Counted from the first letter of the stretch, positions 1 to 64,000 are shown. The stretch: DNA of 64,000 bases from Candidatus Aenigmatarchaeota archaeon (GCA_038997165.1 JAWBAK010000001.1:408917-472916), one strand, 5' to 3'. Numbers and translations: made by a program. Notes: generated by a model from the letters alone, not told the origin.

Positions 1-1
1 A

Positions 2-344
2 GGTGGATATCGAGGTTCAGGTGGTTCAGGCGGCATTTCAACAGGAATATATCTTTTAAATTCTTTCAACAATACATTTTTTTCAAACTCAATATTTAAT
101 TTAACAGGAGGAACAGGAGGAACAGGTGGATACTATGGTTCAGGTGGTTCAGGCGGTATTTCAACAGGAATATATCTTTTAAATTCTTTCAACAATACAT
201 TTTTTTCAAACTCAATATTTAATTTAACAGGTGGAACAGGAGGAACACGTGGAACAGGTGGATTCTATGGTTCAGGCGGCATTTCAACAGGAATATATCT
301 TTTAAATTCTTTCAATAATACATTTTTTTCAAACTCAATATTTA
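2..344 (+). repeat. 123-bp (41-aa) in-frame tandem repeat, about 2.8 copies visible, probably continuing left of the window
   Basis: ATTTCAACAGGAATATATCTTTTAAATTCTTTCAA starts at 35, 158 and 281; unit is GGxxGSGGSGGISTGIYLLNSFNNTFFSNSIFNLTGGTGGT. Confidence 0.95.
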
Positions 345-3300
345 TCTCTAATTTTTCTTTTTCAATCTACAATTCTTCAAATAATTTAATATATAATAAT
401 CTTTTAAGGAGTAGAAATATAGTACAATTTATTTCTCCAATTTTCCGAAACTTTTGGAATATAAGCAAAACCCTAATTGAAAATAAAAATATCGTAGAAG
501 GAGACTATTTGGGTGGTAATGCTTATTTGGGTTTAATTGAAAATTATTCTTCTACCTGTATTGATGAGGATGAAGATTATATTTGCGATTATCCATACGA
601 TTTAATAAATAGAAGATTTTGTGTAATTGGGGTTAATTGTTCGAATAATACGGATTTTCTTCCACTAAGGCCTAGAATAGCTATTATAACCTATGAAGAA
701 AATTTCCCAACTCTAAAGTATTTTTTAAATAAGAACACAACTCATATAATAAGATTTTCTGTAGAAAGTGTTATTGAAGATATTTTAAAAGTAGAAGTAA
801 ATTTACCTAATGAATTTGTTTTTATATCAGAATCTAATAGAACCTCAGCTGCTAATTCTATATTTTATAATATTTCTAATAAACTGATATGGGAAAATAG
901 TACACAATTACCATTAGTTCCTATAGGAAGGAAAGAGAGTTTTGAGTTTAGTATTATAACTCCATCTATTTTAGGAGAATATTCTTTACTAATTACTGTA
1001 TATTCTTCACAAGGATCATATATTAATCTATCTGTTCCTTTATATGTTAAAACAATTGCAATAAATTTCTCTATTGACAAATATGTTTCTAATATTAACG
1101 ATACAATAAAAATTTTTGGAAATCTTTTGTTATTACCAGATAATATACCTATAAATAATACAAAAGTTGTAATAAGTATAGATGAGGAAATTATAAGTGA
1201 TACATGTTTTTCAGATGAAAGTGGTATATTTGATTGCTATATAGAAATTTTTGATAAACCATTAGGTATACATAAAATAAAAATAAATACAACAAACTAT
1301 CAAGGAATTTATGGAGAAAACGAAACTTTTATAGAAATTAGAAATTTAACATTCTTTGATTTAGCTTTACTTGATTCTCATAATCAAATGGATAATATTT
1401 TAAATCCGAATGAAGTTTTTAAATTAACTTTAAGAATTAGAGAATTTAATGGTAGTAGTTATTTCGAAGTTACTGAAGGTAATTTTAACTTAACTATCGA
1501 TGGAATTAATTATTCCTTAATTTATGATAACGATTTATCAAAGTGGAAGACTTTAGAAACTTTTAGATCTAATCTTATTTTAGGAGATCATACAATTAAC
1601 GCATATATTACTGGATATTCTTTACCAAATAAAGTAATTTCAGATAATATTTTACTAAGTTTTAACTATCAACTTAAAAAGATTTTTATCGAAATGTATC
1701 CAACAAATAAAATTTATAATACAAGTTATTTAATTGGAAAATCGATTTTACTGCCTGATAACTTATCTTTAGTTAATAATTTAACTAATCTATACTTTAA
1801 TGACAACCTTCTATTTCAAAATTATACAGATGAATATGGCAATTTTACATTTCAATTCAACACTCCTTTATTGGGTATACATAAAATAAAAATAAATACA
1901 ACAAACTATCAAGGAATTTATGGAGAAAACGAAACTCTTATAGAAATTTGGGCACCAACAGAATTAACAGGATATTATGAAATTATTCAAGATTTTATTT
2001 CAAATTCAAGTTGCACAATAGCAACTATAAGAGTTGGAAATTATACTAGAATTGATACAAATGAACTTATTGAAGGAGAAATAAAAATAACAATAGATTC
2101 AATAACAAAAAACTGTTTTAGCAATTATTACTGCGAAGTTAACTTTACAGTTGGAAGTAATTGTGAAATTAGTGGAGGAAATAAAACTATTTTAGTTGAA
2201 GCTTTTAATGAAAGTAGTTTTTATGAAAAAGCAAGTTTTACCTTTAATTATTATTTAGAAGAAATAACAACAACTGCAAGAATTGTTACTCATAATTTAA
2301 CAGTTTATAATGTTACTCAAAATGAAGATAAAATAGAACAATTTAATATAACAATAATCAATACTGGAAAGGGAACTATGCGTAATGTAATGATTTCAAA
2401 ATATTCTGGACCATTTCAAGTAATTAACATAACTCCAATTCCAGATGTTTTGCCAGAAAGTGAAATTAATGTAACATTTAGCATTATAATTCCAGCGGGA
2501 ACAACTCCAGGGAGCTATAATCAAGTTTATAATGTTTCATGGATTAATAATAATTTACAAAAATCAAGCCCAATTTATTCTCCCATTCAAGTAATTACAG
2601 TTGTTGGAAATCCACAAATAGAGTTAAGTACTTACAATATAACTCGAGTTATTGAGCATAATCAAAGCTTTTCTTTAAATGTATTAATAAATAATACTGG
2701 AAACGCTCCTTTACAAGATGTTTGGGTAAATTATACTGAAATAAATCTTCCAAAAGAATGGATAACAATAACTCCAAATTATTGGGAAAGCATAGATAGT
2801 GGTTCAGCACAAAGTTTTTTAGTAACAATTAATATTCCATTAGCAACATCTCCAGGTTTATATAAAGGAATAATAAATGTTACTTCTCATATAGGTTATC
2901 CTGATGAAAGATTTAAGGAAATTGAAGTTAACGTAATAGTTCCGATAGATTCTAGATGGGAAATGGAAATTTTTGCTAGAAATGGAAGTAAAGTAGATCG
3001 AATAGAAGAAACTTATGGTTTAAACGAAGCTGGTTTGTTAGGAATTATAGTTATTAAGAATTTAGGAAATATACCTTTAAACTTTACTTTATCTTATACT
3101 TCTGTTGAAGGTTTTAATGATCCAAAAACTCAAAACCCAACGGTATTTGAGGAAAATAAAATTGTTAATGATGAACTTTTCAACCCAACTTATTTGTTTG
3201 TTGATAAACAGGAAGAGAAAGAAATAAAACTCTGGCAAAATGGTTTTCATGTTGCAGTAAGTTTTGGTTTAAACCTAACAATAGCTAACAATACCGCAAC

Positions 3301-6300
3301 CCCCTCAACAAACTTCACAATTTTTATTTGGCATATTGTTGATCAACCACCATACATAACTAATTTAACATATAGCGAATTTATTGAAATTAAAAAGTTG
3401 CAAATAATAAGAGCATTTTTTGATGATGATCAAGATCAACTAAATTTAATTTATTTAAATATAACATTACCAAATTCAACAATCGATAATATAATTTGTA
3501 AAAGCGGAAAAAGTGGAAGCTTAACAGATGGTTATCATAGTTGCAGCTATTATCCACCAATTGAAGGAATTTATAATGTTAATTTAACAGCTTGCGATTC
3601 TGGAAATAAATGTAGAACAATAAGTTTTAATTTTACAGCTTTTGCAAAAACTCAATTATCAATTTCTCCAATCGATAACTATTATTATGTATACAATATT
3701 ACTCAAATAAATTCTGCTACAATTTCTTTAAACATTTATATTAGAAATTTAAACGATACAGTTAGTGCGTATAATGTAACTTTAACATCTTCGCCACCAG
3801 CAGATACAAATTGGATAATTCATTCTATAAACATATCCCAAATTTTACCAAACACAACTATATATACAATGCTTAATATAACAATTCCCCAAGGAACTAG
3901 TGCAAGGGAATATACTATTAAACCATATGTAACTTGGCAAAATCCAGATGAAAGTATAGGAATTGCTTATTCTTCTCAAACTATAACAATAAATGTTTTG
4001 CCAACAAGAATTTTAAATATTAGTGAATATCCAAATAGTTTATTAGTAAATCATAATTCTTCAATTTCTACAAACTTTACTATTCAATCTATAGGTAATT
4101 CAGAAGTAAGAAATATAACATTCTTATGTCAAAGAGAAACAACTTTATGTAATTATATTAGTTTTTCTCCAAGCTTTATTCCAAGTTTAAATGCAAACGA
4201 AACAATAAACATTACTTTAACTATAGATTTGCCATTAGGTTTTTCTAGTGGAAAATATTATCCAATAATAAATGTTACTAGCATAGATGATATCAAACAA
4301 TTTGAAATCGAAATTAATGTTCCAGAAGATTATAATTATTCGATAGATAAAGAAGAAATATTGTTAAAAATATTAGCTGGAAAAAATATAACTAAGGAAA
4401 TTTTGAATATAACAAATATTGGAAATAAATTATTAACATTTAATATAAGCCTAGAAGGAAATGTAACAGAAATATTGAGCTTAGTTGAAAATTATAAAGA
4501 AATAAATCCAGCTCAAAGCTTTGTTCTTATTGCAAATATTAGTCCACCAAATTACTTATCGATTTACGAAGGAAACATTTCAATAAATGAAATTAAACTA
4601 GGAATTAAAAAGGTACCAATAAGAATAGAAGTTTATCCTGCTGAAATAGTTATTAATTATCCAAATTCTGAAGCTCCAATTATAGATGTTTTAGAGAATC
4701 AAAAAATAGAAATAAATTTAACTTTTAGAATAGGAGATGAAATAATAACTTCAAACACATCTTTTACAATTTTAATTTCTAATAATACATGCAATATAAG
4801 TAAAGTAGAAGTAATAAATGATAATTGGATAATTGAATGTAGCTTACCAAAAAATGAAGATGGAAAATGGCATGATTTAACTATAAAAGCTTATTATGAA
4901 ACTTATGACATTTTAGTTGAAAAAACAGAAGTTAATGCAATATATTATAAAGATATTACTCCACCAAAATTAATTTCAAAAGAAATTCCAAGCGTAGAAT
5001 TTCCAAATAACGTAACAATAAAATTAAATTTAAGCGATAATGTAGCTATAGATAAAGTTTTAATGTATATAAAGCAATTAAACAAAACTTATGAATTATT
5101 AACAGAAAATAACATTACTTGGGAAATTACGATAGAAAATTTGGAGCCAAACGATTACGATTTAATATTTATAATAAACGATACAACAAACAATACATTA
5201 ATATTTGAAGATTATTTTGAAGTATACGTTTCTAAAAACATTTGGGTTAATATAACAAATAGCAGAGATGAATATGTTAGCATAAACTTTACGTTTTATA
5301 GAAATAATACAAATCAAATATTGCAAAAAGAATATGTATATGGATATAAAAACTTTACAGTTCATTTAAGAACTTACGATTTATTAATAGAAAGTAATGA
5401 GGCAAAAATAAAATTATATAACTTATCTACTTTTGATTTACCAGACGATTTTATAAAATACGATAAAGTTTATCCAACAGAAGTAAATCTTTATAAGCCT
5501 TTAGGAGGCTTTGCAATAATAACTCCAATAGAAATCGATTCAACAATAAGAATTTATTATGACATTTCAATAGCTCAGCAATATGGAGCAATAGAGGATA
5601 ATTTAAAAATAATTTATTGTAATAGCTGGGACTTTTATCAAAAAACTTGCTCAGAATGGATTCAATTACCTTCTAGAGTAGATAAAAGATATAAATTTGT
5701 AGAAGCAGAGACTAAATTTAAACAAGGAGCATATTTAGTTGCTGAAGGAATAAGAAAAGAAGCAAGATTAGATATTTATGATCCATTACCAATAGATGTT
5801 CATCATTGGCAAAAATATACTATTAGATTTACTATTCAATCGAGCGGAACAGATCCAGTAAGTAATATAAGAGTTGAATGTTTATATGGAACTGTTTGCT
5901 ATGAATTTAATCCAGAATATATTCCATTTGTAGGAACTTTAATGCCTGGAGAAAGCAGAGAAATAGAAATTAATGTAACAATTCCAGCTGGTTATAATGC
6001 AGGAAATTATGTTGGAACATTAAGAATTATAAGCGCAGAAGGAATAGAAAGAATTACATATCTAAGAGTTAATGTTTTAAATAACTATAGTTTTATTACT
6101 AATGATTATTTCGAAGTTAAAAAAGGAAAAGGCTTTGGAGTTTTAACCAATTTAACAATAAAAAGCATTGCAAATAACGATTTATTATTAAAAATAAATA
6201 CTTCTCAAAACATTTCAACTCTAAGTGAATTTATTTTAAGGAAATTAGAAGAAAAAACAATTCCAATATATTATAATTTAGATAAGGAAGGAAATTATTT

Positions 6301-9300
6301 AGAAAAATTAATTTTACATAACGAGACTCTTAATATTTCAAAGGAAATTCAGTTTAATATAACAATTGTTAACTTTACAATATTTTTATTAAATCCAACA
6401 AATCAAATAGAAATTTATCCAAACCAAACTCTAAACATTTCTTTAAAAACATTTTTTGAAGAAAAAGAAATTAAAGAAAATATTTCTTTTAGAGTTTTCT
6501 TAAACGAAAAAGAATGCAAAATAATTAATATTACTTATAATGGATCGTTTGAAATTTCTTGTATAGTTCCAATAACAAAAGTTTTTAACGATTTAATAAT
6601 AGAAGCATCTTATGGAGAATTTACTTCTTATTTAAAGAGAGAAAATTTAATTAAAGTAATAGATAATATAGAACCAACAGTTAAAATTCATACTCTTGAT
6701 TTTGAAATAAACAAAATAAACGAAATAATTGCCGAAATAGATGATAACGATATTATAAAAGAAGTAACTTTTGTTTTAGTATTTCCAAATCAAACAGAAA
6801 TAGTTTTAATTCCAGAAAAAATAGATAATTTATATAAATCTAGCGTTTTTATAGAAGAAAAAGGAGATTATTTAATAAAAGTTATTGCTATAGATAACTC
6901 TTCTAATTCGAAAATAGAGCAAAAGTTAATAAGAGCTGGGGAAAAAGTTAGAATTACTACAAAAGCTATCGATATAGATAATAAAATTGTAAAAATGTAT
7001 ATAGATTTAATTAATCCAATTTCTAATCAAAAAGAGTATGAATTAAGACCAGATGAAAACGCAACAATAAATCAAACAATATTTGCTGGAAAATATAATT
7101 TAAGAATAAAAATAGAAGATTCTGAAATAATTTATTTCGATGTTATTATTAACAAATCCATAGATGATATAGTTAAAATAGATGTATTTAATGTTCATTT
7201 GGCAAACATTTCTAAATTAAGAAATAGATTTTTTGCGTTTGCAATTAAAGAAAATTTCGAATTTAATAATTATACATTAATTTTTGATATTTCTCAACAT
7301 TCTCATTTAATTTTAAAGGTCGAAAATTTAAGAATTTATAAGTGTAAAGATTGGATATTAGAAAGTAGAGAATGTAATTCAACTTGGATAGAAATAATTC
7401 CAAAAATTGATTTAAAAGCTTCAAAAATATTTTTCGAATTTAATTCAAGCTCAGCATATTTATTTGCAGAAGCAGTAATATGTGGAGATGGAATTTGTGA
7501 TATATTAGAGAATTGTAATAATTGTCCAATTGATTGCGGTCAATGTCCAACAACACCTTCTATACCTTCTATACCATATACCTCGCCTATAAGAGAAGCT
7601 CCATTACCTTCTATTGATTATTCAAAAATGCAAGAAATTCTAAAACAAATTGCAGAAAAAATAGAGGTTAGAACAGAAGAATTGTATTTTGAGTTAAAGC
7701 AAGGAGAAAAAGAAATTAAGAAAATATACATAGCAAATAATAAAGAAAAGGATGTTTATGCAGAGATAGAGCTTTATGGTGATATTGTTAAGTTCTTGAG
7801 GTATGCAAACAAAAGGATTTTAATAAACAAAAAATCTACAAATTATTTTGAAGTTATTGCTGAGATTCCAAAAGATCAAGAAGCTGGAATTTATAGAGGA
7901 TATGCTAAAATAATAATAGAAAATGAATCCTTTATAGTTCCTATAACTGTTAAAGTTATTCCAGCAGAAATGAAACTTTTAGATTTAAAAATGAGTTTAT
8001 TAAGCGATAAAGTTAAGCCAGGGGATTATTTAAGAGCAGAAATAATATTATATAACTTAGGAAAAACAAAAAGAGTTGATGTTAACTTAACTCTAAGTTT
8101 AATAGATAGTGAAAATCTAGTTGAAATTACAAGAGCAGAAGAAAGTTTAGCAGTTGAGACATCTTTAACAAAAATATTTTCACTAAAAATTCCTAAGGAT
8201 ATAATAGAAAAAAGATATTTAGTTAAAGCAATAGCGACATATTTAACAGAAAATATTAAGCAAGAAGCAGTAGCAAGCGCATTTGTAACTATTGAAACTC
8301 CATTATTGGAAAAAGAAATTTTAGGTATGCAATTAAAAACTTTATTAACTTATTTCTTAATATTTAGCTTTGGTTCAGCAATTTCTTATATAGCTATAAT
8401 TTCATACATTAAAAAGAAAGAAAAAGAAAAAAGGTTTAAAGTAACTATAGATTTTTCAACCTTACCACAACCTTCTGAAAATTCTGCATTTATTGGAAAT
8501 ATTGCGGAAACAGCGAGAAGAGCATTTATTTATTTAGATGATTTAAAAATGCATACTTTAATAGCTGGAGCAACAGGTAGCGGAAAAACTATTAGTGCAA
8601 TGGTAATTGCAGAAGAAGCTTTATTAAAAAATAAAAATGTAATTGTTTTTGATCCAACCGCACAATGGACAGGTTTCCTAAGAAAATGTAAAGAAAAATA
8701 TATGCTTAAAGAATACTCTAAGTTTGGAATGAGTATTAAGCAAGCAAGAGGTTTTCCAGGAAAAATAAAAATAATTACTTCGCCATATCAAAAAATTAGA
8801 TTAAAAGAAATTATTGAAAATCCAAAGGGAAATATTTATATATTTGTTCTTAATAGATTAAGGCCAGAAGAAATAGATATATTTGTTGCAAACACTATTC
8901 AAGAAATATTTAATTCTAGATTAGAAGAAAGTAAAGATTTAAGATGTTTAATAGTTTACGATGAAGTTCATAGATTATTGCCAAAATTTGGTGGTAGTGG
9001 AAAAGGATTTTTAGCCTTAGAAAGAGGGGTAAGAGAATTTAGAAAGTGGGGAATAGGTTTGGTACTAATTTCTCAAGTTTTAAGTGATTTTGTTGGAGAA
9101 ATTAGAGCAAACATAGGAACAGAAATACAATTAAGAACAAGATATGAAGGAGATTTAGATAGAATAAAAATGAAGTATGGAGAGGAATTTGTTTCTCAAA
9201 TAGTTAAAGCAAATATTGGTACAGGAATGATTGTTAATAGCGAATATAATAAAGGAAGACCTTATTTTGTTACTTTTAGACCAATATTACATCAAGTAAC

Positions 9301-9838
9301 AAGATTAAGCGAAAAAGATTTAGATGAATATGATAAAAGAGATAGAAAAATTGAAGAATTAAAGTTCTATATAGAAGAATTAAAGAAGCATGGAATAGAC
9401 GTTTTTGATATTGAAACAGAATTAAATTTAGCAGAAAGTAAATTAATGCAAGGAGCTTTTGATATTGTTGACATATATCTAGAGGGAATAGAACCAAGAA
9501 TTAAAAAAGAGTTTGAAAAAAGAAAAATTAAAATTCCAAAGTATGAGGAATTAACAATAGAAAAGAAAGAGATAGAAGAAATAGTTGAAAAAGCTAAAAA
9601 AGAAAGAGAAAGAGTAGCTGAAAAAGAGAAGAAAAATTATGAAGAAATACTTAAAGAAATTAACGATATAGAGGAAATGATAAAAAACCTTAGAAGAGAG
9701 GGAAAAGATACATTTGATTTGGAAATAGATTTAGAAAGGATAAAATCAAGAATAAAAATATATGAAAAAACTAAAGAAGAAAAAATATTAAATGAAATAG
9801 AAGAGATGCTTAATAATATAAAAAGTTTGAAAAAATAA
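2..9838 (+). CDS. Giant surface protein (beta-helix, Ig-like/NEW3-type repeats, Cys-rich motif, single TM helix) fused to a C-terminal HerA/VirB4-like (DUF87-type) P-loop ATPase; 5'-truncated, more than 3278 aa
   Basis: The frame is open from nt 2, 169 codons upstream of the TTG at 509. N-terminal Gly-rich beta-helix repeats with a NosD-like cap (WNISKT..GGN..C.DEDEDYICD.PY..DFLPL); many IP.G..PG.Y motifs; CGDGICD..ENCNNCPIDCGQC (~7481-7546); TM ~8342-8410 followed by KKKEKEKR; Walker A AGATGSGKT (~8564-8590); Walker B LIVYDEVH; REFRKWGIGLVLISQ. Confidence 0.9.
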   Translation, partial: GGYRGSGGSGGISTGIYLLNSFNNTFFSNSIFNLTGGTGGTGGYYGSGGSGGISTGIYLLNSFNNTFFSNSIFNLTGGTGGTRGTGGFYGSGGISTGIYLLNSFNNTFFSNSIFISNFSFSIYNSSNNLIYNNLLRSRNIVQFISPIFRNFWNISKTLIENKNIVEGDYLGGNAYLGLIENYSSTCIDEDEDYICDYPYDLINRRFCVIGVNCSNNTDFLPLRPRIAIITYEENFPTLKYFLNKNTTHIIRFSVESVIEDILKVEVNLPNEFVFISESNRTSAANSIFYNISNKLIWENSTQLPLVPIGRKESFEFSIITPSILGEYSLLITVYSSQGSYINLSVPLYVKTIAINFSIDKYVSNINDTIKIFGNLLLLPDNIPINNTKVVISIDEEIISDTCFSDESGIFDCYIEIFDKPLGIHKIKINTTNYQGIYGENETFIEIRNLTFFDLALLDSHNQMDNILNPNEVFKLTLRIREFNGSSYFEVTEGNFNLTIDGINYSLIYDNDLSKWKTLETFRSNLILGDHTINAYITGYSLPNKVISDNILLSFNYQLKKIFIEMYPTNKIYNTSYLIGKSILLPDNLSLVNNLTNLYFNDNLLFQNYTDEYGNFTFQFNTPLLGIHKIKINTTNYQGIYGENETLIEIWAPTELTGYYEIIQDFISNSSCTIATIRVGNYTRIDTNELIEGEIKITIDSITKNCFSNYYCEVNFTVGSNCEISGGNKTILVEAFNESSFYEKASFTFNYYLEEITTTARIVTHNLTVYNVTQNEDKIEQFNITIINTGKGTMRNVMISKYSGPFQVINITPIPDVLPESEINVTFSIIIPAGTTPGSYNQVYNVSWINNNLQKSSPIYSPIQVITVVGNPQIELSTYNITRVIEHNQSFSLNVLINNTGNAPLQDVWVNYTEINLPKEWITITPNYWESIDSGSAQSFLVTINIPLATSPGLYKGIINVTSHIGYPDERFKEIEVNVIVPIDSRWEMEIFARNGSKVDRIEETYGLNEAGLLGIIVIKNLGNIPLNFTLSYTSVEGFNDPKTQNPTVFEENKIVNDELFNPTYLFVDKQEEKEIKLWQNGFHVAVSFGLNLTIANNTATPSTNFTIFIWHIVDQPPYITNLTYSEFIEIKKLQIIRAFFDDDQDQLNLIYLNITLPNSTIDNIICKSGKSGSLTDGYHSCSYYPPIEGIYNVNLTACDSGNKCRTISFNFTAFAKTQLSISPIDNYYYVYNITQINSATISLNIYIRNLNDTVSAYNVTLTSSPPADTNWIIHSINISQILPNTTIYTMLNITIPQGTSAREYTIKPYVTWQNPDESIGIAYSSQTITINVLPTRILNISEYPNSLLVNHNSSISTNFTIQSIGNSEVRNITFLCQRETTLCNYISFSPSFIPSLNANETINITLTIDLPLGFSSGKYYPIINVTSIDDIKQFEIEINVPEDYNYSIDKEEILLKILAGKNITKEILNITNIGNKLLTFNISLEGNVTEILSLVENYKEINPAQSFVLIANISPPNYLSIYEGNISINEIKLGIKKVPIRIEVYPAEIVINYPNSEAPIIDVLENQKIEINLTFRIGDEIITSNTSFTILISNNTCNISKVEVINDNWIIECSLPKNEDGKWHDLTIKAYYETYDILVEKTEVNAIYYKDITPPKLISKEIPSVEFPNNVTIKLNLSDNVAIDKVLMYIKQLNKTYELLTENNITWEITIENLEPNDYDLIFIINDTTNNTLIFEDYFEVYVSKNIWVNITNSRDEYVSINFTFYRNNTNQILQKEYVYGYKNFTVHLRTYDLLIESNEAKIKLYNLSTFDLPDDFIKYDKVYPTEVNLYKPLGGFAIITPIEIDSTIRIYYDISIAQQYGAIEDNLKIIYCNSWDFYQKTCSEWIQLPSRVDKRYKFVEAETKFKQGAYLVAEGIRKEARLDIYDPLPIDVHHWQKYTIRFTIQSSGTDPVSNIRVECLYGTVCYEFNPEYIPFVGTLMPGESREIEINVTIPAGYNAGNYVGTLRIISAEGIERITYLRVNVLNNYSFITNDYFEVKKGKGFGVLTNLTIKSIANNDLLLKINTSQNISTLSEFILRKLEEKTIPIYYNLDKEGNYLEKLILHNETLNISKEIQFNITIVNFTIFLLNPTNQIEIYPNQTLNISLKTFFEEKEIKENISFRVFLNEKECKIINITYNGSFEISCIVPITKVFNDLIIEASYGEFTSYLKRENLIKVIDNIEPTVKIHTLDFEINKINEIIAEIDDNDIIKEVTFVLVFPNQTEIVLIPEKIDNLYKSSVFIEEKGDYLIKVIAIDNSSNSKIEQKLIRAGEKVRITTKAIDIDNKIVKMYIDLINPISNQKEYELRPDENATINQTIFAGKYNLRIKIEDSEIIYFDVIINKSIDDIVKIDVFNVHLANISKLRNRFFAFAIKENFEFNNYTLIFDISQHSHLILKVENLRIYKCKDWILESRECNSTWIEIIPKIDLKASKIFFEFNSSSAYLFAEAVICGDGICDILENCNNCPIDCGQCPTTPSIPSIPYTSPIREAPLPSIDYSKMQEILKQIAEKIEVRTEELYFELKQGEKEIKKIYIANNKEKDVYAEIELYGDIVKFLRYANKRILINKKSTNYFEVIAEIPKDQEAGIYRGYAKIIIENESFIVPITVKVIPAEMKLLDLKMSLLSDKVKPGDYLRAEIILYNLGKTKRVDVNLTLSLIDSENLVEITRAEESLAVETSLTKIFSLKIPKDIIEKRYLVKAIATYLTENIKQEAVASAFVTIETPLLEKEILGMQLKTLLTYFLIFSFGSAISYIAIISYIKKKEKEKRFKVTIDFSTLPQPSENSAFIGNIAETARRAFIYLDDLKMHTLIAGATGSGKTISAMVIAEEALLKNKNVIVFDPTAQWTGFLRKCKEKYMLKEYSKFGMSIKQARGFPGKIKIITSPYQKIRLKEIIENPKGNIYIFVLNRLRPEEIDIFVANTIQEIFNSRLEESKDLRCLIVYDEVHRLLPKFGGSGKGFLALERGVREFRKWGIGLVLISQVLSDFVGEIRANIGTEIQLRTRYEGDLDRIKMKYGEEFVSQIVKANIGTGMIVNSEYNKGRPYFVTFRPILHQVTRLSEKDLDEYDKRDRKIEELKFYIEELKKHGIDVFDIETELNLAESKLMQGAFDIVDIYLEGIEPRIKKEFEKRKIKIPKYEELTIEKKEIEEIVEKAKKERERVAEKEKKNYEEILKEINDIEEMIKNLRREGKDTFDLEIDLERIKSRIKIYEKTKEEKILNEIEEMLNNIKSLKK
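1265..1948 (+). repeat. 75-bp near-identical direct repeat (1265-1339 and 1874-1948) within the giant gene
   Basis: GGTATACATAAAATAAAAATAAATACAACAAACTATCAAGGAATTTATGGAGAAAACGAAACT(T/C)TTATAGAAATT, one mismatch; encodes GIHKIKINTTNYQGIYGENET(F/L)IEI. Confidence 0.95.
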
Positions 9839-9844
9839 ACAAAT

Positions 9845-11455
9845 TTATTCAACAACTAAAAAATCTTTATCTTTAATCGCTTCTTCAATTTGTTTTTTCA
9901 TAATCTTTATCTTTAATAGCTCTTTTTTTATTTCGCTATCTTCCCCTCTAAATTCTCTTATAACTTCAGATATAGTTTTTAAGCTATTTCCAAGTTCTTT
10001 AAGTACTTTTATAAGATTAAGCCAATAAATATTAACTTTTATTTGAGTTTTTTCTTGAGCTTTCTTTAATGTTTCTATTTCTTCTAACAAATTATTAATA
10101 ATTTTCTTAGTATTTTCTAATTCATTTTTAAAATTGTTTATTTCGTTTAAATTTAAATTAGACATATTTTTTATTCTTTCTATTTCTTTATTAATTTCTT
10201 CAGAATTTTTTTCAAAATTATCCAAATATCTTTGAATTTCCACAACTCTTTCTAATAAATTTTCTATTCTTTTTTGATCTATTTCTTTTTTTTGTTTTTC
10301 TAAGACAAAATTTTTTAGTTTTTCTATTTCAGAATTTATTTCTAAAAAATTTTTTGAAAAGGTATTTAAGGAATTTTCTAAGGAAGTATACATATTTAAA
10401 ATGTTGCTTATTTTATTTTCTACTTCAATATTTAAGTTATTTTTTAAAGAGTTTATTAAATCAAATAAAATTTTAATATCTTTTTCTGTTTTTTCAAAAA
10501 AGCCTTTTATTTTTTCAATTTCTGTATTGAACGTTTCAATTTTTTCAAAAAAATTTTTTTCTTTTATTATACTATTATTTTTGATTTCTTCAATAGTTGT
10601 TCTAATTTCATTAAAATTATTTTTAAGATATTCTATATTTGAAAATAAATCCTTTATTTTTTCAATTTCGACTATTTTTTCTTCTATATTTTCTATTTTA
10701 CTCTTTAAAGAATGTTGATTAATTTCTAAATTTTTTACAGTATTTTCAATTTTTAAAAAATTTGAAAAAGTCTCAAATTGAGGTTTAATTTCTTTTTCTA
10801 CATAATTTTTTAAAATTTTTATTTCCTCTTTTATGTTTTCAAAAATTTTATCAAATTCTTCAACTTTTTTAATTTTTTCTAAAACTTCTTCTATCTTTTT
10901 TTCTTGATAGGATATAAATATATCTATTTCGTTAATTTTGTTTTCGAATTTGCTAATATCTAAACTATTAATTCTATTTTTTAATTCATTAATTTTGTTT
11001 TCCAAATTTTCTATATATTCTTTTTTTAAATTTTCTATTTTATTAAAAACTTCATTTTTTAAATTTTCAAAATTTTGAAGATTTTGAGATAACTGATTTT
11101 TAATCTGATTTATATCTTTTAATTCATTTTTTAATTTATTTATTTCGTTTAAAATTTCTTTAACAGTATTGAAATATTCTTTTAATTTTTCAGAAATTTC
11201 TTCTACTTTTTCGTATTTTCTTTCTAATTTGGAAAGCTCCAAATTCCTAATTTTTATAATTTCATCTTCCAAATTCCTAATTTTTAGAGGTAAGTTTTCA
11301 AAATTTATTAAAAAGTTTTTAACTTTTTTATCGAATTCATCAATTTTTTTCTCAACCTCTTTTAATTCTTCTTTTAAATTTTCAAACTCTTTTTTTTCTG
11401 ATTTTTTTATTAGGAATTTTTTCTTTATCTCTTCTAATTCTTTTGAAAAATCCAT
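9845..11455 (-). CDS. Long coiled-coil protein (536 aa), function unknown
   Basis: E/K/I/L/N-rich heptad pattern throughout; no ATPase motif. Confidence 0.8.
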   Translation of the reverse strand: MDFSKELEEIKKKFLIKKSEKKEFENLKEELKEVEKKIDEFDKKVKNFLINFENLPLKIRNLEDEIIKIRNLELSKLERKYEKVEEISEKLKEYFNTVKEILNEINKLKNELKDINQIKNQLSQNLQNFENLKNEVFNKIENLKKEYIENLENKINELKNRINSLDISKFENKINEIDIFISYQEKKIEEVLEKIKKVEEFDKIFENIKEEIKILKNYVEKEIKPQFETFSNFLKIENTVKNLEINQHSLKSKIENIEEKIVEIEKIKDLFSNIEYLKNNFNEIRTTIEEIKNNSIIKEKNFFEKIETFNTEIEKIKGFFEKTEKDIKILFDLINSLKNNLNIEVENKISNILNMYTSLENSLNTFSKNFLEINSEIEKLKNFVLEKQKKEIDQKRIENLLERVVEIQRYLDNFEKNSEEINKEIERIKNMSNLNLNEINNFKNELENTKKIINNLLEEIETLKKAQEKTQIKVNIYWLNLIKVLKELGNSLKTISEVIREFRGEDSEIKKELLKIKIMKKQIEEAIKDKDFLVVE

Positions 11456-11456
11456 T

Positions 11457-12503
11457 TTAACTTTCAGCTAAAATTTTTAAAAAATTTAATATTTCAGAAA
11501 TATTTTTGATAACTTCATTATATTTTTTTTCTAACTCGTTTATTCTTATATTTAAGTCTTTGTATTCTAATTTTGAGAATTCCTCAATTTTTTTATTAAT
11601 TTCATTTTTCATTTTATCGATTTCTGTTATTTGTTTAAATACTACATTTTTTAATTTTTCTATTTCACTTTTTTTAACAAAATCGTTTAAATTTATATTT
11701 TCTATTTTATTTTCCAAATTCCTAATTTTTAAAATATAATCTTCTAAAATTTTTAACTTTTCAAAAATTATTTCTCTTTCTTCTTTTAATTTATTTAATG
11801 TTTCTCCAAAAATTTTCAGGTCTTGAGAAATTTGAATTGCTTCTATTTTTTTTCTTAATTCTTCTTCATATTCTTTTATTTTCTTTAATCTATCTTTAAG
11901 TTCGTTTATCTCTTCTTTTCTTATAAAACTACTTGATAAAACTTTTAGCTCGTTTACATCTTTAACAAATTCTTTAAATTTTTCTTTTAGTAAAGATATT
12001 TCTTTTTTTAATTCTAAAAATTCTTCAAATCTCTTATTCATTTCTAAAAAAATTGCCTCAATTTTAGAAGATGTTGAAAAAATTTTTGTTTCTGATTTTT
12101 TAATTTCACTTAAATCTTTTTTAATATCTTTTTCAATTTTATCAAATTCTTCAAAATCTTTAAATCTAATATAAACTTTTCTTATTTCTTTTAATTCTTC
12201 AATAATTTTGTTTAAAAGAGTTTCATTACTTTCTATTTTTGCATTTATAACTTCTATTTTTGCATAAAACTCATTAAATTTTTTAATAATTTCTTCAGGT
12301 TTTAATTCTTCAACAATTTTAATAGTTTTTTCAAAGGAAGTTTTTAATTCAGCAATTTCTCTTTCTTTATCTACTAAAGAGTTTTTAATTTCTCCAATGC
12401 GTTCATTTAAAAAAGAAATTCTATTATTCAATTCTTCTTTAATTTTTATTAGAACATCAACTTTGGCTTTTAATTTTTCTATGTCAACTTCCAAATTTTT
12501 CAT
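11457..12503 (-). CDS. Coiled-coil protein (348 aa), function unknown
   Basis: Continuous heptad repeats; its stop lies 1 bp from the start of the downstream coiled-coil gene, suggesting an operon. Confidence 0.8.
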   Translation of the reverse strand: MKNLEVDIEKLKAKVDVLIKIKEELNNRISFLNERIGEIKNSLVDKEREIAELKTSFEKTIKIVEELKPEEIIKKFNEFYAKIEVINAKIESNETLLNKIIEELKEIRKVYIRFKDFEEFDKIEKDIKKDLSEIKKSETKIFSTSSKIEAIFLEMNKRFEEFLELKKEISLLKEKFKEFVKDVNELKVLSSSFIRKEEINELKDRLKKIKEYEEELRKKIEAIQISQDLKIFGETLNKLKEEREIIFEKLKILEDYILKIRNLENKIENINLNDFVKKSEIEKLKNVVFKQITEIDKMKNEINKKIEEFSKLEYKDLNIRINELEKKYNEVIKNISEILNFLKILAES

Positions 12504-12613
12504 AATATTAATACTATTAGTTATCTATTTTTATTTATTTTAATGTTAAAAATTTTCATTTTATTTTAACATTTTAACAAAATCTTTATATATTTATTTA
12601 AAAATTAAATATT

Positions 12614-13123
12614 ATGGAATTAATTAGAATAATAATTCTTTCAGCGGCTTTTTTAGTTGTAGTAGGTGTTGGGGGTTTAATATATAATGCTAATTTTGTT
12701 CAAATAGAAGCTGCTACTTCTAATTTTGTATTAGTTTTAGTTGCGTTATTACTTTTAATTTTTGCGGCTTATTTGCTATTAAAACAGGATATAAAACTTC
12801 AATTCAAAAGATTATTTTTAGAAAAAAGCGATGAAGCAACATTGCTATATGTTAAAAACGAATTAAAAAAATTAAAAAATACTTTAGATGAAATTAAAAA
12901 AATAAATAAGAGGAATGCAAATAAGGTTTTAAAAAACGTAAAATTAGGCTTAGAAAAGTTAACTCCATATAAACCATATTTATCAAATATTTTTATCGAA
13001 GGAAAATTCTTGGAAAATATGAATAAAATACTTTCCTTCAATAAAATTACTTCTAACAATCTTTCTGAATTTTCTGTTGCAATTAAAGAATTAAAAGAAG
13101 AATTAAAAGAACTCAATTTATAA
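12614..13123 (+). CDS. Membrane protein with two N-terminal TM helices and a soluble helical C-terminus
   Basis: Hydrophobic segments IIILSAAFLVVVGVGGLIY and FVLVLVALLLLIFAAYLLL. Confidence 0.7.
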   Translation: MELIRIIILSAAFLVVVGVGGLIYNANFVQIEAATSNFVLVLVALLLLIFAAYLLLKQDIKLQFKRLFLEKSDEATLLYVKNELKKLKNTLDEIKKINKRNANKVLKNVKLGLEKLTPYKPYLSNIFIEGKFLENMNKILSFNKITSNNLSEFSVAIKELKEELKELNL

Positions 13124-13158
13124 TTTTTTGAATATTATTGAGTTTTTATTTTATTTAT

Positions 13159-13259
13159 GCCGGGGTAGTTTAGTGGTAGAACGCCGCGCTCATATTTAAT
13201 GAGCTTTGAATCGATGATAAGAAACGCGGAGGTCGTGGGTTCAAATCCCACCCCCGGCA
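13159..13259 (+). tRNA. tRNA-Met(CAT), elongator type, with a 29-nt intron at 37/38 (13195-13223)
   Basis: Acceptor stem GCCGGGG/CCCCGGC plus discriminator A; anticodon stem CCGCG/CGCGG around CT-CAT-A^A; T arm GTGGG-TTCAAAT-CCCAC; CCA not encoded. Confidence 0.92.
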
Positions 13260-13404
13260 TTGTAGTCAATTTTTATTTAAATCTAAATAAAACAAAGATG
13301 TTAGATTTGTGTTTTGTTTTTGTTAATGATGTGCGAAATTTTTATTAATGAAAAATATTTGGGTATCAATTAAAGAATAGTGACATAAGTTTTTAAATTA
13401 TTTT

Positions 13405-13620
13405 ATGATTTCAATTAGATTAGTTTTATTTCTTTTGATGATAACTATAGGATTTATTGTATTAATTTCTGGAACTATCCTTTACTTTACGATTGATGGA
13501 AAAGTCTGGAAAAAATAGAGATTTTTGGAATTAGCAAAAAGGATTGGAAATAAATTCATTCTAATATCTTAATAGAAGGATTATTCTTCAATATTTTAGA
13601 AGCTTAATAAGAAATAAATC
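13405..13620 (+). pseudogene. Decayed small membrane protein, DUF4405-like
   Basis: MISIRLVLFLLMITIGFIVLISGTILYF, then after a frameshift IFGISKKDWK*IH; resembles the SG.ILY...FLGLSK..W..IH pattern of DUF4405. Confidence 0.55.
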
Positions 13621-13622
13621 AT

Positions 13623-14212
13623 ATGAAAAATAAGAATTTTTTCAAAAAAGTTGCAAGGATTTATGAATACAGAGATAAAAAGAAGAAATTCAAGAAGAAT
13701 AAAAAGACTATAAAAAGAAAACTAATTGAATTGTGTTTTTATATATTGGTTGCTGGTAATAATTTGGAAAAAACTTTAGAAATTTGAGAAAAAATCTAAA
13801 AATTTAGGTAAAGATGAGTTAAGTAGAACCTAAAAAACTTAGAATATAGATTTTATAACATTAGGTCTAAATACATAGTAGAAAATCGAGAAAAATTAAT
13901 TTATTAGAAGATTTTAAATGTGATGGGAATTTTAGAAAAATTTTGATAGAAAATTTCTATGAGATTAGGTATAAGAAGGCTATCGTTTTTTTAGAAATAT
14001 AGACTGCAATAACTTTTCTATAATTGATAGACATGTCTTAAATTTTTTAAAGAGTTTTAATTTTAAAAAGGAAGTTCTAAAAAGTTTAAATGAAAAACTT
14101 ATCTAGAATTAGAAAAAATACTTAAAAAATAGTACACGAAATTGGAATTACATTGGCTAAGTTAGATTTTTGTATTTTTTATTATCAAGCAAATAGAATT
14201 CATAAAAAATAA
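13623..14212 (+). pseudogene. ogg: 8-oxoguanine DNA glycosylase/AP lyase (archaeal Ogg2, MJ0724-like) pseudogene
   Basis: Colinear fragments in shifting frames: ELCFYILVAGNNLEKTLEI*, YRFYNIRSKYIVENRE, ENFYEIRYKKA (from GIGYKEA), FRNIDCNNFSIIDRHVLNFL, YLELEKIL, GITLAKLDFCIFYY; several stops and frameshifts. Confidence 0.85.
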
Positions 14213-14615
14213 ATATTAAATTAGTTATCGTGGTCTATGATTTTCGATATTTTACTAATTTTCATTTTTTGTTTCTTTTAATTACTCAATATTTTATTAA
14301 ATTAATTCTTTCAAGAGTTTTGTATCAATTTTAAACATGTTTCTAGTTCTGTGATTTGAAATAAATATCACTGCTAATATTTCGAATAATAATGTCGAAT
14401 ACATAATAATATAATAGATGAAGAAAAACATTTCTCAATATTTTAAGCAAATTTTGAAATTTTGATAGATAGCTTATATTTTCTTTTTATTATAAGATTT
14501 AAATATTTTCTTCTTTATATGTTTTTCTCTCGTATAGAATATACATACATACACTACCTCTTTTTATTGATATCTTCTTTTTATTTTAATAAATTATTTT
14601 GGTTCCATTTTTACT

Positions 14616-16226
14616 TTAGAATTCTGTTTTTATTTCAAAATTTTTATATTTTTCTTCAAATTCTTTATCTAATATATCACGCTTTAAATAATAAGGTTTA
14701 AGATCTTCAAGTATAGTAGTTGGACGTTTATCCATGATTGCTACCATCCTATAAATAGCATCTACTATAAATTCTCTATACTCTGGATTAGTCAACAGTA
14801 AAGTAGCTAATTTTTTAATTCTATCGGTATGTTCTCTACTTGTGTCATTTGTGTTGAAAATAGCATGAGTTAACTCTTCCAAGAGAGCTTCAATAAGATG
14901 AGCACACCAATTATCAGTATTACAAGATTTGAGTAGAGATCTTCTTATACCAATTTCTCCTTTAAGAAGAGATAATAAAGCATATCCATATTCATTTTTT
15001 AATTGCTCATCTAATGGTTCATAGATTACAACTTCCCAAGTAGGAATAGTGTAAGGAAGAAATTTTTTTACAATTGTATTTAAAATATTATAAATTTTTC
15101 TTTCATCCTCATCTAATTCTTCATACTTAAATTTTCTTCTTTTTAAATTTTTGTGTTTTTCTATAAATTCTAAACAAGAAGGCAAAATTCCTAAAGAGGC
15201 TAAACTTTCTAAGAGTGGTGTCGATTTTATAACTTTTGCACCTTTATATGATGCTTCTTCTCCTAGATGATCTGGAAATTTAACAACCGCATTTTCTCCA
15301 AATACTAATAACCATGCATTTCTAATAGTTTGAATAGTTTGGTTTATTTGTTCATTCATTTCTTCTATGGATTGAATTTTAATCATAGATTCAAATGTGT
15401 TTTTATTATCCCTAATATCTTCAAATATTTTTTTCCAATATTCTAAGCTATTTATTTTTAGCATATAACTAAGTAGAGACGTTTTTACATCTATTATGTT
15501 AACTACATTTCTTCCTTCTGATATTCTTACTAAATTAGGATTAAAATTATATCCCCAAGAGAGTGGTTCTTCTATTTTAGAAATAAATAAACCACCCACA
15601 AAAATTTTTCCTTCATCTCTAACAATTTGCATTTCATAATTAAAAATATTGTTTGATGTATCTCTAGAAATCTCGTAAACAATTCTATTATCATTAGGTT
15701 TTATTAAATTCTTCTCCAAAATTTCTTTTATTTCACTTTCCTTAATATCCTCTCCTTTAAGTATTACTTTTGTACCATTAATTTCATTTTTAGTTCTATA
15801 AAAATTAATTTTAAAAGTTCTAACTCCATCTTTTTCAACTATTTCTGGCTTAGCAGAATAATTCTTAAAATAAATTTCTACCTCATAACCATTTCTTAAT
15901 GCAACTACTATTGCTAGTTTCATACCTTCGTTAAATCTGCCTATATATCCTTTATCAATTGATTTGTTTTGTGAGCTATATCCAAAATAAAAATCTTTTA
16001 TATTTATTGATTTACCTTTGTTATATATTTCTACTCTTTCCGAAGAGATGTTTATTTCAATGTTTTTCCAATTACCATTTTCTGCATCTATTGCATTAGA
16101 TATAAATTCTCTAATTATATCCCACAAACCCCAATAAGATCTATATCCTTCTATATTTATTGGATAGTGGATTTCTTTCTTTTCTTCAAATAATTTTTTA
16201 ATAAAAGATTTTAATTTACTGATCAT
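14616..16226 (-). CDS. GHKL (HATPase_c-like) ATPase with a C-terminal zincin-like motif
   Basis: WGLWDIIREFISNAIDAE (N box), YNKGKSI, GYSS..K..IGRFNEGMK (G boxes), NGTKV; C-terminal LLEELTHA..D.SR. Confidence 0.75.
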   Translation of the reverse strand: MISKLKSFIKKLFEEKKEIHYPINIEGYRSYWGLWDIIREFISNAIDAENGNWKNIEINISSERVEIYNKGKSINIKDFYFGYSSQNKSIDKGYIGRFNEGMKLAIVVALRNGYEVEIYFKNYSAKPEIVEKDGVRTFKINFYRTKNEINGTKVILKGEDIKESEIKEILEKNLIKPNDNRIVYEISRDTSNNIFNYEMQIVRDEGKIFVGGLFISKIEEPLSWGYNFNPNLVRISEGRNVVNIIDVKTSLLSYMLKINSLEYWKKIFEDIRDNKNTFESMIKIQSIEEMNEQINQTIQTIRNAWLLVFGENAVVKFPDHLGEEASYKGAKVIKSTPLLESLASLGILPSCLEFIEKHKNLKRRKFKYEELDEDERKIYNILNTIVKKFLPYTIPTWEVVIYEPLDEQLKNEYGYALLSLLKGEIGIRRSLLKSCNTDNWCAHLIEALLEELTHAIFNTNDTSREHTDRIKKLATLLLTNPEYREFIVDAIYRMVAIMDKRPTTILEDLKPYYLKRDILDKEFEEKYKNFEIKTEF

Positions 16227-16307
16227 TATTATATAGTAGTTATTACCCTTTATGTAGTTTATAATGTTAATCTACGTTGTTTACCATTTATATTTGTTTT
16301 TAAATAA

Positions 16308-18887
16308 TTATTCGATAAAGTGTCTAATTTTTAAAAACTCCTTTTCTTTTTCAAAAATTTCTCGAATAAGTTCTTCTTCATTTTCATATATTTTTCTTAT
16401 ATTTAATATCTTTTTAGCTGTTTCTATTCCAATACCTTTACCAGCTAAAACTAATGCAGCTTTTTTTCCAAAGCTAATGAATAAAGATGCGCTTTCATAA
16501 AGTTTTTGATATATTTCTTCTTCTTCCTTAGATAAAGAAAGACCTTTAATTTTTTTATTTACAATTTTTAAATTTTTTTCCAAGTCATGTTTAACAATTG
16601 ATAAAAAATAAGAGTTACATTTAATACATTTAGAAAAGTTTATATCTTTAACTTTACTTTCAAAATAGTTTCCACAGTTTAAACAAATAAAAAATAATTT
16701 TTTATTTAGCAATCTATTTTTAATATTTTCTAAAATAGTAGCTGTTAATATTGGAATTTCTCCAAAACTAAAAACTCTTTTTAATAATAGCTCAGAAAAT
16801 TTTGAAAATTTTTCTTTTGTTTCAAATTTTAAATTTTTTATTTCACTTAGAATTTTTTTGGCATTTTCAAAATCTAGCTTTTCAAAAATTATTTCATTTA
16901 AAACTTCTTTTTCTATAATCGAATTTCTATAAAATTCGGCAAGTTTTTTAATTTTCGAAAAATTTATTTCTGCATCCTTAGAAATAATTCCAAATCTTTT
17001 TGCAATTTGATAAAATTTGTAATAAAATAATTTTGAATTTTTAATACTTTCGATAACGAACACTTCAAAATTTTTATCTAAATTTTCTAATGCAAATTTA
17101 AATATTTCATCATTTCTTTTATTAACTCTAAAAATTATTCCATATTGTAAGGATTTATAAAAAATTTCAGAATAAACTCTAGAAATAAAATATAAAATAG
17201 CATACATTAAAGTTTCATTAACTTTATTTCCATAAGGTAAATGAAAAATATAGTAAAAATATTTATTATCAAAAACAATTTCGACCTTTTCTCCTTCAAA
17301 TATATTTGAATTTTTAATTTCTTTTGCAACTTCAAAACTTACCGGTATTAATTCTCCCTCCCAATAAGGAATTATTGCTTCTTCCTCACTAGGTTCAACA
17401 AAAATTTTTTCTTTAATATCAACAACTTTCCAAGAAGTTCCTTTAATTAAATAAGATTTTCCAATTTCTAATTCTGTTGCTACAAAATTTTCATCAAAAT
17501 TAGCAATTAATTTATTAGATGTTATATCAATAACATCATATTGTTTAGTAGAAGGAATAAAAGAAAGATTTTCTATATAGTATTTCAAACCTTTTTTACT
17601 TGCTCTATATCTTTTGTTTTCATCCTCAAAAATTAATTTATGATCTTTCAAAAATTTTATTGTTTCTTTTAATGTTTCGTCGCTTAAACTTTTATAGACA
17701 TATGAATTTTTAAAAATTTCTTTAAACTCTTCAAAACTTTTTCTTTCTTTTAGGCAAATTGAAATTATTTGATTTGCTAAAACATCTAGACAATTTTCCA
17801 TATTTTTAATTTTTTCTATTTTTCCTTCTTTTGCAAGCTTAACTATATTTTTAGATTCTTCAAACTCTAATTCATCGCTACATATAATATAGCCAATAGG
17901 TTTTTTATTTTCCCTATGACCGCTTCTTCCAACTCTTTGGATTAATTGAATAACTTCTCTAGCACTATTATATTGAATTACAGCATCTACATTTCCAATA
18001 TCAATTCCTAATTGTAAGCTAGATGTTGCAACGATAGCTTTTATATTACCTCTTTTAAATTCTCTTTCTATTTCAATTCTGATTTCTTTACTTAAGCTTG
18101 AATGATGAACTTCAACATTTTCATATTTTTTTAAATTGTATGCTAAAAATTCTGCTTCTTCTCTCGTATTTGTAAAAATTAAAACTTGTTTATGTTCTTT
18201 TAAGATTTCCAATATTTTTTTAATTCTATTTTCAAAATCTTTTTCTAAAAATATATGATATTCATATTCTTTTAATTTTTCTATAGCAACAACTTCATAA
18301 TCTTTGCAAAAAATTCTTCCAACTTCATAATTACTAATTGTTGCAGAAATCATTATTGTTTGGAATTTTGCAATTTTTCTTAATCTTTCTAAGCAAACTG
18401 ATAATAAAACACCCCTTTTATTATCTACAATTTCATGAATTTCATCTATTATTACGAATTTTACATTTTTTAAATAATCTTTCAAATTTTTTGAAATTAA
18501 TAGTAATTGAAAAGTTTCTGGAGTTGTTATAAAGATATGCGGTGGAAATAAAGTTTGTTTTCTTCTTTCATATTTTGTTATATCACTATGTCTAACAGCA
18601 ATTTCCAAATCTAAATTTTTACAAAAATATGAAAGTCTTTCTAATAAATCTCTATTCAAAGATCTTAATGGAGTAACATAAATAATAGAAATAGGTAACG
18701 GATTCTCTATTATTTTATTTAAAGCTGGTAAAAAAGCCGCCTCTGTTTTTCCATAGCCTGTGGGAGCAACTATTAAAACATTTTTTCCTTCTAAAATTTT
18801 TGGAATCGAAAGTATTTGAATTTCTGTAGGTTTTTCAAATTTATTTTCAACTAATTTTCTTAGTTTTTCATTAAGTAAGCTAAACAT
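16308..18887 (-). CDS. lhr: Lhr-family SF2 helicase with C-terminal Zn-finger-like Cys pairs
   Basis: APTGYGKTEAA, TPLRSLNRD, ITTPE, DEIHE, SAT, HHSSLSKE, LQLGIDIG, QRVGRSGH, IPYWEGE; CLNC..CIKC. Confidence 0.92.
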   Translation of the reverse strand: MFSLLNEKLRKLVENKFEKPTEIQILSIPKILEGKNVLIVAPTGYGKTEAAFLPALNKIIENPLPISIIYVTPLRSLNRDLLERLSYFCKNLDLEIAVRHSDITKYERRKQTLFPPHIFITTPETFQLLLISKNLKDYLKNVKFVIIDEIHEIVDNKRGVLLSVCLERLRKIAKFQTIMISATISNYEVGRIFCKDYEVVAIEKLKEYEYHIFLEKDFENRIKKILEILKEHKQVLIFTNTREEAEFLAYNLKKYENVEVHHSSLSKEIRIEIEREFKRGNIKAIVATSSLQLGIDIGNVDAVIQYNSAREVIQLIQRVGRSGHRENKKPIGYIICSDELEFEESKNIVKLAKEGKIEKIKNMENCLDVLANQIISICLKERKSFEEFKEIFKNSYVYKSLSDETLKETIKFLKDHKLIFEDENKRYRASKKGLKYYIENLSFIPSTKQYDVIDITSNKLIANFDENFVATELEIGKSYLIKGTSWKVVDIKEKIFVEPSEEEAIIPYWEGELIPVSFEVAKEIKNSNIFEGEKVEIVFDNKYFYYIFHLPYGNKVNETLMYAILYFISRVYSEIFYKSLQYGIIFRVNKRNDEIFKFALENLDKNFEVFVIESIKNSKLFYYKFYQIAKRFGIISKDAEINFSKIKKLAEFYRNSIIEKEVLNEIIFEKLDFENAKKILSEIKNLKFETKEKFSKFSELLLKRVFSFGEIPILTATILENIKNRLLNKKLFFICLNCGNYFESKVKDINFSKCIKCNSYFLSIVKHDLEKNLKIVNKKIKGLSLSKEEEEIYQKLYESASLFISFGKKAALVLAGKGIGIETAKKILNIRKIYENEEELIREIFEKEKEFLKIRHFIE

Positions 18888-18928
18888 AAAAAGTTAAAGG
18901 AATAAATAGATTTTTCTTTAATTATTTT

Positions 18929-19207
18929 ATGCATCCTTTAGTAAAATCTATTGCAGGAATAATAATAGCAGTTTTAGGAATATACTATATATTCAAAGGA
19001 ATTCCTTTCTTAGGAGTAAATCCAGCACTAGAACACGTAAAAATAGTATTAAATGGAGCAATACCAATATTAGCAATATGTTTAGGAATATTTATAGCAT
19101 GGCTTTATTATGACGAGTGGAAAATAGAAAAAGAATTAAAGAGAGAATTAGAAAAAGAAGAAAAAGAAGCTGAAGAAAAGAAAAAACCAAAAAAGAAAAA
19201 GGAATAA
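18929..19207 (+). CDS. Small two-TM membrane protein with charged tail
   Basis: Two hydrophobic helices and a K/E-rich C-terminus; abuts fen. Confidence 0.7.
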   Translation: MHPLVKSIAGIIIAVLGIYYIFKGIPFLGVNPALEHVKIVLNGAIPILAICLGIFIAWLYYDEWKIEKELKRELEKEEKEAEEKKKPKKKKE

Positions 19208-20233
19208 ATGGGAGTAAATATAAAGGATTTAGTTGAAGATATAAAGCAAGAAGTAGAATTAAATTCACTATCGAATAAAATAATAGCAATTGATGCTTAC
19301 AACACTCTTTATCAATTTTTATCTATAATAAGAGATAAAGATACTGGCGAGCCATTAAGGGATTCTAAAGGTAGAATAACTTCTCATATTTCTGGAATTT
19401 TTTATAGAACTATAAATTTATTAGAAAATGGTATTAAACCAATATATGTATTTGATGGTGAGCCACCAAAATTTAAATTAAAAGAAATTGAAAAAAGGCA
19501 AAAAATGAAAGAAGAAGCATTTAAGAAATGGCAAGAAGCATTAGAAAAAGGGGAAGAAGCAATAACATATGCTCAAGCAGCTAGCATATTGACTAAGGAA
19601 ATGGTTGAAGAAACAAAAGAATTGCTAAATTATATGGGTTTACCATATGTTCAAGCAAAAAGCGAGGGAGAGGCTCAAACAGCTTATTTAGTTAATAAAG
19701 GTTATGCTTATGCATCTGCATCTCAAGATTATGATTCTTTACTTTTTGGATCAACAAGATTAATAAGAAATTTAAATCTTACTGGAAAAAGAAAGTTACC
19801 AAAAAAAGAAATTTATGTAGAAATAAAACCAGAAATAATAGAACTTAATACTTTACTTCAAAAATATAGAATAACAAGAGAACAATTAATTCTTATTGGA
19901 ATAATTGTTGGTTGCGATTATTTTGAAGGTGTTAAAGGTTATGGACCAAAAAAAGCATTGGAATTAGTTAGGGAATTAAAGACTTTTGAAAGAATTAAAA
20001 ATTATTTAAAATTGCCAGACGAAGTTGAAGAGATTTATAATTTCTTTTTAAATCCTGAAGTAGAAGAAAAATTTGAAATTACTTTTAAACCTATGGATAA
20101 AGAAAAAATAATTAAGTTTATGGTAGAAGAAAGAAATTTTAGTGAAGAAAGAGTTTTAAATGCATTAGAAAAATTAGAAGAAGCCTCTAAAAAATCAAGG
20201 CAAACATCATTATCTTTATGGTTTAAAAAGTAA
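19208..20233 (+). CDS. fen: Flap endonuclease 1
   Basis: MGV start, IAIDAYNTLYQFLSIIR, YVFDG, EGEAQ, SQDYDSLLFG, GCDY, C-terminal PIP box QTSLSLWF. Confidence 0.98.
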   Translation: MGVNIKDLVEDIKQEVELNSLSNKIIAIDAYNTLYQFLSIIRDKDTGEPLRDSKGRITSHISGIFYRTINLLENGIKPIYVFDGEPPKFKLKEIEKRQKMKEEAFKKWQEALEKGEEAITYAQAASILTKEMVEETKELLNYMGLPYVQAKSEGEAQTAYLVNKGYAYASASQDYDSLLFGSTRLIRNLNLTGKRKLPKKEIYVEIKPEIIELNTLLQKYRITREQLILIGIIVGCDYFEGVKGYGPKKALELVRELKTFERIKNYLKLPDEVEEIYNFFLNPEVEEKFEITFKPMDKEKIIKFMVEERNFSEERVLNALEKLEEASKKSRQTSLSLWFKK

Positions 20234-20289
20234 GTAATCAATAAAGATAAACCAAAAAGTATAAATATATATTTTAACATATATGAATT

Positions 20290-20811
20290 ATGGATGAGGA
20301 ATTCGAACTTTTACCTTCTACACCATTAAGAAGATTAGAAAGAAGATTAGAAAGATTAGAGCAGGAAATTAATAAAAAAAGTGGAGAAACATTTCTAAAA
20401 GAAATAGTTGATATAATAAAAGTTAATCAACTAATAATTGATGAAGTTGTAAAATCTAACGAAGCTTTAAAATTAGAAATTTCTAAGTTATATCCAAAAT
20501 TAGATTCTTTAGTAGTTCAAATGAATGAATTATTGAACTTTATAAAATCTTCCGTTTTTCAGGAAACAATAGGTACAGAAGCGTTTAGACCATTGATAAA
20601 GAAAATGTCAGAAATTTCTGAAGGAATTAAAACATTGGTTGAAGTGAATAAACAAACAACAGAACAATTAAAAAGTCTAGAAAATAAAATAGATAAAAAA
20701 TTAACTTTATTAACATCTTCTGAAGAAAAACCAAAACCTTCTATGCCTTTAGAACTTCAGCAAATTAAAATACCTATAAAGAAAGAATCTTTAATACCTC
20801 TAGAAAAATAA
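20290..20811 (+). CDS. Coiled-coil hypothetical protein upstream of the pilus cluster
   Basis: EFELLPSTPLRRLERRLERLE start, heptad pattern, Pro-rich tail. Confidence 0.7.
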   Translation: MDEEFELLPSTPLRRLERRLERLEQEINKKSGETFLKEIVDIIKVNQLIIDEVVKSNEALKLEISKLYPKLDSLVVQMNELLNFIKSSVFQETIGTEAFRPLIKKMSEISEGIKTLVEVNKQTTEQLKSLENKIDKKLTLLTSSEEKPKPSMPLELQQIKIPIKKESLIPLEK

Positions 20812-20832
20812 TTATTTAATATTTAATATTTT

Positions 20833-21447
20833 ATGAAAACAATTTCAGAAATTATTTCCTATCTTTTAATTATTTTACTAATTTTTTCTTTAATTTCTCT
20901 AATTCTTTTTTGGGGATTGCCTTATTTACAAAAAAGACAGGATGAAATGAAAGTAAATTTAATTTTTAATGATTTATTTAGCGAGGAATCTTCAAATTCC
21001 ATAGTAAACAAAATGAAAAACTCTCTATTTAGAAAAACAGAAGAAAAAATTGGTGGTTATGATGGTTCTTGGAATATTACTGTTGCTAATTTTGTAATTA
21101 ATGATCCAAGTAGTATAATTTTTTATTTTGTTTCGAAGGTTTCTCCTGTAAATTCTGGAGAATGGATTACAATTTATGGTTGTGGAAAAGAAATATGCGA
21201 AATTCATGAAGGTTTTTATGATGTAAAAATATCTTCTGAAAGAATAGGAGATAGTTTTATAGTAAAGTATGGTGTTTTCTTAAAAAAGTTAAGAATGAAA
21301 GATAAAATATATAATATAACATTTAATGTTACAAATTTCAATCCTAATATTAGATCATATTATTTTCCGACAAAATTTATTTATTTATCTAGTGAAATAA
21401 GAGATATAAATGAAAAAGAAGGAATAATTATTTTTTGGGTTAGATAA
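20833..21447 (+). CDS. Type IV pilin-like protein
   Basis: MKT-ISEIISYLLIILLIFSLISLILFWG: class III signal-like N-terminus with hydrophobic helix; next to a secretion ATPase. Confidence 0.7.
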   Translation: MKTISEIISYLLIILLIFSLISLILFWGLPYLQKRQDEMKVNLIFNDLFSEESSNSIVNKMKNSLFRKTEEKIGGYDGSWNITVANFVINDPSSIIFYFVSKVSPVNSGEWITIYGCGKEICEIHEGFYDVKISSERIGDSFIVKYGVFLKKLRMKDKIYNITFNVTNFNPNIRSYYFPTKFIYLSSEIRDINEKEGIIIFWVR

Positions 21448-21450
21448 AAA

Positions 21451-21879
21451 ATGAAATTTCAAGCCGAAATAATTTCCTATTTATTTTTTGTTCTTCTTAT
21501 ATTTACTATTTCATCCTTTTTAATATATTACTTTTCTTTTTTAAGCGGTTTTATTTCTAAAAGTTTTAACAAATTAAACTTGTATTCAATATTAAATGTT
21601 TTCGAATCTCCTATATTAATTTTTAATTCTATTTGTGATTATTGTAAAGTTAACTATATTTTTAATATTAATACTTCTAGAGCTCATAATTTTCTTATTT
21701 TAATTTCTTCAAATAATTCTGAAATAAAATATGAAGAACTATATTCTTCTTCTATTATTTCTTCAAAACTTTTTAATTATTCTAAAAATTTTACATACGA
21801 TATTTATGCAACTTCGACAAAAAGAATTTTTTTTGAAATTAACAAAATAAATAATATTATAACTGTAAAAAATATATAA
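21451..21879 (+). CDS. Type IV pilin-like protein
   Basis: MKF-QAEIISYLFFVLLIF: class III signal-like N-terminus; gene context. Confidence 0.65.
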   Translation: MKFQAEIISYLFFVLLIFTISSFLIYYFSFLSGFISKSFNKLNLYSILNVFESPILIFNSICDYCKVNYIFNINTSRAHNFLILISSNNSEIKYEELYSSSIISSKLFNYSKNFTYDIYATSTKRIFFEINKINNIITVKNI

Positions 21880-21919
21880 AAAAGATTAATATTAAAGTTA
21901 AACTAATAAATTAATATTT

Positions 21920-23605
21920 ATGGTAATTGGAAAAAAATTATTAAGAGGTGTAAAAACATATTTTGAATTGCAAACACCAGTTATTCTTTCTCGAATGAAT
22001 GCTATGATAGAGGCAAAAATGAAAGCAAAAATTAAGGCATTAAGAAAAAGAATAGAAAAAAAATCTATAGAAAAAAAGAAAGAAGCAGAGTATCCAGGTA
22101 TAGAAGTTCCATATTATTTTTTTGAATTTCTGGAGGAAGAAATAAAAAAAGAAGGAATAATAGAAGAATATCCAATAGTAGTTAGAGATGGAAAGACTTT
22201 AGCTTTAGTAAGAATATTTTTTGAAAAAGGAAAGTATATTTATAATGTTATTGAACCAGAATTAAATGAAAAAGAAAAACAAATTCTTAAGGAATTAAAA
22301 GAAAAAATTTTAATCTTTTTGGGAGAAAAATTTGAATTACCATATGAGCAAGAAGTTAAAGAAATATTCTCAGCTTTAATAAAGAATTATTCATTATCTA
22401 AAGAGGAAATTGATAAAATATGGTATTATATAGAAAGGGATTTAATTGGTTATGGAGTTATAGATGTCTTAATGAAAGATCCTAATATAGAAGATATTAG
22501 TTGTGACGGTTTATCAATTCCAATATTTATAGTTCATAAAAATCCGAAACTAGGAAGTATTCAAACGAATATAATTATCAATAATAGAGAGGAATTAGAT
22601 TCGCTAGTAATTAGATTAGCACAAAAATGTGGAAAGGCAATAAATTTAGCTCAACCTTTAGTTGATGGGATATTACCAGATGGAAGTAGATTACAAGCAA
22701 CTTTAGAAACTGATATAGCTATAAGAGGTTCTAATTTTACAATTAGAAAATTTCCAAAAAAAGTTCTAACACCAATAGATTTAATTAAATCAAAAACAAT
22801 AGACGCATTATCATTAGCTTATTTATGGTTTTGTATAGATTATGGAAGAAATATATTAATTTCTGGTGGTACTGGTACTGGTAAAACTACATTATTAAAT
22901 GTAATTTCATCTTTTATAAAATATGAAAAGAAAATAGTTTCTATAGAAGATACTCCAGAAATTAAATTACCACATACTCATTGGATTCAACATGTTGCAA
23001 GAGTTTCTATTTCTACTGGAAAAGAAGGTGAAGTAGATTTGTTTGAATTAATAAGAGCTGCTTTAAGACAAAGACCAGATTACATAATAGTTGGAGAAGT
23101 TAGAGGAGCAGAGGCAAATGTTCTATTTCAAGGAATGGCAACTGGTCATACAGGCTTAGCTACTATACATGCAGAAGATATGATTAAATTAATAGATAGA
23201 TTAAAAACAAAACCAATAGAGTTAAGCCCTTCTTTAATAGAAATTTTAGATTTAGTTATTTTTGTAAAAAGATTATTTTATAAAGATAAAATTACAAGAA
23301 GAGTTTCTGATATAGTAGAAATTTTAGCCGCAGATGAAAAAAAAGTTTATTATAGAAATGTTTTTAGATGGGATCCATTTGAGGATAAATTTAAAATAAC
23401 TTCTAAAAGTTATACTCTTTATAAAATTTCTCAAAGCTTTGGTTTATCAGAAAGTGAAATTAAAGAAGAAATACTAAATAGAGCTAAAGTATTAGATTTT
23501 ATGTATAAAAACGATATAAGAGATTTAGAAAGTTTCTATAAAATAGTTAATCTTTATCATATAAATAAAGAAGCCTTATTAGAATATATTTCTACATTTC
23601 TATGA
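21920..23605 (+). CDS. Type II/IV secretion (pilus assembly) ATPase, VirB11/TadA/FlaI family
   Basis: DPNIEDISCDG, LPDGSRLQ, FTIRKF, GGTGTGKTT, SIEDTPE, ALRQRPDYIIVGEVRG, TGH..TIHA. Confidence 0.95.
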   Translation: MVIGKKLLRGVKTYFELQTPVILSRMNAMIEAKMKAKIKALRKRIEKKSIEKKKEAEYPGIEVPYYFFEFLEEEIKKEGIIEEYPIVVRDGKTLALVRIFFEKGKYIYNVIEPELNEKEKQILKELKEKILIFLGEKFELPYEQEVKEIFSALIKNYSLSKEEIDKIWYYIERDLIGYGVIDVLMKDPNIEDISCDGLSIPIFIVHKNPKLGSIQTNIIINNREELDSLVIRLAQKCGKAINLAQPLVDGILPDGSRLQATLETDIAIRGSNFTIRKFPKKVLTPIDLIKSKTIDALSLAYLWFCIDYGRNILISGGTGTGKTTLLNVISSFIKYEKKIVSIEDTPEIKLPHTHWIQHVARVSISTGKEGEVDLFELIRAALRQRPDYIIVGEVRGAEANVLFQGMATGHTGLATIHAEDMIKLIDRLKTKPIELSPSLIEILDLVIFVKRLFYKDKITRRVSDIVEILAADEKKVYYRNVFRWDPFEDKFKITSKSYTLYKISQSFGLSESEIKEEILNRAKVLDFMYKNDIRDLESFYKIVNLYHINKEALLEYISTFL

Positions 23606-24462
23606 TTACTCAATCTGCATCACTTTTTTATGAATCTTTTCCAGGTTTAATCGATTTTGTAAAGAGTTATTTTGAAAATTTACCAAGAGAATTAAAGGTT
23701 TTAAGATATAAAGAATCAGCTGAGTTTTATATAGCTAAAAGTATAGCTATTGCATTTTTAACTTTTTCTTTTTCAATAACTTTTTTAACAATATTTCTAA
23801 ATGTATTAATTAAAGACATTATTTCATCTCTTTCTATATCTTTTTTATTTTCATCTATTTTGGGTGTTTTTATTTTTTTAATTTATATAAAATTACCATC
23901 TATAAAAATAAGTAATTTATCGAGAGCTATAGATAGAGAATTACATGAATCTCTTTATACTTTTAGTATTTTTGTAAATGACAAAACTCCATTACATATA
24001 TCAATAAACAACTTTATTAGATCAAATCCACAATATAAACTTTCTAAAGAACTTAACGATATAATAAAACTAATGGAATTTGGAGGCTTAGATATTTTAT
24101 CAGCAATAGATAAAAAAATAGAATTAACTCCTTCTACAAAATTAACAAGATTTTTGTTTGGATTATCATCGACAATAAAAAGCGGTGGAAGTATTAAAAA
24201 TTATGTATCTACATTTGCAAAAGATGAAATTGAAGAATATAGAAATAAAATAAGAGAAAGTGGAAGAAAGGCTGCTATGATTATTCAAATTTATTTGATA
24301 GCTTTAGTAATGGGGGGAATGTTTGTTAATCTTATTATTTCTATTTTTTCATTGGTTCAACCAATGGAAGGAATTATAGAAATTCAATTTTTCTTGAGTT
24401 TTATTCTTATACCTTTAGTTAGTTTAATGATAGCTCAATTAATTAAAACAATAGTAATATGA
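23602..24462 (+). CDS. Pilus platform membrane protein (TadC/FlaJ, T2SS-F family)
   Basis: TM pairs flanking a soluble helical domain (LSKELNDIIKLMEFGGLD...TIKSGGS); ATGA overlap with the ATPase. Confidence 0.85.
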   Translation: MITQSASLFYESFPGLIDFVKSYFENLPRELKVLRYKESAEFYIAKSIAIAFLTFSFSITFLTIFLNVLIKDIISSLSISFLFSSILGVFIFLIYIKLPSIKISNLSRAIDRELHESLYTFSIFVNDKTPLHISINNFIRSNPQYKLSKELNDIIKLMEFGGLDILSAIDKKIELTPSTKLTRFLFGLSSTIKSGGSIKNYVSTFAKDEIEEYRNKIRESGRKAAMIIQIYLIALVMGGMFVNLIISIFSLVQPMEGIIEIQFFLSFILIPLVSLMIAQLIKTIVI

Positions 24463-25364
24463 TAACAAAAATTTTAAAATTTTCGATACCAATATTTTTA
24501 GTAATTGCGATTATTATTTACTTTTTCGATCCAACTTCTATTATACCGCTCTTTTTAGTATTTTTATTTTTTCATTTAATTTTATTAGGATATGATATAT
24601 TAAAAAAAGAGCTTGAAATATCTTTAGCTGATAGATATTTTCCGGTTTTTTTTAAGAATTTGTCAAGAAGTGTAGAAGTTGGTATTGCACCAATTAAAGC
24701 TATAATAGAAATATGTAAAGAAAGATATGGAGAAATAACAAAATATTTTAGAGTTTTTAAAAGAAAGTTAGAAGCGGGAATAGATATAGATAATGCCTTT
24801 AATTATTTAATAAATATTTTTAAAAAGAATAGAAAAATTTCAAATTCTCTTCAAATTTTAAAGTATGAATTAAAAAGTGGTTATGGATTAAAAGAAGCTA
24901 TAGACTCTATCTATGATTATATATTAAAAATTGTTGAAGTTGAAAGAGAAAGAAAAGTTATTGTTTCACAATTTACAATAATGTTTTATGCAATATCATT
25001 TATTTTTGCAGTAATAATTTTTGTTTTAATAAAAGTTCTTACTCCAATATATTCTCAATTCTTAGAAACTTCTGAGTCTGCACAACCTATATGTTTATTT
25101 TATGAGGAAATTATGTCTTTTAGAGATTTTATATGTAGCTTATATATTTCTGAAGCTAGAATATTCAAAAAAGAATTTAAAGTATCTGAAGCTTATATTT
25201 TTTCTGTTTTATTAAATATTTCATTATTACAAGCAATTTTTTCTGGTATAATAATAGGTTATGGAGCTGAAAGAAGTATTGCAAAATCTATTTTACATTC
25301 TTCAATCCTTTTTATTATAATCTTTTTATTCTTTTTTACTTTAGGAAAAATAGGAATGTTATGA
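24459..25364 (+). CDS. Second pilus platform membrane protein (TadB/TadC, T2SS-F family)
   Basis: FPVFFKNLSRSVEVG...YGE...LEAG; C-terminal QAIFSGIIIG. Confidence 0.85.
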   Translation: MITKILKFSIPIFLVIAIIIYFFDPTSIIPLFLVFLFFHLILLGYDILKKELEISLADRYFPVFFKNLSRSVEVGIAPIKAIIEICKERYGEITKYFRVFKRKLEAGIDIDNAFNYLINIFKKNRKISNSLQILKYELKSGYGLKEAIDSIYDYILKIVEVERERKVIVSQFTIMFYAISFIFAVIIFVLIKVLTPIYSQFLETSESAQPICLFYEEIMSFRDFICSLYISEARIFKKEFKVSEAYIFSVLLNISLLQAIFSGIIIGYGAERSIAKSILHSSILFIIIFLFFFTLGKIGML

Positions 25365-25789
25365 AACTTCAAAGCTTTATAGATTATTTAATTTCAATCT
25401 CAACATTTTTCATAGTTCTTTTTGTTGTTTTATTTTTTTCAATCTCAACATTTTTTAATATAATAGATAAATATTCTTTTGAATTATCTCTTTTAAGATC
25501 TTTTACAATTTCTCAGCAACTAATTTTTTATAATGGCTCTTCTGATTTAAAAGATATTATTGGTTTAAGTACAGGAAGATATAATGAAATAAATTATTCG
25601 AAGTTGCAATCTTTTATAAATAATTGCAACAATAATAAAAAAGTTATAAATGAATTATTTTTATCTTCTGATTTTTATATAAGTATAGATAATTTTAAAT
25701 GTAATACTATTACAGGGATACCAACTATAAAAAGAATTGTTGTAATTAATAATCAAATTAAAATTTTTGAAATAGGAATAAAAATATGA
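25361..25789 (+). CDS. Type IV pilin-like protein
   Basis: MKL-QSFIDYLISISTFFIVL; GL.......K motif and terminal IKRIVVI strand like those of archaeal minor pilins. Confidence 0.7.
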   Translation: MKLQSFIDYLISISTFFIVLFVVLFFSISTFFNIIDKYSFELSLLRSFTISQQLIFYNGSSDLKDIIGLSTGRYNEINYSKLQSFINNCNNNKKVINELFLSSDFYISIDNFKCNTITGIPTIKRIVVINNQIKIFEIGIKI

Positions 25790-26808
25790 AAATGAAATTA
25801 CAATTTTCAACATATGATGCTATTCTTGCATCTTCGATTCTTATCGTATTTTTTATAGTTTTATATTTTTCTATTCCTAAAATAGAGTTTTCTAGGGAAA
25901 AATACTTAAAATTTATTTCTTATGATATTTTATTTGCAATAGATAAAATATATAAAATCGATATAAGGTATGAAAATTTGAAAAGTATAATTTATCAAAT
26001 TTTATTTATTAATTTATCAATTCCTCCAGATTTTTTAATTGCTGATTATGGTTTATGGAAGAGTGAAATTAATATTTCATGCATTTGTGATCAAGAAATA
26101 ATTCTTTTACTTAATAACATTTATAGAAACATAGAAATTAATGGAAGAAATATTAGTATAAATTTTTTTCCAACAGATTTTCCTTTAACAAAAACAGATT
26201 TTGAGAGGCACGGATTGTTAATTTTTGGATGCAACGAAAGATTATCTGATTATTTAACAGATTTAAAAATGTATTCAACTGTAAATGGAATTTTATTTAT
26301 TTGCGATATTAATAGTACTTATTTTTCTAGGCATCAAATTGCACTTTCTTCTCTTTTTAACTTAACTATAGGAAATAATAATGGAAATGTAAATGCCATT
26401 CTAATAAAACCTCCTTATGGTTATTCAGCTTCTTATAAGGCATATAAAATTTTAAAATATCAATATGGATTTTCTGAAAATGCTCAATTAACTCTTTTGA
26501 ATTCAAATATAGTAGTTGCTCCAAACGAAAATAATATGTATCTTTTTAGACAACAAAATTCTAATATAGCAGCAATTACTTTAACATATTTTGGAAAAAA
26601 TATTATTGGATGGTCCGTTAACTTTTATAGAGATAAATATTTAGATGAAAATGAAACTAAAATTTTATTATCTCTTATTCTTTCAATAGTTTCTCTTAAA
26701 GAACCAATTATAATAGAAAGATATAGAACAAATTTAATACCTTACGTATCTTTTCACTATAATAAATTTTTAGAACCTTTTATATTATATTTTAGTATTG
26801 CTTCTTAA
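25786..26808 (+). CDS. Larger pilin-like or adhesin protein
   Basis: MKMKL-QFSTYDAILASSILIVFFIVL; last gene of the pilus operon. Confidence 0.65.
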   Translation: MKMKLQFSTYDAILASSILIVFFIVLYFSIPKIEFSREKYLKFISYDILFAIDKIYKIDIRYENLKSIIYQILFINLSIPPDFLIADYGLWKSEINISCICDQEIILLLNNIYRNIEINGRNISINFFPTDFPLTKTDFERHGLLIFGCNERLSDYLTDLKMYSTVNGILFICDINSTYFSRHQIALSSLFNLTIGNNNGNVNAILIKPPYGYSASYKAYKILKYQYGFSENAQLTLLNSNIVVAPNENNMYLFRQQNSNIAAITLTYFGKNIIGWSVNFYRDKYLDENETKILLSLILSIVSLKEPIIIERYRTNLIPYVSFHYNKFLEPFILYFSIAS

Positions 26809-28670
26809 AGAATTCTTAAAGTTTCTAAATTTCTTGGTGCATAACTTTCTATTCCAAAAATTTTTTGATAAGTATTTGCTAAACTAATTGTTTTTGATTC
26901 TTCTCCATGAACGACAAAAATTCTTTTTGGTTTAGATGCTAAATTATTTACGTAAGCCAATAATTGTCTTCTATCAGAATGTCCGCTTAATCCCTTTAAA
27001 TATTTTATTTGCATATTAATTTTAAAAGTTCTAAAGCTTCCATTATCTTCTAGCTGAATTTCTTTAGATCCTTCTAAAATTTTTCTTCCTAATGTTCCTT
27101 GTGCTTGGAAACCTACAAATAATAAAACATTTCTTTCATCTTCGCATAATCTTTTAAAATATTCGATACTTGGTCCACCAGTTAACATTCCGCTTGTTGA
27201 AATTATAACAGCTGGTCTTTCTTCTAATATTTTTTCTCTTTCAGATTTTGTTGAAACTCTTCTAAATATATCTTTATTAAAAATTTTATCTTTTAAAATT
27301 AATTTTCTTCCATGTTTTCCTAGGTATTCTGGATATATCGTATATATACTTGTTGCATCCCAAATCATTCCATCAACAAATACTGGATATTCAAAATTTT
27401 CTCTTGCAAGTATTGCCATAATATCTTGTGCTCTTTCTACTGCAAAACTAGGAATTAATACTATTCCATTGTTTTTCATTGTTTCATTTATAATATTTAT
27501 TAGCTCTTTTTCACTTTCTTTTCTTTTTGGCATTATATCTTCTTTCGCTCCATATGTAGATTCTATTATTAATGTTTCTGCTCTTTTAAAATTAGTAAAT
27601 GCGGGATCTAATAAAGTTGTTTTATCAAATTTCTGATCTAGTGCATATATAATGTTATGTAATCCATCTCCTATATGCAAATGGATAATAGAAGAACCGA
27701 TTATATGGCCAGCATTTTGGAATGTTAATTTTACATCATTTGTAATATCTGTAACTTCATTGTATTCTAATGTTATTACTCTTTTCAAACTTTCTTTTAA
27801 TCCTTTTACTCCAAAAATAGGATTTATGGCATTTTTTTGCATTACATCTAGAAAATCAGTTATTAATAATGTATAAATATCTAAAGTTGGTTCAGTCATA
27901 TAAATTGGTGCATCTAATCCTAATTCGTATAAATATGGAATAAAACCTGCATGATCTAAATGAGCATGAGAGAGAATTAGACCATCTATAGAATTTAAAT
28001 CAAATTCCTTTACATTTAATATTGGAAAACCGTTTTCGTTATATATACCAGCTTTTATTCCACAATCTATCAATATGTTTGATTGAGGCGTTTCTACTAA
28101 TAAACAACTTCTACCAACTTCTCTAGCGCCTCCTAAAAATGTTATTCTTATCCAATATTTTTTAGTTGGTTTAACTACTAAAATTTTTTCTCCTATTTTT
28201 TGTAGAAATTTCTTTCTAAAATTTTCTTCTTCATGTACAAACTTTCTTACATTTGGAATTAATGCAGAAGGAATAGATGGAACTCTTTCAATTTTTGGCG
28301 TCCAAAACGTTTCGTTTTTAATTTTTTTAATATTTTCACCATCTTTACCGATGGCAATAGAGCTATTTTCTACTTCTATAAAAACTAAACTTCTACTTTC
28401 TTCAAAAACAATATCTTTTAAATTACTTTCTTTTGGAATAGTATTTTTTATAATTTCTATTGTATAGTTTTTATCTTTGCATAAAGTGGGATAAAATCTT
28501 ACTTCAATTCTTCTTTTTAATTGAGATATTAAATCTTTAATGTATTCAAATGGATTTTTAAAAAATTCTTCATTAGTTGTATAAATAATTATTTCTGCTC
28601 CTTCGAATGCTATTTCTTTTACAAATTCCTTAGGTAAACTACTCTTTATTTTTTCTTCTATTTCGTTCAT
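26805..28670 (-). CDS. fttA: Beta-CASP ribonuclease aCPSF1/FttA (KH domains plus metallo-beta-lactamase)
   Basis: FEGAEIIIY, IGKDG KH motif, LGGAREVGRS, SHAHLDH, NAGHIIGS, IESTYG, SGHSDR. Confidence 0.96.
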   Translation of the reverse strand: MNEIEEKIKSSLPKEFVKEIAFEGAEIIIYTTNEEFFKNPFEYIKDLISQLKRRIEVRFYPTLCKDKNYTIEIIKNTIPKESNLKDIVFEESRSLVFIEVENSSIAIGKDGENIKKIKNETFWTPKIERVPSIPSALIPNVRKFVHEEENFRKKFLQKIGEKILVVKPTKKYWIRITFLGGAREVGRSCLLVETPQSNILIDCGIKAGIYNENGFPILNVKEFDLNSIDGLILSHAHLDHAGFIPYLYELGLDAPIYMTEPTLDIYTLLITDFLDVMQKNAINPIFGVKGLKESLKRVITLEYNEVTDITNDVKLTFQNAGHIIGSSIIHLHIGDGLHNIIYALDQKFDKTTLLDPAFTNFKRAETLIIESTYGAKEDIMPKRKESEKELINIINETMKNNGIVLIPSFAVERAQDIMAILARENFEYPVFVDGMIWDATSIYTIYPEYLGKHGRKLILKDKIFNKDIFRRVSTKSEREKILEERPAVIISTSGMLTGGPSIEYFKRLCEDERNVLLFVGFQAQGTLGRKILEGSKEIQLEDNGSFRTFKINMQIKYLKGLSGHSDRRQLLAYVNNLASKPKRIFVVHGEESKTISLANTYQKIFGIESYAPRNLETLRIL

Positions 28671-28684
28671 AATTTTTTCAAAAA

Positions 28685-29299
28685 TTAAATTTGTATAGTT
28701 TCTATTTGAATACCCCTTTCTGTAATTATTGCAACATCAATACCTTTTCCACCAGAACCAATATCTCTCTCTATTGCAGCTTTAATTGCCTTTATTGCAA
28801 TATCTTTCGCTTCTTTTATATCTAAATTTTCTTTATATAATGCTTCTAAAACACCTAAAGCTATTGGACTTCCACTACCAGTTGCAAAAAACTTTTTTTC
28901 TTCTTCCATGCCACCAAGCATATCAAACGAATACATTTTAAAACCTTCGTATTCATCATATCCAGCTATTAATATCTGAACAAAAAATGGGAAAAATCTA
29001 TAGGAATTTAAAATATTTGATAAAAGTGTAGCAACTCCTCTTACAGAAATTTTTCTATTATTTTGAATTTCAAATAATTTTATTTCGGCTTTTAACCATC
29101 TAGCTAATGTTAAATTGTCCCCAACACTTCCTGCTGTTGTCATTATAATTCTATCATTTAATTTTATTATTTTTTCTGATTCTTTGCTTGCAACTAAATA
29201 TCCCATAGTAGATTTTTTTTCTGCAGCTATTACAATGCCCTCTTTACAAATAATTCCTAAAGTTGTAGTTCCACTTTTTAATTTTTCAAAAGTTTCCAT
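28685..29299 (-). CDS. psmB: Proteasome beta subunit
   Basis: Propeptide followed by GTTTLG, TGSGS, ERDIGSG; usual synteny with aCPSF1. Confidence 0.97.
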   Translation of the reverse strand: METFEKLKSGTTTLGIICKEGIVIAAEKKSTMGYLVASKESEKIIKLNDRIIMTTAGSVGDNLTLARWLKAEIKLFEIQNNRKISVRGVATLLSNILNSYRFFPFFVQILIAGYDEYEGFKMYSFDMLGGMEEEKKFFATGSGSPIALGVLEALYKENLDIKEAKDIAIKAIKAAIERDIGSGGKGIDVAIITERGIQIETIQI

Positions 29300-29383
29300 T
29301 AATATTTAATTGGAAAAACATTTAAATATTTTTATTTATATATTAACAAAACGATTTTTATATTTTAATTAAATAAAATTGTA

Positions 29384-30814
29384 ATGAAAAAGCTAGGAGA
29401 AAATATATGGTATTCATTTTTAAATTCTCTAACCATATCAATATTTGGAAGCATTTTTTGGCTAATTTTATTTAAATTTTTAAAAGTTCAAGATTTTGGA
29501 TTAATTTCATATATATATGCCTCTTCTCTCTTTTTAATAAATTTATTTTCTTTTGGAAGTTTTCAAGCATTATGGAAGTATTGTAGTGAAAATAAATTTA
29601 AAAAAATTTTTATTTTTTCTTTTTTATTTTCTATTTTTGGAATATTTTTAATATACATTATTTCATTTTTTTATTTTAAAAATTTATTAATTTTTTATTT
29701 TTCGTTAGTATTGTTTATTTCTACATTTTTAGAAAATATACTTTTTGGATTTCAGGAATTTAAAAAAATATTTTTATCAAACTTTTTTTCATCTCTTTCT
29801 AAATTTATTCTAATTTTTTTAATTTATTATTTTTTTGATTTGAAAATCGAATTAATAATATTGGTGGTTATTTTAAGCATTTTAATTGGGATTATATTTA
29901 AATTTTTTTATTTGAAAAAATATTTGTTTAAAAATCTTTTTTTAAATATAAATTTTAATGAAATAAAGAGATTTTTAACTTTATCCTTTTCTTCATTTCT
30001 TTCTTCATTTTCTTCATTTTTTTATTCAAATTTTTTAGTAATTTCTTCTTTTCTAGTTTTTTCTTCGATACTTGCAGGTATAATTTATTTTTCTCAAATA
30101 ATTTCCACTATAATTTCTTTTTTCCCTTCTATTATTATCTCGGCAGCTTTACCGCTATTATCTAAGCTTTTTATTAGAGGAAAAGTAGAAAAAATAAACT
30201 TCATAATTAAAAATTTATTTATATTTTCAACAATAATAATAATTCCCCTAATTTTTTTAATTGCTTTTCATTTTGAAACAATCTTAAAAATAATAAATTC
30301 AAAAAATGAAATAATAAATAATTTTACTTCTTCAATTTTCTTAGTTGTTGCTATTTCATCTACATTCTTTTTATTTTCAAACATTTTATTTTCTTTATTA
30401 TTTTCTCTAAACAAAATAAAAGAAATTTATTTTACGGAATTTTTATCTATTTTAATTTTTATAGCACTTTTTTTTATTTCTTATAAATATGAAAATATCT
30501 TTTATCTTTTATTAGGTTATTTTTTTGTCCCTTTTTTTAAATTTTTATTATATTTTTATACTTTAAAAATTAATTTAAGCTCAATTTTTTCTATTAAATT
30601 AATTTTTTTAATTATTTTTTCTTTTTTAATTTCCTACTATTTAAAATCAGAAATATTAATTTTTGATGTCGTACTTTCTATTATTTCTTTATTTTTAATT
30701 CTTTTTTTTATAAAAACTATAAAAATATTTGATAGTAATTTTGAAAAATTTATAAAAGAATTAAGTTTATCTAATTTAGTTAAAAAAATAATTATTAAAC
30801 TCTTGTTGAATTAA
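29384..30814 (+). CDS. Polysaccharide/oligosaccharide flippase (Wzx/MOP-like)
   Basis: Many TM helices, N-terminal FWLILFKFL...DFGLIS, ALPLLSKL; highly F/I/L-biased. Confidence 0.7.
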   Translation: MKKLGENIWYSFLNSLTISIFGSIFWLILFKFLKVQDFGLISYIYASSLFLINLFSFGSFQALWKYCSENKFKKIFIFSFLFSIFGIFLIYIISFFYFKNLLIFYFSLVLFISTFLENILFGFQEFKKIFLSNFFSSLSKFILIFLIYYFFDLKIELIILVVILSILIGIIFKFFYLKKYLFKNLFLNINFNEIKRFLTLSFSSFLSSFSSFFYSNFLVISSFLVFSSILAGIIYFSQIISTIISFFPSIIISAALPLLSKLFIRGKVEKINFIIKNLFIFSTIIIIPLIFLIAFHFETILKIINSKNEIINNFTSSIFLVVAISSTFFLFSNILFSLLFSLNKIKEIYFTEFLSILIFIALFFISYKYENIFYLLLGYFFVPFFKFLLYFYTLKINLSSIFSIKLIFLIIFSFLISYYLKSEILIFDVVLSIISLFLILFFIKTIKIFDSNFEKFIKELSLSNLVKKIIIKLLLN

Positions 30815-30822
30815 ATTAAATT

Positions 30823-32514
30823 ATGAGATTTTTTGAAGTTTGTGAAATATATGAAAAATTAGAGAAGATAAGTTCAAAAATAGGAAAAACAGAAATTTTG
30901 GCTAATTTATTTAAGAAAGCCGAAGGAGAAGAATTAAAAAAATTAGTATTATTATCTACTGGTCAAATTTTCTTACCTTTTGAAAATAAGGAATTAGGAA
31001 TTGCATCTAAATTAGTAATGAGAAGTATTTCTAAAGCTAGCGGATTTGATTTAAAAAATATTGAAGAATTATATGTAAAATTTGGAGATTTGGGGAAAGT
31101 TGCTGAATATTGTATAAAAAATAGAAAACAAAAGATATTTTTTAAAAAAGAATTAACAGTAAGCGAAGTTTACGATAAATTAAGAGAAATTGGATTATAT
31201 GAAGGTGAAGGTTCTCAAGATAGAAAAATTTCTACTTTAGCTGGCCTATTAAATTTTAGTAATCCCTTAGAAGCTAGATATTTGGTTAGAATAGTTTTGG
31301 ATGAATTAAGAATTGGTGTTGCTGAAGGAATTATAAGAGATGCAATTGTTTTGGCATTTTTTAAACCTAGTGAAAAGGAAAAAGCATTATATTATGTTGA
31401 TTTTGCCTGGAATATATTGGGAGATTTTGGAGAAGTCGCAAAAATTGCAAAACACGAAGGAATAGAAGGTTTAAAAAAAGTTAAACCAGTTTTGGGTAGA
31501 CCAATTCAAGTTATGTTAGGAATAAAGGCAGAAAGTATTGAAGAAGTAATTAAAAGACACGGAAAAGTTATTGCAGAATTTAAATACGATGGCTTAAGAA
31601 TGCAAATACATAAGCAAAAAGATAAAGTATGGATTTTTACAAGAAGATTAGAAGATGTTACAAAACAATTTCCTGATGTTGTTGAAACTATAAGAAAAAA
31701 TATTTTAGCTGATGAATGTATTATCGAAGGAGAAGCATGGCCAATAGATATTAATACAAAATTACCTATGCCATTTCAAAAATTGAGTCAAAGAATTCAT
31801 AGAAAATATGATATTGAAAAAATGTCAAAAGAAATTCCTGTTCAGCTAAATTTATTTGATATAGTTTATTTAAATGGAGAAACTTTTTTTGAAATTCCCT
31901 TAATAAAAAGAAGAGAAATATTAAAAAATATAGTTAAGGAAGAAGAATTAAAAATACAGCTTGCTGAAAGTATTTATACTGATAATGTAAGAGAAATTGA
32001 AGAATTTTACAATAGAGCTTTAAGTTTAAAACAAGAAGGAATTATGCTTAAAAATCCACAATCTTTTTATATTTTTGGTAGACATGTTGGTGGTTGGTAT
32101 AAAATTAAACCTATAATGGAAACTTTAGATGTAGTAATTGTTGGAGCAGAATATGGGGAAGGATCTAGAAGTAAATGGCTTTCTAGCTATTTATTTGCAG
32201 TTAGAGATGAAGATACTGGCGAGTTATTAACTTGTGGAATGGGTGGTACAGGATTAACCGAGGAGCAATTTGAATTAATGACAGAAATATTAACTCCATT
32301 AATAATTAAAAGAGAGGGGAATTTTGTTTGGGTAAAACCTAAAATTGTTGTTGAAGTTAGTTATCAAGAAATTCAAAAAAGTCCAAATTATACTAGTGGA
32401 TATGCATTAAGATTTCCTAGAATAGAAAGAATAAGAGAAGATAAAAGTGTCAATGAAATAGATACTTTAAAAAGGCTTGAGGAATTATATAAATCTCAAG
32501 GAAAAGCAGGATGA
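30823..32514 (+). CDS. lig: ATP-dependent DNA ligase
   Basis: EFKYDGLRMQIH, IIEGE, LFDIVY, EGIMLK, WYKIK, LRFPRI..IREDK. Confidence 0.98.
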   Translation: MRFFEVCEIYEKLEKISSKIGKTEILANLFKKAEGEELKKLVLLSTGQIFLPFENKELGIASKLVMRSISKASGFDLKNIEELYVKFGDLGKVAEYCIKNRKQKIFFKKELTVSEVYDKLREIGLYEGEGSQDRKISTLAGLLNFSNPLEARYLVRIVLDELRIGVAEGIIRDAIVLAFFKPSEKEKALYYVDFAWNILGDFGEVAKIAKHEGIEGLKKVKPVLGRPIQVMLGIKAESIEEVIKRHGKVIAEFKYDGLRMQIHKQKDKVWIFTRRLEDVTKQFPDVVETIRKNILADECIIEGEAWPIDINTKLPMPFQKLSQRIHRKYDIEKMSKEIPVQLNLFDIVYLNGETFFEIPLIKRREILKNIVKEEELKIQLAESIYTDNVREIEEFYNRALSLKQEGIMLKNPQSFYIFGRHVGGWYKIKPIMETLDVVIVGAEYGEGSRSKWLSSYLFAVRDEDTGELLTCGMGGTGLTEEQFELMTEILTPLIIKREGNFVWVKPKIVVEVSYQEIQKSPNYTSGYALRFPRIERIREDKSVNEIDTLKRLEELYKSQGKAG

Positions 32515-32684
32515 TAAATAAAATAGTTGGAATAATTTTAATTTTATTTGGTATTTATTTTGGACTAAAAAATAAAGAAGATATTTTTGGAAGTTTAAGA
32601 TTTAATATTTTTAATATAAATAAAATATCAATACTAATTTCTTTATTATTAATTATTCTTGGAATAATTCTGATTTTATGGTAG
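32511..32684 (+). CDS. Small two-TM protein (57 aa), absent from the ORF track
   Basis: ATGA overlap with the lig stop; MINKIVGIILILFGIYFGL...ISILISLLLIILGIILILW*; overlaps the next start and fills the gap exactly. Confidence 0.65.
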   Translation: MINKIVGIILILFGIYFGLKNKEDIFGSLRFNIFNINKISILISLLLIILGIILILW

Positions 32685-34435
32685 AAGTTTTATTACCAGA
32701 TAAATTAAAAGAAGAAATTGAAAATTTTATAAAATCTTTAACTGGAAATAAAAAGTTTAGGTTACATGAAAAAGAATATTGTATTCTTTCTATGCCTCCA
32801 TATAGTTTAGATTTTACGCATTTTGCAGGGAAAGCAACTGAAATAATTTATTCAATTATATTTGGTTATGGAAAAAAGGGTTTTGATGTTTTTAAAGTAG
32901 ATGAAAATTTATATGTTAGTTCAGCCTATCAACCTTTTTATTCTAATATAAGAAAGCAAAAAGAAGAAATTGAAAATAATATAAAAGCACAACTAGCTCA
33001 AATTGCTACAGCAATTACAGATACTCAATTAATTGCTCATGATTATAGAAAATATAAATATTTTTTAAAAATTTTTCTTGAATTAGATGAAATTCAAAAA
33101 AAATTAAATGAAGAAAAAAATAAAGAAAAAATCGAAGAATTAAAAAAAAGAAAAAAAGAATTGGAGCAATCTTTGAGAAATATTTTTATTGATCAAGTCG
33201 ATATTTATACTGGTGATTTTTCTATAATAAACATGGCTAGAACTAGATGGACAACTTTTATTTCAGATTTTCTTTCATTAGAAGAAGAAAAAACACCAGA
33301 AGATATTTTACAAAAATTTCCAAATATAACAAAGGCAGAAGCAATACAATTAGCTAAAAAAAATCAATTATATTTAATTTGGAGAGAAGAATTTAAAAGA
33401 GTTGTTAAAGAGAGAGAGGCAGAATTAAGAAAGTTATTAATAATGAGAAAAAATTCAATAGATAAATATAAGGAAATGTTAAGACCGTTGATAGCAAGAT
33501 ATTTTTCTTTCAAAGAAGAGCCCTCTATATTTACATCAACTTCTTTATCATTTATTAAACCAGCGACATATCCTTTATTAATTGAATCTACAAAATTGTG
33601 GTTAATTAAGTCTATTCCACCATTTTATTTTGAATATGAAAAGATAAGGCAAGCTTCTCTATCTTTAGAAAGGATTGGTTTAATATCAGAAAATATTATT
33701 AAGCTTGTTGATAAATCGAAAGAAGAAAAAATAAAAAAGATTGTAATGCCAGTAGAACCATCTGTTGATAGAGTTGTATTAGCCGGATTAGAAGTTATTA
33801 ATCAAAAATTTGGTACAAACTTTTCAATAAATGATGTTTTAGATATAAGAGAAAGTATTTATAAAAAGGAGTATGAAGTTTCTCCAGATAAAGAAAGATG
33901 GAAATTAAGTCCATATTATGTTTTTGTTGAAATTTCATTAGATAGAGTATTATTAAAAACATATTCTGGTATAGAAATAGAAGATTTTGCATTTAGTATC
34001 AAACCTTATTTGATTTCCCAAAACTTAGCATTTTTAATGTATCTTCAAACAAAAGCATTAGATACATATTATGAACAACAAATTAATTCTTTTTTTGGAG
34101 AATCACTATTAAAGGAAATAGAAATAGAGGTAGATGTAAAAGGTCAAAAAACTAAGCAAAAACTTAACATTTGGTTAGATATAAGAAGTTTAGATTATAT
34201 TTTTGAAGAGGAAGAAAATTATAAGAAATTGGAAGAAGAAAAAAGAAGAGAGTTTTATAACGTTTTAAGCGAGTATGTTATTAAATTTGAAGAAACTTTT
34301 CTAAAAAGAAAATATTTTGCTCCATATTTATTATATGAACGATCTTTTGCTGATGAATATTTTTTTGATTATGTCGTAGCTACGAAAATAGATATAGATA
34401 GAACAATTGCATCTGCGTTTGGCTTTCCAATATAA
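32678..34435 (+). CDS. Hypothetical protein (585 aa), helical/coiled-coil
   Basis: Long ORF with genome-typical codon bias; no family recognised. Confidence 0.8.
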   Translation: MVEVLLPDKLKEEIENFIKSLTGNKKFRLHEKEYCILSMPPYSLDFTHFAGKATEIIYSIIFGYGKKGFDVFKVDENLYVSSAYQPFYSNIRKQKEEIENNIKAQLAQIATAITDTQLIAHDYRKYKYFLKIFLELDEIQKKLNEEKNKEKIEELKKRKKELEQSLRNIFIDQVDIYTGDFSIINMARTRWTTFISDFLSLEEEKTPEDILQKFPNITKAEAIQLAKKNQLYLIWREEFKRVVKEREAELRKLLIMRKNSIDKYKEMLRPLIARYFSFKEEPSIFTSTSLSFIKPATYPLLIESTKLWLIKSIPPFYFEYEKIRQASLSLERIGLISENIIKLVDKSKEEKIKKIVMPVEPSVDRVVLAGLEVINQKFGTNFSINDVLDIRESIYKKEYEVSPDKERWKLSPYYVFVEISLDRVLLKTYSGIEIEDFAFSIKPYLISQNLAFLMYLQTKALDTYYEQQINSFFGESLLKEIEIEVDVKGQKTKQKLNIWLDIRSLDYIFEEEENYKKLEEEKRREFYNVLSEYVIKFEETFLKRKYFAPYLLYERSFADEYFFDYVVATKIDIDRTIASAFGFPI

Positions 34436-34454
34436 TTATATCAAAGTTTAAAAA

Positions 34455-34838
34455 TTAAAGAATTAGACTGCTTCTATCTGCATAATTTACCGTATAATAT
34501 TTTGGTTTTAATGCATTTTTAATATATTCAAATGCTTTCCATGGATCAGTATGTTCTCCACATGTATAAATATCAACTGTAGCATAATTATATTCAATCC
34601 ATGTATGAATTGCAACATGACTTTCTGTTATTAATGCAATGACAGATACTCCACCCTTTTCTCCTCCAAAACTCCAGGATTTTATTTCATATAAATTTGC
34701 TCCAGATAATTTTACTGCTTCTATTACTATATTTTTAAGAATCTCTTCGTTTGATGCAACTTCTAGATCTATATAATAAAAATTACCATAAACATGCTTG
34801 CCAATTATTCTATTCTCTTTTTTATCTTCTTCTTTCAT
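34455..34838 (-). CDS. Pyruvoyl-dependent decarboxylase of the SpeD family, crenarchaeal arginine decarboxylase-like
   Basis: [27 protein letters not shown]^[24 protein letters not shown]. Confidence 0.85.
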
Positions 34839-35682
34839 ATTATTATCAATATATAATATATATTGGTGTTAAATATATTTGGTGTGCGCTTATATACTAC
34901 TATCTATTACTCCATATATTAATTTTCAATATCACTTTAAAAGACTGAATTATTTTTAGTTTTGTTTTTTAATTTTTTGATTTAAATTCATAGAGAATTT
35001 TAAGTGCTTTAAAATTTTATTTTATTATTTTTTCTTCTTTTATTTTTTGTTTCATTTTTTCTTACTTCTTTACAATAATTTTGTAAATTACTTTATTATT
35101 GCAAAACTTTTTAGAAGTTTCACTGCAAATATAAAACGAAATAGAATCGAAGTTCAATACTTCATATGGACATATAACAGAGGTTAAACTGCTCTTGAAG
35201 AATGCTTCTAGTTCTTCTACGCTCTATATATGGAATACATAAACTGTTGTTAACAATTAAAAAACATGGATTTTTACAATGGAAAGAATTATAAAAAATC
35301 AGTTGGAAGATATGAAAAATCGATTTAAAAACTTTGAAAGATTACTGAGTTTATTAATTTCTGCACCTTTATTCAATCCTTATAATCTTCCAGTCTAAAT
35401 TCTCTTATTTTCGCTTTTAATCTATTTGAAATTCTTTATATACCTCACTAATGTAGGATCAAAAAGACTTCATCATATACACATAGTTAATTAGAGTAAA
35501 TTAGCTAAAATTATACTAAAATAGGAGATTTAAAAATAGCTATTAGTTAGGATTGAGTTAGAGAAAGCAATAATAAAAGTTTCTAAAATACAATAAAATT
35601 AAAGAATGAATGATACCAGATTTTAACATGGACAAGGTTTTATAAACTTATTTATTTTATTAAATTATTAAAAGTAAATTTT

Positions 35683-35757
35683 TGCCCCCGACGGGATTTG
35701 AACCCGCGACCACTGGGTCCGAAGCCCAGTGCTCTATCCAGGCTGAGCTACGGGGGC
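35683..35757 (-). tRNA. tRNA-Arg(TCG)
   Basis: Reverse complement GCCCCCGTAGCTCAGCCTGGATAGAGCACTGGGCT-TCG-GACCCAGTGGTCGCGGGTTCAAATCCCGTCGGGGGCA folds as a cloverleaf. Confidence 0.96.
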
Positions 35758-35816
35758 TCATAATTTGTTTATAATTTGTTTTTATCAAAAATCTAAAATT
35801 GTAAAATGAAACTAAC

Positions 35817-37184
35817 TTAATATTCTAAAAATTGTTTTTCAAACTGTTTTACATATTCAACACTTTTTTTTGCATCTACAAATAATTTTTCGACTCTTTC
35901 TACATGGTTTTTATCTATTATCTTTGAGTTCTCTTCTTTTGCAACTATGTTTGCTGGATGTAATAATTGCATAGCATATCTTAAGCTATTTTTTATACCT
36001 AATTGAGTTAAATATTCTAGAGCTTCATCACTTAATTCAATTTTATCGTTTTTAGCCTTTATTTTAATAATTTCTCTAATTTCTTTTTCTGTATATGGTC
36101 TTGTATTTATAATTAATAGTCTATCTAGTAAATCTATTGGCATTGCGTGTGGAGATTTATAATCGGTACCTCTTATTGGCGCAATTCCTCTGTTTGTTGC
36201 AAAAATAAATATTGGGCTTAATTCTTGTTCCATTGCTCTGTTTAAAAATGCAAAAGTTTCTATATCTAATAAGCTACATTCATCAATAAAAACTACTCCA
36301 GGAACTAATTCTGCTTTTCCTTCTTTTATTAATTCTTTAACTATTTCATCAACTTCTTTTCTTATTTCACTATCTATTTCTTTTCTTTCTGCGCCAAAAA
36401 ATATACTAGCTATATCTATAGAAGATTTTGCTCTAGCTAGGTCTAATTGATGTAATGTAACTACATATACAAATTCTTTTTCTTTTAAAACTTTTCCTTT
36501 TGGTAATGGTATAGGTTTTTCTGCGGTTAATTCTTCTTCACTCTTTTTAATAACTCTTTCACTTTTTCCATATTTTACAATTCTACCACCATCTACATCT
36601 ATAGCAATAATATCTCCAATTTCAACTCCTTGTTGAACTAATTGAATTGCAAATGTTTGATCTACACTTAATTTTTTGGAATCTTCACTAGTTTCTAATT
36701 TAATAGTTGCTGAATAGGGAATTTGATAATATGGATTATAAGGATGCGGTTTATGTTTAATATCAAGCTCAGTAACTTCTCCTTCATAAACTTTTCTTAC
36801 TTCTCTTATTCTTACTCCAATTGCTTTTCTTAATGTTTGTGTTAAAAATTCGGTTTTTTTAACCTCTGCACTATATATTTCGCTAGCCGCTAAATGAACA
36901 AAGGGAACATCTTTACCAAGTTCTTTAGCAATTCCAATAGCTAATGCAGTTTTTCCGCTTCCTGGAGGACCTGCAATTAAAATTCCTTTGCCAGCAAACT
37001 TACCTTCTTTAATTAACCTAACAATTATACCAGCAGCTTCTCTAGCTTCTTCTTGTCCTACAAATCCATCTGCAATAAATTCTGCCTTTAGTCCTTTTAA
37101 ACCCAAACCTTTTATATGGCTATGTGCTGCTATTCTTTCAAATTCTCTTAATTCTTTAACTTCAGTAATTTCTCTTATTTCCAT
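35817..37184 (-). CDS. TIP49/RuvB-like (Rvb1/2 homologue) AAA+ ATPase
   Basis: AAHSHIKGLGL, GFVGQEEAREAAG, AGPPGSGKTALA, SEIYSAEVKKTE, VTLHQLD, PGVVFIDE, ATNRG, DLLDRLLI, SLRYA. Confidence 0.95.
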   Translation of the reverse strand: MEIREITEVKELREFERIAAHSHIKGLGLKGLKAEFIADGFVGQEEAREAAGIIVRLIKEGKFAGKGILIAGPPGSGKTALAIGIAKELGKDVPFVHLAASEIYSAEVKKTEFLTQTLRKAIGVRIREVRKVYEGEVTELDIKHKPHPYNPYYQIPYSATIKLETSEDSKKLSVDQTFAIQLVQQGVEIGDIIAIDVDGGRIVKYGKSERVIKKSEEELTAEKPIPLPKGKVLKEKEFVYVVTLHQLDLARAKSSIDIASIFFGAERKEIDSEIRKEVDEIVKELIKEGKAELVPGVVFIDECSLLDIETFAFLNRAMEQELSPIFIFATNRGIAPIRGTDYKSPHAMPIDLLDRLLIINTRPYTEKEIREIIKIKAKNDKIELSDEALEYLTQLGIKNSLRYAMQLLHPANIVAKEENSKIIDKNHVERVEKLFVDAKKSVEYVKQFEKQFLEY

Positions 37185-37221
37185 GATTTATATTTTAAAA
37201 TAAAGAGTAAAAAATTTAAAT

Positions 37222-37977
37222 TTATAAATATTTTCTTATTTCTTTAGATTTATCTATGGCTAAATCTAATAACTTTTCCATTTCATTAAATTTAAACTTT
37301 CCTTTCAATTTTTGAACAGCAACAATTTTTTCATCATCTCTTATTCCAAAAGCTATTAAATCATTTATAACTTGCTCTTCATCATAAGTTAAATCTAATA
37401 TATAAGAATCATTAATTTTTCCTATTGTTACATATGTTGGCTTATATCTTACAGGTAAATTACCTATAAATTCATTTCTTATTAAACTATTGTTTTCATA
37501 TTTTGGAATTTTAGTAGAATGTAAAGCAGCAATACTTGCTAATGCACTTGCATCTAATAAGTTTCCATCGTTAGAAATTACATGTATATCAACAAAGACT
37601 CCATAAACTTTTCCATCTTCTATAAACAGTTTTTCTAATTCAATCATTTTTGATTCTCTAATTATTCTATCTACTAATCTAGCCAATTCTATTGCATACT
37701 CATTTGGTGGACCTGGTTCAAATGTTGGATGTGCAATTGGAGGAAACTCTACATTTACTACTAGAATTCCTTCGTTTGGAGTATCTGGAAAAGGTTGTGC
37801 TAATTCTATTTTTACTCCAGCTATTACATGTGTATTTCCAAGTTTTACGCTTGCACTACCTTCAGCCTTAGGTATAATATTTTTTTCTATTTCAATTTTT
37901 CTATATTCTAAAAAACTTCTATTGTCTAATCTTTTTCCTTCTTTTAATACTTGTAAAACTATTCTTTCATCAATCAT
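37222..37977 (-). CDS. rrp42: Exosome subunit Rrp42
   Basis: GKRLDNR, AEGSA.V.LG.T, FPDTPNEG, FEPGPP, DGNLLDA. Confidence 0.95.
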   Translation of the reverse strand: MIDERIVLQVLKEGKRLDNRSFLEYRKIEIEKNIIPKAEGSASVKLGNTHVIAGVKIELAQPFPDTPNEGILVVNVEFPPIAHPTFEPGPPNEYAIELARLVDRIIRESKMIELEKLFIEDGKVYGVFVDIHVISNDGNLLDASALASIAALHSTKIPKYENNSLIRNEFIGNLPVRYKPTYVTIGKINDSYILDLTYDEEQVINDLIAFGIRDDEKIVAVQKLKGKFKFNEMEKLLDLAIDKSKEIRKYL

Positions 37978-38689
37978 GTTTTTCCAAATAATTCCTTAAT
38001 GCTTCTTTTTGTTTTTCATAAACAACTTTAGCTTTTTCCTTAAGCAAACTAAGTGCATATAGAAATTCTTCTTTTTTTAGTTCTCCATCCATTTGTAGAA
38101 GAACAATTTCATCTGTAGCAAATAAATAACCAAAAGATATATCAGCATTTCCATAATTATCTTCTAATTGGTTTAAATCAACTACAATTTTATCTTCTAT
38201 TTTTCCAGCAGTAAGTCCTACTATTAAATCTTTCATAGAAATTCCAGCTAATGCTAATGCTAAACTAATTGCATTTAACGATGTAACTCTAGTTGAACCG
38301 TCGCTAGAAATTATTTCTGCATAACAATCTATAGTAGCTCTTGGATATTCTTCTAAAAATATAGAGTTTTCTATTGCATCTCTTAAAACTTTAGATAATT
38401 CAATACTTCTTCTATCAGTACCAGGATTCTTTCTTGTATCTGTGCTAAAAGGTGCCATATTATATCTAACTCTTACTATAGCTTTTTCTTCTTCTTGTAA
38501 AAATTTTGGTTGTAAACTTCTTGCCCCATATACTGCTGCAATAGCAATTGTATTTCCAAAAGAAAATTTTGCACTTCCATTTGCTATAGGAATTATTCCT
38601 AGCTCGATATTTATATTTCTAATTTCATCTAAATTTCTTCCATCACTTCTTTTTCCATTTTCAAGTAGTTTTATATTTTCTTTTTTCAT
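37970..38689 (-). CDS. rrp41: Exosome subunit Rrp41
   Basis: RSDGR..DEIR, ANGSA, YNMAPFS, RRSIELS, DGSTR, LLQMDG. Confidence 0.95.
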   Translation of the reverse strand: MKKENIKLLENGKRSDGRNLDEIRNINIELGIIPIANGSAKFSFGNTIAIAAVYGARSLQPKFLQEEEKAIVRVRYNMAPFSTDTRKNPGTDRRSIELSKVLRDAIENSIFLEEYPRATIDCYAEIISSDGSTRVTSLNAISLALALAGISMKDLIVGLTAGKIEDKIVVDLNQLEDNYGNADISFGYLFATDEIVLLQMDGELKKEEFLYALSLLKEKAKVVYEKQKEALRNYLEKHD

Positions 38690-39345
38690 TTTTCCTCTAA
38701 ATATTTCATTACCATTTCTGTTAATCCTTTAAAGTGCGAATTTCTTTCGATAAATTTTATTGCATTAATAGCTTTTATCATATTTTCAGCTTTTTTTGAT
38801 TTTATCCATATGTATCCATTTTTTCCTACAATTATTTCACAATTTGTTTTTTCTGAAATTAATTTTATCATACTCATGTTTTTTCCAATAATTCTCGCAA
38901 CTTTTGCTGGATTTACACTTATTATTCCTCCACCATTTAATTTTCTAAGATTATCATCTTTTAGCGAAATTTGTATTATTTTATAATTTATTACGTTTAT
39001 AACTTTTGCATATATAATTTCGTTAATATTAATAATTTTGCTCAAATCTGTTCGATAAATATCTATAAATTCTTTTACAGCTTCTGCAATAGGTAAAAAA
39101 GCATAATTAATAGAGTTAATGTCAACAAACCAACCAGCAGCTTCTACTTCTTTTACTATTCCTATAACTTTATCTCCAACTTCTGGATAATAAGTGGAAG
39201 ATAAAGAAATTACTTTAGTTTTTTCTTCATCCTTTGAAATTAAAGAAACTTTTTTTGAAATAAATTTATTGTTAAGTTTATAGCTAAATTCATTCTTTTC
39301 AACTTCTTCTCCTGGCAATACTATTTTACCATATAGCTCAGCCAT
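38686..39345 (-). CDS. rrp4: Exosome RNA-binding subunit Rrp4
   Basis: VLPGE, YYPEVGDKVIG (S1), RIIGKNMSM, VGKNGYIW (KH). Confidence 0.93.
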   Translation of the reverse strand: MAELYGKIVLPGEEVEKNEFSYKLNNKFISKKVSLISKDEEKTKVISLSSTYYPEVGDKVIGIVKEVEAAGWFVDINSINYAFLPIAEAVKEFIDIYRTDLSKIININEIIYAKVINVINYKIIQISLKDDNLRKLNGGGIISVNPAKVARIIGKNMSMIKLISEKTNCEIIVGKNGYIWIKSKKAENMIKAINAIKFIERNSHFKGLTEMVMKYLEEK

Positions 39346-40045
39346 TTTCTTTTCCTATTTCTTTAATTTCAATATCTTTTGAATGTTTATATAGTAAATT
39401 TAATATTTCATCCTTTGAGGCACTAATAATTTTAACTTTTAAAAATAAATAGTTTTCTAACCATTTTTCTTCTAAAATATTAATTTTTAATCTTTTAATT
39501 TCGTTTATTATTTTGCTTCCAATATTTAATGGAATTTTTACTTCCATTATAATATATTCTAATTTTAGTGGAATAATTTTTTTAAGTTCTTTTATGATAT
39601 TTTCTAATTGTATTTCAGCATCTATAAATGGATCTATACTAACTTTTGCTTGCTCTAAGGCTAATGCTATTCTTTGAGGTGGGTGTGGTAAATTATTTTG
39701 AGGATTTATAAATCTTTTAGAAATTAAATTTATTATTTGATTTCTTTTTTCCTCTATTAACTTTCTTTTTAATTCTGTTGGAATTTGAATTTCTCCTTTT
39801 GTTAAAATAATTTCTGCTATTTTATAAATATCTGTAGTATTAAAAGCTTCTTTTAATTCGTTAATTGAAGCTCTTTCAGCTTTTCTAGCATCTTTAAATA
39901 TGTCATTAACAGCTAGAATTTCTTCTATCTTATGTTTCTTACCTTGTTTATATTCAAATGCTTTAAAGGGATCAACCAATATTTCAAATTTTATATTTTT
40001 AAATCTATAAGAAGCTATTACAGATTTTTCTATGGATATACTCAT
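39338..40045 (-). CDS. Ribosome maturation factor SBDS/Sdo1
   Basis: FEILVDP, IFKDARKAERAS, GEIQI, INPQNNLPHPPQRI. Confidence 0.95.
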   Translation of the reverse strand: MSISIEKSVIASYRFKNIKFEILVDPFKAFEYKQGKKHKIEEILAVNDIFKDARKAERASINELKEAFNTTDIYKIAEIILTKGEIQIPTELKRKLIEEKRNQIINLISKRFINPQNNLPHPPQRIALALEQAKVSIDPFIDAEIQLENIIKELKKIIPLKLEYIIMEVKIPLNIGSKIINEIKRLKINILEEKWLENYLFLKVKIISASKDEILNLLYKHSKDIEIKEIGKENG

Positions 40046-40719
40046 TCTTCTATTACTTTTGAAAATGGAGTTTCTTTTTCAATGTAAACAATTTCTATTG
40101 TAGCATCTTTTTCAACTTTTTTTAATATTTCTTTTGCTAGCTCTATAGAATCTTCTCTATTCATATTTTCTTTCCATTTTTGTTTTAATATTTTCATAGC
40201 AGCTTCTGATTGTCTTCCAATAGCAACAGCTTTCCATTCAAAAATTGCTCCACTAGGTTCTATTTCAAAAACATGAGCACCTTTAACATCAACACCACTA
40301 ATTATTAACCAAACACCAAAAGGTCTTAAACCGCCATACATTGTAAATTGTTGCATTTCATCACCTATAAATCTTGCTAACTCTCCAACATCTATTTTTT
40401 CATCATAAGTTAATGTATAAGATTGTGCTCTATATCTTGCTATTTTTGCTAAAAATCTTGCATCTGCTATTAATCCGCTAGAAACCATTCCAATATGATC
40501 ATCTATTTTAAATATTTTTTCAACACTTTCGCTAATTTGGAGTTCGTCAACAAATTTCGCTGCTGCGATTATAACACCTTTATTATATTTAAAAGAAATT
40601 GCTGTAGGACCTCTTTTACCAGCTTCTTTTGCATATTCTACTTGGAATAATCTTCCATCTGGACTAAAAACTGCTATTGTTCTATCGTAACCTAAATACT
40701 CTGGTAATAACTCTGGCAT
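40042..40719 (-). CDS. psmA: Proteasome alpha subunit
   Basis: GYDRTIAVFSPDGRLFQVEYA, SGLIADAR, GGLRPFGV, AIGR. Confidence 0.97.
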   Translation of the reverse strand: MPELLPEYLGYDRTIAVFSPDGRLFQVEYAKEAGKRGPTAISFKYNKGVIIAAAKFVDELQISESVEKIFKIDDHIGMVSSGLIADARFLAKIARYRAQSYTLTYDEKIDVGELARFIGDEMQQFTMYGGLRPFGVWLIISGVDVKGAHVFEIEPSGAIFEWKAVAIGRQSEAAMKILKQKWKENMNREDSIELAKEILKKVEKDATIEIVYIEKETPFSKVIEE

Positions 40720-40750
40720 ATAATTATCTACAACAATAAAATTTATATTT

Positions 40751-41968
40751 TTAATTATAGTTTGAATAACCTATTAATCTCCAACTTCCTTTAATTTGTT
40801 TAGAGATTAAAATTCTATCGTTTTTTTGAATTACAATTGGAAATCTTAATAAAACATCTAAATAATTTTCCTTTATACTTTTTACTATTCCAACAGTTCT
40901 TTGTGGTCCTATATTTATTAAAATCATATCATTTTCTTTTATTTTTATTTCTTTTTCATCTAACATATATCTTTGTAAGTATTTAATTTCAAATGATATA
41001 GAATTAACTTCTTTTGGAAGTTCATTAACTAAACTAATTATTCTTCCAGCTAATGAATCATTTTTTGCAATACTTGCATCTAGATTTGTTTGAATTCCTA
41101 TTAATCCTCCTGGAGTTGCTTCTTCAACTCTTACTCCACTTTTTCTAATTTCAATAATTTTTGCTGTTAAGTCGATAAATTTTCCATTATGATAGGCAGC
41201 TGGTTTTATTTCGATTTCATCATTTTCTCTAAATTTTCCTTTTATTACGCTACCCCCAAAAACAGCTCCTTTTAGTTCTTTTATTTTTGTTCCTGGCAAG
41301 TTTATATCAAAACTTCTTATTGCATACATTATAGGCTTTTCTTTTTCATTTCTTTGTGGTGTTGGAATAAATTTTTCTATTGCTTCTATTAAATATTCAA
41401 TATTAATATTAAATTGAGCAGAAATAGGAATTATTGGAGAGTTTTCGTAGGGTGTATTTTTTAAAAAATTTTTTATTTGAGAATAATGTTCTAAAAGTTT
41501 TTGTTTATCTCTTACTAAATCAATTTTTGTTTGAGCTATTACTATATTTTTAATTCCTGCTATTTCTAAAGCTTTTAGATGTTCTTCTGTTTGAGGTTGT
41601 GGACATTTTTCATTCGAAGCAATTACTAAAATTCCTCCATCCATTAAGCTGCTTGCTGTTAAAACCAAGCTCATTAACGTTTCATGTCCAGGAGCATCTA
41701 TAAAGCTAATTGCTCTTAAAAATTCAACATTTTTTGAAAAACATTTTGGACAAGCTTTTAAATTATTAATGTCAGAAAAGTAAAATTCACAATCTTTACA
41801 TTTATAAAATTTTGCATCAGCATATCCTAACTTAAGAGTTATACCTCTTTTCAATTCTTCGCTATGTTGTAAAGTTAATTTACCTGTTAATGCTTTAGTT
41901 AATATTGTTTTGCCATGCGCAACATGACCAACTAAACCTATGTTAATTATAGGTAATTCTTCTTTCAT
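40751..41968 (-). CDS. eif2g: Translation initiation factor aIF2 gamma subunit
   Basis: NIGLVGHVAHGKT, HSEELKRGITLKLGYA, Zn knuckle, DAPGHE, CPQPQTEEH, RSFDINLPG, WRLIG. Confidence 0.96.
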   Translation of the reverse strand: MKEELPIINIGLVGHVAHGKTILTKALTGKLTLQHSEELKRGITLKLGYADAKFYKCKDCEFYFSDINNLKACPKCFSKNVEFLRAISFIDAPGHETLMSLVLTASSLMDGGILVIASNEKCPQPQTEEHLKALEIAGIKNIVIAQTKIDLVRDKQKLLEHYSQIKNFLKNTPYENSPIIPISAQFNINIEYLIEAIEKFIPTPQRNEKEKPIMYAIRSFDINLPGTKIKELKGAVFGGSVIKGKFRENDEIEIKPAAYHNGKFIDLTAKIIEIRKSGVRVEEATPGGLIGIQTNLDASIAKNDSLAGRIISLVNELPKEVNSISFEIKYLQRYMLDEKEIKIKENDMILINIGPQRTVGIVKSIKENYLDVLLRFPIVIQKNDRILISKQIKGSWRLIGYSNYN

Positions 41969-42375
41969 TGTTGCGACTTTTTCTGCAAAAATTGTTTAAT
42001 TACTTCAAATTCTTCTAATGGTTTTTCTCCCTTTTTAATAATTTTCATATTAATTTGAACAATATCGCTACTAATTGTGTTTCCTCTAACTGTTTTTTTC
42101 TTTCTCTCTCCTTTCTTTCTTGGATGAAAACAGGGTGGAGAAGATAATAAAACTTTTTTCTTTACAGAACCTTCAACATTTGGATGCATTGGAAATCCAT
42201 CTTTATCAGTACCTCCTGTTATTTGAAGTTCGTATCCACTTAATCCGATAATATTTCCATCTATTTTATCTCCAATTTTTTTTCCAATTAGTTGCGGAGC
42301 TAGGGATTGATCTATTTCTATTTGATATGCTTTTCTTGTTTCTGGATCACTTACTACAATTTTCCATACCGGCAT
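41965..42375 (-). CDS. rps6e: 30S ribosomal protein S6e
   Basis: VVSDP, IGKKIGD, LQITGGTDKDGFPM, GER.KKTVRGN. Confidence 0.97.
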   Translation of the reverse strand: MPVWKIVVSDPETRKAYQIEIDQSLAPQLIGKKIGDKIDGNIIGLSGYELQITGGTDKDGFPMHPNVEGSVKKKVLLSSPPCFHPRKKGERKKKTVRGNTISSDIVQINMKIIKKGEKPLEEFEVIKQFLQKKSQQ

Positions 42376-42451
42376 AATTTATTAAAGATATAAATTTATA
42401 TTCATTCTCAGTTTTTAGTTCCTTAATATTTATATATTTATTTATTTTTAT

Positions 42452-44710
42452 TTAAACTTCGATTAATGGCTTAAAATTATTCCAAAGTTTTTTTATTATA
42501 TTTCTAAAATCTTCTGTAACATTCTTTTTATTCAAATCTAAACTTAACTTTTTCCAACCTTTTCCTAGAAACAATTTTCCAATTAAAACTTTCTGTTCAA
42601 ATTCATTAAGTAGATTTTGATAATTAGTTAGAAAATAAAATTTTGCAACTTCTTTTACAACATCTGTAACACTTTCATATGGCAATAAATCTTGTGAAAA
42701 TGCCTCTATTCTTTCTATTTGATTTTTAGTTAACAAGGGAAAATAGTAAGAATTGATAGGTTTGCTTAGTAGTATATATGCACTTTCTAATTCTATATCA
42801 TAATACGCATCAGATAAACTAGCAATTAATCTTTGTTTAAATTCAAAATAAATTTTTTCCACTATTTCTTTAGCTTTATCATTTAATGGCTTAATCCATA
42901 TAGTGCTATATTCTCCACTTGTTTCATTTCTCTTAGAAGAAATATGTAAAGGAACAAAACCGTTTTTTATCCAAAATTTTGCAAGCTTTGGTGAAATACC
43001 AAAAACAGTGCCAATATAATCAACTTTATCTTTGAATTCTTCTTCAATTTTTTTTATTGCATAACTTCCAATACCCAAACTAAATAATTTAGGATGAGTA
43101 GCTATCCTTACTATTCTAATTCCTTTCAATTTAGCAATTTCTTTTTCTCTATAATGTCTTAATAATATTCCTGGAATAATGTTTCCAAAAATCTCTTTAG
43201 CACCTTTTGATAAAATATAATTTATTAAATCGTCATTTAAATTACCTTCAAAACTAAGATGCAATGAATTTATAATTTTTTTTGTATTTTTTACATTAAC
43301 AAATCTGGCAAAATGGTGCGGAGCATCTGCTAATATTCCTAAATCTCTTGGTCTATTTCTATAGTGTGCAATAACATAGATACCAAAAAAATTTCTTAAT
43401 AATTCTTCATCTTCAAACAATTTTTCTATATCTATTTTTGAATATTCATATTCTTCTTTAGATATTTTCATTATATCTTCTTTATCTAATTCACAAGGTT
43501 CGCTATCTAATAAAAGAAAATCAAATATCCATTTTTCTACTTCATCATCAATTGAATATCTTATGGGTTCTTTCATTTCATATTCTATAAATTCGATATT
43601 TTCTTCTTTTAAGAATTCCTTAAATTTTATTTCAAAACTTCTGCCAGAACCTTCATAACCATGAATTGTAGACGAAAATATGCATTTTTCAAAATTTTTT
43701 GCTACTCTAATTAATATATTTGCCGATATTGCTGCTGCTTCGTCAATAATTACTAAGTCATATTTATTTTCTAAAATTTTTATTGGTTCACTATATTCTA
43801 TATAGCAATAATTTGTTATAATTTTATAATTTTCTTTTTTGTACTTAATTTTTAGCTTATTCAATCCAATCTCTAAAAATCTATATAATGTATTTACGTT
43901 TTCTTTTTCTAAGGAGCTTATGCAAATTTTTATTTTGAATTTTCTTTTTTCAAATTTATAAATTAAATTTGCTAAAAAAAGTCCTAAGCTAGATGATTTA
44001 CCTCTACCTCTATTTGCTTTTAATATAAAAACTTTTTTATCACTTTCAAAAAAAATATCTAATAAATTAATTACATTTACTTGATCTTGAGTTTTACAAA
44101 TCTTAAAAATTATTTTTGGTATTTTTGATTTCGGAAAAACTATCTTTTCTTTTTCCATTTTTTCTTTTTCTACTTTTCCAATCTTTTTAATTTCGATGTT
44201 TTCATTTTCAATAGTTACTATTGAAATTGGTTTTCCTTCAAATAATTTTTTTAAAAATCTAGTTTCAAAAACATTTCTTGGCATTTGATCAGAATATACT
44301 AGCAACTTTTTAAATTTATATTGATAGTCTAGAAATTCGTTCAATTTTCTAAAAATAAAAATTATTATTCCTCCACCTTTTATACTATCTACAATTCTTC
44401 CAATATCGTCTGGATGAATATTTTCTCTAAAATCTATAATAGCATTATCAAAGGTTTGACCTAAAATTTTTCTGCTATCTTTAAACTCAAGAAAATAAAA
44501 ATTTAGATTTAAGTTTTCAAACTTAGATTTTTCATTACTTACAAAAATCGAATTCTTACTTTCAATAATTTTAAAAATTTCTTTTAGAAAATCTAAATCT
44601 TTATCGCAAAAAATTGCTAAAATTCTTCTTTCATAGAATTTTTTAGCTTCTTTTTTAAGTTCTAAAACTAATTTTTTAATTTCTTCTAATTTCATATTCC
44701 AAATTTCCAT
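42452..44710 (-). CDS. tmcA: RNA cytidine acetyltransferase TmcA/Nat10
   Basis: GQTFD, GGG, ANRGRGKS, IDEAA, STIHGYEGSGR, EPIRY, AHYRNRP.DL..LADAP, RIVRIATHP..G.GS. Confidence 0.95.
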   Translation of the reverse strand: MEIWNMKLEEIKKLVLELKKEAKKFYERRILAIFCDKDLDFLKEIFKIIESKNSIFVSNEKSKFENLNLNFYFLEFKDSRKILGQTFDNAIIDFRENIHPDDIGRIVDSIKGGGIIIFIFRKLNEFLDYQYKFKKLLVYSDQMPRNVFETRFLKKLFEGKPISIVTIENENIEIKKIGKVEKEKMEKEKIVFPKSKIPKIIFKICKTQDQVNVINLLDIFFESDKKVFILKANRGRGKSSSLGLFLANLIYKFEKRKFKIKICISSLEKENVNTLYRFLEIGLNKLKIKYKKENYKIITNYCYIEYSEPIKILENKYDLVIIDEAAAISANILIRVAKNFEKCIFSSTIHGYEGSGRSFEIKFKEFLKEENIEFIEYEMKEPIRYSIDDEVEKWIFDFLLLDSEPCELDKEDIMKISKEEYEYSKIDIEKLFEDEELLRNFFGIYVIAHYRNRPRDLGILADAPHHFARFVNVKNTKKIINSLHLSFEGNLNDDLINYILSKGAKEIFGNIIPGILLRHYREKEIAKLKGIRIVRIATHPKLFSLGIGSYAIKKIEEEFKDKVDYIGTVFGISPKLAKFWIKNGFVPLHISSKRNETSGEYSTIWIKPLNDKAKEIVEKIYFEFKQRLIASLSDAYYDIELESAYILLSKPINSYYFPLLTKNQIERIEAFSQDLLPYESVTDVVKEVAKFYFLTNYQNLLNEFEQKVLIGKLFLGKGWKKLSLDLNKKNVTEDFRNIIKKLWNNFKPLIEV

Positions 44711-45314
44711 AAGGTAAAATCACTTTTGAATCAAAGAAATAAGAAGTATTTGATGAGATTAAAATTCCATCTCTATAGATATTCCCTTCTTTATTAATTA
44801 GAGATTTCACATCTATTCTAATATCTAAATTTAATGGAAAATCAAAAAAGTTTTTTATTAAAATTTTATATGAATTTTCAAAAGCAATTAATTTAACAAA
44901 ATTTCCTACATCTCTTTTCTCTACTTCTTTTATTATGAATTCTCTAATTTCTGAAGAAATACATACTTTATCTTCAATATAATTTACTTCTATTATTTCT
45001 CCAGTTTTTAAATAAAAAGTAGCGTTCTTTGGTAAATCGTAACAGTAAAAACTTCTTTTAATTAGATACGGATAATTTATTTTATATTCATAAGTTCTTT
45101 CAATAATATAAAAACTACTTTCTATATCTTTTCTTATCCAAATAAAGGCATTAGATATTTCAAACTTCCTAATAAGAGTTAATTTTGGAGTTTCTAAAAA
45201 TTTATATAAATTAAAATAAAAAAGAGAAATTGAAATAGTTAAAATTAGAGTTATGAAAAATCTTTTTATTGCAAGATTTTCTTTCAATCTTTTTATCTTA
45301 TCTAATCTTACCAT
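44676..45314 (-). CDS. Hypothetical membrane-anchored protein
   Basis: Single N-terminal TM helix; lies in the operon between ABCE1 and tmcA. Confidence 0.6.
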   Translation of the reverse strand: MVRLDKIKRLKENLAIKRFFITLILTISISLFYFNLYKFLETPKLTLIRKFEISNAFIWIRKDIESSFYIIERTYEYKINYPYLIKRSFYCYDLPKNATFYLKTGEIIEVNYIEDKVCISSEIREFIIKEVEKRDVGNFVKLIAFENSYKILIKNFFDFPLNLDIRIDVKSLINKEGNIYRDGILISSNTSYFFDSKVILPYGNLEYEIRRN

Positions 45315-45316
45315 AA

Positions 45317-47068
45317 TTAAACATCAAAATAAATTCCTTTTTCTTTTTGTTCTCTATCTATTTTTGAATCGAATTTATTAATTCTTGGTCTATTTGTTTC
45401 TTTATCTTTTCTAAATGTAATTTGAAATTCTTTTAAAAATTCATTTATCCCATCTTTTAATTCATAGATTTTAGCTTTACCAAATGTTCCTGGATTACCT
45501 TTAAATAGCAATATTCTATGCGAAATGTAAGAAATAAAAGTTAAGTCATGATCAATAACTAAAAAACTTTTTTCTCTATTTTCAATAAAATTTTTTAAAT
45601 TTTTTATTAAAGATATTCTTTCTTCGATATCTAAAAAAGCAGACGGTTCATCTAAAATATATAAATCGGAATCTTTTAATAAACAGGCAGCTATTGCAAC
45701 CCTTTGCATTTCACCACCACTCAAATTTTTTACATTTTTCAGCAAAATTCTCTGTAAGTTTAGGGGAAATATTATTTCTTTTATTTCATTTTCACCAATT
45801 TTTTTAATTGAATTTAAATATTCTTCAACAGTTCCATCAAAATCTATATTAATAAATTGAGGTTTATAAGAAATAGAAATGCTTAAATTTAAGTTACTTT
45901 CAATTTCTTTAGCTAAAATTTTTGCAAAAGTAGTTTTTCCAAGAGCATTAGCTCCGATTACACCAATTATTTCCTTTTTTCTTATTTCAAAACTTTCAAC
46001 AAATAATTTAAATGAATCTAATTTTTTTTCAAAACTTTCAATTTTTATTAGAATTTCGTTTTTTGGTTGAATTTGTTGAGCTTTTTCAAACTTAATTTCG
46101 AAATCTCTAAACTTAATGTTTTCTTCTTTTATATAACCTTCAAAAAAATTATTAATACCGACTCTAGCTGATAATAAGTTACTTACAATTCCATATACAG
46201 ATGGCATTCCATAAAATATATGAATATAATCGCATAATGCATCTAAAAATGCTATGTCATGATCAACAATTATTGATGATTTGTCTTTTAAATGTTTCCT
46301 AAAAATATTAATTAAATTAAATCTTTGAGATATATCTAGAAAAGTTGTTGGTTCATCAAAATAATAAAAATCTGCATTTTTTGCTAACGAAATAGAAATT
46401 GCTAATGCTTGCAATTCTCCGCCACTAAGATTTTCAATATTTTTTTCTAAGATAGAAATTCCAAATTCGTTTAAAATAAGAAATATCTTTTCTTTATCTT
46501 CTTTTAAACTATCGATAATATCTTTAACTTTTCCTTTTAGAAGTTTTGGAATTAAATCAACTCTTTGTGGCTTATAAGAAAGCCTCACTTTATTTTCTTT
46601 TAATTTTTCTAAATAATTTTGAATTTCTTTACCTCTAAAAATTTTTATTAAATCTGAAATTTCATATTCTTTATCAATTTCACCAAAATTCGGTTTAATT
46701 TCTCCTATTAATATTTTTAACGAAGATGTTTTTCCAATACCATTTGGACCAATTATACCAACTATTTTATTTTCTATCGGAAAAGGTAAATTGTATAATT
46801 CAAAACCATTTATCCCAAATCTATGTATTGGTTTTTGATCTAATGGTTTTGGAAAATTTACAATTCTTATTGCATCAAATGGACAAACTTTAATACATAT
46901 ACCACAACCAATACAAAGATCTTCATCTATAGCGACTATATTTTTTTCTTCGTTGAAATAGACAGCTTTTTTATTATTTGTAGTTATTGGGCATTTAGAT
47001 ATACAAACTAGATTACATTTATCAAATCTACATAGTTCTCTATCTATTACTGCAATTCTTTTCTTCAT
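45317..47068 (-). CDS. Ribosome recycling ATPase ABCE1/RLI
   Basis: Two Fe-S Cys clusters (C..C..C..CP and CIGCGICIKVCP), two ABC domains with LSGGE, TFRKD..RPRINK. Confidence 0.97.
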   Translation of the reverse strand: MKKRIAVIDRELCRFDKCNLVCISKCPITTNNKKAVYFNEEKNIVAIDEDLCIGCGICIKVCPFDAIRIVNFPKPLDQKPIHRFGINGFELYNLPFPIENKIVGIIGPNGIGKTSSLKILIGEIKPNFGEIDKEYEISDLIKIFRGKEIQNYLEKLKENKVRLSYKPQRVDLIPKLLKGKVKDIIDSLKEDKEKIFLILNEFGISILEKNIENLSGGELQALAISISLAKNADFYYFDEPTTFLDISQRFNLINIFRKHLKDKSSIIVDHDIAFLDALCDYIHIFYGMPSVYGIVSNLLSARVGINNFFEGYIKEENIKFRDFEIKFEKAQQIQPKNEILIKIESFEKKLDSFKLFVESFEIRKKEIIGVIGANALGKTTFAKILAKEIESNLNLSISISYKPQFINIDFDGTVEEYLNSIKKIGENEIKEIIFPLNLQRILLKNVKNLSGGEMQRVAIAACLLKDSDLYILDEPSAFLDIEERISLIKNLKNFIENREKSFLVIDHDLTFISYISHRILLFKGNPGTFGKAKIYELKDGINEFLKEFQITFRKDKETNRPRINKFDSKIDREQKEKGIYFDV

Positions 47069-47169
47069 AAAGCATTTAAATTTCTTTTCGAAATATATTT
47101 GAAACGAATAGTAATGTTTAACATTAATGAAAGAAATTAATATAAATCTTTAATGCTATTTATATTTAT

Positions 47170-50100
47170 ATGAAATACATAAAATTTTTAAAAGAATTAA
47201 GTAAAAACGATGTAAATATTGCTGGTGGAAAAGGTGCAAATCTCGGCGAATTAATAAATTCTGGAATACCAGTTCCTAATGGTTTTGTTGTTTTAGGAAA
47301 TGCATATAGGGAGCATATAGTTAGAAATAGAATAGATAAAAAAATTAAAGAAATTTTAGATCAAACAGATGTTGATAATACAGAGCAACTAGAAAAAAAT
47401 ACTGAAAAAATTCGAGAATTAATAAAAAGTGCGCCAATGCCAAAAGATGTAGAAAAAGAAATTATTGAGGCTTATAAAAAACTAAGTGAAATTGAAGGTG
47501 GTAAAGAAATTTATGTTGTCGCTAGAAGCAGTGCTACTGCAGAAGATATAAAAGAGGCAAGTTTTGCTGGTCAGCAAGAAACAATTTTAAATGTAAAGGG
47601 AGTAGAAAATGTTTTAAATGCGGTTAAAAAGTGTTGGGCTTCGTTATTTACTGCTAGAGCAACATTCTATAGAACAAAAAAAGGATTCGATCATTTAAAA
47701 GTTGATATTGCTGTAGTAATTCAAAAACAACTTGGAAAAATTTCTAAAGAAGAGTATTTAAAAGGTAAATATGTTGCTGGTGTAGCCTTTACAATACATC
47801 CAGCGAGTGGAGATAAAAATAAAATAGTTATTGAAGCTCATTATGGTCAGGGAGAAGCTGTTGTTAGTGGATATGTTACTCCAGATACTTTTGTTATAGA
47901 TAAAAGAACAGGAAAAATTTTAGAAAAACATATATCTAAAAAAACAAAAATGAAAATAGCAAGCGGAGATTTTGGATTAGAAGAAGTAGAAGTTCCTAAA
48001 GAATTAAGTGAGATTCCATGCTTAAATGATAAAATTTTAAGAGAATTGTGGAAAATTTTATTAAAAATTGAAAAACATTATAATTTTCCACAAGATGTTG
48101 AATATGTAGTTGAAAACGAAAAAATTTATATAGTTCAATCAAGACCTGTAACTGCATTTTTTGAAAAAAAATTAGATGAAATTAATATAAAAATAAAACC
48201 GATATTAAAGGGTTTAGCTGCTAGTGGTGGAATTGCAATAGGAAGAGTAAAAATTTTAAAGGATGCTTCAGAAATTAATAAAATAGAAGAGGGAGATATT
48301 TTGGTAACTACTATGACCGAACCAGATATGGTTCCTGCTATGAAAAAAGCAGCTGCGATAATTACAGATGAAGGTGGAATGACTTGCTTAGCTCCTAATA
48401 CAAAATTAATAACAAATTATGGTATTTTGGAAGCAGAAAAAGTTTATAAGTTAGTTGCTGAGGATAAAGTTGTTTATCTTTTATCAATGAATTTAGAAAA
48501 AAAATTAGTTTGGAAAAGAATTATAGCTGCAGGAAGAAGAAAAGACTATATTTATAAAATTTTTATAAGAGATTTTTTTGATGCTATCTATTTAACTAAA
48601 GATCATAAAGCAATAATTTTTGAAGATAGTCAAATTAAGAAAGTTCCTATTGAAATTTTATATAAGAGAAACATTCCATTAATTTCCATAGTTGATATAC
48701 CAGAAAAATTAATAAGTATAAACTCTAAAAAATTGGCATATTTAATAGGTAGTCTAATTGCTACAAAAAAATTATCAGAAATTATTGAAAATATAAATAG
48801 AGATAATTCTTATCAAATTCAAATATTAAAATCTGAATTATTAGAATTTGAAAATACATTTTTAATTAAGATATTAAATAATTTAGAAATATTTGTTTTA
48901 AATTTGGATAAGGAATCTACAAAATATTTTCTAAAAGGTTTGTTAAGTGTAAATAATTCTATTGAAATATGGGAAGAAAATTTAATCAAAGCAATATCTC
49001 TTGCTTTAATTAAAATCGGAGTTTTACCAGATATGATCAATGGCAAATTAATACTGAAAAAGGATAAATTAAAAAGAAGGAAAATCTTAAGATTTCCAAT
49101 TAATTTTATTTCGAAAGAAAAATATGATTATGTTTATAATTTTGAAGTCTATGGAAGTAATGAATTAGAAAAAAATTATATAATTTTATCTGAAAATTTT
49201 GTTCCAATATTAGTATCTAATTCACATGCTGCAATAGTAAGTAGAGAAATGGGAATTCCTTGTATAGTTGGAACAAAGGAAGCAACAAAAGTTTTAGTTG
49301 AAAATCAAATTGTTACTGTAGATGCATATAGGGGTTATGTATATGATGGAAAAGTTGAGGAATTATTAAAATATATTAAGAGCGAAGAGGTTGAAGTTGA
49401 AGAAGTTAAAAAATTAAAAACTAAAGCAAAGATATTGATGAATTTAGGAGTTCCAGAAGCAATTAAAAAGTATAGAAATTTACCATTTGAAGGAATAGGT
49501 TTAATGAGAATAGAATTTATAATTGGAAGTTATATAAAATATCATCCAAACTATTTAATTGAGCAGAGAAAAGAAGATGAATATATAAACAAGTTAGCAG
49601 AAGGAATTGCTTTAGTTGCAAAAGAAATATATCCTAGATTTGTTGTCGTAAGATTTAGTGATTTTAAAACAAACGAATATGCAGCATTAATTGGTGGAGA
49701 AAAATACGAGCCAAAAGAAAATAATCCAATGCTTGGTTGGAGAGGGGCATCTAGATATATAAGTAAGGAATTTGAGAATGCATTTAGATTAGAATGTAGA
49801 GCTATAAAAAAGGTTAGAGATGAATATAAGCTTAAAAATGTTTGGGTTATGATACCATTTGTACGAACTGTTGAAGAATTAGAAAAAGTATTAAAGATAA
49901 TGGAAGAAGAAGGATTAAAAAGAAGTGAAGATTTTAAAGTTTGGATGATGGCTGAGGTTCCAAGTAATGTATTTTTAGTTGATAAGTTTTCAAAATATGT
50001 TGATGGTTTCTCTATTGGATCTAATGATTTAACTCAACTAATTTTAGGAGTTGATAGAGATTCTGCGTTATTAGCAAGATTAGGATATTTTGATGAAAGA

Positions 50101-50313
50101 AATGAAGCTGTTTTAAGAGCTATTGAATATTTAATAAAAGAAGCACATAAAAATAAAGTAACTGTAAGTATTTGTGGACAAGCTCCAAGTGTATATCCGG
50201 AATTTACTGAATTTCTAGTTAAAGCTGGAATTGACTCAATTAGTGTAAACCCAGATGTAGTAATAAAAACTAAAAAATTAGTTTATGAAGTTGAGAAAAA
50301 ATTAAAAAGATAA
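47170..50313 (+). CDS. ppsA: Phosphoenolpyruvate synthase, intein-containing
   Basis: GGKGANLGE, RSSATAED..SFAGQ, QSRPVT, DEGGMT/SHAAIVSRE, NPMLGWRG, FSIGSNDLTQ, SICGQAPS. Confidence 0.97.
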   Translation: MKYIKFLKELSKNDVNIAGGKGANLGELINSGIPVPNGFVVLGNAYREHIVRNRIDKKIKEILDQTDVDNTEQLEKNTEKIRELIKSAPMPKDVEKEIIEAYKKLSEIEGGKEIYVVARSSATAEDIKEASFAGQQETILNVKGVENVLNAVKKCWASLFTARATFYRTKKGFDHLKVDIAVVIQKQLGKISKEEYLKGKYVAGVAFTIHPASGDKNKIVIEAHYGQGEAVVSGYVTPDTFVIDKRTGKILEKHISKKTKMKIASGDFGLEEVEVPKELSEIPCLNDKILRELWKILLKIEKHYNFPQDVEYVVENEKIYIVQSRPVTAFFEKKLDEINIKIKPILKGLAASGGIAIGRVKILKDASEINKIEEGDILVTTMTEPDMVPAMKKAAAIITDEGGMTCLAPNTKLITNYGILEAEKVYKLVAEDKVVYLLSMNLEKKLVWKRIIAAGRRKDYIYKIFIRDFFDAIYLTKDHKAIIFEDSQIKKVPIEILYKRNIPLISIVDIPEKLISINSKKLAYLIGSLIATKKLSEIIENINRDNSYQIQILKSELLEFENTFLIKILNNLEIFVLNLDKESTKYFLKGLLSVNNSIEIWEENLIKAISLALIKIGVLPDMINGKLILKKDKLKRRKILRFPINFISKEKYDYVYNFEVYGSNELEKNYIILSENFVPILVSNSHAAIVSREMGIPCIVGTKEATKVLVENQIVTVDAYRGYVYDGKVEELLKYIKSEEVEVEEVKKLKTKAKILMNLGVPEAIKKYRNLPFEGIGLMRIEFIIGSYIKYHPNYLIEQRKEDEYINKLAEGIALVAKEIYPRFVVVRFSDFKTNEYAALIGGEKYEPKENNPMLGWRGASRYISKEFENAFRLECRAIKKVRDEYKLKNVWVMIPFVRTVEELEKVLKIMEEEGLKRSEDFKVWMMAEVPSNVFLVDKFSKYVDGFSIGSNDLTQLILGVDRDSALLARLGYFDERNEAVLRAIEYLIKEAHKNKVTVSICGQAPSVYPEFTEFLVKAGIDSISVNPDVVIKTKKLVYEVEKKLKR
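48385..49221 (+). mobile_element. Intein (279 aa) in ppsA with a degenerate LAGLIDADG endonuclease
   Basis: Splits GGMT|SHAA; begins CLAPNT, block B LTKDH, block F YVYNFEV, ends LVSN before Ser+1; remnants LAYLIGSLIAT and FLKGLLSVNN. Confidence 0.93.
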
Positions 50314-50319
50314 AGTTAA

Positions 50320-53300
50320 TTAAAAAATATTCTTAATTTCCATACTTTCTCTGTAAATTTCTTTTAAAATTTCTAGATAATCAATTTTATTTTCTTCAAT
50401 TAAATCCATTTTTCTTTCTAAATCTCTAGTTAATTCTTCGCTAATGTATTTTTCAAACTTAGCTTTTAAATATTGATAAACTTCTTTTCCTCTTTTTGTA
50501 GCAATAAGTTTATTTTTTCTAGAAATAGCATACTTTCTTTCTAAAATTTTTGAAATAATTGTTGCATAAGTTGAAGGCCTTCCTATTCCTCTTTCTTTCA
50601 TCAAAGAAATTATATCTCCTTGAGAAAAAAGAGAAATAGAAGGTTTTCTGAAATAATCTTTTTCAGGATCAAAAGATTTTATTTCATATTTTCCTTCTTT
50701 TAATTCAATTTTTTTTATCTTTATTATTTTTGTAAATCCTTCTTCAATAATTTTTGTAATAAATTCTTCTTCTTTTTCTAAATCTAATAATTTAAATTTA
50801 AATTTTGTTTTTTCAACTTTTGCAGGTTTCATTTGGCTAGCAATAAATCTTTTAAAAATTAAGTCATAGAGTAATAAATGATCTTTAGTAATTTTAACTG
50901 GTAATTGTAATAGTTTTAATCTAAGCAATTCAATTAATCTCTCAGAATCTATAGGTTTTGTAGGTCTTATACATTCATGAGCACCTTCTTTCTCCCAACT
51001 TCTCGGATAAAAAATTTTTTCTTCAAAGTTTTGAATAATATATTCTTTGGCTATATTTATTCCAAATGAAGAAACTGTAGTAGAATCTGTTCTATGATAA
51101 GTTATTAAACCACTTTCAAACAATTCTTGAGCAATTTTCATTGTTTTATTTGAATCAAATTTTAAAATATTTGAAGCGTCTTTTAATAAAGTATCGGTAG
51201 TGTATGGTGGCAATGGATTTAAAATTTCTTCTCTAACTTCAACAACTTTAACTTCAACATATGGATAATTTACAATTTTTTCAAAAAATTTCTCTTTCTC
51301 TTCTTTCTTTAATTTTTCAAATTCAAAAATAATTTTAATATTATCGAATTTTATTCTTAAATAGTCTTTTATACTATTTTTACTTTCTTCTGTTCTTTGA
51401 ATTATCCAACCTAGTACTGGGGTTTGAACCCTACCTGCAGATAATGTTTTTCTATTAAACTTTTCTTGAACTTTTTGGCTTAATTCAAAACCAAACCATC
51501 TGTCTTCAATTCTTCTAACAATTTGAGATTTAACTAAGTTTAAATTTATTTCTCTAGGATTATTTATTGCATTTCTAATAGCTCTATATGTTATTTCATG
51601 AAATTCTAATCTTTTAATTTTTTTATTAAAAAATCTTAAGAAATTTGCTATATCAAATCCTATTTTTTCTCCTTCTGCATCTGGATCAGTTGCTATTAGT
51701 ATTTCATCTACTTCTAAACTTAAATCTCTTAGAACATTTAAAATATTAATCTTATCTAATAGCTTTTCATTATCTTTTGGACAAAAAGAAATATTATCTG
51801 TATATTGAGAATTACATTTTGGACAAATCTTTATAGTTCCGTATATTGGAATAAAGTTATTATCTTTGACTAAAACTCCGTGAAATCCCTCTTTTGTTAC
51901 TAAATCGAAAACATGTCCTATACTAGCTGTTATTAGCAATATATAATCGCCAGTTGAAACTTCATAAATTCTTATACCATCTATATCTCTAATTGCTGGC
52001 GTTCCAAAGAACTTTGCAATTGTTTTTGCTTTTGTAGGACTTTCAACAATTAATAAACCTATTTTTAATAATTCTTTTAGCTTTTTTATTTCTAATTTCC
52101 CTTCTTTTATTTTTCTTATTAATTCTCTATCTTTATTAATTTCATTTAAAATTTTTTCTAAATTAACATCCTTTATATTTTTAAATTCTGCTTTTTCGTC
52201 AAACCATTTAATTTTCTCTTTTAAACTATTGAATGCTTTTTCTTCATCGATTAAAACTAAGCTTAAACCTTTTGAAATTCCTCCCGCATATAATCTGCTT
52301 GTTCTTCCACTTGCTTGAATATATGCTTGAACATCAGCAATTACAAAATAAAACTCTTCTTTATTTTCTTCAAAAACAAGCTTCTTACTATTTTTTAATT
52401 TTTCTATAAAATTCTTATTTTTTAATAAATCTTTTATAAACTCATAACTTTCTTTTAAAACTTGTCTACAATATTCTAAAAATCCTTCTAATTTTTTGTT
52501 TTGATTAATAGCTTCTATTACAATTTTTGCATTCTCTTCACTTAAACTTCCTATCTTTCTTAATTTGTTTATAATTAAATCTAGCTTATCTTTTTCCTCT
52601 TCTTTTTCTAAATATTCCCTTAAGTGTAATAGTAGCATTATTATTTTTCCAGGTCTAAATTCAGAGAGATCAATTCTAATTTTAAATTTTGGTACTCCAG
52701 CAAAAATTGCATATCTTATCACTTCTGGCAAATCTATTCCTCTAGCTAAGGGACTTCTATAAGAAGCAATTCCAATCAATACTTGTATATTTCCAGAAAT
52801 AAAATCATTAATTATTGATAATTTTGTTTTTTCTAGAGTTTTTGCGTTTATTCCTTTCGAATTTAAAAACTCTTCTAATTTTTTTGCATATTCAATTCCT
52901 TTATCCATAGGAACAAAAATTAAGCCTCCATTACCGAATTTTTTAACATATTCATAAACTTTTTCTTCAATGTTTTTTTCGAATTCATAAACATCTTCTA
53001 CATTCCTTATTCCTTCTATTCTTGTTCCAATTTGAAAGTTTAATAATTCGTTAAATAACATTACTCTTTTTGTTTTTGCTCTTACAGAAGCTCCACTTAC
53101 AATTAAAATTTTATTTATTGGTAAGGAATTTTTGATAATTTTTTTATTTTCTTCTATCTTTTCTTCTATATTTTTTCTTTCTTCTTCAGATGCAAAAATT
53201 AAACTTCTTCTCAATTCTACATTTTCCATTGCTTTTTCTATTATTTCATCACTAAATCCTAAAAGATTTAAAACCTTATTTATATTTTTAGAAGCTTTTA

Positions 53301-53967
53301 AAAATGAATCAACATCATCAACAAGAATTACATCAAAAGAAATATCTTTTATTAATTCAAATTTTTTAGCTAAAAACATATTAGTAGTTATAAGAATTTG
53401 AAAATCTCTATTTTTTAGCTTTTCTAAATTTTCTTCTTTTTCTTTTTTCTTTAGGAGCGAATGAAGAGCTATAATATTTGTTTGAAGATTTAAAGTATCT
53501 TTAAATTTTTTGAATTTTTCAAAAACTTGAGAGACTAATAAACTAGTTGGAAGTAAGAAATAAATTCTTTTCTTAAATTTTGTAGCTAAATATAAAGATA
53601 AAATTATTAAAAATGTTGTTTTTCCTGTTCCTGTAGGAGCCATTATTGCAAAAGATTGATTTTTAAAAACTCTTATTGCCCACATTTTTTGAGCACTCCA
53701 AGCAGAAGAATTTATAGCTTTTTTAAAAAATTTTAAAAAATCATTTACTTTTTTAATAAGTTTATAATATTTATTATAATTTTTTAATGTGTAATTTTTT
53801 CTAAGTAGTTTAATTATTTCTTTATAAAATTTAATACTTCCTGGCTTCAATTTTTTAATTTCTTCTGGAATAATTGGTAAGCATTTTTCACAGGGTAAAC
53901 TATATACTATTCTTTCATATGAAATTTTTCCGCTACAATTTGGGCATGTATTTTCATATATTAACAT
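50320..53967 (-). CDS. rgy: Reverse gyrase (intact, single polypeptide)
   Basis: N-terminal CPNC..C..C, APTGTGKT, DDVD, RGIDLP, YIQASGRTSR, VESPTKAKTI, ATDPDAEGEKI, SAGRVQTP, ITYHRTD, GIGRPSTY. Confidence 0.98.
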   Translation of the reverse strand: MLIYENTCPNCSGKISYERIVYSLPCEKCLPIIPEEIKKLKPGSIKFYKEIIKLLRKNYTLKNYNKYYKLIKKVNDFLKFFKKAINSSAWSAQKMWAIRVFKNQSFAIMAPTGTGKTTFLIILSLYLATKFKKRIYFLLPTSLLVSQVFEKFKKFKDTLNLQTNIIALHSLLKKKEKEENLEKLKNRDFQILITTNMFLAKKFELIKDISFDVILVDDVDSFLKASKNINKVLNLLGFSDEIIEKAMENVELRRSLIFASEEERKNIEEKIEENKKIIKNSLPINKILIVSGASVRAKTKRVMLFNELLNFQIGTRIEGIRNVEDVYEFEKNIEEKVYEYVKKFGNGGLIFVPMDKGIEYAKKLEEFLNSKGINAKTLEKTKLSIINDFISGNIQVLIGIASYRSPLARGIDLPEVIRYAIFAGVPKFKIRIDLSEFRPGKIIMLLLHLREYLEKEEEKDKLDLIINKLRKIGSLSEENAKIVIEAINQNKKLEGFLEYCRQVLKESYEFIKDLLKNKNFIEKLKNSKKLVFEENKEEFYFVIADVQAYIQASGRTSRLYAGGISKGLSLVLIDEEKAFNSLKEKIKWFDEKAEFKNIKDVNLEKILNEINKDRELIRKIKEGKLEIKKLKELLKIGLLIVESPTKAKTIAKFFGTPAIRDIDGIRIYEVSTGDYILLITASIGHVFDLVTKEGFHGVLVKDNNFIPIYGTIKICPKCNSQYTDNISFCPKDNEKLLDKINILNVLRDLSLEVDEILIATDPDAEGEKIGFDIANFLRFFNKKIKRLEFHEITYRAIRNAINNPREINLNLVKSQIVRRIEDRWFGFELSQKVQEKFNRKTLSAGRVQTPVLGWIIQRTEESKNSIKDYLRIKFDNIKIIFEFEKLKKEEKEKFFEKIVNYPYVEVKVVEVREEILNPLPPYTTDTLLKDASNILKFDSNKTMKIAQELFESGLITYHRTDSTTVSSFGINIAKEYIIQNFEEKIFYPRSWEKEGAHECIRPTKPIDSERLIELLRLKLLQLPVKITKDHLLLYDLIFKRFIASQMKPAKVEKTKFKFKLLDLEKEEEFITKIIEEGFTKIIKIKKIELKEGKYEIKSFDPEKDYFRKPSISLFSQGDIISLMKERGIGRPSTYATIISKILERKYAISRKNKLIATKRGKEVYQYLKAKFEKYISEELTRDLERKMDLIEENKIDYLEILKEIYRESMEIKNIF

Positions 53968-53995
53968 AAAAATATCTATTTTTTATTATCAATTT

Positions 53996-54301
53996 TTAAC
54001 TTTTTAATTCTGATAGTTTCCATTTGGGAAATTTCTTTTTTATTCTATCTTCTGGTCTACCAATTAATATATCTCCCAAAACTTTCACTTTTTTATTATT
54101 ATCTAATTCAAAAAGAAAAATTGTTGATTTCTTTGGAACAACTTTTCTTTTTTTATTTTTCTTTTCAATTATAATTGTATTGTATGTCTCATCTACAACA
54201 ATTCCTTTTATTTTTTTTAAACTTTTATTTTTAGAATCTAAAATTTTTACTTTTAAACCAATTAATTCATGCCTTACTAAGTTATATTCATTTCTAACCA
54301 T
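53996..54301 (-). CDS. rnp1: RNase P protein subunit Rpp29
   Basis: [36 protein letters not shown]. Confidence 0.95.
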
Positions 54302-54337
54302 TATAAATTTAAATTTTTATCCTATAAACATTATTTA

Positions 54338-54619
54338 ATGAAGTTTCCAAAAGAAGTTAGAATATATTGTAAGTATTGTAAAAAACATACTTTACATACT
54401 GTTGAAATTTCGAAAAAAAGGCCGAGAAGAACTTTATCACACGGACAACGAAGATTTTTAAGAAAAATGAAAGGATATGGAAGTTTTCCTAAAGAAAATC
54501 CAAAGGGAAGAGAAAAGAGCGTTAAAAAAGTTGATTTAAAATTTAAATGTAAAGAGTGTGGAAAGAAACATTCCCATGGAAAAGGTTTTAGAATTAAAAA
54601 AATAGAATTTAAAAGTTAA
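54338..54619 (+). CDS. rpl44e: 50S ribosomal protein L44e
   Basis: [36 protein letters not shown]. Confidence 0.96.
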
Positions 54620-54790
54620 ATGGCTAGTAAATTTTTAAGAGTAATTTGTTTAAAATGTAGAAACGAGCAAATTATATTCGAAAAAGCTAGTACAATTGTT
54701 AAATGTTTAAATTGTGGTCAAATTATTGCGAAACCAACTGGTGGAAAAGCTAAGTTAGAAAAAGTAGAAGTTATTGAAGAAATAGAATAG
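54620..54790 (+). CDS. rps27e: 30S ribosomal protein S27e (56 aa), absent from the ORF track
   Basis: MASKFLRVICLKCRNEQIIFEKASTIVKCLNCGQIIAKPTGGKA; usual synteny with L44e. Confidence 0.96.
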   Translation: MASKFLRVICLKCRNEQIIFEKASTIVKCLNCGQIIAKPTGGKAKLEKVEVIEEIE

Positions 54791-54807
54791 ATAAAATTAA
54801 CTTATTT

Positions 54808-55446
54808 ATGCATTATTTTATGGAAGAAATAGAAGAAGTAATAACTTTTGAATATATTAGAGAAGCTTACACTGCTGAAAAAAGTGAAAATAAATTATCG
54901 AAATTACCAAACGATTTTTTCAAAAAAGTAGACAGCTATTTAAAAACAAAAGAAGAAATATTTAAAAATACTCAAGATGAAAAAGTTAAATACGAATTAA
55001 AAAATGCTAAAAGAATGGTAGATGAAATAATTTTATTAAGATTGAAAAAAATAATTGATGCAGTTTTTATATTTTTAAAAAGCGGAAGTTTACCTTCTAA
55101 TATGTTACCAAAAGAAGAAGAGCTTTTTTTCAAAATTATAGATTTAGTAAAAGATTTAAAGAAAAATTTGTTTGAGTCAAAAGAAATAACAAAAACAAAT
55201 GAATCAAATAAAAATTTGAATTTAATAGAAAATAAAAATGAAAAGAAAATAGAAGATGATGAGCAGAAAATTGAAAGAAAAGAAAAAGATAGGATAAAAG
55301 TTAAAGTTCTCATTGAAATACCAAAGTTTATTGGACCTGATGGAAATTGGTATGGGCCTTACGAGAAGGGAAGTATTGTTGAGTTGGAAAAAGAAATTGC
55401 AAATTTTTTAATTGATGCAGGGTTTGTATCTGTAAGTTATACTTAG
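54808..55446 (+). CDS. DNA replication GINS subunit (Gins51/Gins15-like)
   Basis: EK..NKLSKLP.DFF, R.KKI, NMLPKEEELF, C-terminal IPKFIGPDG..YGP..G domain. Confidence 0.88.
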   Translation: MHYFMEEIEEVITFEYIREAYTAEKSENKLSKLPNDFFKKVDSYLKTKEEIFKNTQDEKVKYELKNAKRMVDEIILLRLKKIIDAVFIFLKSGSLPSNMLPKEEELFFKIIDLVKDLKKNLFESKEITKTNESNKNLNLIENKNEKKIEDDEQKIERKEKDRIKVKVLIEIPKFIGPDGNWYGPYEKGSIVELEKEIANFLIDAGFVSVSYT

Positions 55447-55491
55447 CTCTAAAAAAGATATATATTTTTTTTAATAAATAATTATTAGTTT

Positions 55492-56463
55492 ATGGATGTC
55501 AATAGAACTGCAAAAATTAAATTAATAGGTTTAATGTTATTTTTAATTTTTTCTTTGTCGTTAATTTTTGCAGAGGAAAAAAAAGAAGGTATAAACATTA
55601 CAGAAATTACAGAAATTATAATTGCTATATTACCAATTATATTTGTTATTTTAATTTTACTTTATTTGGGTGGTTTTTTAAAATTTGGAAAAGTAGGAAT
55701 ACCTTGGCCTATTATTATTTATTCAGCAATTATAATTATAATTTTTGTATTACCTATATTACAAAAGTTTGGAATTATACACATATTTCCAGATAATCCA
55801 GACGAAATATTTAGCAGAGAAGAGTTTAAAGGATTTAAACAATATAAATTACCAGAAGGAGTATGTAAAGCATTTCTTTCTTTAAATATTAGTGAAAGTG
55901 TTTCTTGTTATATGCCTGCGTTCATATATTTCTTTTTATTACCTTTTGTTTCAATATATGCAATTACATGGGCATTTTTAAAACAGATTAAAATTTTTGA
56001 AGGTTTAGGTAGAAACCTAGAAGGATTGATTGCGTTTATTATAGCTTTTATGACACTTCCAATGGGTACTTTTATTTTATTAGTAGCACTTTGGTTTAGT
56101 GTAATGGGTGCATTTTCAATAGCAATTTTTGTAGCTATGTTTTTGGCTGGTGTGTTTTTCAGGGGTTTAGGATTCGTAGAGGAAAAGCGCTTTGAATATA
56201 TTGGAAAAAGAGCTAGGGATGAATACTTAAGAAAAGTACATAATGCAGCAAGATTAGCAATAGACAGAATTAATAGAGCTAGTGACGTAGATGAAATAAT
56301 AAGAGCTGTATATCAATTTATTGAAAAGACTGGACATGATGTAGATTTTAGTAAAATCGATGAAATTAGAAAGAAATCTAATTTAGAAGATGCTAAGAAG
56401 GCAGCAACAAGTCTGATAGAGGAATTAACTTCTAAAACAGGTTCAGCTTCTAAAACAGGTTAA
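55492..56463 (+). CDS. Multi-pass membrane protein, function unknown
   Basis: Several TM helices; FLLPFVSIYAITWAFLKQIKIF..LIAFIIA motif shared with the genes at 59820 and 60374. Confidence 0.75.
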   Translation: MDVNRTAKIKLIGLMLFLIFSLSLIFAEEKKEGINITEITEIIIAILPIIFVILILLYLGGFLKFGKVGIPWPIIIYSAIIIIIFVLPILQKFGIIHIFPDNPDEIFSREEFKGFKQYKLPEGVCKAFLSLNISESVSCYMPAFIYFFLLPFVSIYAITWAFLKQIKIFEGLGRNLEGLIAFIIAFMTLPMGTFILLVALWFSVMGAFSIAIFVAMFLAGVFFRGLGFVEEKRFEYIGKRARDEYLRKVHNAARLAIDRINRASDVDEIIRAVYQFIEKTGHDVDFSKIDEIRKKSNLEDAKKAATSLIEELTSKTGSASKTG

Positions 56464-58688
56464 TAAATTCTTTCCATAATTCTTTCTTCCCATCTTTTAT
56501 AAATTTCATTAGAATCTAATTTTCCAATCTCGTTTTTTACTTCTTCAGAGATTAGATTAAACAATTCATTACTCCATACAACAAACTCAGCCTCTAAAAG
56601 TTCTGGTCTTTTAAGTTCTTCGCTTAGTTCAACTAATCTTTGTTTTATTTTTGCTCTAAGTAAAATATTATTCCATACTAAATCCCAATTTCCATAAAAT
56701 TCTGGAATTCTTTTTGAAATTTCTCTTATAACAAAACTTTCTCCATTAATTAGTGTTTGAGTTGGTAATAAGGTATCTTCTTTTGCATTATAAATCATTA
56801 ATGGAGCAAATGCATTTTCAGCTAATGGATCTTCTTCCCAATGTTTTTTAACTTCGACAACTTCAACAACTCTTTTATATCTTCTTAATCCATCTGCAGA
56901 TTTTAAATTTGCAGAAATTATTATTAAATCTACCGCTTTAAAACTTGTTTTAGGAACTTTAAGATCATTAACAACTCTATCGAAAACTCCATATGCAGAT
57001 TCTCCATGAATTGTTCCAGCAACACTATGTGCCAATGCACCAACTCTCATTGCTTCAAAAAGCGTTAATGCTTCTGTAGATCTAATTTCTCCAATTATTA
57101 ATGCACTATCTCCCAATCTTAATGCAGTTCTTAAAGCTTCTTCAGCAGGTAATTCGCTTTCTACTTTTGTTATTACACTTCTAGATTTTAATCTTTCGAT
57201 ATTAAATCCTAATTCTCTCATTTGTGGTACAGGCAATTCTAAAGTATCTTCGATAACAATTATTCTATATTTTCTGGGAATTTCTAACATTATTGCTCCT
57301 AATAAACTAGTTTTTCCTGAACCTCTTCCACCAGCAACTAAAAAACTTCTTCCACCAGCAACTATAAAATTCATTAATCCAGCAAACAAAGGATTAATTG
57401 CTTTCTTTTTTATTAATAATGGTAAAGTCCATGGTTTATCTCTATGTCTTCTAAAGGCAAATGATAAACCTTCTGGATTTAAACTTCTTGTAGTAATTGC
57501 TACTCTAGCTTTTCCCTCTGGTATTGATAATTCAGTATCTAAAACTGGATTTGCTTCATCTAATGGTCTTCCAGAATATAATCTAAACTTAGTTGCCCAA
57601 TTTTCAGCTTCTATAGGAGAAATTACTATATTTGTTTCACATTCCTCGTAATTTGCGTGTTGAACAAAAATTGGAAGCATTCCTATTGGTGCATTAACAT
57701 AAATATCTGTAACATTTTCATCTGCAAGAATTCTTTCTAAAATTCCAAAGCCTACAGTATATCTAACTAGAATATCTGCCAATTCTTTCATTCTTTTTTC
57801 TGGAATCGGTATGTTTAATTCTTGTGAAACTCTTTTAATTAAGTCTAATTCTAAATTATAAAATGCTTCTCTTGTCTTTTGAAAATCTTTTAGTTCAGTT
57901 TCACTTGGTCTATGTTCTGCTAAATATTCTCTAACTTTTTCTAAAACCTTTATTTCATCGCTTGTTAATAAAAATTCTGGTGCATATAAAACATATACAT
58001 ATCTAACTTTGTTCGGAACTTTATAAATTTCAACTTTTATATTTTTAAATTCATATTCTTCAACTTTTATTGAATTTTTTGGTAATGTTAAATAAAATTT
58101 TGTTTCCATGAAGATTGGTCTTATTATTGGGGAAAAAATCTCTCTATAAATTCTTCTATCTCCAGGTCTATATAAATAATTTTCTTCTATTTCTTTTTCT
58201 CTCAATTTTTTTATTATATAAAGCTTTTCTAATTCTTCTAATATAGGATTTATATGATTTTCAACAAAACTCTTCAAAATATAATCTTTATTTTTTATTG
58301 AAATAAACTCCAATCTATTTTTTAATGAAATAAGTTTTTTATAACTTTCAATACAATCTGATTTTATGTTTTCTACTATTTCATTAAGAAGATTAAAATA
58401 ATTCGAAAGTTTTTCGAAAAATTTAATTTCTTCTGGAAATGCTGTTAATAATTTTTTTGAATGTATATTTTCGTAACAATTGGCAATTTCTTTCAATATC
58501 TTTGTTTGTTCATAATCATATTCTAATTCTCTTTCTCCAACGATTAAAATTTCTATAATATTTTTGTTTGCAATTAGATTTTCTATAACTAATTTCATTG
58601 TTTCTTTTCCATCTTCAATTGTTATTAAATCATTCCAACCAGCTCTTAAGTCTATATATAGTTTGTTTTCTCTTATGTTAATTTCCAT
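56460..58688 (-). CDS. Second type II/IV secretion ATPase with a long N-terminal extension
   Basis: SGRPLDEANPVLD, FAFRRH, AGGRGSGKTS, IEDTLEL, ALRLGDSALIIGEIRS, GTIHG. Confidence 0.92.
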   Translation of the reverse strand: MEINIRENKLYIDLRAGWNDLITIEDGKETMKLVIENLIANKNIIEILIVGERELEYDYEQTKILKEIANCYENIHSKKLLTAFPEEIKFFEKLSNYFNLLNEIVENIKSDCIESYKKLISLKNRLEFISIKNKDYILKSFVENHINPILEELEKLYIIKKLREKEIEENYLYRPGDRRIYREIFSPIIRPIFMETKFYLTLPKNSIKVEEYEFKNIKVEIYKVPNKVRYVYVLYAPEFLLTSDEIKVLEKVREYLAEHRPSETELKDFQKTREAFYNLELDLIKRVSQELNIPIPEKRMKELADILVRYTVGFGILERILADENVTDIYVNAPIGMLPIFVQHANYEECETNIVISPIEAENWATKFRLYSGRPLDEANPVLDTELSIPEGKARVAITTRSLNPEGLSFAFRRHRDKPWTLPLLIKKKAINPLFAGLMNFIVAGGRSFLVAGGRGSGKTSLLGAIMLEIPRKYRIIVIEDTLELPVPQMRELGFNIERLKSRSVITKVESELPAEEALRTALRLGDSALIIGEIRSTEALTLFEAMRVGALAHSVAGTIHGESAYGVFDRVVNDLKVPKTSFKAVDLIIISANLKSADGLRRYKRVVEVVEVKKHWEEDPLAENAFAPLMIYNAKEDTLLPTQTLINGESFVIREISKRIPEFYGNWDLVWNNILLRAKIKQRLVELSEELKRPELLEAEFVVWSNELFNLISEEVKNEIGKLDSNEIYKRWEERIMERIY

Positions 58689-58716
58689 AAATATATATTT
58701 TTAATGATAAACAATT

Positions 58717-59103
58717 ATGGTAGAAAAAATAAGTTCTCAGGATCAAAAAATTATAAATATTCTTAACGACATGAATTTATATTTAAAATTTTTAGAACAA
58801 AGAATTATTAAATTAGAATTGGAGTTAAAAACTTTGAATGAAAATTTTGAAAAATATAGAAAAACGGTTATAGAAGAAATAGATAAACTAAAAAAAGAGA
58901 GTTTATCTCTTAAAAATTTGATAGATTCTTTAAATTTAGAAATAGAAAAAATAAAATTAGAATTGAAGAAAAAAGCAGATTTAGTTGAAGTTAAAGAAAT
59001 AAAAGAATTATTTAATCTTTTTAATCCGCTTAAATCAACTTTTGTAACGAAAGAAGAAGTTAAGAGAATTATAAACGAATTAATAAATATTAAAAAAGAA
59101 TAA
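58717..59103 (+). CDS. Small coiled-coil protein
   Basis: Heptad pattern; C-terminal LFNPLKSTFVTKEEV. Confidence 0.7.
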   Translation: MVEKISSQDQKIINILNDMNLYLKFLEQRIIKLELELKTLNENFEKYRKTVIEEIDKLKKESLSLKNLIDSLNLEIEKIKLELKKKADLVEVKEIKELFNLFNPLKSTFVTKEEVKRIINELINIKKE

Positions 59104-59109
59104 TTTATT

Positions 59110-59820
59110 ATGATTTTATTTGGTAGTAAAAAAGAAAAAAAAGAAGGTAAGGGAGAAATTCCAACAGAAAAAGTCAAAAATTTTTTAAATAAAGGGTTTA
59201 GCGAAATAGAAATTATTGATATTTTAAGAAAGGAGGGATATTCGCCAGAAGAAATTGATAAAGCACTTATGCAAGCTTCTATCGAAATAAAATCTTCTCA
59301 ATTATTTCAATCTCCTCAAACTTCATCGCAACAAAATTTAATTTCTCAAAATTTATCTTCTCAATCTCAAATTCTTCAACCTCAACTTCAAACTTCTCAA
59401 TCAACTTCTTTACAAACTCAAATAGTTGAAGTTAAGCCAGCTCAACCTACAAGTATACAAAAAGAAGTTAAAGAAAGTTTTGAAGAATCTCAGATAGATT
59501 ATATAAGTTTACAAGAATATATAGATTACTTATTGAGATCAAAAACTCAAGAAATAAATAAAAGATTGATGGAAATAAATTTAAAGTTTAAAGAGTTCGA
59601 AGAAAGGGTTTTAAGTTTAAAAGATGAAATCGAATCTGTATCAAAAGGTACGAAAGAAGATTTAAATAAGATTTTAAATGAAATAAGATTAAATAGAGAT
59701 AATATAAATGATTTATCAATAAAGGTTGAAACTTTAAATAAAACTTTAAAAGAACTTTTACCATCTTTAATAGAAAGCGTAAGATTATTAAGTGAAATAA
59801 TTCAAAAACTTAAATCATAA
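59110..59820 (+). CDS. Hypothetical protein: N-terminal helical bundle, Q/S-rich linker, coiled coil
   Basis: IPTEKV..GFSE.EII..LRKEGYS.EEID.A, low-complexity QS tract, heptads. Confidence 0.75.
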   Translation: MILFGSKKEKKEGKGEIPTEKVKNFLNKGFSEIEIIDILRKEGYSPEEIDKALMQASIEIKSSQLFQSPQTSSQQNLISQNLSSQSQILQPQLQTSQSTSLQTQIVEVKPAQPTSIQKEVKESFEESQIDYISLQEYIDYLLRSKTQEINKRLMEINLKFKEFEERVLSLKDEIESVSKGTKEDLNKILNEIRLNRDNINDLSIKVETLNKTLKELLPSLIESVRLLSEIIQKLKS

Positions 59821-60377
59821 TGAATACTTTAGAAGAAATAATAAGAAATACTTTAATAGATACTGGAATAATAACTTTTATTGTTCCCTCGCTATTATTT
59901 ATGACTTTAGTTTATGTTTTTCTAACTCGATCAAAAATTGTTGAGTCAAAAGCGATAGCTGGAATAATTTCTTTTTCAGTTTTTTTATTAGTATTAATTT
60001 TTCCAATAATATCTGGAATTAATATTTCAATATTTCTTTCAACTTTTTTTGTTCAAATGTTTTTTCTAACTTTAATTCTTTTAATAGGTTTGGTAACTTC
60101 TTCTATATTTTATTCGGATTTTTCAAAAGTATTAGAGAGATTTCAAAGAAGCAGAAGTATGGTAGTAGCTATGATAGTATTAGCAATAGTAATTTTTGTT
60201 ACTAGTGGAATGTTATCTTTTCTAATTTCAACATTGGGAGGACCTTCTGTTGCTTATGAAAAATTTGAAGGAAAAGCTGTACCAACTGAATTTACATTTA
60301 CTCTAGCTCTTTTAGTTTTGTTAGTTATATTTGCAGTGATATTAGTTGCTGCTGGAAGGTTGATTGGTAGAGAATGA
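59820..60377 (+). CDS. Multi-pass membrane protein
   Basis: About 5 TM helices; GIITFIVPSLLFMTLVYVFLTRSKIV motif. Confidence 0.75.
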   Translation: MNTLEEIIRNTLIDTGIITFIVPSLLFMTLVYVFLTRSKIVESKAIAGIISFSVFLLVLIFPIISGINISIFLSTFFVQMFFLTLILLIGLVTSSIFYSDFSKVLERFQRSRSMVVAMIVLAIVIFVTSGMLSFLISTLGGPSVAYEKFEGKAVPTEFTFTLALLVLLVIFAVILVAAGRLIGRE

Positions 60378-60910
60378 GCGATCCTATTACTGAATTAATT
60401 TTAACTCTTCAGAATTTAGGTTTTTTTAAATTTATTATTCCATTTATTTTAACATCTGCAGTTTTTTATGGATTATTAAGAAAAAGTAAAATATTTGGAG
60501 ATCCGAGAGAAAATATTGCCGTAAATGCTACTATTGCAATTTCTGCAGCTTTTTTAGTTTCTGCAGCTCCTATAATTGCTGGGATTGATATTACTTCTTA
60601 TCTTTCTGGTTTCTTAATTTATATAACATTTGTAATTGTTGCAATAATTGTAATTTCTTTTATTCCGTTTATTTTTAAACCTTCAATAAGCGAACTAGGA
60701 GCAACAATTAATAAAAAAACTTTTTTAGTAATGTTTTTTATTACTCTTATAATTTTTATTATTATTGGTTTACTAATTTTTAAAAATTTAAATTTTGCAT
60801 TTCCTCAAATAGCTTCCGAAGAATTTTATTCGACTTTAGGTTTAATAATATTTCTTATAATATTTTCAATAGTAATATATTTTTCTTTACGACCAACAAA
60901 AACTAGTTAA
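60374..60910 (+). CDS. Multi-pass membrane protein, paralogue of the preceding gene
   Basis: LGFFKFIIPFILTSAVFYGLLRKSKIFG..NATIAISAAF. Confidence 0.75.
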   Translation: MSDPITELILTLQNLGFFKFIIPFILTSAVFYGLLRKSKIFGDPRENIAVNATIAISAAFLVSAAPIIAGIDITSYLSGFLIYITFVIVAIIVISFIPFIFKPSISELGATINKKTFLVMFFITLIIFIIIGLLIFKNLNFAFPQIASEEFYSTLGLIIFLIIFSIVIYFSLRPTKTS

Positions 60911-61677
60911 AAATATTTTTCCGATATAAGTTCTAAACTTTCTTTTTCAATACTAGATAATTGAGATAGTAAAACTATTATAGAAGGTATTTCTATTTCT
61001 AATTCTTTTATTTTTTTAATTTTTCCAAAATAAATTTTTTCATCTTTAAAACCAATTTTACTTGCTACTAAAACTAAATCTTCTTCATTTATTATATTTT
61101 CTTTAAATTCATGTTCTAATTCAATTAAAAAGTTTAAAGCGTCTTTAGGCTTCAAAAATTCATTTCTTTCTATATCAATATCCAATAGACAAATCGTATG
61201 TAATTTGTTTTCTTTATTGATTTTTATATAATTATAAATGCTTTTTGGAAGTTCTGAAATTTTCGATTTAAGAGGTATAGTTATTATTTTACCAATTTTA
61301 TAACAACTTATTCCAAATGAAAAGATTGAACAAAAAGAGCAAGAAGAATGAATTATTTCAACTTTTATATTATTTTTTATTGCCTCATTTTTTAAAAAAA
61401 TATGCGTAGTTGCGAAAAATGGTTCGCCAAAAGTTAATATACAAACATTTTTTTCTTTTGCAATTTCTAAAATTTTTTTATAATTTTCTTCTAACTCATA
61501 TCTATTTAAAACAAAAATTTTTTTCCTTATAAATTTTTCTATTTCTTCTATAGAACTTTCAAACAAATTGGTATAATTTTCTAAAAAAATTATATCTGAA
61601 TTTTTTATTATTTCTAAACCTCTTACGCTTATATCTTTTATGTTTGCAATGCCCAATCCAACAAAATATAATGTCAT
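60907..61677 (-). CDS. dph5: Diphthine synthase
   Basis: LYFVGLG, DISVRGLE, LENYT, GEPFFATTH, YKIG...TIP, LHTICLLDI. Confidence 0.93.
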   Translation of the reverse strand: MTLYFVGLGIANIKDISVRGLEIIKNSDIIFLENYTNLFESSIEEIEKFIRKKIFVLNRYELEENYKKILEIAKEKNVCILTFGEPFFATTHIFLKNEAIKNNIKVEIIHSSCSFCSIFSFGISCYKIGKIITIPLKSKISELPKSIYNYIKINKENKLHTICLLDIDIERNEFLKPKDALNFLIELEHEFKENIINEEDLVLVASKIGFKDEKIYFGKIKKIKELEIEIPSIIVLLSQLSSIEKESLELISEKYF

Positions 61678-62486
61678 ATTGAAATAATTTTTATTTTATC
61701 ATTATCAATTTTTAAAGCACTTGCTTTTTCGTTTCCATAATACCCTTTCATAGAAAAAACTGTGATGACTTTATTATTATGGTTATATTTTATTCCATTA
61801 CATGGTTCATGACTTCTTATTACTAATTTTAGCTTATTATCTTCTAAGAATCTATTTGTTATATTGTAACCGAATAAATAACCAATTCCTCTATAAGAGG
61901 GTAAAAAACCTTCTATTTCATACGGATCATTCCATAATAATTGATTCCAAACGGAAATCGATTGTTTCCCAATATCTTCAATTTTTATTCTTTCAATTGG
62001 AATTCCGCCATGCACAAAAAAGAAATGTTCATTATAAGCTGCTAAACTTAATTTATTCCAAAAATTTTTAATTTCTTGATATATTTCTAATGCTTTATTT
62101 CCAAATCTTGCTAATAACTGTCTTGGTAAATCATGAGGAGAAACTATATATTTTTCGAAAAATTCGTGATTTCCTCTTAAAAGAATAATTTTATCTTTAA
62201 ATTCATATTTTAACTTTAATATTGTATAATAAACATCAACTTGATAATTTCCTCTATCTCCATAATCTCCTAAAAAAATTATTGTTTCATCTTCAACAAA
62301 TTTTAATAAATTCATTAAAGAATCATAATCTCCATGTAAATCACCTATAACGAACAATTTATTATTTTTGATTTTTTCAACAATATTCTGTTTTTTAATA
62401 TTAGTTATAAGATCTAAAAATTCTTTAAAAGTTATCTTTCCAAAATTTTTATCTATTTCATTTAAAATTTCTTTAATTTCGCTCAT
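61674..62486 (-). CDS. PPP-family Ser/Thr protein phosphatase (calcineurin-like)
   Basis: GDLHG, GDYGDRG, RGNHE, HGG, LLWNDP, RG.G..FG, IRSHE, TVFS. Confidence 0.92.
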   Translation of the reverse strand: MSEIKEILNEIDKNFGKITFKEFLDLITNIKKQNIVEKIKNNKLFVIGDLHGDYDSLMNLLKFVEDETIIFLGDYGDRGNYQVDVYYTILKLKYEFKDKIILLRGNHEFFEKYIVSPHDLPRQLLARFGNKALEIYQEIKNFWNKLSLAAYNEHFFFVHGGIPIERIKIEDIGKQSISVWNQLLWNDPYEIEGFLPSYRGIGYLFGYNITNRFLEDNKLKLVIRSHEPCNGIKYNHNNKVITVFSMKGYYGNEKASALKIDNDKIKIISI

Positions 62487-62512
62487 AAAAATAGTAAAAT
62501 AAGATTTTGTTA

Positions 62513-63190
62513 CTATTTATTGAAAAGTCTATATTTTAAACCTTCTTTAATAATCCAGAAAGCAACACCAAAAACTACTTTTATACCTCTTAATATTCTA
62601 CTCTTTCTATGATATTTAACTGTTACAGGTACAAAACCCAATTTTAAATTATTTTTTATACATTCTTTTAGAATCTTTGCTTCAATAATATATCCACCAC
62701 CTAAAACTTTCTTAAGAATTTTTGCTGCTTCAAATTTCATTGCTATATACCCATTACCTAAATCTCTAATATATTTACCAAAAAATAAGAAAAATAAAAA
62801 ACTCCAAAAATAATTTCCAAGCTTATGTCTAAAAGGGACATCTTTCCAACTTCTATATCCCTTAACTAAATCGTATCCTTCTTCTAATTTTTTAATTAAT
62901 CTTGGAGCTTCTTCTGGTAAATGTTGTAAATCAGCATCTATCAAAATTATATATTTCGTATTAGGTAAATTTTCAATTACATATTCGATTCCTGTTCTTA
63001 TGGCAAACCCTTTTCCTTTATTTTTTTTATGTTTAATAACTATTGCTCCACTTTTTTTTGCTATTTCATAAGTTTTATCTCTACTACCATCATCAACTAC
63101 TATTACTTCAAAATTTAGTTTTTTTAATCTTTTTACAACTTCATCTATTGTTTTTTCCTCATTAAATGCAGGAACTATTGCTACTTTCAT
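62513..63190 (-). CDS. GT2 glycosyltransferase (polyprenol-phosphate sugar synthase-like)
   Basis: VPAFNEE, VVDDGSRD.T, N.GKG.A, IDADLQH. Confidence 0.9.
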   Translation of the reverse strand: MKVAIVPAFNEEKTIDEVVKRLKKLNFEVIVVDDGSRDKTYEIAKKSGAIVIKHKKNKGKGFAIRTGIEYVIENLPNTKYIILIDADLQHLPEEAPRLIKKLEEGYDLVKGYRSWKDVPFRHKLGNYFWSFLFFLFFGKYIRDLGNGYIAMKFEAAKILKKVLGGGYIIEAKILKECIKNNLKLGFVPVTVKYHRKSRILRGIKVVFGVAFWIIKEGLKYRLFNK

Positions 63191-63192
63191 AT

Positions 63193-63393
63193 TTATTTGA
63201 CAACCATCCTTATATCTTCTTTTTTTAATGTTTTTCTTTTTGAGTTTATCATAATTTCTTTTGCCAATTCTAAAATGTTTCTTGAATATTCTTCAATAAA
63301 AAATTGTAATTCTTCGATCGCATCTTTTGATAATCTTCTAACTTTTAATTCTTTTGCAAGTCTTTTTAATGTATTTATAGGGAATTTCTTCAT
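63193..63393 (-). CDS. Archaeal histone (HMf-like), divergent
   Basis: P.....R..K....R.S.DA.......EE........A......KRKT....DI histone-fold pattern. Confidence 0.88.
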   Translation of the reverse strand: MKKFPINTLKRLAKELKVRRLSKDAIEELQFFIEEYSRNILELAKEIMINSKRKTLKKEDIRMVVK

Positions 63394-63399
63394 AAAATT

Positions 63400-63810
63400 A
63401 TGGAAGATTTTATAATTAAAACAATTTTGATAATAATTTTTAGTGGATTAGTTGGAATTGAAAGAGAAGTAAGACACAAGGCTGCTGGAATAAGAACTCA
63501 TATATTAGTTGGCTTATCTGCATTTATTTTTACACATTTTTCTATATTATATTTTGGTAATGCTGAAGCAGCAAGAATTATAGCAAATATTCTAGTTGGA
63601 ATGGGATTTATAGGGGCAGGAACTATAATTAAAGAAGAACATTCTGAAAAAGTTGTTGGAATAACTACTGCAGCTTCTTTATGGTTTGCTACTTCTATAG
63701 GAATTTTAGTAGGTTTAAATTTCTTAATCGAAGCTTTTATTCTATCTTTAATAGGTTTTTTTATTTTAGCTTCTAAAGAAATTTATTTAATTTTTTCTAA
63801 GAAATATTAA
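63400..63810 (+). CDS. MgtC/SapB family membrane protein
   Basis: GIERE..K.AGIRTH.LV, RIIANI..G.GFIGAG.I, GITTAASLW. Confidence 0.93.
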   Translation: MEDFIIKTILIIIFSGLVGIEREVRHKAAGIRTHILVGLSAFIFTHFSILYFGNAEAARIIANILVGMGFIGAGTIIKEEHSEKVVGITTAASLWFATSIGILVGLNFLIEAFILSLIGFFILASKEIYLIFSKKY

Positions 63811-64000
63811 ATGGTAGTTAGATTTAAGAAAAAAAGGAGGAGAGGAGAAAGGAGTTATCATGGTAGACATGGATATCCAAGAGGCGGAGGAAATAGGGGA
63901 GGAAGAGGTAGATCTGGAAAATTTGATCACAAATTAATGCATTTTTTAAAATATGAGAGAATTGAACAAAAAGGTTTTAAGTATCCGCTAAGAAGGGAGA
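63811..64000 (+). CDS. rpl15: 50S ribosomal protein L15 (uL15), 3'-truncated by the window
   Basis: MVVRFKKKRRRGERSYHGRHGYPRGGGNRGGRGRSGKFDHK...KGF. Confidence 0.85.
   Translation, partial: MVVRFKKKRRRGERSYHGRHGYPRGGGNRGGRGRSGKFDHKLMHFLKYERIEQKGFKYPLRRE

Follow-up and report, generated by a model that had tools for sequence, protein, structure and literature searches.

The stretch of DNA that we analysed, 64,000 nucleotides of a Candidatus Aenigmatarchaeota archaeon (GCA_038997165.1, JAWBAK010000001.1:408917-472916) and called here the window, begins inside a giant gene. A single stop-free frame of 3278 aa runs from position 2 to 9838 of the plus strand; its 5' end is open only because the sequence before the window is interrupted, in a 123-nt tandem repeat, by a 96-N gap. 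This run of N (C1:408821-408916) lies directly before window base 1, within the repeat array of the giant gene. The features of the giant gene and of the three genes that follow it are listed below.

1..344 (+): 123-nt (41-codon) tandem repeat, 2.8 copies with 92% matches, encoding GGTGG-type beta-helix rungs
2..9838 (+): 3'-terminal 3278 codons of the giant gene, very probably of the SPEARE type, with an ectodomain, a TM helix, a HerA-like ATPase and a helical tail
38..526 (+): right-handed beta-helix (NosD-type) tip (Pfam NosD, aa 13-175, E 3.8e-7)
527..7480 (+): sequon-rich stalk with beta-sandwich modules, NEW3/NPCBM_assoc and CARDB-like (Pfam, aa 888-955, 1251-1313 and 1938-2008)
7481..7549 (+): Cys-rich motif CGDGICD...CGQCP (located by motif)
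7547..7612 (+): Pro/Ser/Thr linker (located by motif)
7613..8341 (+): membrane-proximal ectodomain of about 243 aa, with weak G.Y-type conservation before the TM helix in the family alignment
8342..8410 (+): single TM helix, aa 2781-2803, no other 19-mer of the protein being strongly hydrophobic
8483..9305 (+): P-loop ATPase core, FtsK-HerA superfamily, DUF87/HerA clade (by profiles, fold and invariant columns)
8567-8590 (+): Walker A, GATGSGKT (located by motif)
8645-8668 (+): VFDPTAQW (located by motif)
8948-8971 (+): Walker B, LIVYDEVH (located by motif)
9032-9076 (+): REFRKWG..ISQ motif, REFRKWGIGLVLISQ (located by motif)
9311..9835 (+): helical tail with two similar units (structure model and family alignment)
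9380-9424 (+): tail unit 1, LKKHGIDVFDIETEL, nearly invariant in the family
9689-9733 (+): tail unit 2, LRREGKDTFDLEIDL, similar to unit 1
9845..11455 (-): 536-aa coiled-coil protein, lineage-specific (relative L004 only), predicted to be co-transcribed with the partner gene
11457..12503 (-): 348-aa all-helical protein, conserved partner of the ATPase, with homologues downstream of the ATPase in related loci
12614..13123 (+): protein of 169 aa, helical in its tail, with two hydrophobic segments; lineage-specific (L004 only)

Before the gap there is a frame of 502 aa that starts with MKSLINKLFFVVFLILFISISS, has a signal-peptide-like (Sec-type) N-terminus, matches Pfam Beta_helix PF13229 and runs into the same 123-nt repeat. 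The repeat unit and the strand being the same, this piece and the window ORF would form one gene, a join that we infer since the frame across the 96 N is unverifiable. The presence of the 123-nt unit also before the gap makes the repeat copy number uncertain. The initial annotation had described one ORF of more than 3278 aa; the 3278 stop-free codons stand, with the correction that the gene extends upstream past the gap.

The sequons N-x-S/T amount to 118 before the TM helix (41 expected from composition) and to 0 after it (1.7 expected). The basic flank KKKEKEKRFK comes right after the helix (8411-8440), which indicates that the C-terminus is cytosolic. Pfam, motif searches and sequon counts recovered the beta-helix tip, the Ig-like repeats (as beta-sandwich hits), the sequons, the Cys-rich motif and the Pro/Ser linker that had been described at first, as well as the one TM helix with its basic inside flank. 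In one other sequencing run the length of the linker differed by 3-6 nt. The distal stalk was mosaic in identity between close relatives, and the sequence comparison shows an exchange of the distal ectodomain between near-identical strains.

By its motifs and profiles the ATPase is a member of the HerA clade of the FtsK-HerA superfamily, with all catalytic motifs intact. The giant protein matched Pfam DUF87 with an E of 7e-10, and among 34 family members DUF87 was found in all 34 and HerA_C in 33. In the alignment the Walker A G/K, the Walker B D, REFRKWG, SQ and R285 were invariant in 34/34. The structure model of the ATPase part (pLDDT 92.7) retrieved SIR2/HerA and Sulfolobus HerA at the top of the Foldseek search, and VIA-align superimposed 250 residues on HerA 4d2i (Z 25.9, rmsd 2.8); the scores with other folds were 24.2 for DndH, 23.5 for VirB4 (4ag5), 18.9 for TrwB and 17.6 for FtsK. 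Matches to HerA in the PDB profile search ranged from E 4.5e-9 to 3e-6, so that both approaches, proposed initially as a check of this domain, gave HerA as the best match. The P-loop motifs and the two similar tail units were all found at the positions originally given for them. The helices of the tail lie at residues 335-404 and 419-508 of the model, with pLDDT values of 81-96 by 10-residue block.

The ectodomain-TM-ATPase fusion is genuine, and hundreds of homologues in archaea share it, their catalytic residues being invariant. Contigs from four other runs, belonging to four studies, cover this part of the window: X2 gapless from 7000 to 12383, X8 from 8129 to 9910, X6 in two pieces (7000-8554 and 9325-12901) and X3 from 9473 to 12904. 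Furthermore, 216 of 222 homologues have the Walker A motif, and in 206 of these 216 a hydrophobic 19-mer is found 50-70 aa before it. The parts N-terminal to this are from 13 to 5694 aa long. The family is large, comprising 365 clusters at 50% identity (E<=1e-30) and more than 611 loci in species-representative genomes. The reality of the fusion, asserted from the single sequence in the initial annotation, is thus borne out by independent assemblies and by the TM-ATPase junction of the homologues.

By its architecture, the gene product is very probably a giant type-I membrane glycoprotein of the SPEARE type, from a hot-spring member of the Aenigmatarchaeota (DPANN), and the gene forms a two-gene module with that of the 348-aa partner. 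Counted with the piece before the gap, the exported, sequon-rich ectodomain would reach at least 3280 aa. The C-terminal 509 aa aligned with RLG14629.1 (P0044) at 52% identity (E 8e-142), a comparison that has the archetypes of 5,998, 8,553 and 9,409 aa outside its scope. RLG14629.1 is named as a SPEARE match in passages of Hamm 2019 (PMC6642349), and the order signal peptide, Ig-like repeats, TM, ATPase and coiled coil is the one given for the giant proteins in passages of Reva 2023 (PMC10266531). The architecture is therefore already known, as the SPEARE or "giant membrane-anchored extracellular protein" family, and the locus is nothing categorically new; the original statement that no characterised system has this architecture does not hold, the same order having been published. 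Both share a signal peptide (here upstream of the gap, by the inferred join), an adhesin-like ectodomain of great length, one TM helix close to the C-terminus, a conserved cytosolic P-loop ATPase, a terminal coiled coil and, as the alignment with RLG14629.1 indicates, a homologous cytosolic part. They differ in the phylum, Nanohaloarchaeota and other DPANN in one case and hot-spring Aenigmatarchaeota in the other, and in the ectodomain, with a beta-helix tip and NEW3/CARDB modules here whereas laminin-G, WD40 and protease-like regions are reported for SPEARE in the published passages. According to the same part of Hamm 2019 (PMC6642349), all nanohaloarchaeal SPEARE ectodomains have at least one laminin-G domain and are otherwise variable, and because of this variability we did not treat laminin-G as defining. 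In that study the ectodomain and the cytoplasmic part were seen in separate size fractions. Pfam scans of the whole protein and of six sub-segments did not detect a laminin-G family; PF13385 is listed for many homologues of the giant protein. The genome itself is a metagenome bin of 652 kb (94.5% complete), and its two giant SPEARE-type genes, of 27.5 kb and about 11.5 kb, represent about 6% of it.

The genes that follow are present as first described, two helical ones at 9845-11455 and 11457-12503 on the minus strand and one with two hydrophobic segments at 12614-13123 on the plus strand; the stop of the 536-aa gene is only 6 nt from that of the giant gene. They had been proposed to belong to a multi-gene module, and this applies to the 348-aa partner, with the 536-aa and two-TM proteins found only in a 93%-identical relative (L004). 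Since it was found only there, the two-TM protein falls outside the conserved module, and a second coiled-coil gene after the partner was seen in just 1 of 41 loci. Among the 64 related loci with at least 1500 nt downstream of the ATPase, 45 have a partner homologue within 5 kb downstream (44 on the same strand, median gap 108 nt), and none was found elsewhere in these 64 loci. The partner went undetected in the other 19, mostly a subfamily of ~740-800 aa. The partner gene is inverted only here in comparison with all other loci examined, and it has been inverted together with the extra, lineage-specific 536-aa coiled-coil gene.

The genome contains exactly two partner matches, one beside each of its two giant ATPase genes. 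In a sample of 151 Aenigmatarchaeota genomes, both genes were present in 73 and both missing from 70, with the ATPase alone in 3 and the partner alone in 5, i.e. they occur together in 73 of the 81 that have either gene, counts that overstate the statistical support because genomes of one phylum are not independent. In the phylum sample, 98 of 107 ATPase matches had the partner within 5 kb downstream. The comparison shows a near-obligate association of the family with its helical partner in Aenigmatarchaeota. The co-occurrence check initially suggested for 9845-12503 is borne out for 11457-12503 and fails for the gene at 9845-11455, confined to L004. The partner gene goes unmentioned in main-text passages of Hamm 2019 (PMC6642349) and Reva 2023 (PMC10266531), and likewise in passages of Makarova 2019 and of the Hamm 2023 preprint.

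No named family could be assigned to the partner, Pfam giving only scattered coiled-coil families, the PDB profile search only designed or generic coiled coils and the Atlas search only unnamed archaeal clusters. Its homologues share a core (aa 1-200) with the motif ER..R.SE.IGE.R and invariant E34, G37 and P69. The AlphaFold model was mediocre (pLDDT 71, pTM 0.33); Foldseek found nothing for it at E<=0.001, and the best VIA-align matches (Z up to 14.4) were generic three-helix bundles, within the noise for helical models. Many partner homologues have MGLFGKKK-type N-termini, which we take to resemble those of ESCRT-III, and an ESCRT-III/PspA relationship was considered for this reason. It found no profile support: Snf7 and PspA_IM30 miss the partner genes of this genome at E<=1 and are not among the 25 listed of the 41 Pfam families for the partner. 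MinD/ParA was also discarded as a member of the module; a ParA gene is near both giant genes in this genome, and a ParA homologue is downstream of the ATPase in just 3 of 80 loci (downstream sides). The 536-aa protein also gave a BLASTP match (E 1e-5) to a coiled-coil protein of 1045 aa encoded near the paralogue; the match consisted of low-complexity heptads and was unconvincing.

HerA, as found in the end-resection helicase HerA-NurA and in the defence complexes SIR2-HerA and DUF4297-HerA, gave the best profile and fold matches to the ATPase of the giant protein, and both have a RecA-like core with DUF87/HerA_C signatures. HerA is a soluble protein with an N-terminal barrel, the HAS-barrel, and with NurA or another effector nuclease as its adjacent partner. 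The ATPase described here sits instead behind a TM helix and an ectodomain, where HerA has its soluble N-terminal domain, and its partner is a helical protein whereas that of HerA is a nuclease; Pfam and profile searches found no nuclease family among the neighbours of the giant gene. VirB4, TrwB/VirD4 and the FtsK/SpoIIIE translocases belong to the same superfamily. TrwB and FtsK, which are ring ATPases, resemble the giant protein in that the membrane anchor is N-terminal and the ATPase lies on the cytosolic side. The giant protein differs from this group in its one TM helix, its giant ectodomain and the absence of the VirB4 N-domain.

Taking HerA, VirB4, TrwB and FtsK as a guide, the ATPase probably forms a ring under the membrane. 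Such a ring would cluster several ectodomain arms at the site of contact with the host cell, and which surface they bind would depend on the variable distal ectodomain. Together with the helical partner, the ring would constitute a membrane-docked translocase motor, carrying a polymer (DNA or unfolded protein) through the symbiont membrane where the two cells touch. We hold this translocase reading, drawn by analogy, tentatively and regard it as possible; single TM helices arranged in a ring make a poor conduit by themselves, and this counts against it.

Rather unlikely, in our judgement, is that no cargo exists and that the protein is an adhesin with an inside-out motor, the ATPase and its partner serving to bring the giant arms together, put them under tension, recycle them or let them go. 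In that case a cytoplasmic lattice, assembled and disassembled at the expense of ATP, would hold the adhesins in place at the contact site. A single TM helix per subunit, with no obvious channel, would suit such a motor, as would a conserved partner that is purely a helical bundle and lacks enzymatic and membrane domains. The first tail unit, nearly invariant (D364, F366, D367, E371), looks like a docking surface, and cargo-related genes are not conserved nearby. However, HerA, DndH, VirB4, TrwB and FtsK, the nearest to it in sequence and fold, are all polymer translocases, and the binding of the ATPase to its partner is only putative.

A contact-dependent secretion device or "straw" has already been proposed for SPEARE-type giant proteins in published passages. 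That the protein is part of a true type IV secretion system injecting effectors into the host, as in the passages of Reva 2023 (PMC10266531), seems distinctly improbable for this locus. The proposal draws there on a VirB4/TraG ATPase with PF03135 directly downstream of the giant gene in two nanohaloarchaea, and here no VirB4-type ATPase adjoins it. The VirB4 C-domain is nearly tied with HerA in fold, and weak matches to TrwB_AAD_bind and T4SS-DNA_transf were obtained for 24 and 12 of the 34 family members, but sequence profiles favour HerA over the ATPases of type IV secretion. PF10412 covered only profile positions 15-56 of 387 on the window protein, the PDB match to TrwB had an E of 0.12 and AAA_10 gave sub-threshold matches only. 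PF03135 (CagE_TrbE_VirB, the VirB4 N-domain) was found in 0/34 family members at E<=1e-3 and nowhere in this 94.5% complete genome at E<=0.01. No VirB4-like gene is among the gene clusters that recur downstream in 80 loci, and neither type IV secretion genes near the giant gene nor another secretion-system component beside it were found.

The cytoplasmic part was originally read, in passages of Hamm 2019 (PMC6642349), as a restriction-endonuclease domain degrading imported DNA, which is very improbable and already contradicted. The Pfam match to ResIII (E 3e-7, aa 2847-2992) reproduces the basis of that annotation, but this and the DEAD match cover just the P-loop and Walker B common to all such NTPases. 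Across the family, DUF87 and HerA_C obtain better scores, the folds matched are HerA-type rings, Pfam and profile searches detected no nuclease domain, and the passages of Reva 2023 (PMC10266531) likewise decided against it. An assembly chimera of an adhesin gene and an ATPase gene, conceivable in a metagenome bin with a 96-N gap inside the repeat array of the giant gene, is exceedingly improbable and is contradicted at the TM/ATPase junction, both by the contigs from the four other runs that bridge ectodomain, TM and ATPase and by the conservation of that junction in the homologues, a verdict that exempts the junction across the N gap.

Coming back to the translocase reading, we do not think that the machine is a classical type IV secretion system, and the lack of a VirB4 N-domain and of type IV secretion genes would fit an evolutionarily separate origin. 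In its fullest form, which we put forward as a doubtful but explicit proposal, the variable ectodomain, the TM helix and the HerA-like ring ATPase with its partner would make up a self-contained cell-contact machine of six arms and one motor ring, separate from type IV secretion, in which the partner would couple ATP hydrolysis to the passage of polymers derived from host or symbiont and the exchangeable distal cassettes would set the host range. In many DPANN genomes the genes of SPEARE-type proteins are the most conspicuous ones, and these proteins are the leading candidates for the host-contact apparatus. The locus shows that the type IV secretion reading is without support in this genome, and this result, the companionship of the partner and the exchange of distal ectodomains can inform experimental work on those nanohaloarchaeal systems that are open to cultivation.

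The giant gene (window nt 2..9838, + strand) is a single frame of 3278 codons without a stop and, judged by sequence, is a member of the published SPEARE family. Nanohaloarchaeal SPEARE proteins were described as very long and mainly extracytoplasmic, with a transmembrane segment (TM) towards the C-terminus and an intracellular portion that was the best conserved part and was then taken as a type III restriction enzyme; SPEARE-like sequences were also reported from Woese-, Aenigm- and Micrarchaeota, RLG14629.1 being named as a match (Hamm 2019, PMC6642349). This last protein is our homologue P0044, which matches the C-terminal region of the giant protein with an E-value of 8e-142 (52% identity, 87% of the query). 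A re-analysis found Ig-like repeats behind a Sec signal peptide, then a TM, a "VirB4/TraG-like" ATPase in the cytosol and a coiled coil at the end, and proposed a type IV-like secretion "straw" (Reva 2023, PMC10266531). The initial annotation knew of no system with such an architecture and was wrong in this, since both papers describe it; its mechanistic idea is close to the published straw. All nanohaloarchaeal SPEARE ectodomains carry a laminin-G domain (Hamm 2019), whereas domain scans detected none in the giant protein. We do not treat this domain as defining, because SPEARE ectodomains are variable (Hamm 2019; Reva 2023) and membership is judged on the cytosolic part.

The features that the initial annotation had described in the giant frame were all found, each where it had been placed. 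The only strongly hydrophobic 19-mer lies at aa 2781-2803 and is followed by KKKEKEKRFK. There are 118 N-x-S/T sequons before the TM (41 expected from composition) and none after it (1.7 expected), and 32 of the 34 cysteines are N-terminal of it. Along the protein the order is:

NosD-type beta-helix (E 3.8e-7), first in the ectodomain
NEW3/CARDB-type beta-sandwich domain matches, second in the ectodomain
nt 7481-7549, + strand, Cys-rich motif, third in the ectodomain
nt 7547-7612, + strand, Pro/Ser linker, last ectodomain feature listed before the TM
Walker A motif GATGSGKT, C-terminal of the TM
VFDPTAQW motif, after Walker A
Walker B motif LIVYDEVH, after VFDPTAQW
REFRKWGIGLVLISQ motif, after Walker B
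helical tail with two similar units, C-terminal of REFRKWGIGLVLISQ

As predicted from its sequence, the protein combines an exported, glycosylation-ready, modular ectodomain with one TM and a catalytically intact cytosolic ATPase of the HerA clade, and it has a dedicated helical partner.

The sole reason for the open 5' end of the frame is a run of 96 N (positions 408821-408916 of the contig, C1) immediately before window base 1. In the window, nt 1-344 hold a 123-nt tandem repeat (2.8 copies) encoding a 41-residue unit, GGTGG...NSIFNLT. A 502-codon frame abuts the N run on the other side; it starts with MKSLINKLFFVVFLILFISISS, has a Pfam Beta_helix match and terminates in the same repeat unit, so that the giant gene most probably begins there, with what reads as a Sec-type signal peptide. 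The full protein would be about 3.8 kaa plus the residues hidden by the gap, across which the join is inferred. Just upstream of this start lie two genes divergent from the giant gene, one for a 252-aa ATPase of the MinD/ParA type and one for a winged-helix protein of 95 aa (C1:406100-407139, or 7101-8140 of the extracted stretch L090).

The fusion of ectodomain and ATPase is real and old. We compared window nt 7000-13200 with Logan contigs from four other hot-spring metagenome runs (four studies). One contig was gap-free over 7000-12383 and others spanned 8129-9910, 7000-8554, 9325-12901 and 9473-12904, so that the contigs reproduce the convergent gene layout as well as the junction of ectodomain, TM and ATPase, and the fusion that had been proposed stands. 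Two strain polymorphisms were seen, in-frame deletions of 3-6 nt in the Pro/Ser linker (7552-7565; one of the four runs) and a 21-nt insertion (7 codons, one heptad) at 10209 in the 536-aa coiled-coil gene (two of four). With the C-terminal 509 aa as query, 246 proteins of 1802-5737 aa matched at E<=1e-3 among 2014 candidates scored (the best 120 of them all at E<=1e-112), as did 572 proteins of 892-2545 aa at E<=1e-50 and 1067 clusters (50% identity) at E<=1e-3, 365 of these at E<=1e-30. Walker A was present in 216/222 homologues, 206 of which have a hydrophobic 19-mer 50-70 residues N-terminal of it, and the length preceding Walker A ranged from 13 to 5694 residues. In a 34-sequence alignment the invariant columns were G/T/G/G/K of Walker A, DPT.QW, the Walker B D and next H, REFRKWG, SQ and R285. 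All named sources were archaeal (Aenigmat-, Woese-, Pace-, Nanohalo-, Micr-, Nano-, Alti- or Hadarchaeota).

Adjacent genes had been annotated as part of one module, of which the 348-aa helical protein (11457-12503, - strand) holds up as a conserved partner of the ATPase by synteny. We sampled 80 ATPase loci from species-representative genomes, 64 with at least 1500 nt downstream; in 45 of the 64 a partner homologue starts within 5 kb downstream, on the same strand in 44/45 and with a median gap of 108 nt. A profile of its conserved 200-residue core recovered the same 45 loci and nothing further elsewhere in the 80. Twelve of the 19 loci lacking it belong to a TM-ATPase subfamily of about 740-800 aa with no detectable helical partner downstream (L024, L047, L048, L055, L069, L074, L076, L077, L079, L080, L082 and L034, this last with a KaiC-like gene in its place). 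Of 151 sampled genomes of the phylum, 76 carry the ATPase and 78 the partner (both 73, ATPase only 3, partner only 5, neither 70). Of the 107 ATPase matches listed, 98 are followed on their contig by a partner match no more than 5 kb downstream; several of the nine others are at contig ends. As related genomes are not independent, these counts describe a pattern and carry no statistical test. The partner family was not found in Pfam, PDB or Atlas, nor is the gene mentioned in main-text passages of Hamm 2019, Reva 2023, Makarova 2019 or the Hamm 2023 preprint. Structure modelling and fold comparison predict long helices in spectrin-like bundles, and the alignment has invariant E34, G37 and P69 and a motif ER..R.SE.IGE.R.

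The rest of the proposed module did not hold: relatives of the 536-aa coiled-coil protein (9845-11455) and of the two-TM protein (12614-13123) were found, among the 80 loci, in L004 alone (ATPase 93% identical), and in 1/41 loci the partner is followed by a coiled-coil-like gene. The partner was on the same strand in 97 of the 98 phylum pairs, the exception being the window locus, where the stop of the convergent unit lies 6 nt from that of the giant gene. Most simply, a lineage-specific inversion would have made the partner and an acquired coiled-coil gene a separate convergent unit. Beyond this unit there is a tRNA match of 101 nt (13159-13259, + strand; Rfam RF00005, 65.6 bits), which ARAGORN did not call and which therefore probably carries an intron. 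In the following ~1.35 kb (13260-14615) no ORF exceeds 54 aa, and Rfam gave no match at E<=0.01. Then come a protein of 536 aa whose HATPase_c/sacsin-like P-loop matches are all weak (14616-16226, - strand) and an Lhr-type DEAD/DEAH helicase (16308-18887, - strand).

By sequence profiles the ATPase is of the HerA clade. Among 34 family members DUF87 matched all and HerA_C 33, with weak matches to TrwB_AAD_bind (24), FtsK (13), T4SS-DNA_transf (12) and AAA_10 (11); the VirB4 N-domain PF03135 matched none. A PDB profile search gave HerA chains (E 4.5e-9 to 3e-6), DotL (4e-4) and TrwB (0.12). An alignment-based AlphaFold model (pLDDT 92.7, pTM 0.88) had SIR2/HerA and Sulfolobus HerA as its first Foldseek ranks. 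VIA-align gave Z 25.9 with HerA 4d2i (rmsd 2.8, 250 aligned), 24.2 with DndH-C, 23.5 with VirB4 4ag5, 18.9 with TrwB and 17.6 with FtsK; HerA and VirB4 are separated by sequence profiles and not by fold alone.

HerA, VirB4, TrwB and FtsK are ring translocases. By analogy, we tentatively suggest that the ATPase may form a ring beneath the membrane, which would gather several ectodomain arms; the variable distal ectodomain would bind the host surface, and ATP hydrolysis would power polymer passage where the two cells meet. A motor without transport, clustering or tensioning the adhesins, seems somewhat less likely. A genuine type IV secretion component is improbable: the adjacent VirB4 gene that supports such a system in Reva 2023 is missing here, the source genome (652 kb, 4 contigs, 24.5% GC, 94.5% complete) having no PF03135 match and only sub-threshold AAA_10 matches. 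The genome also has two DUF87 genes beyond its two giants. A ResIII match (E 3e-7) explains the origin of the restriction-enzyme annotation, which as a reading of the cytosolic domain is very improbable.

The second giant is a SPEARE-type paralogue (C1:58054-85608) of 9184 codons, which at 27.5 kb takes up about 4% of the genome and has an ATPase 44% identical to that of the window. The partner profile matched exactly two genes in this genome, the one in the window and C1:85611-86843, which starts 3 nt past the paralogue stop. Near the paralogue there are also a ParA gene (7601-8368 of the extracted stretch L091) and a homologous wHTH gene (C1:100026-100409, E 1.4e-11); among other loci, only 3/80 have ParA downstream of the ATPase. 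Open frames of 13,300-14,500 codons with the same ATPase occur in six genomes of the phylum sample (G096, G024, G061, G099, G141 and G029). If single genes, they would be longer than the 9,409-aa protein given as the largest in cultivated archaea (Reva 2023).

Compared with P0003, a relative with 93% ATPase identity, the giant protein is 93-98% identical over aa 1251-3000 (window 3751-9000) and 37-59% over aa 1-1250 (2-3750), and P0224, another cluster member, has ~1250 additional residues between aa 608 and 624, which suggests that cassettes are exchanged at the tip of the ectodomain that faces the host. Beyond what is published on the family, this locus contributes an inverted partner, the lack of any VirB4 gene and a mosaic ectodomain.
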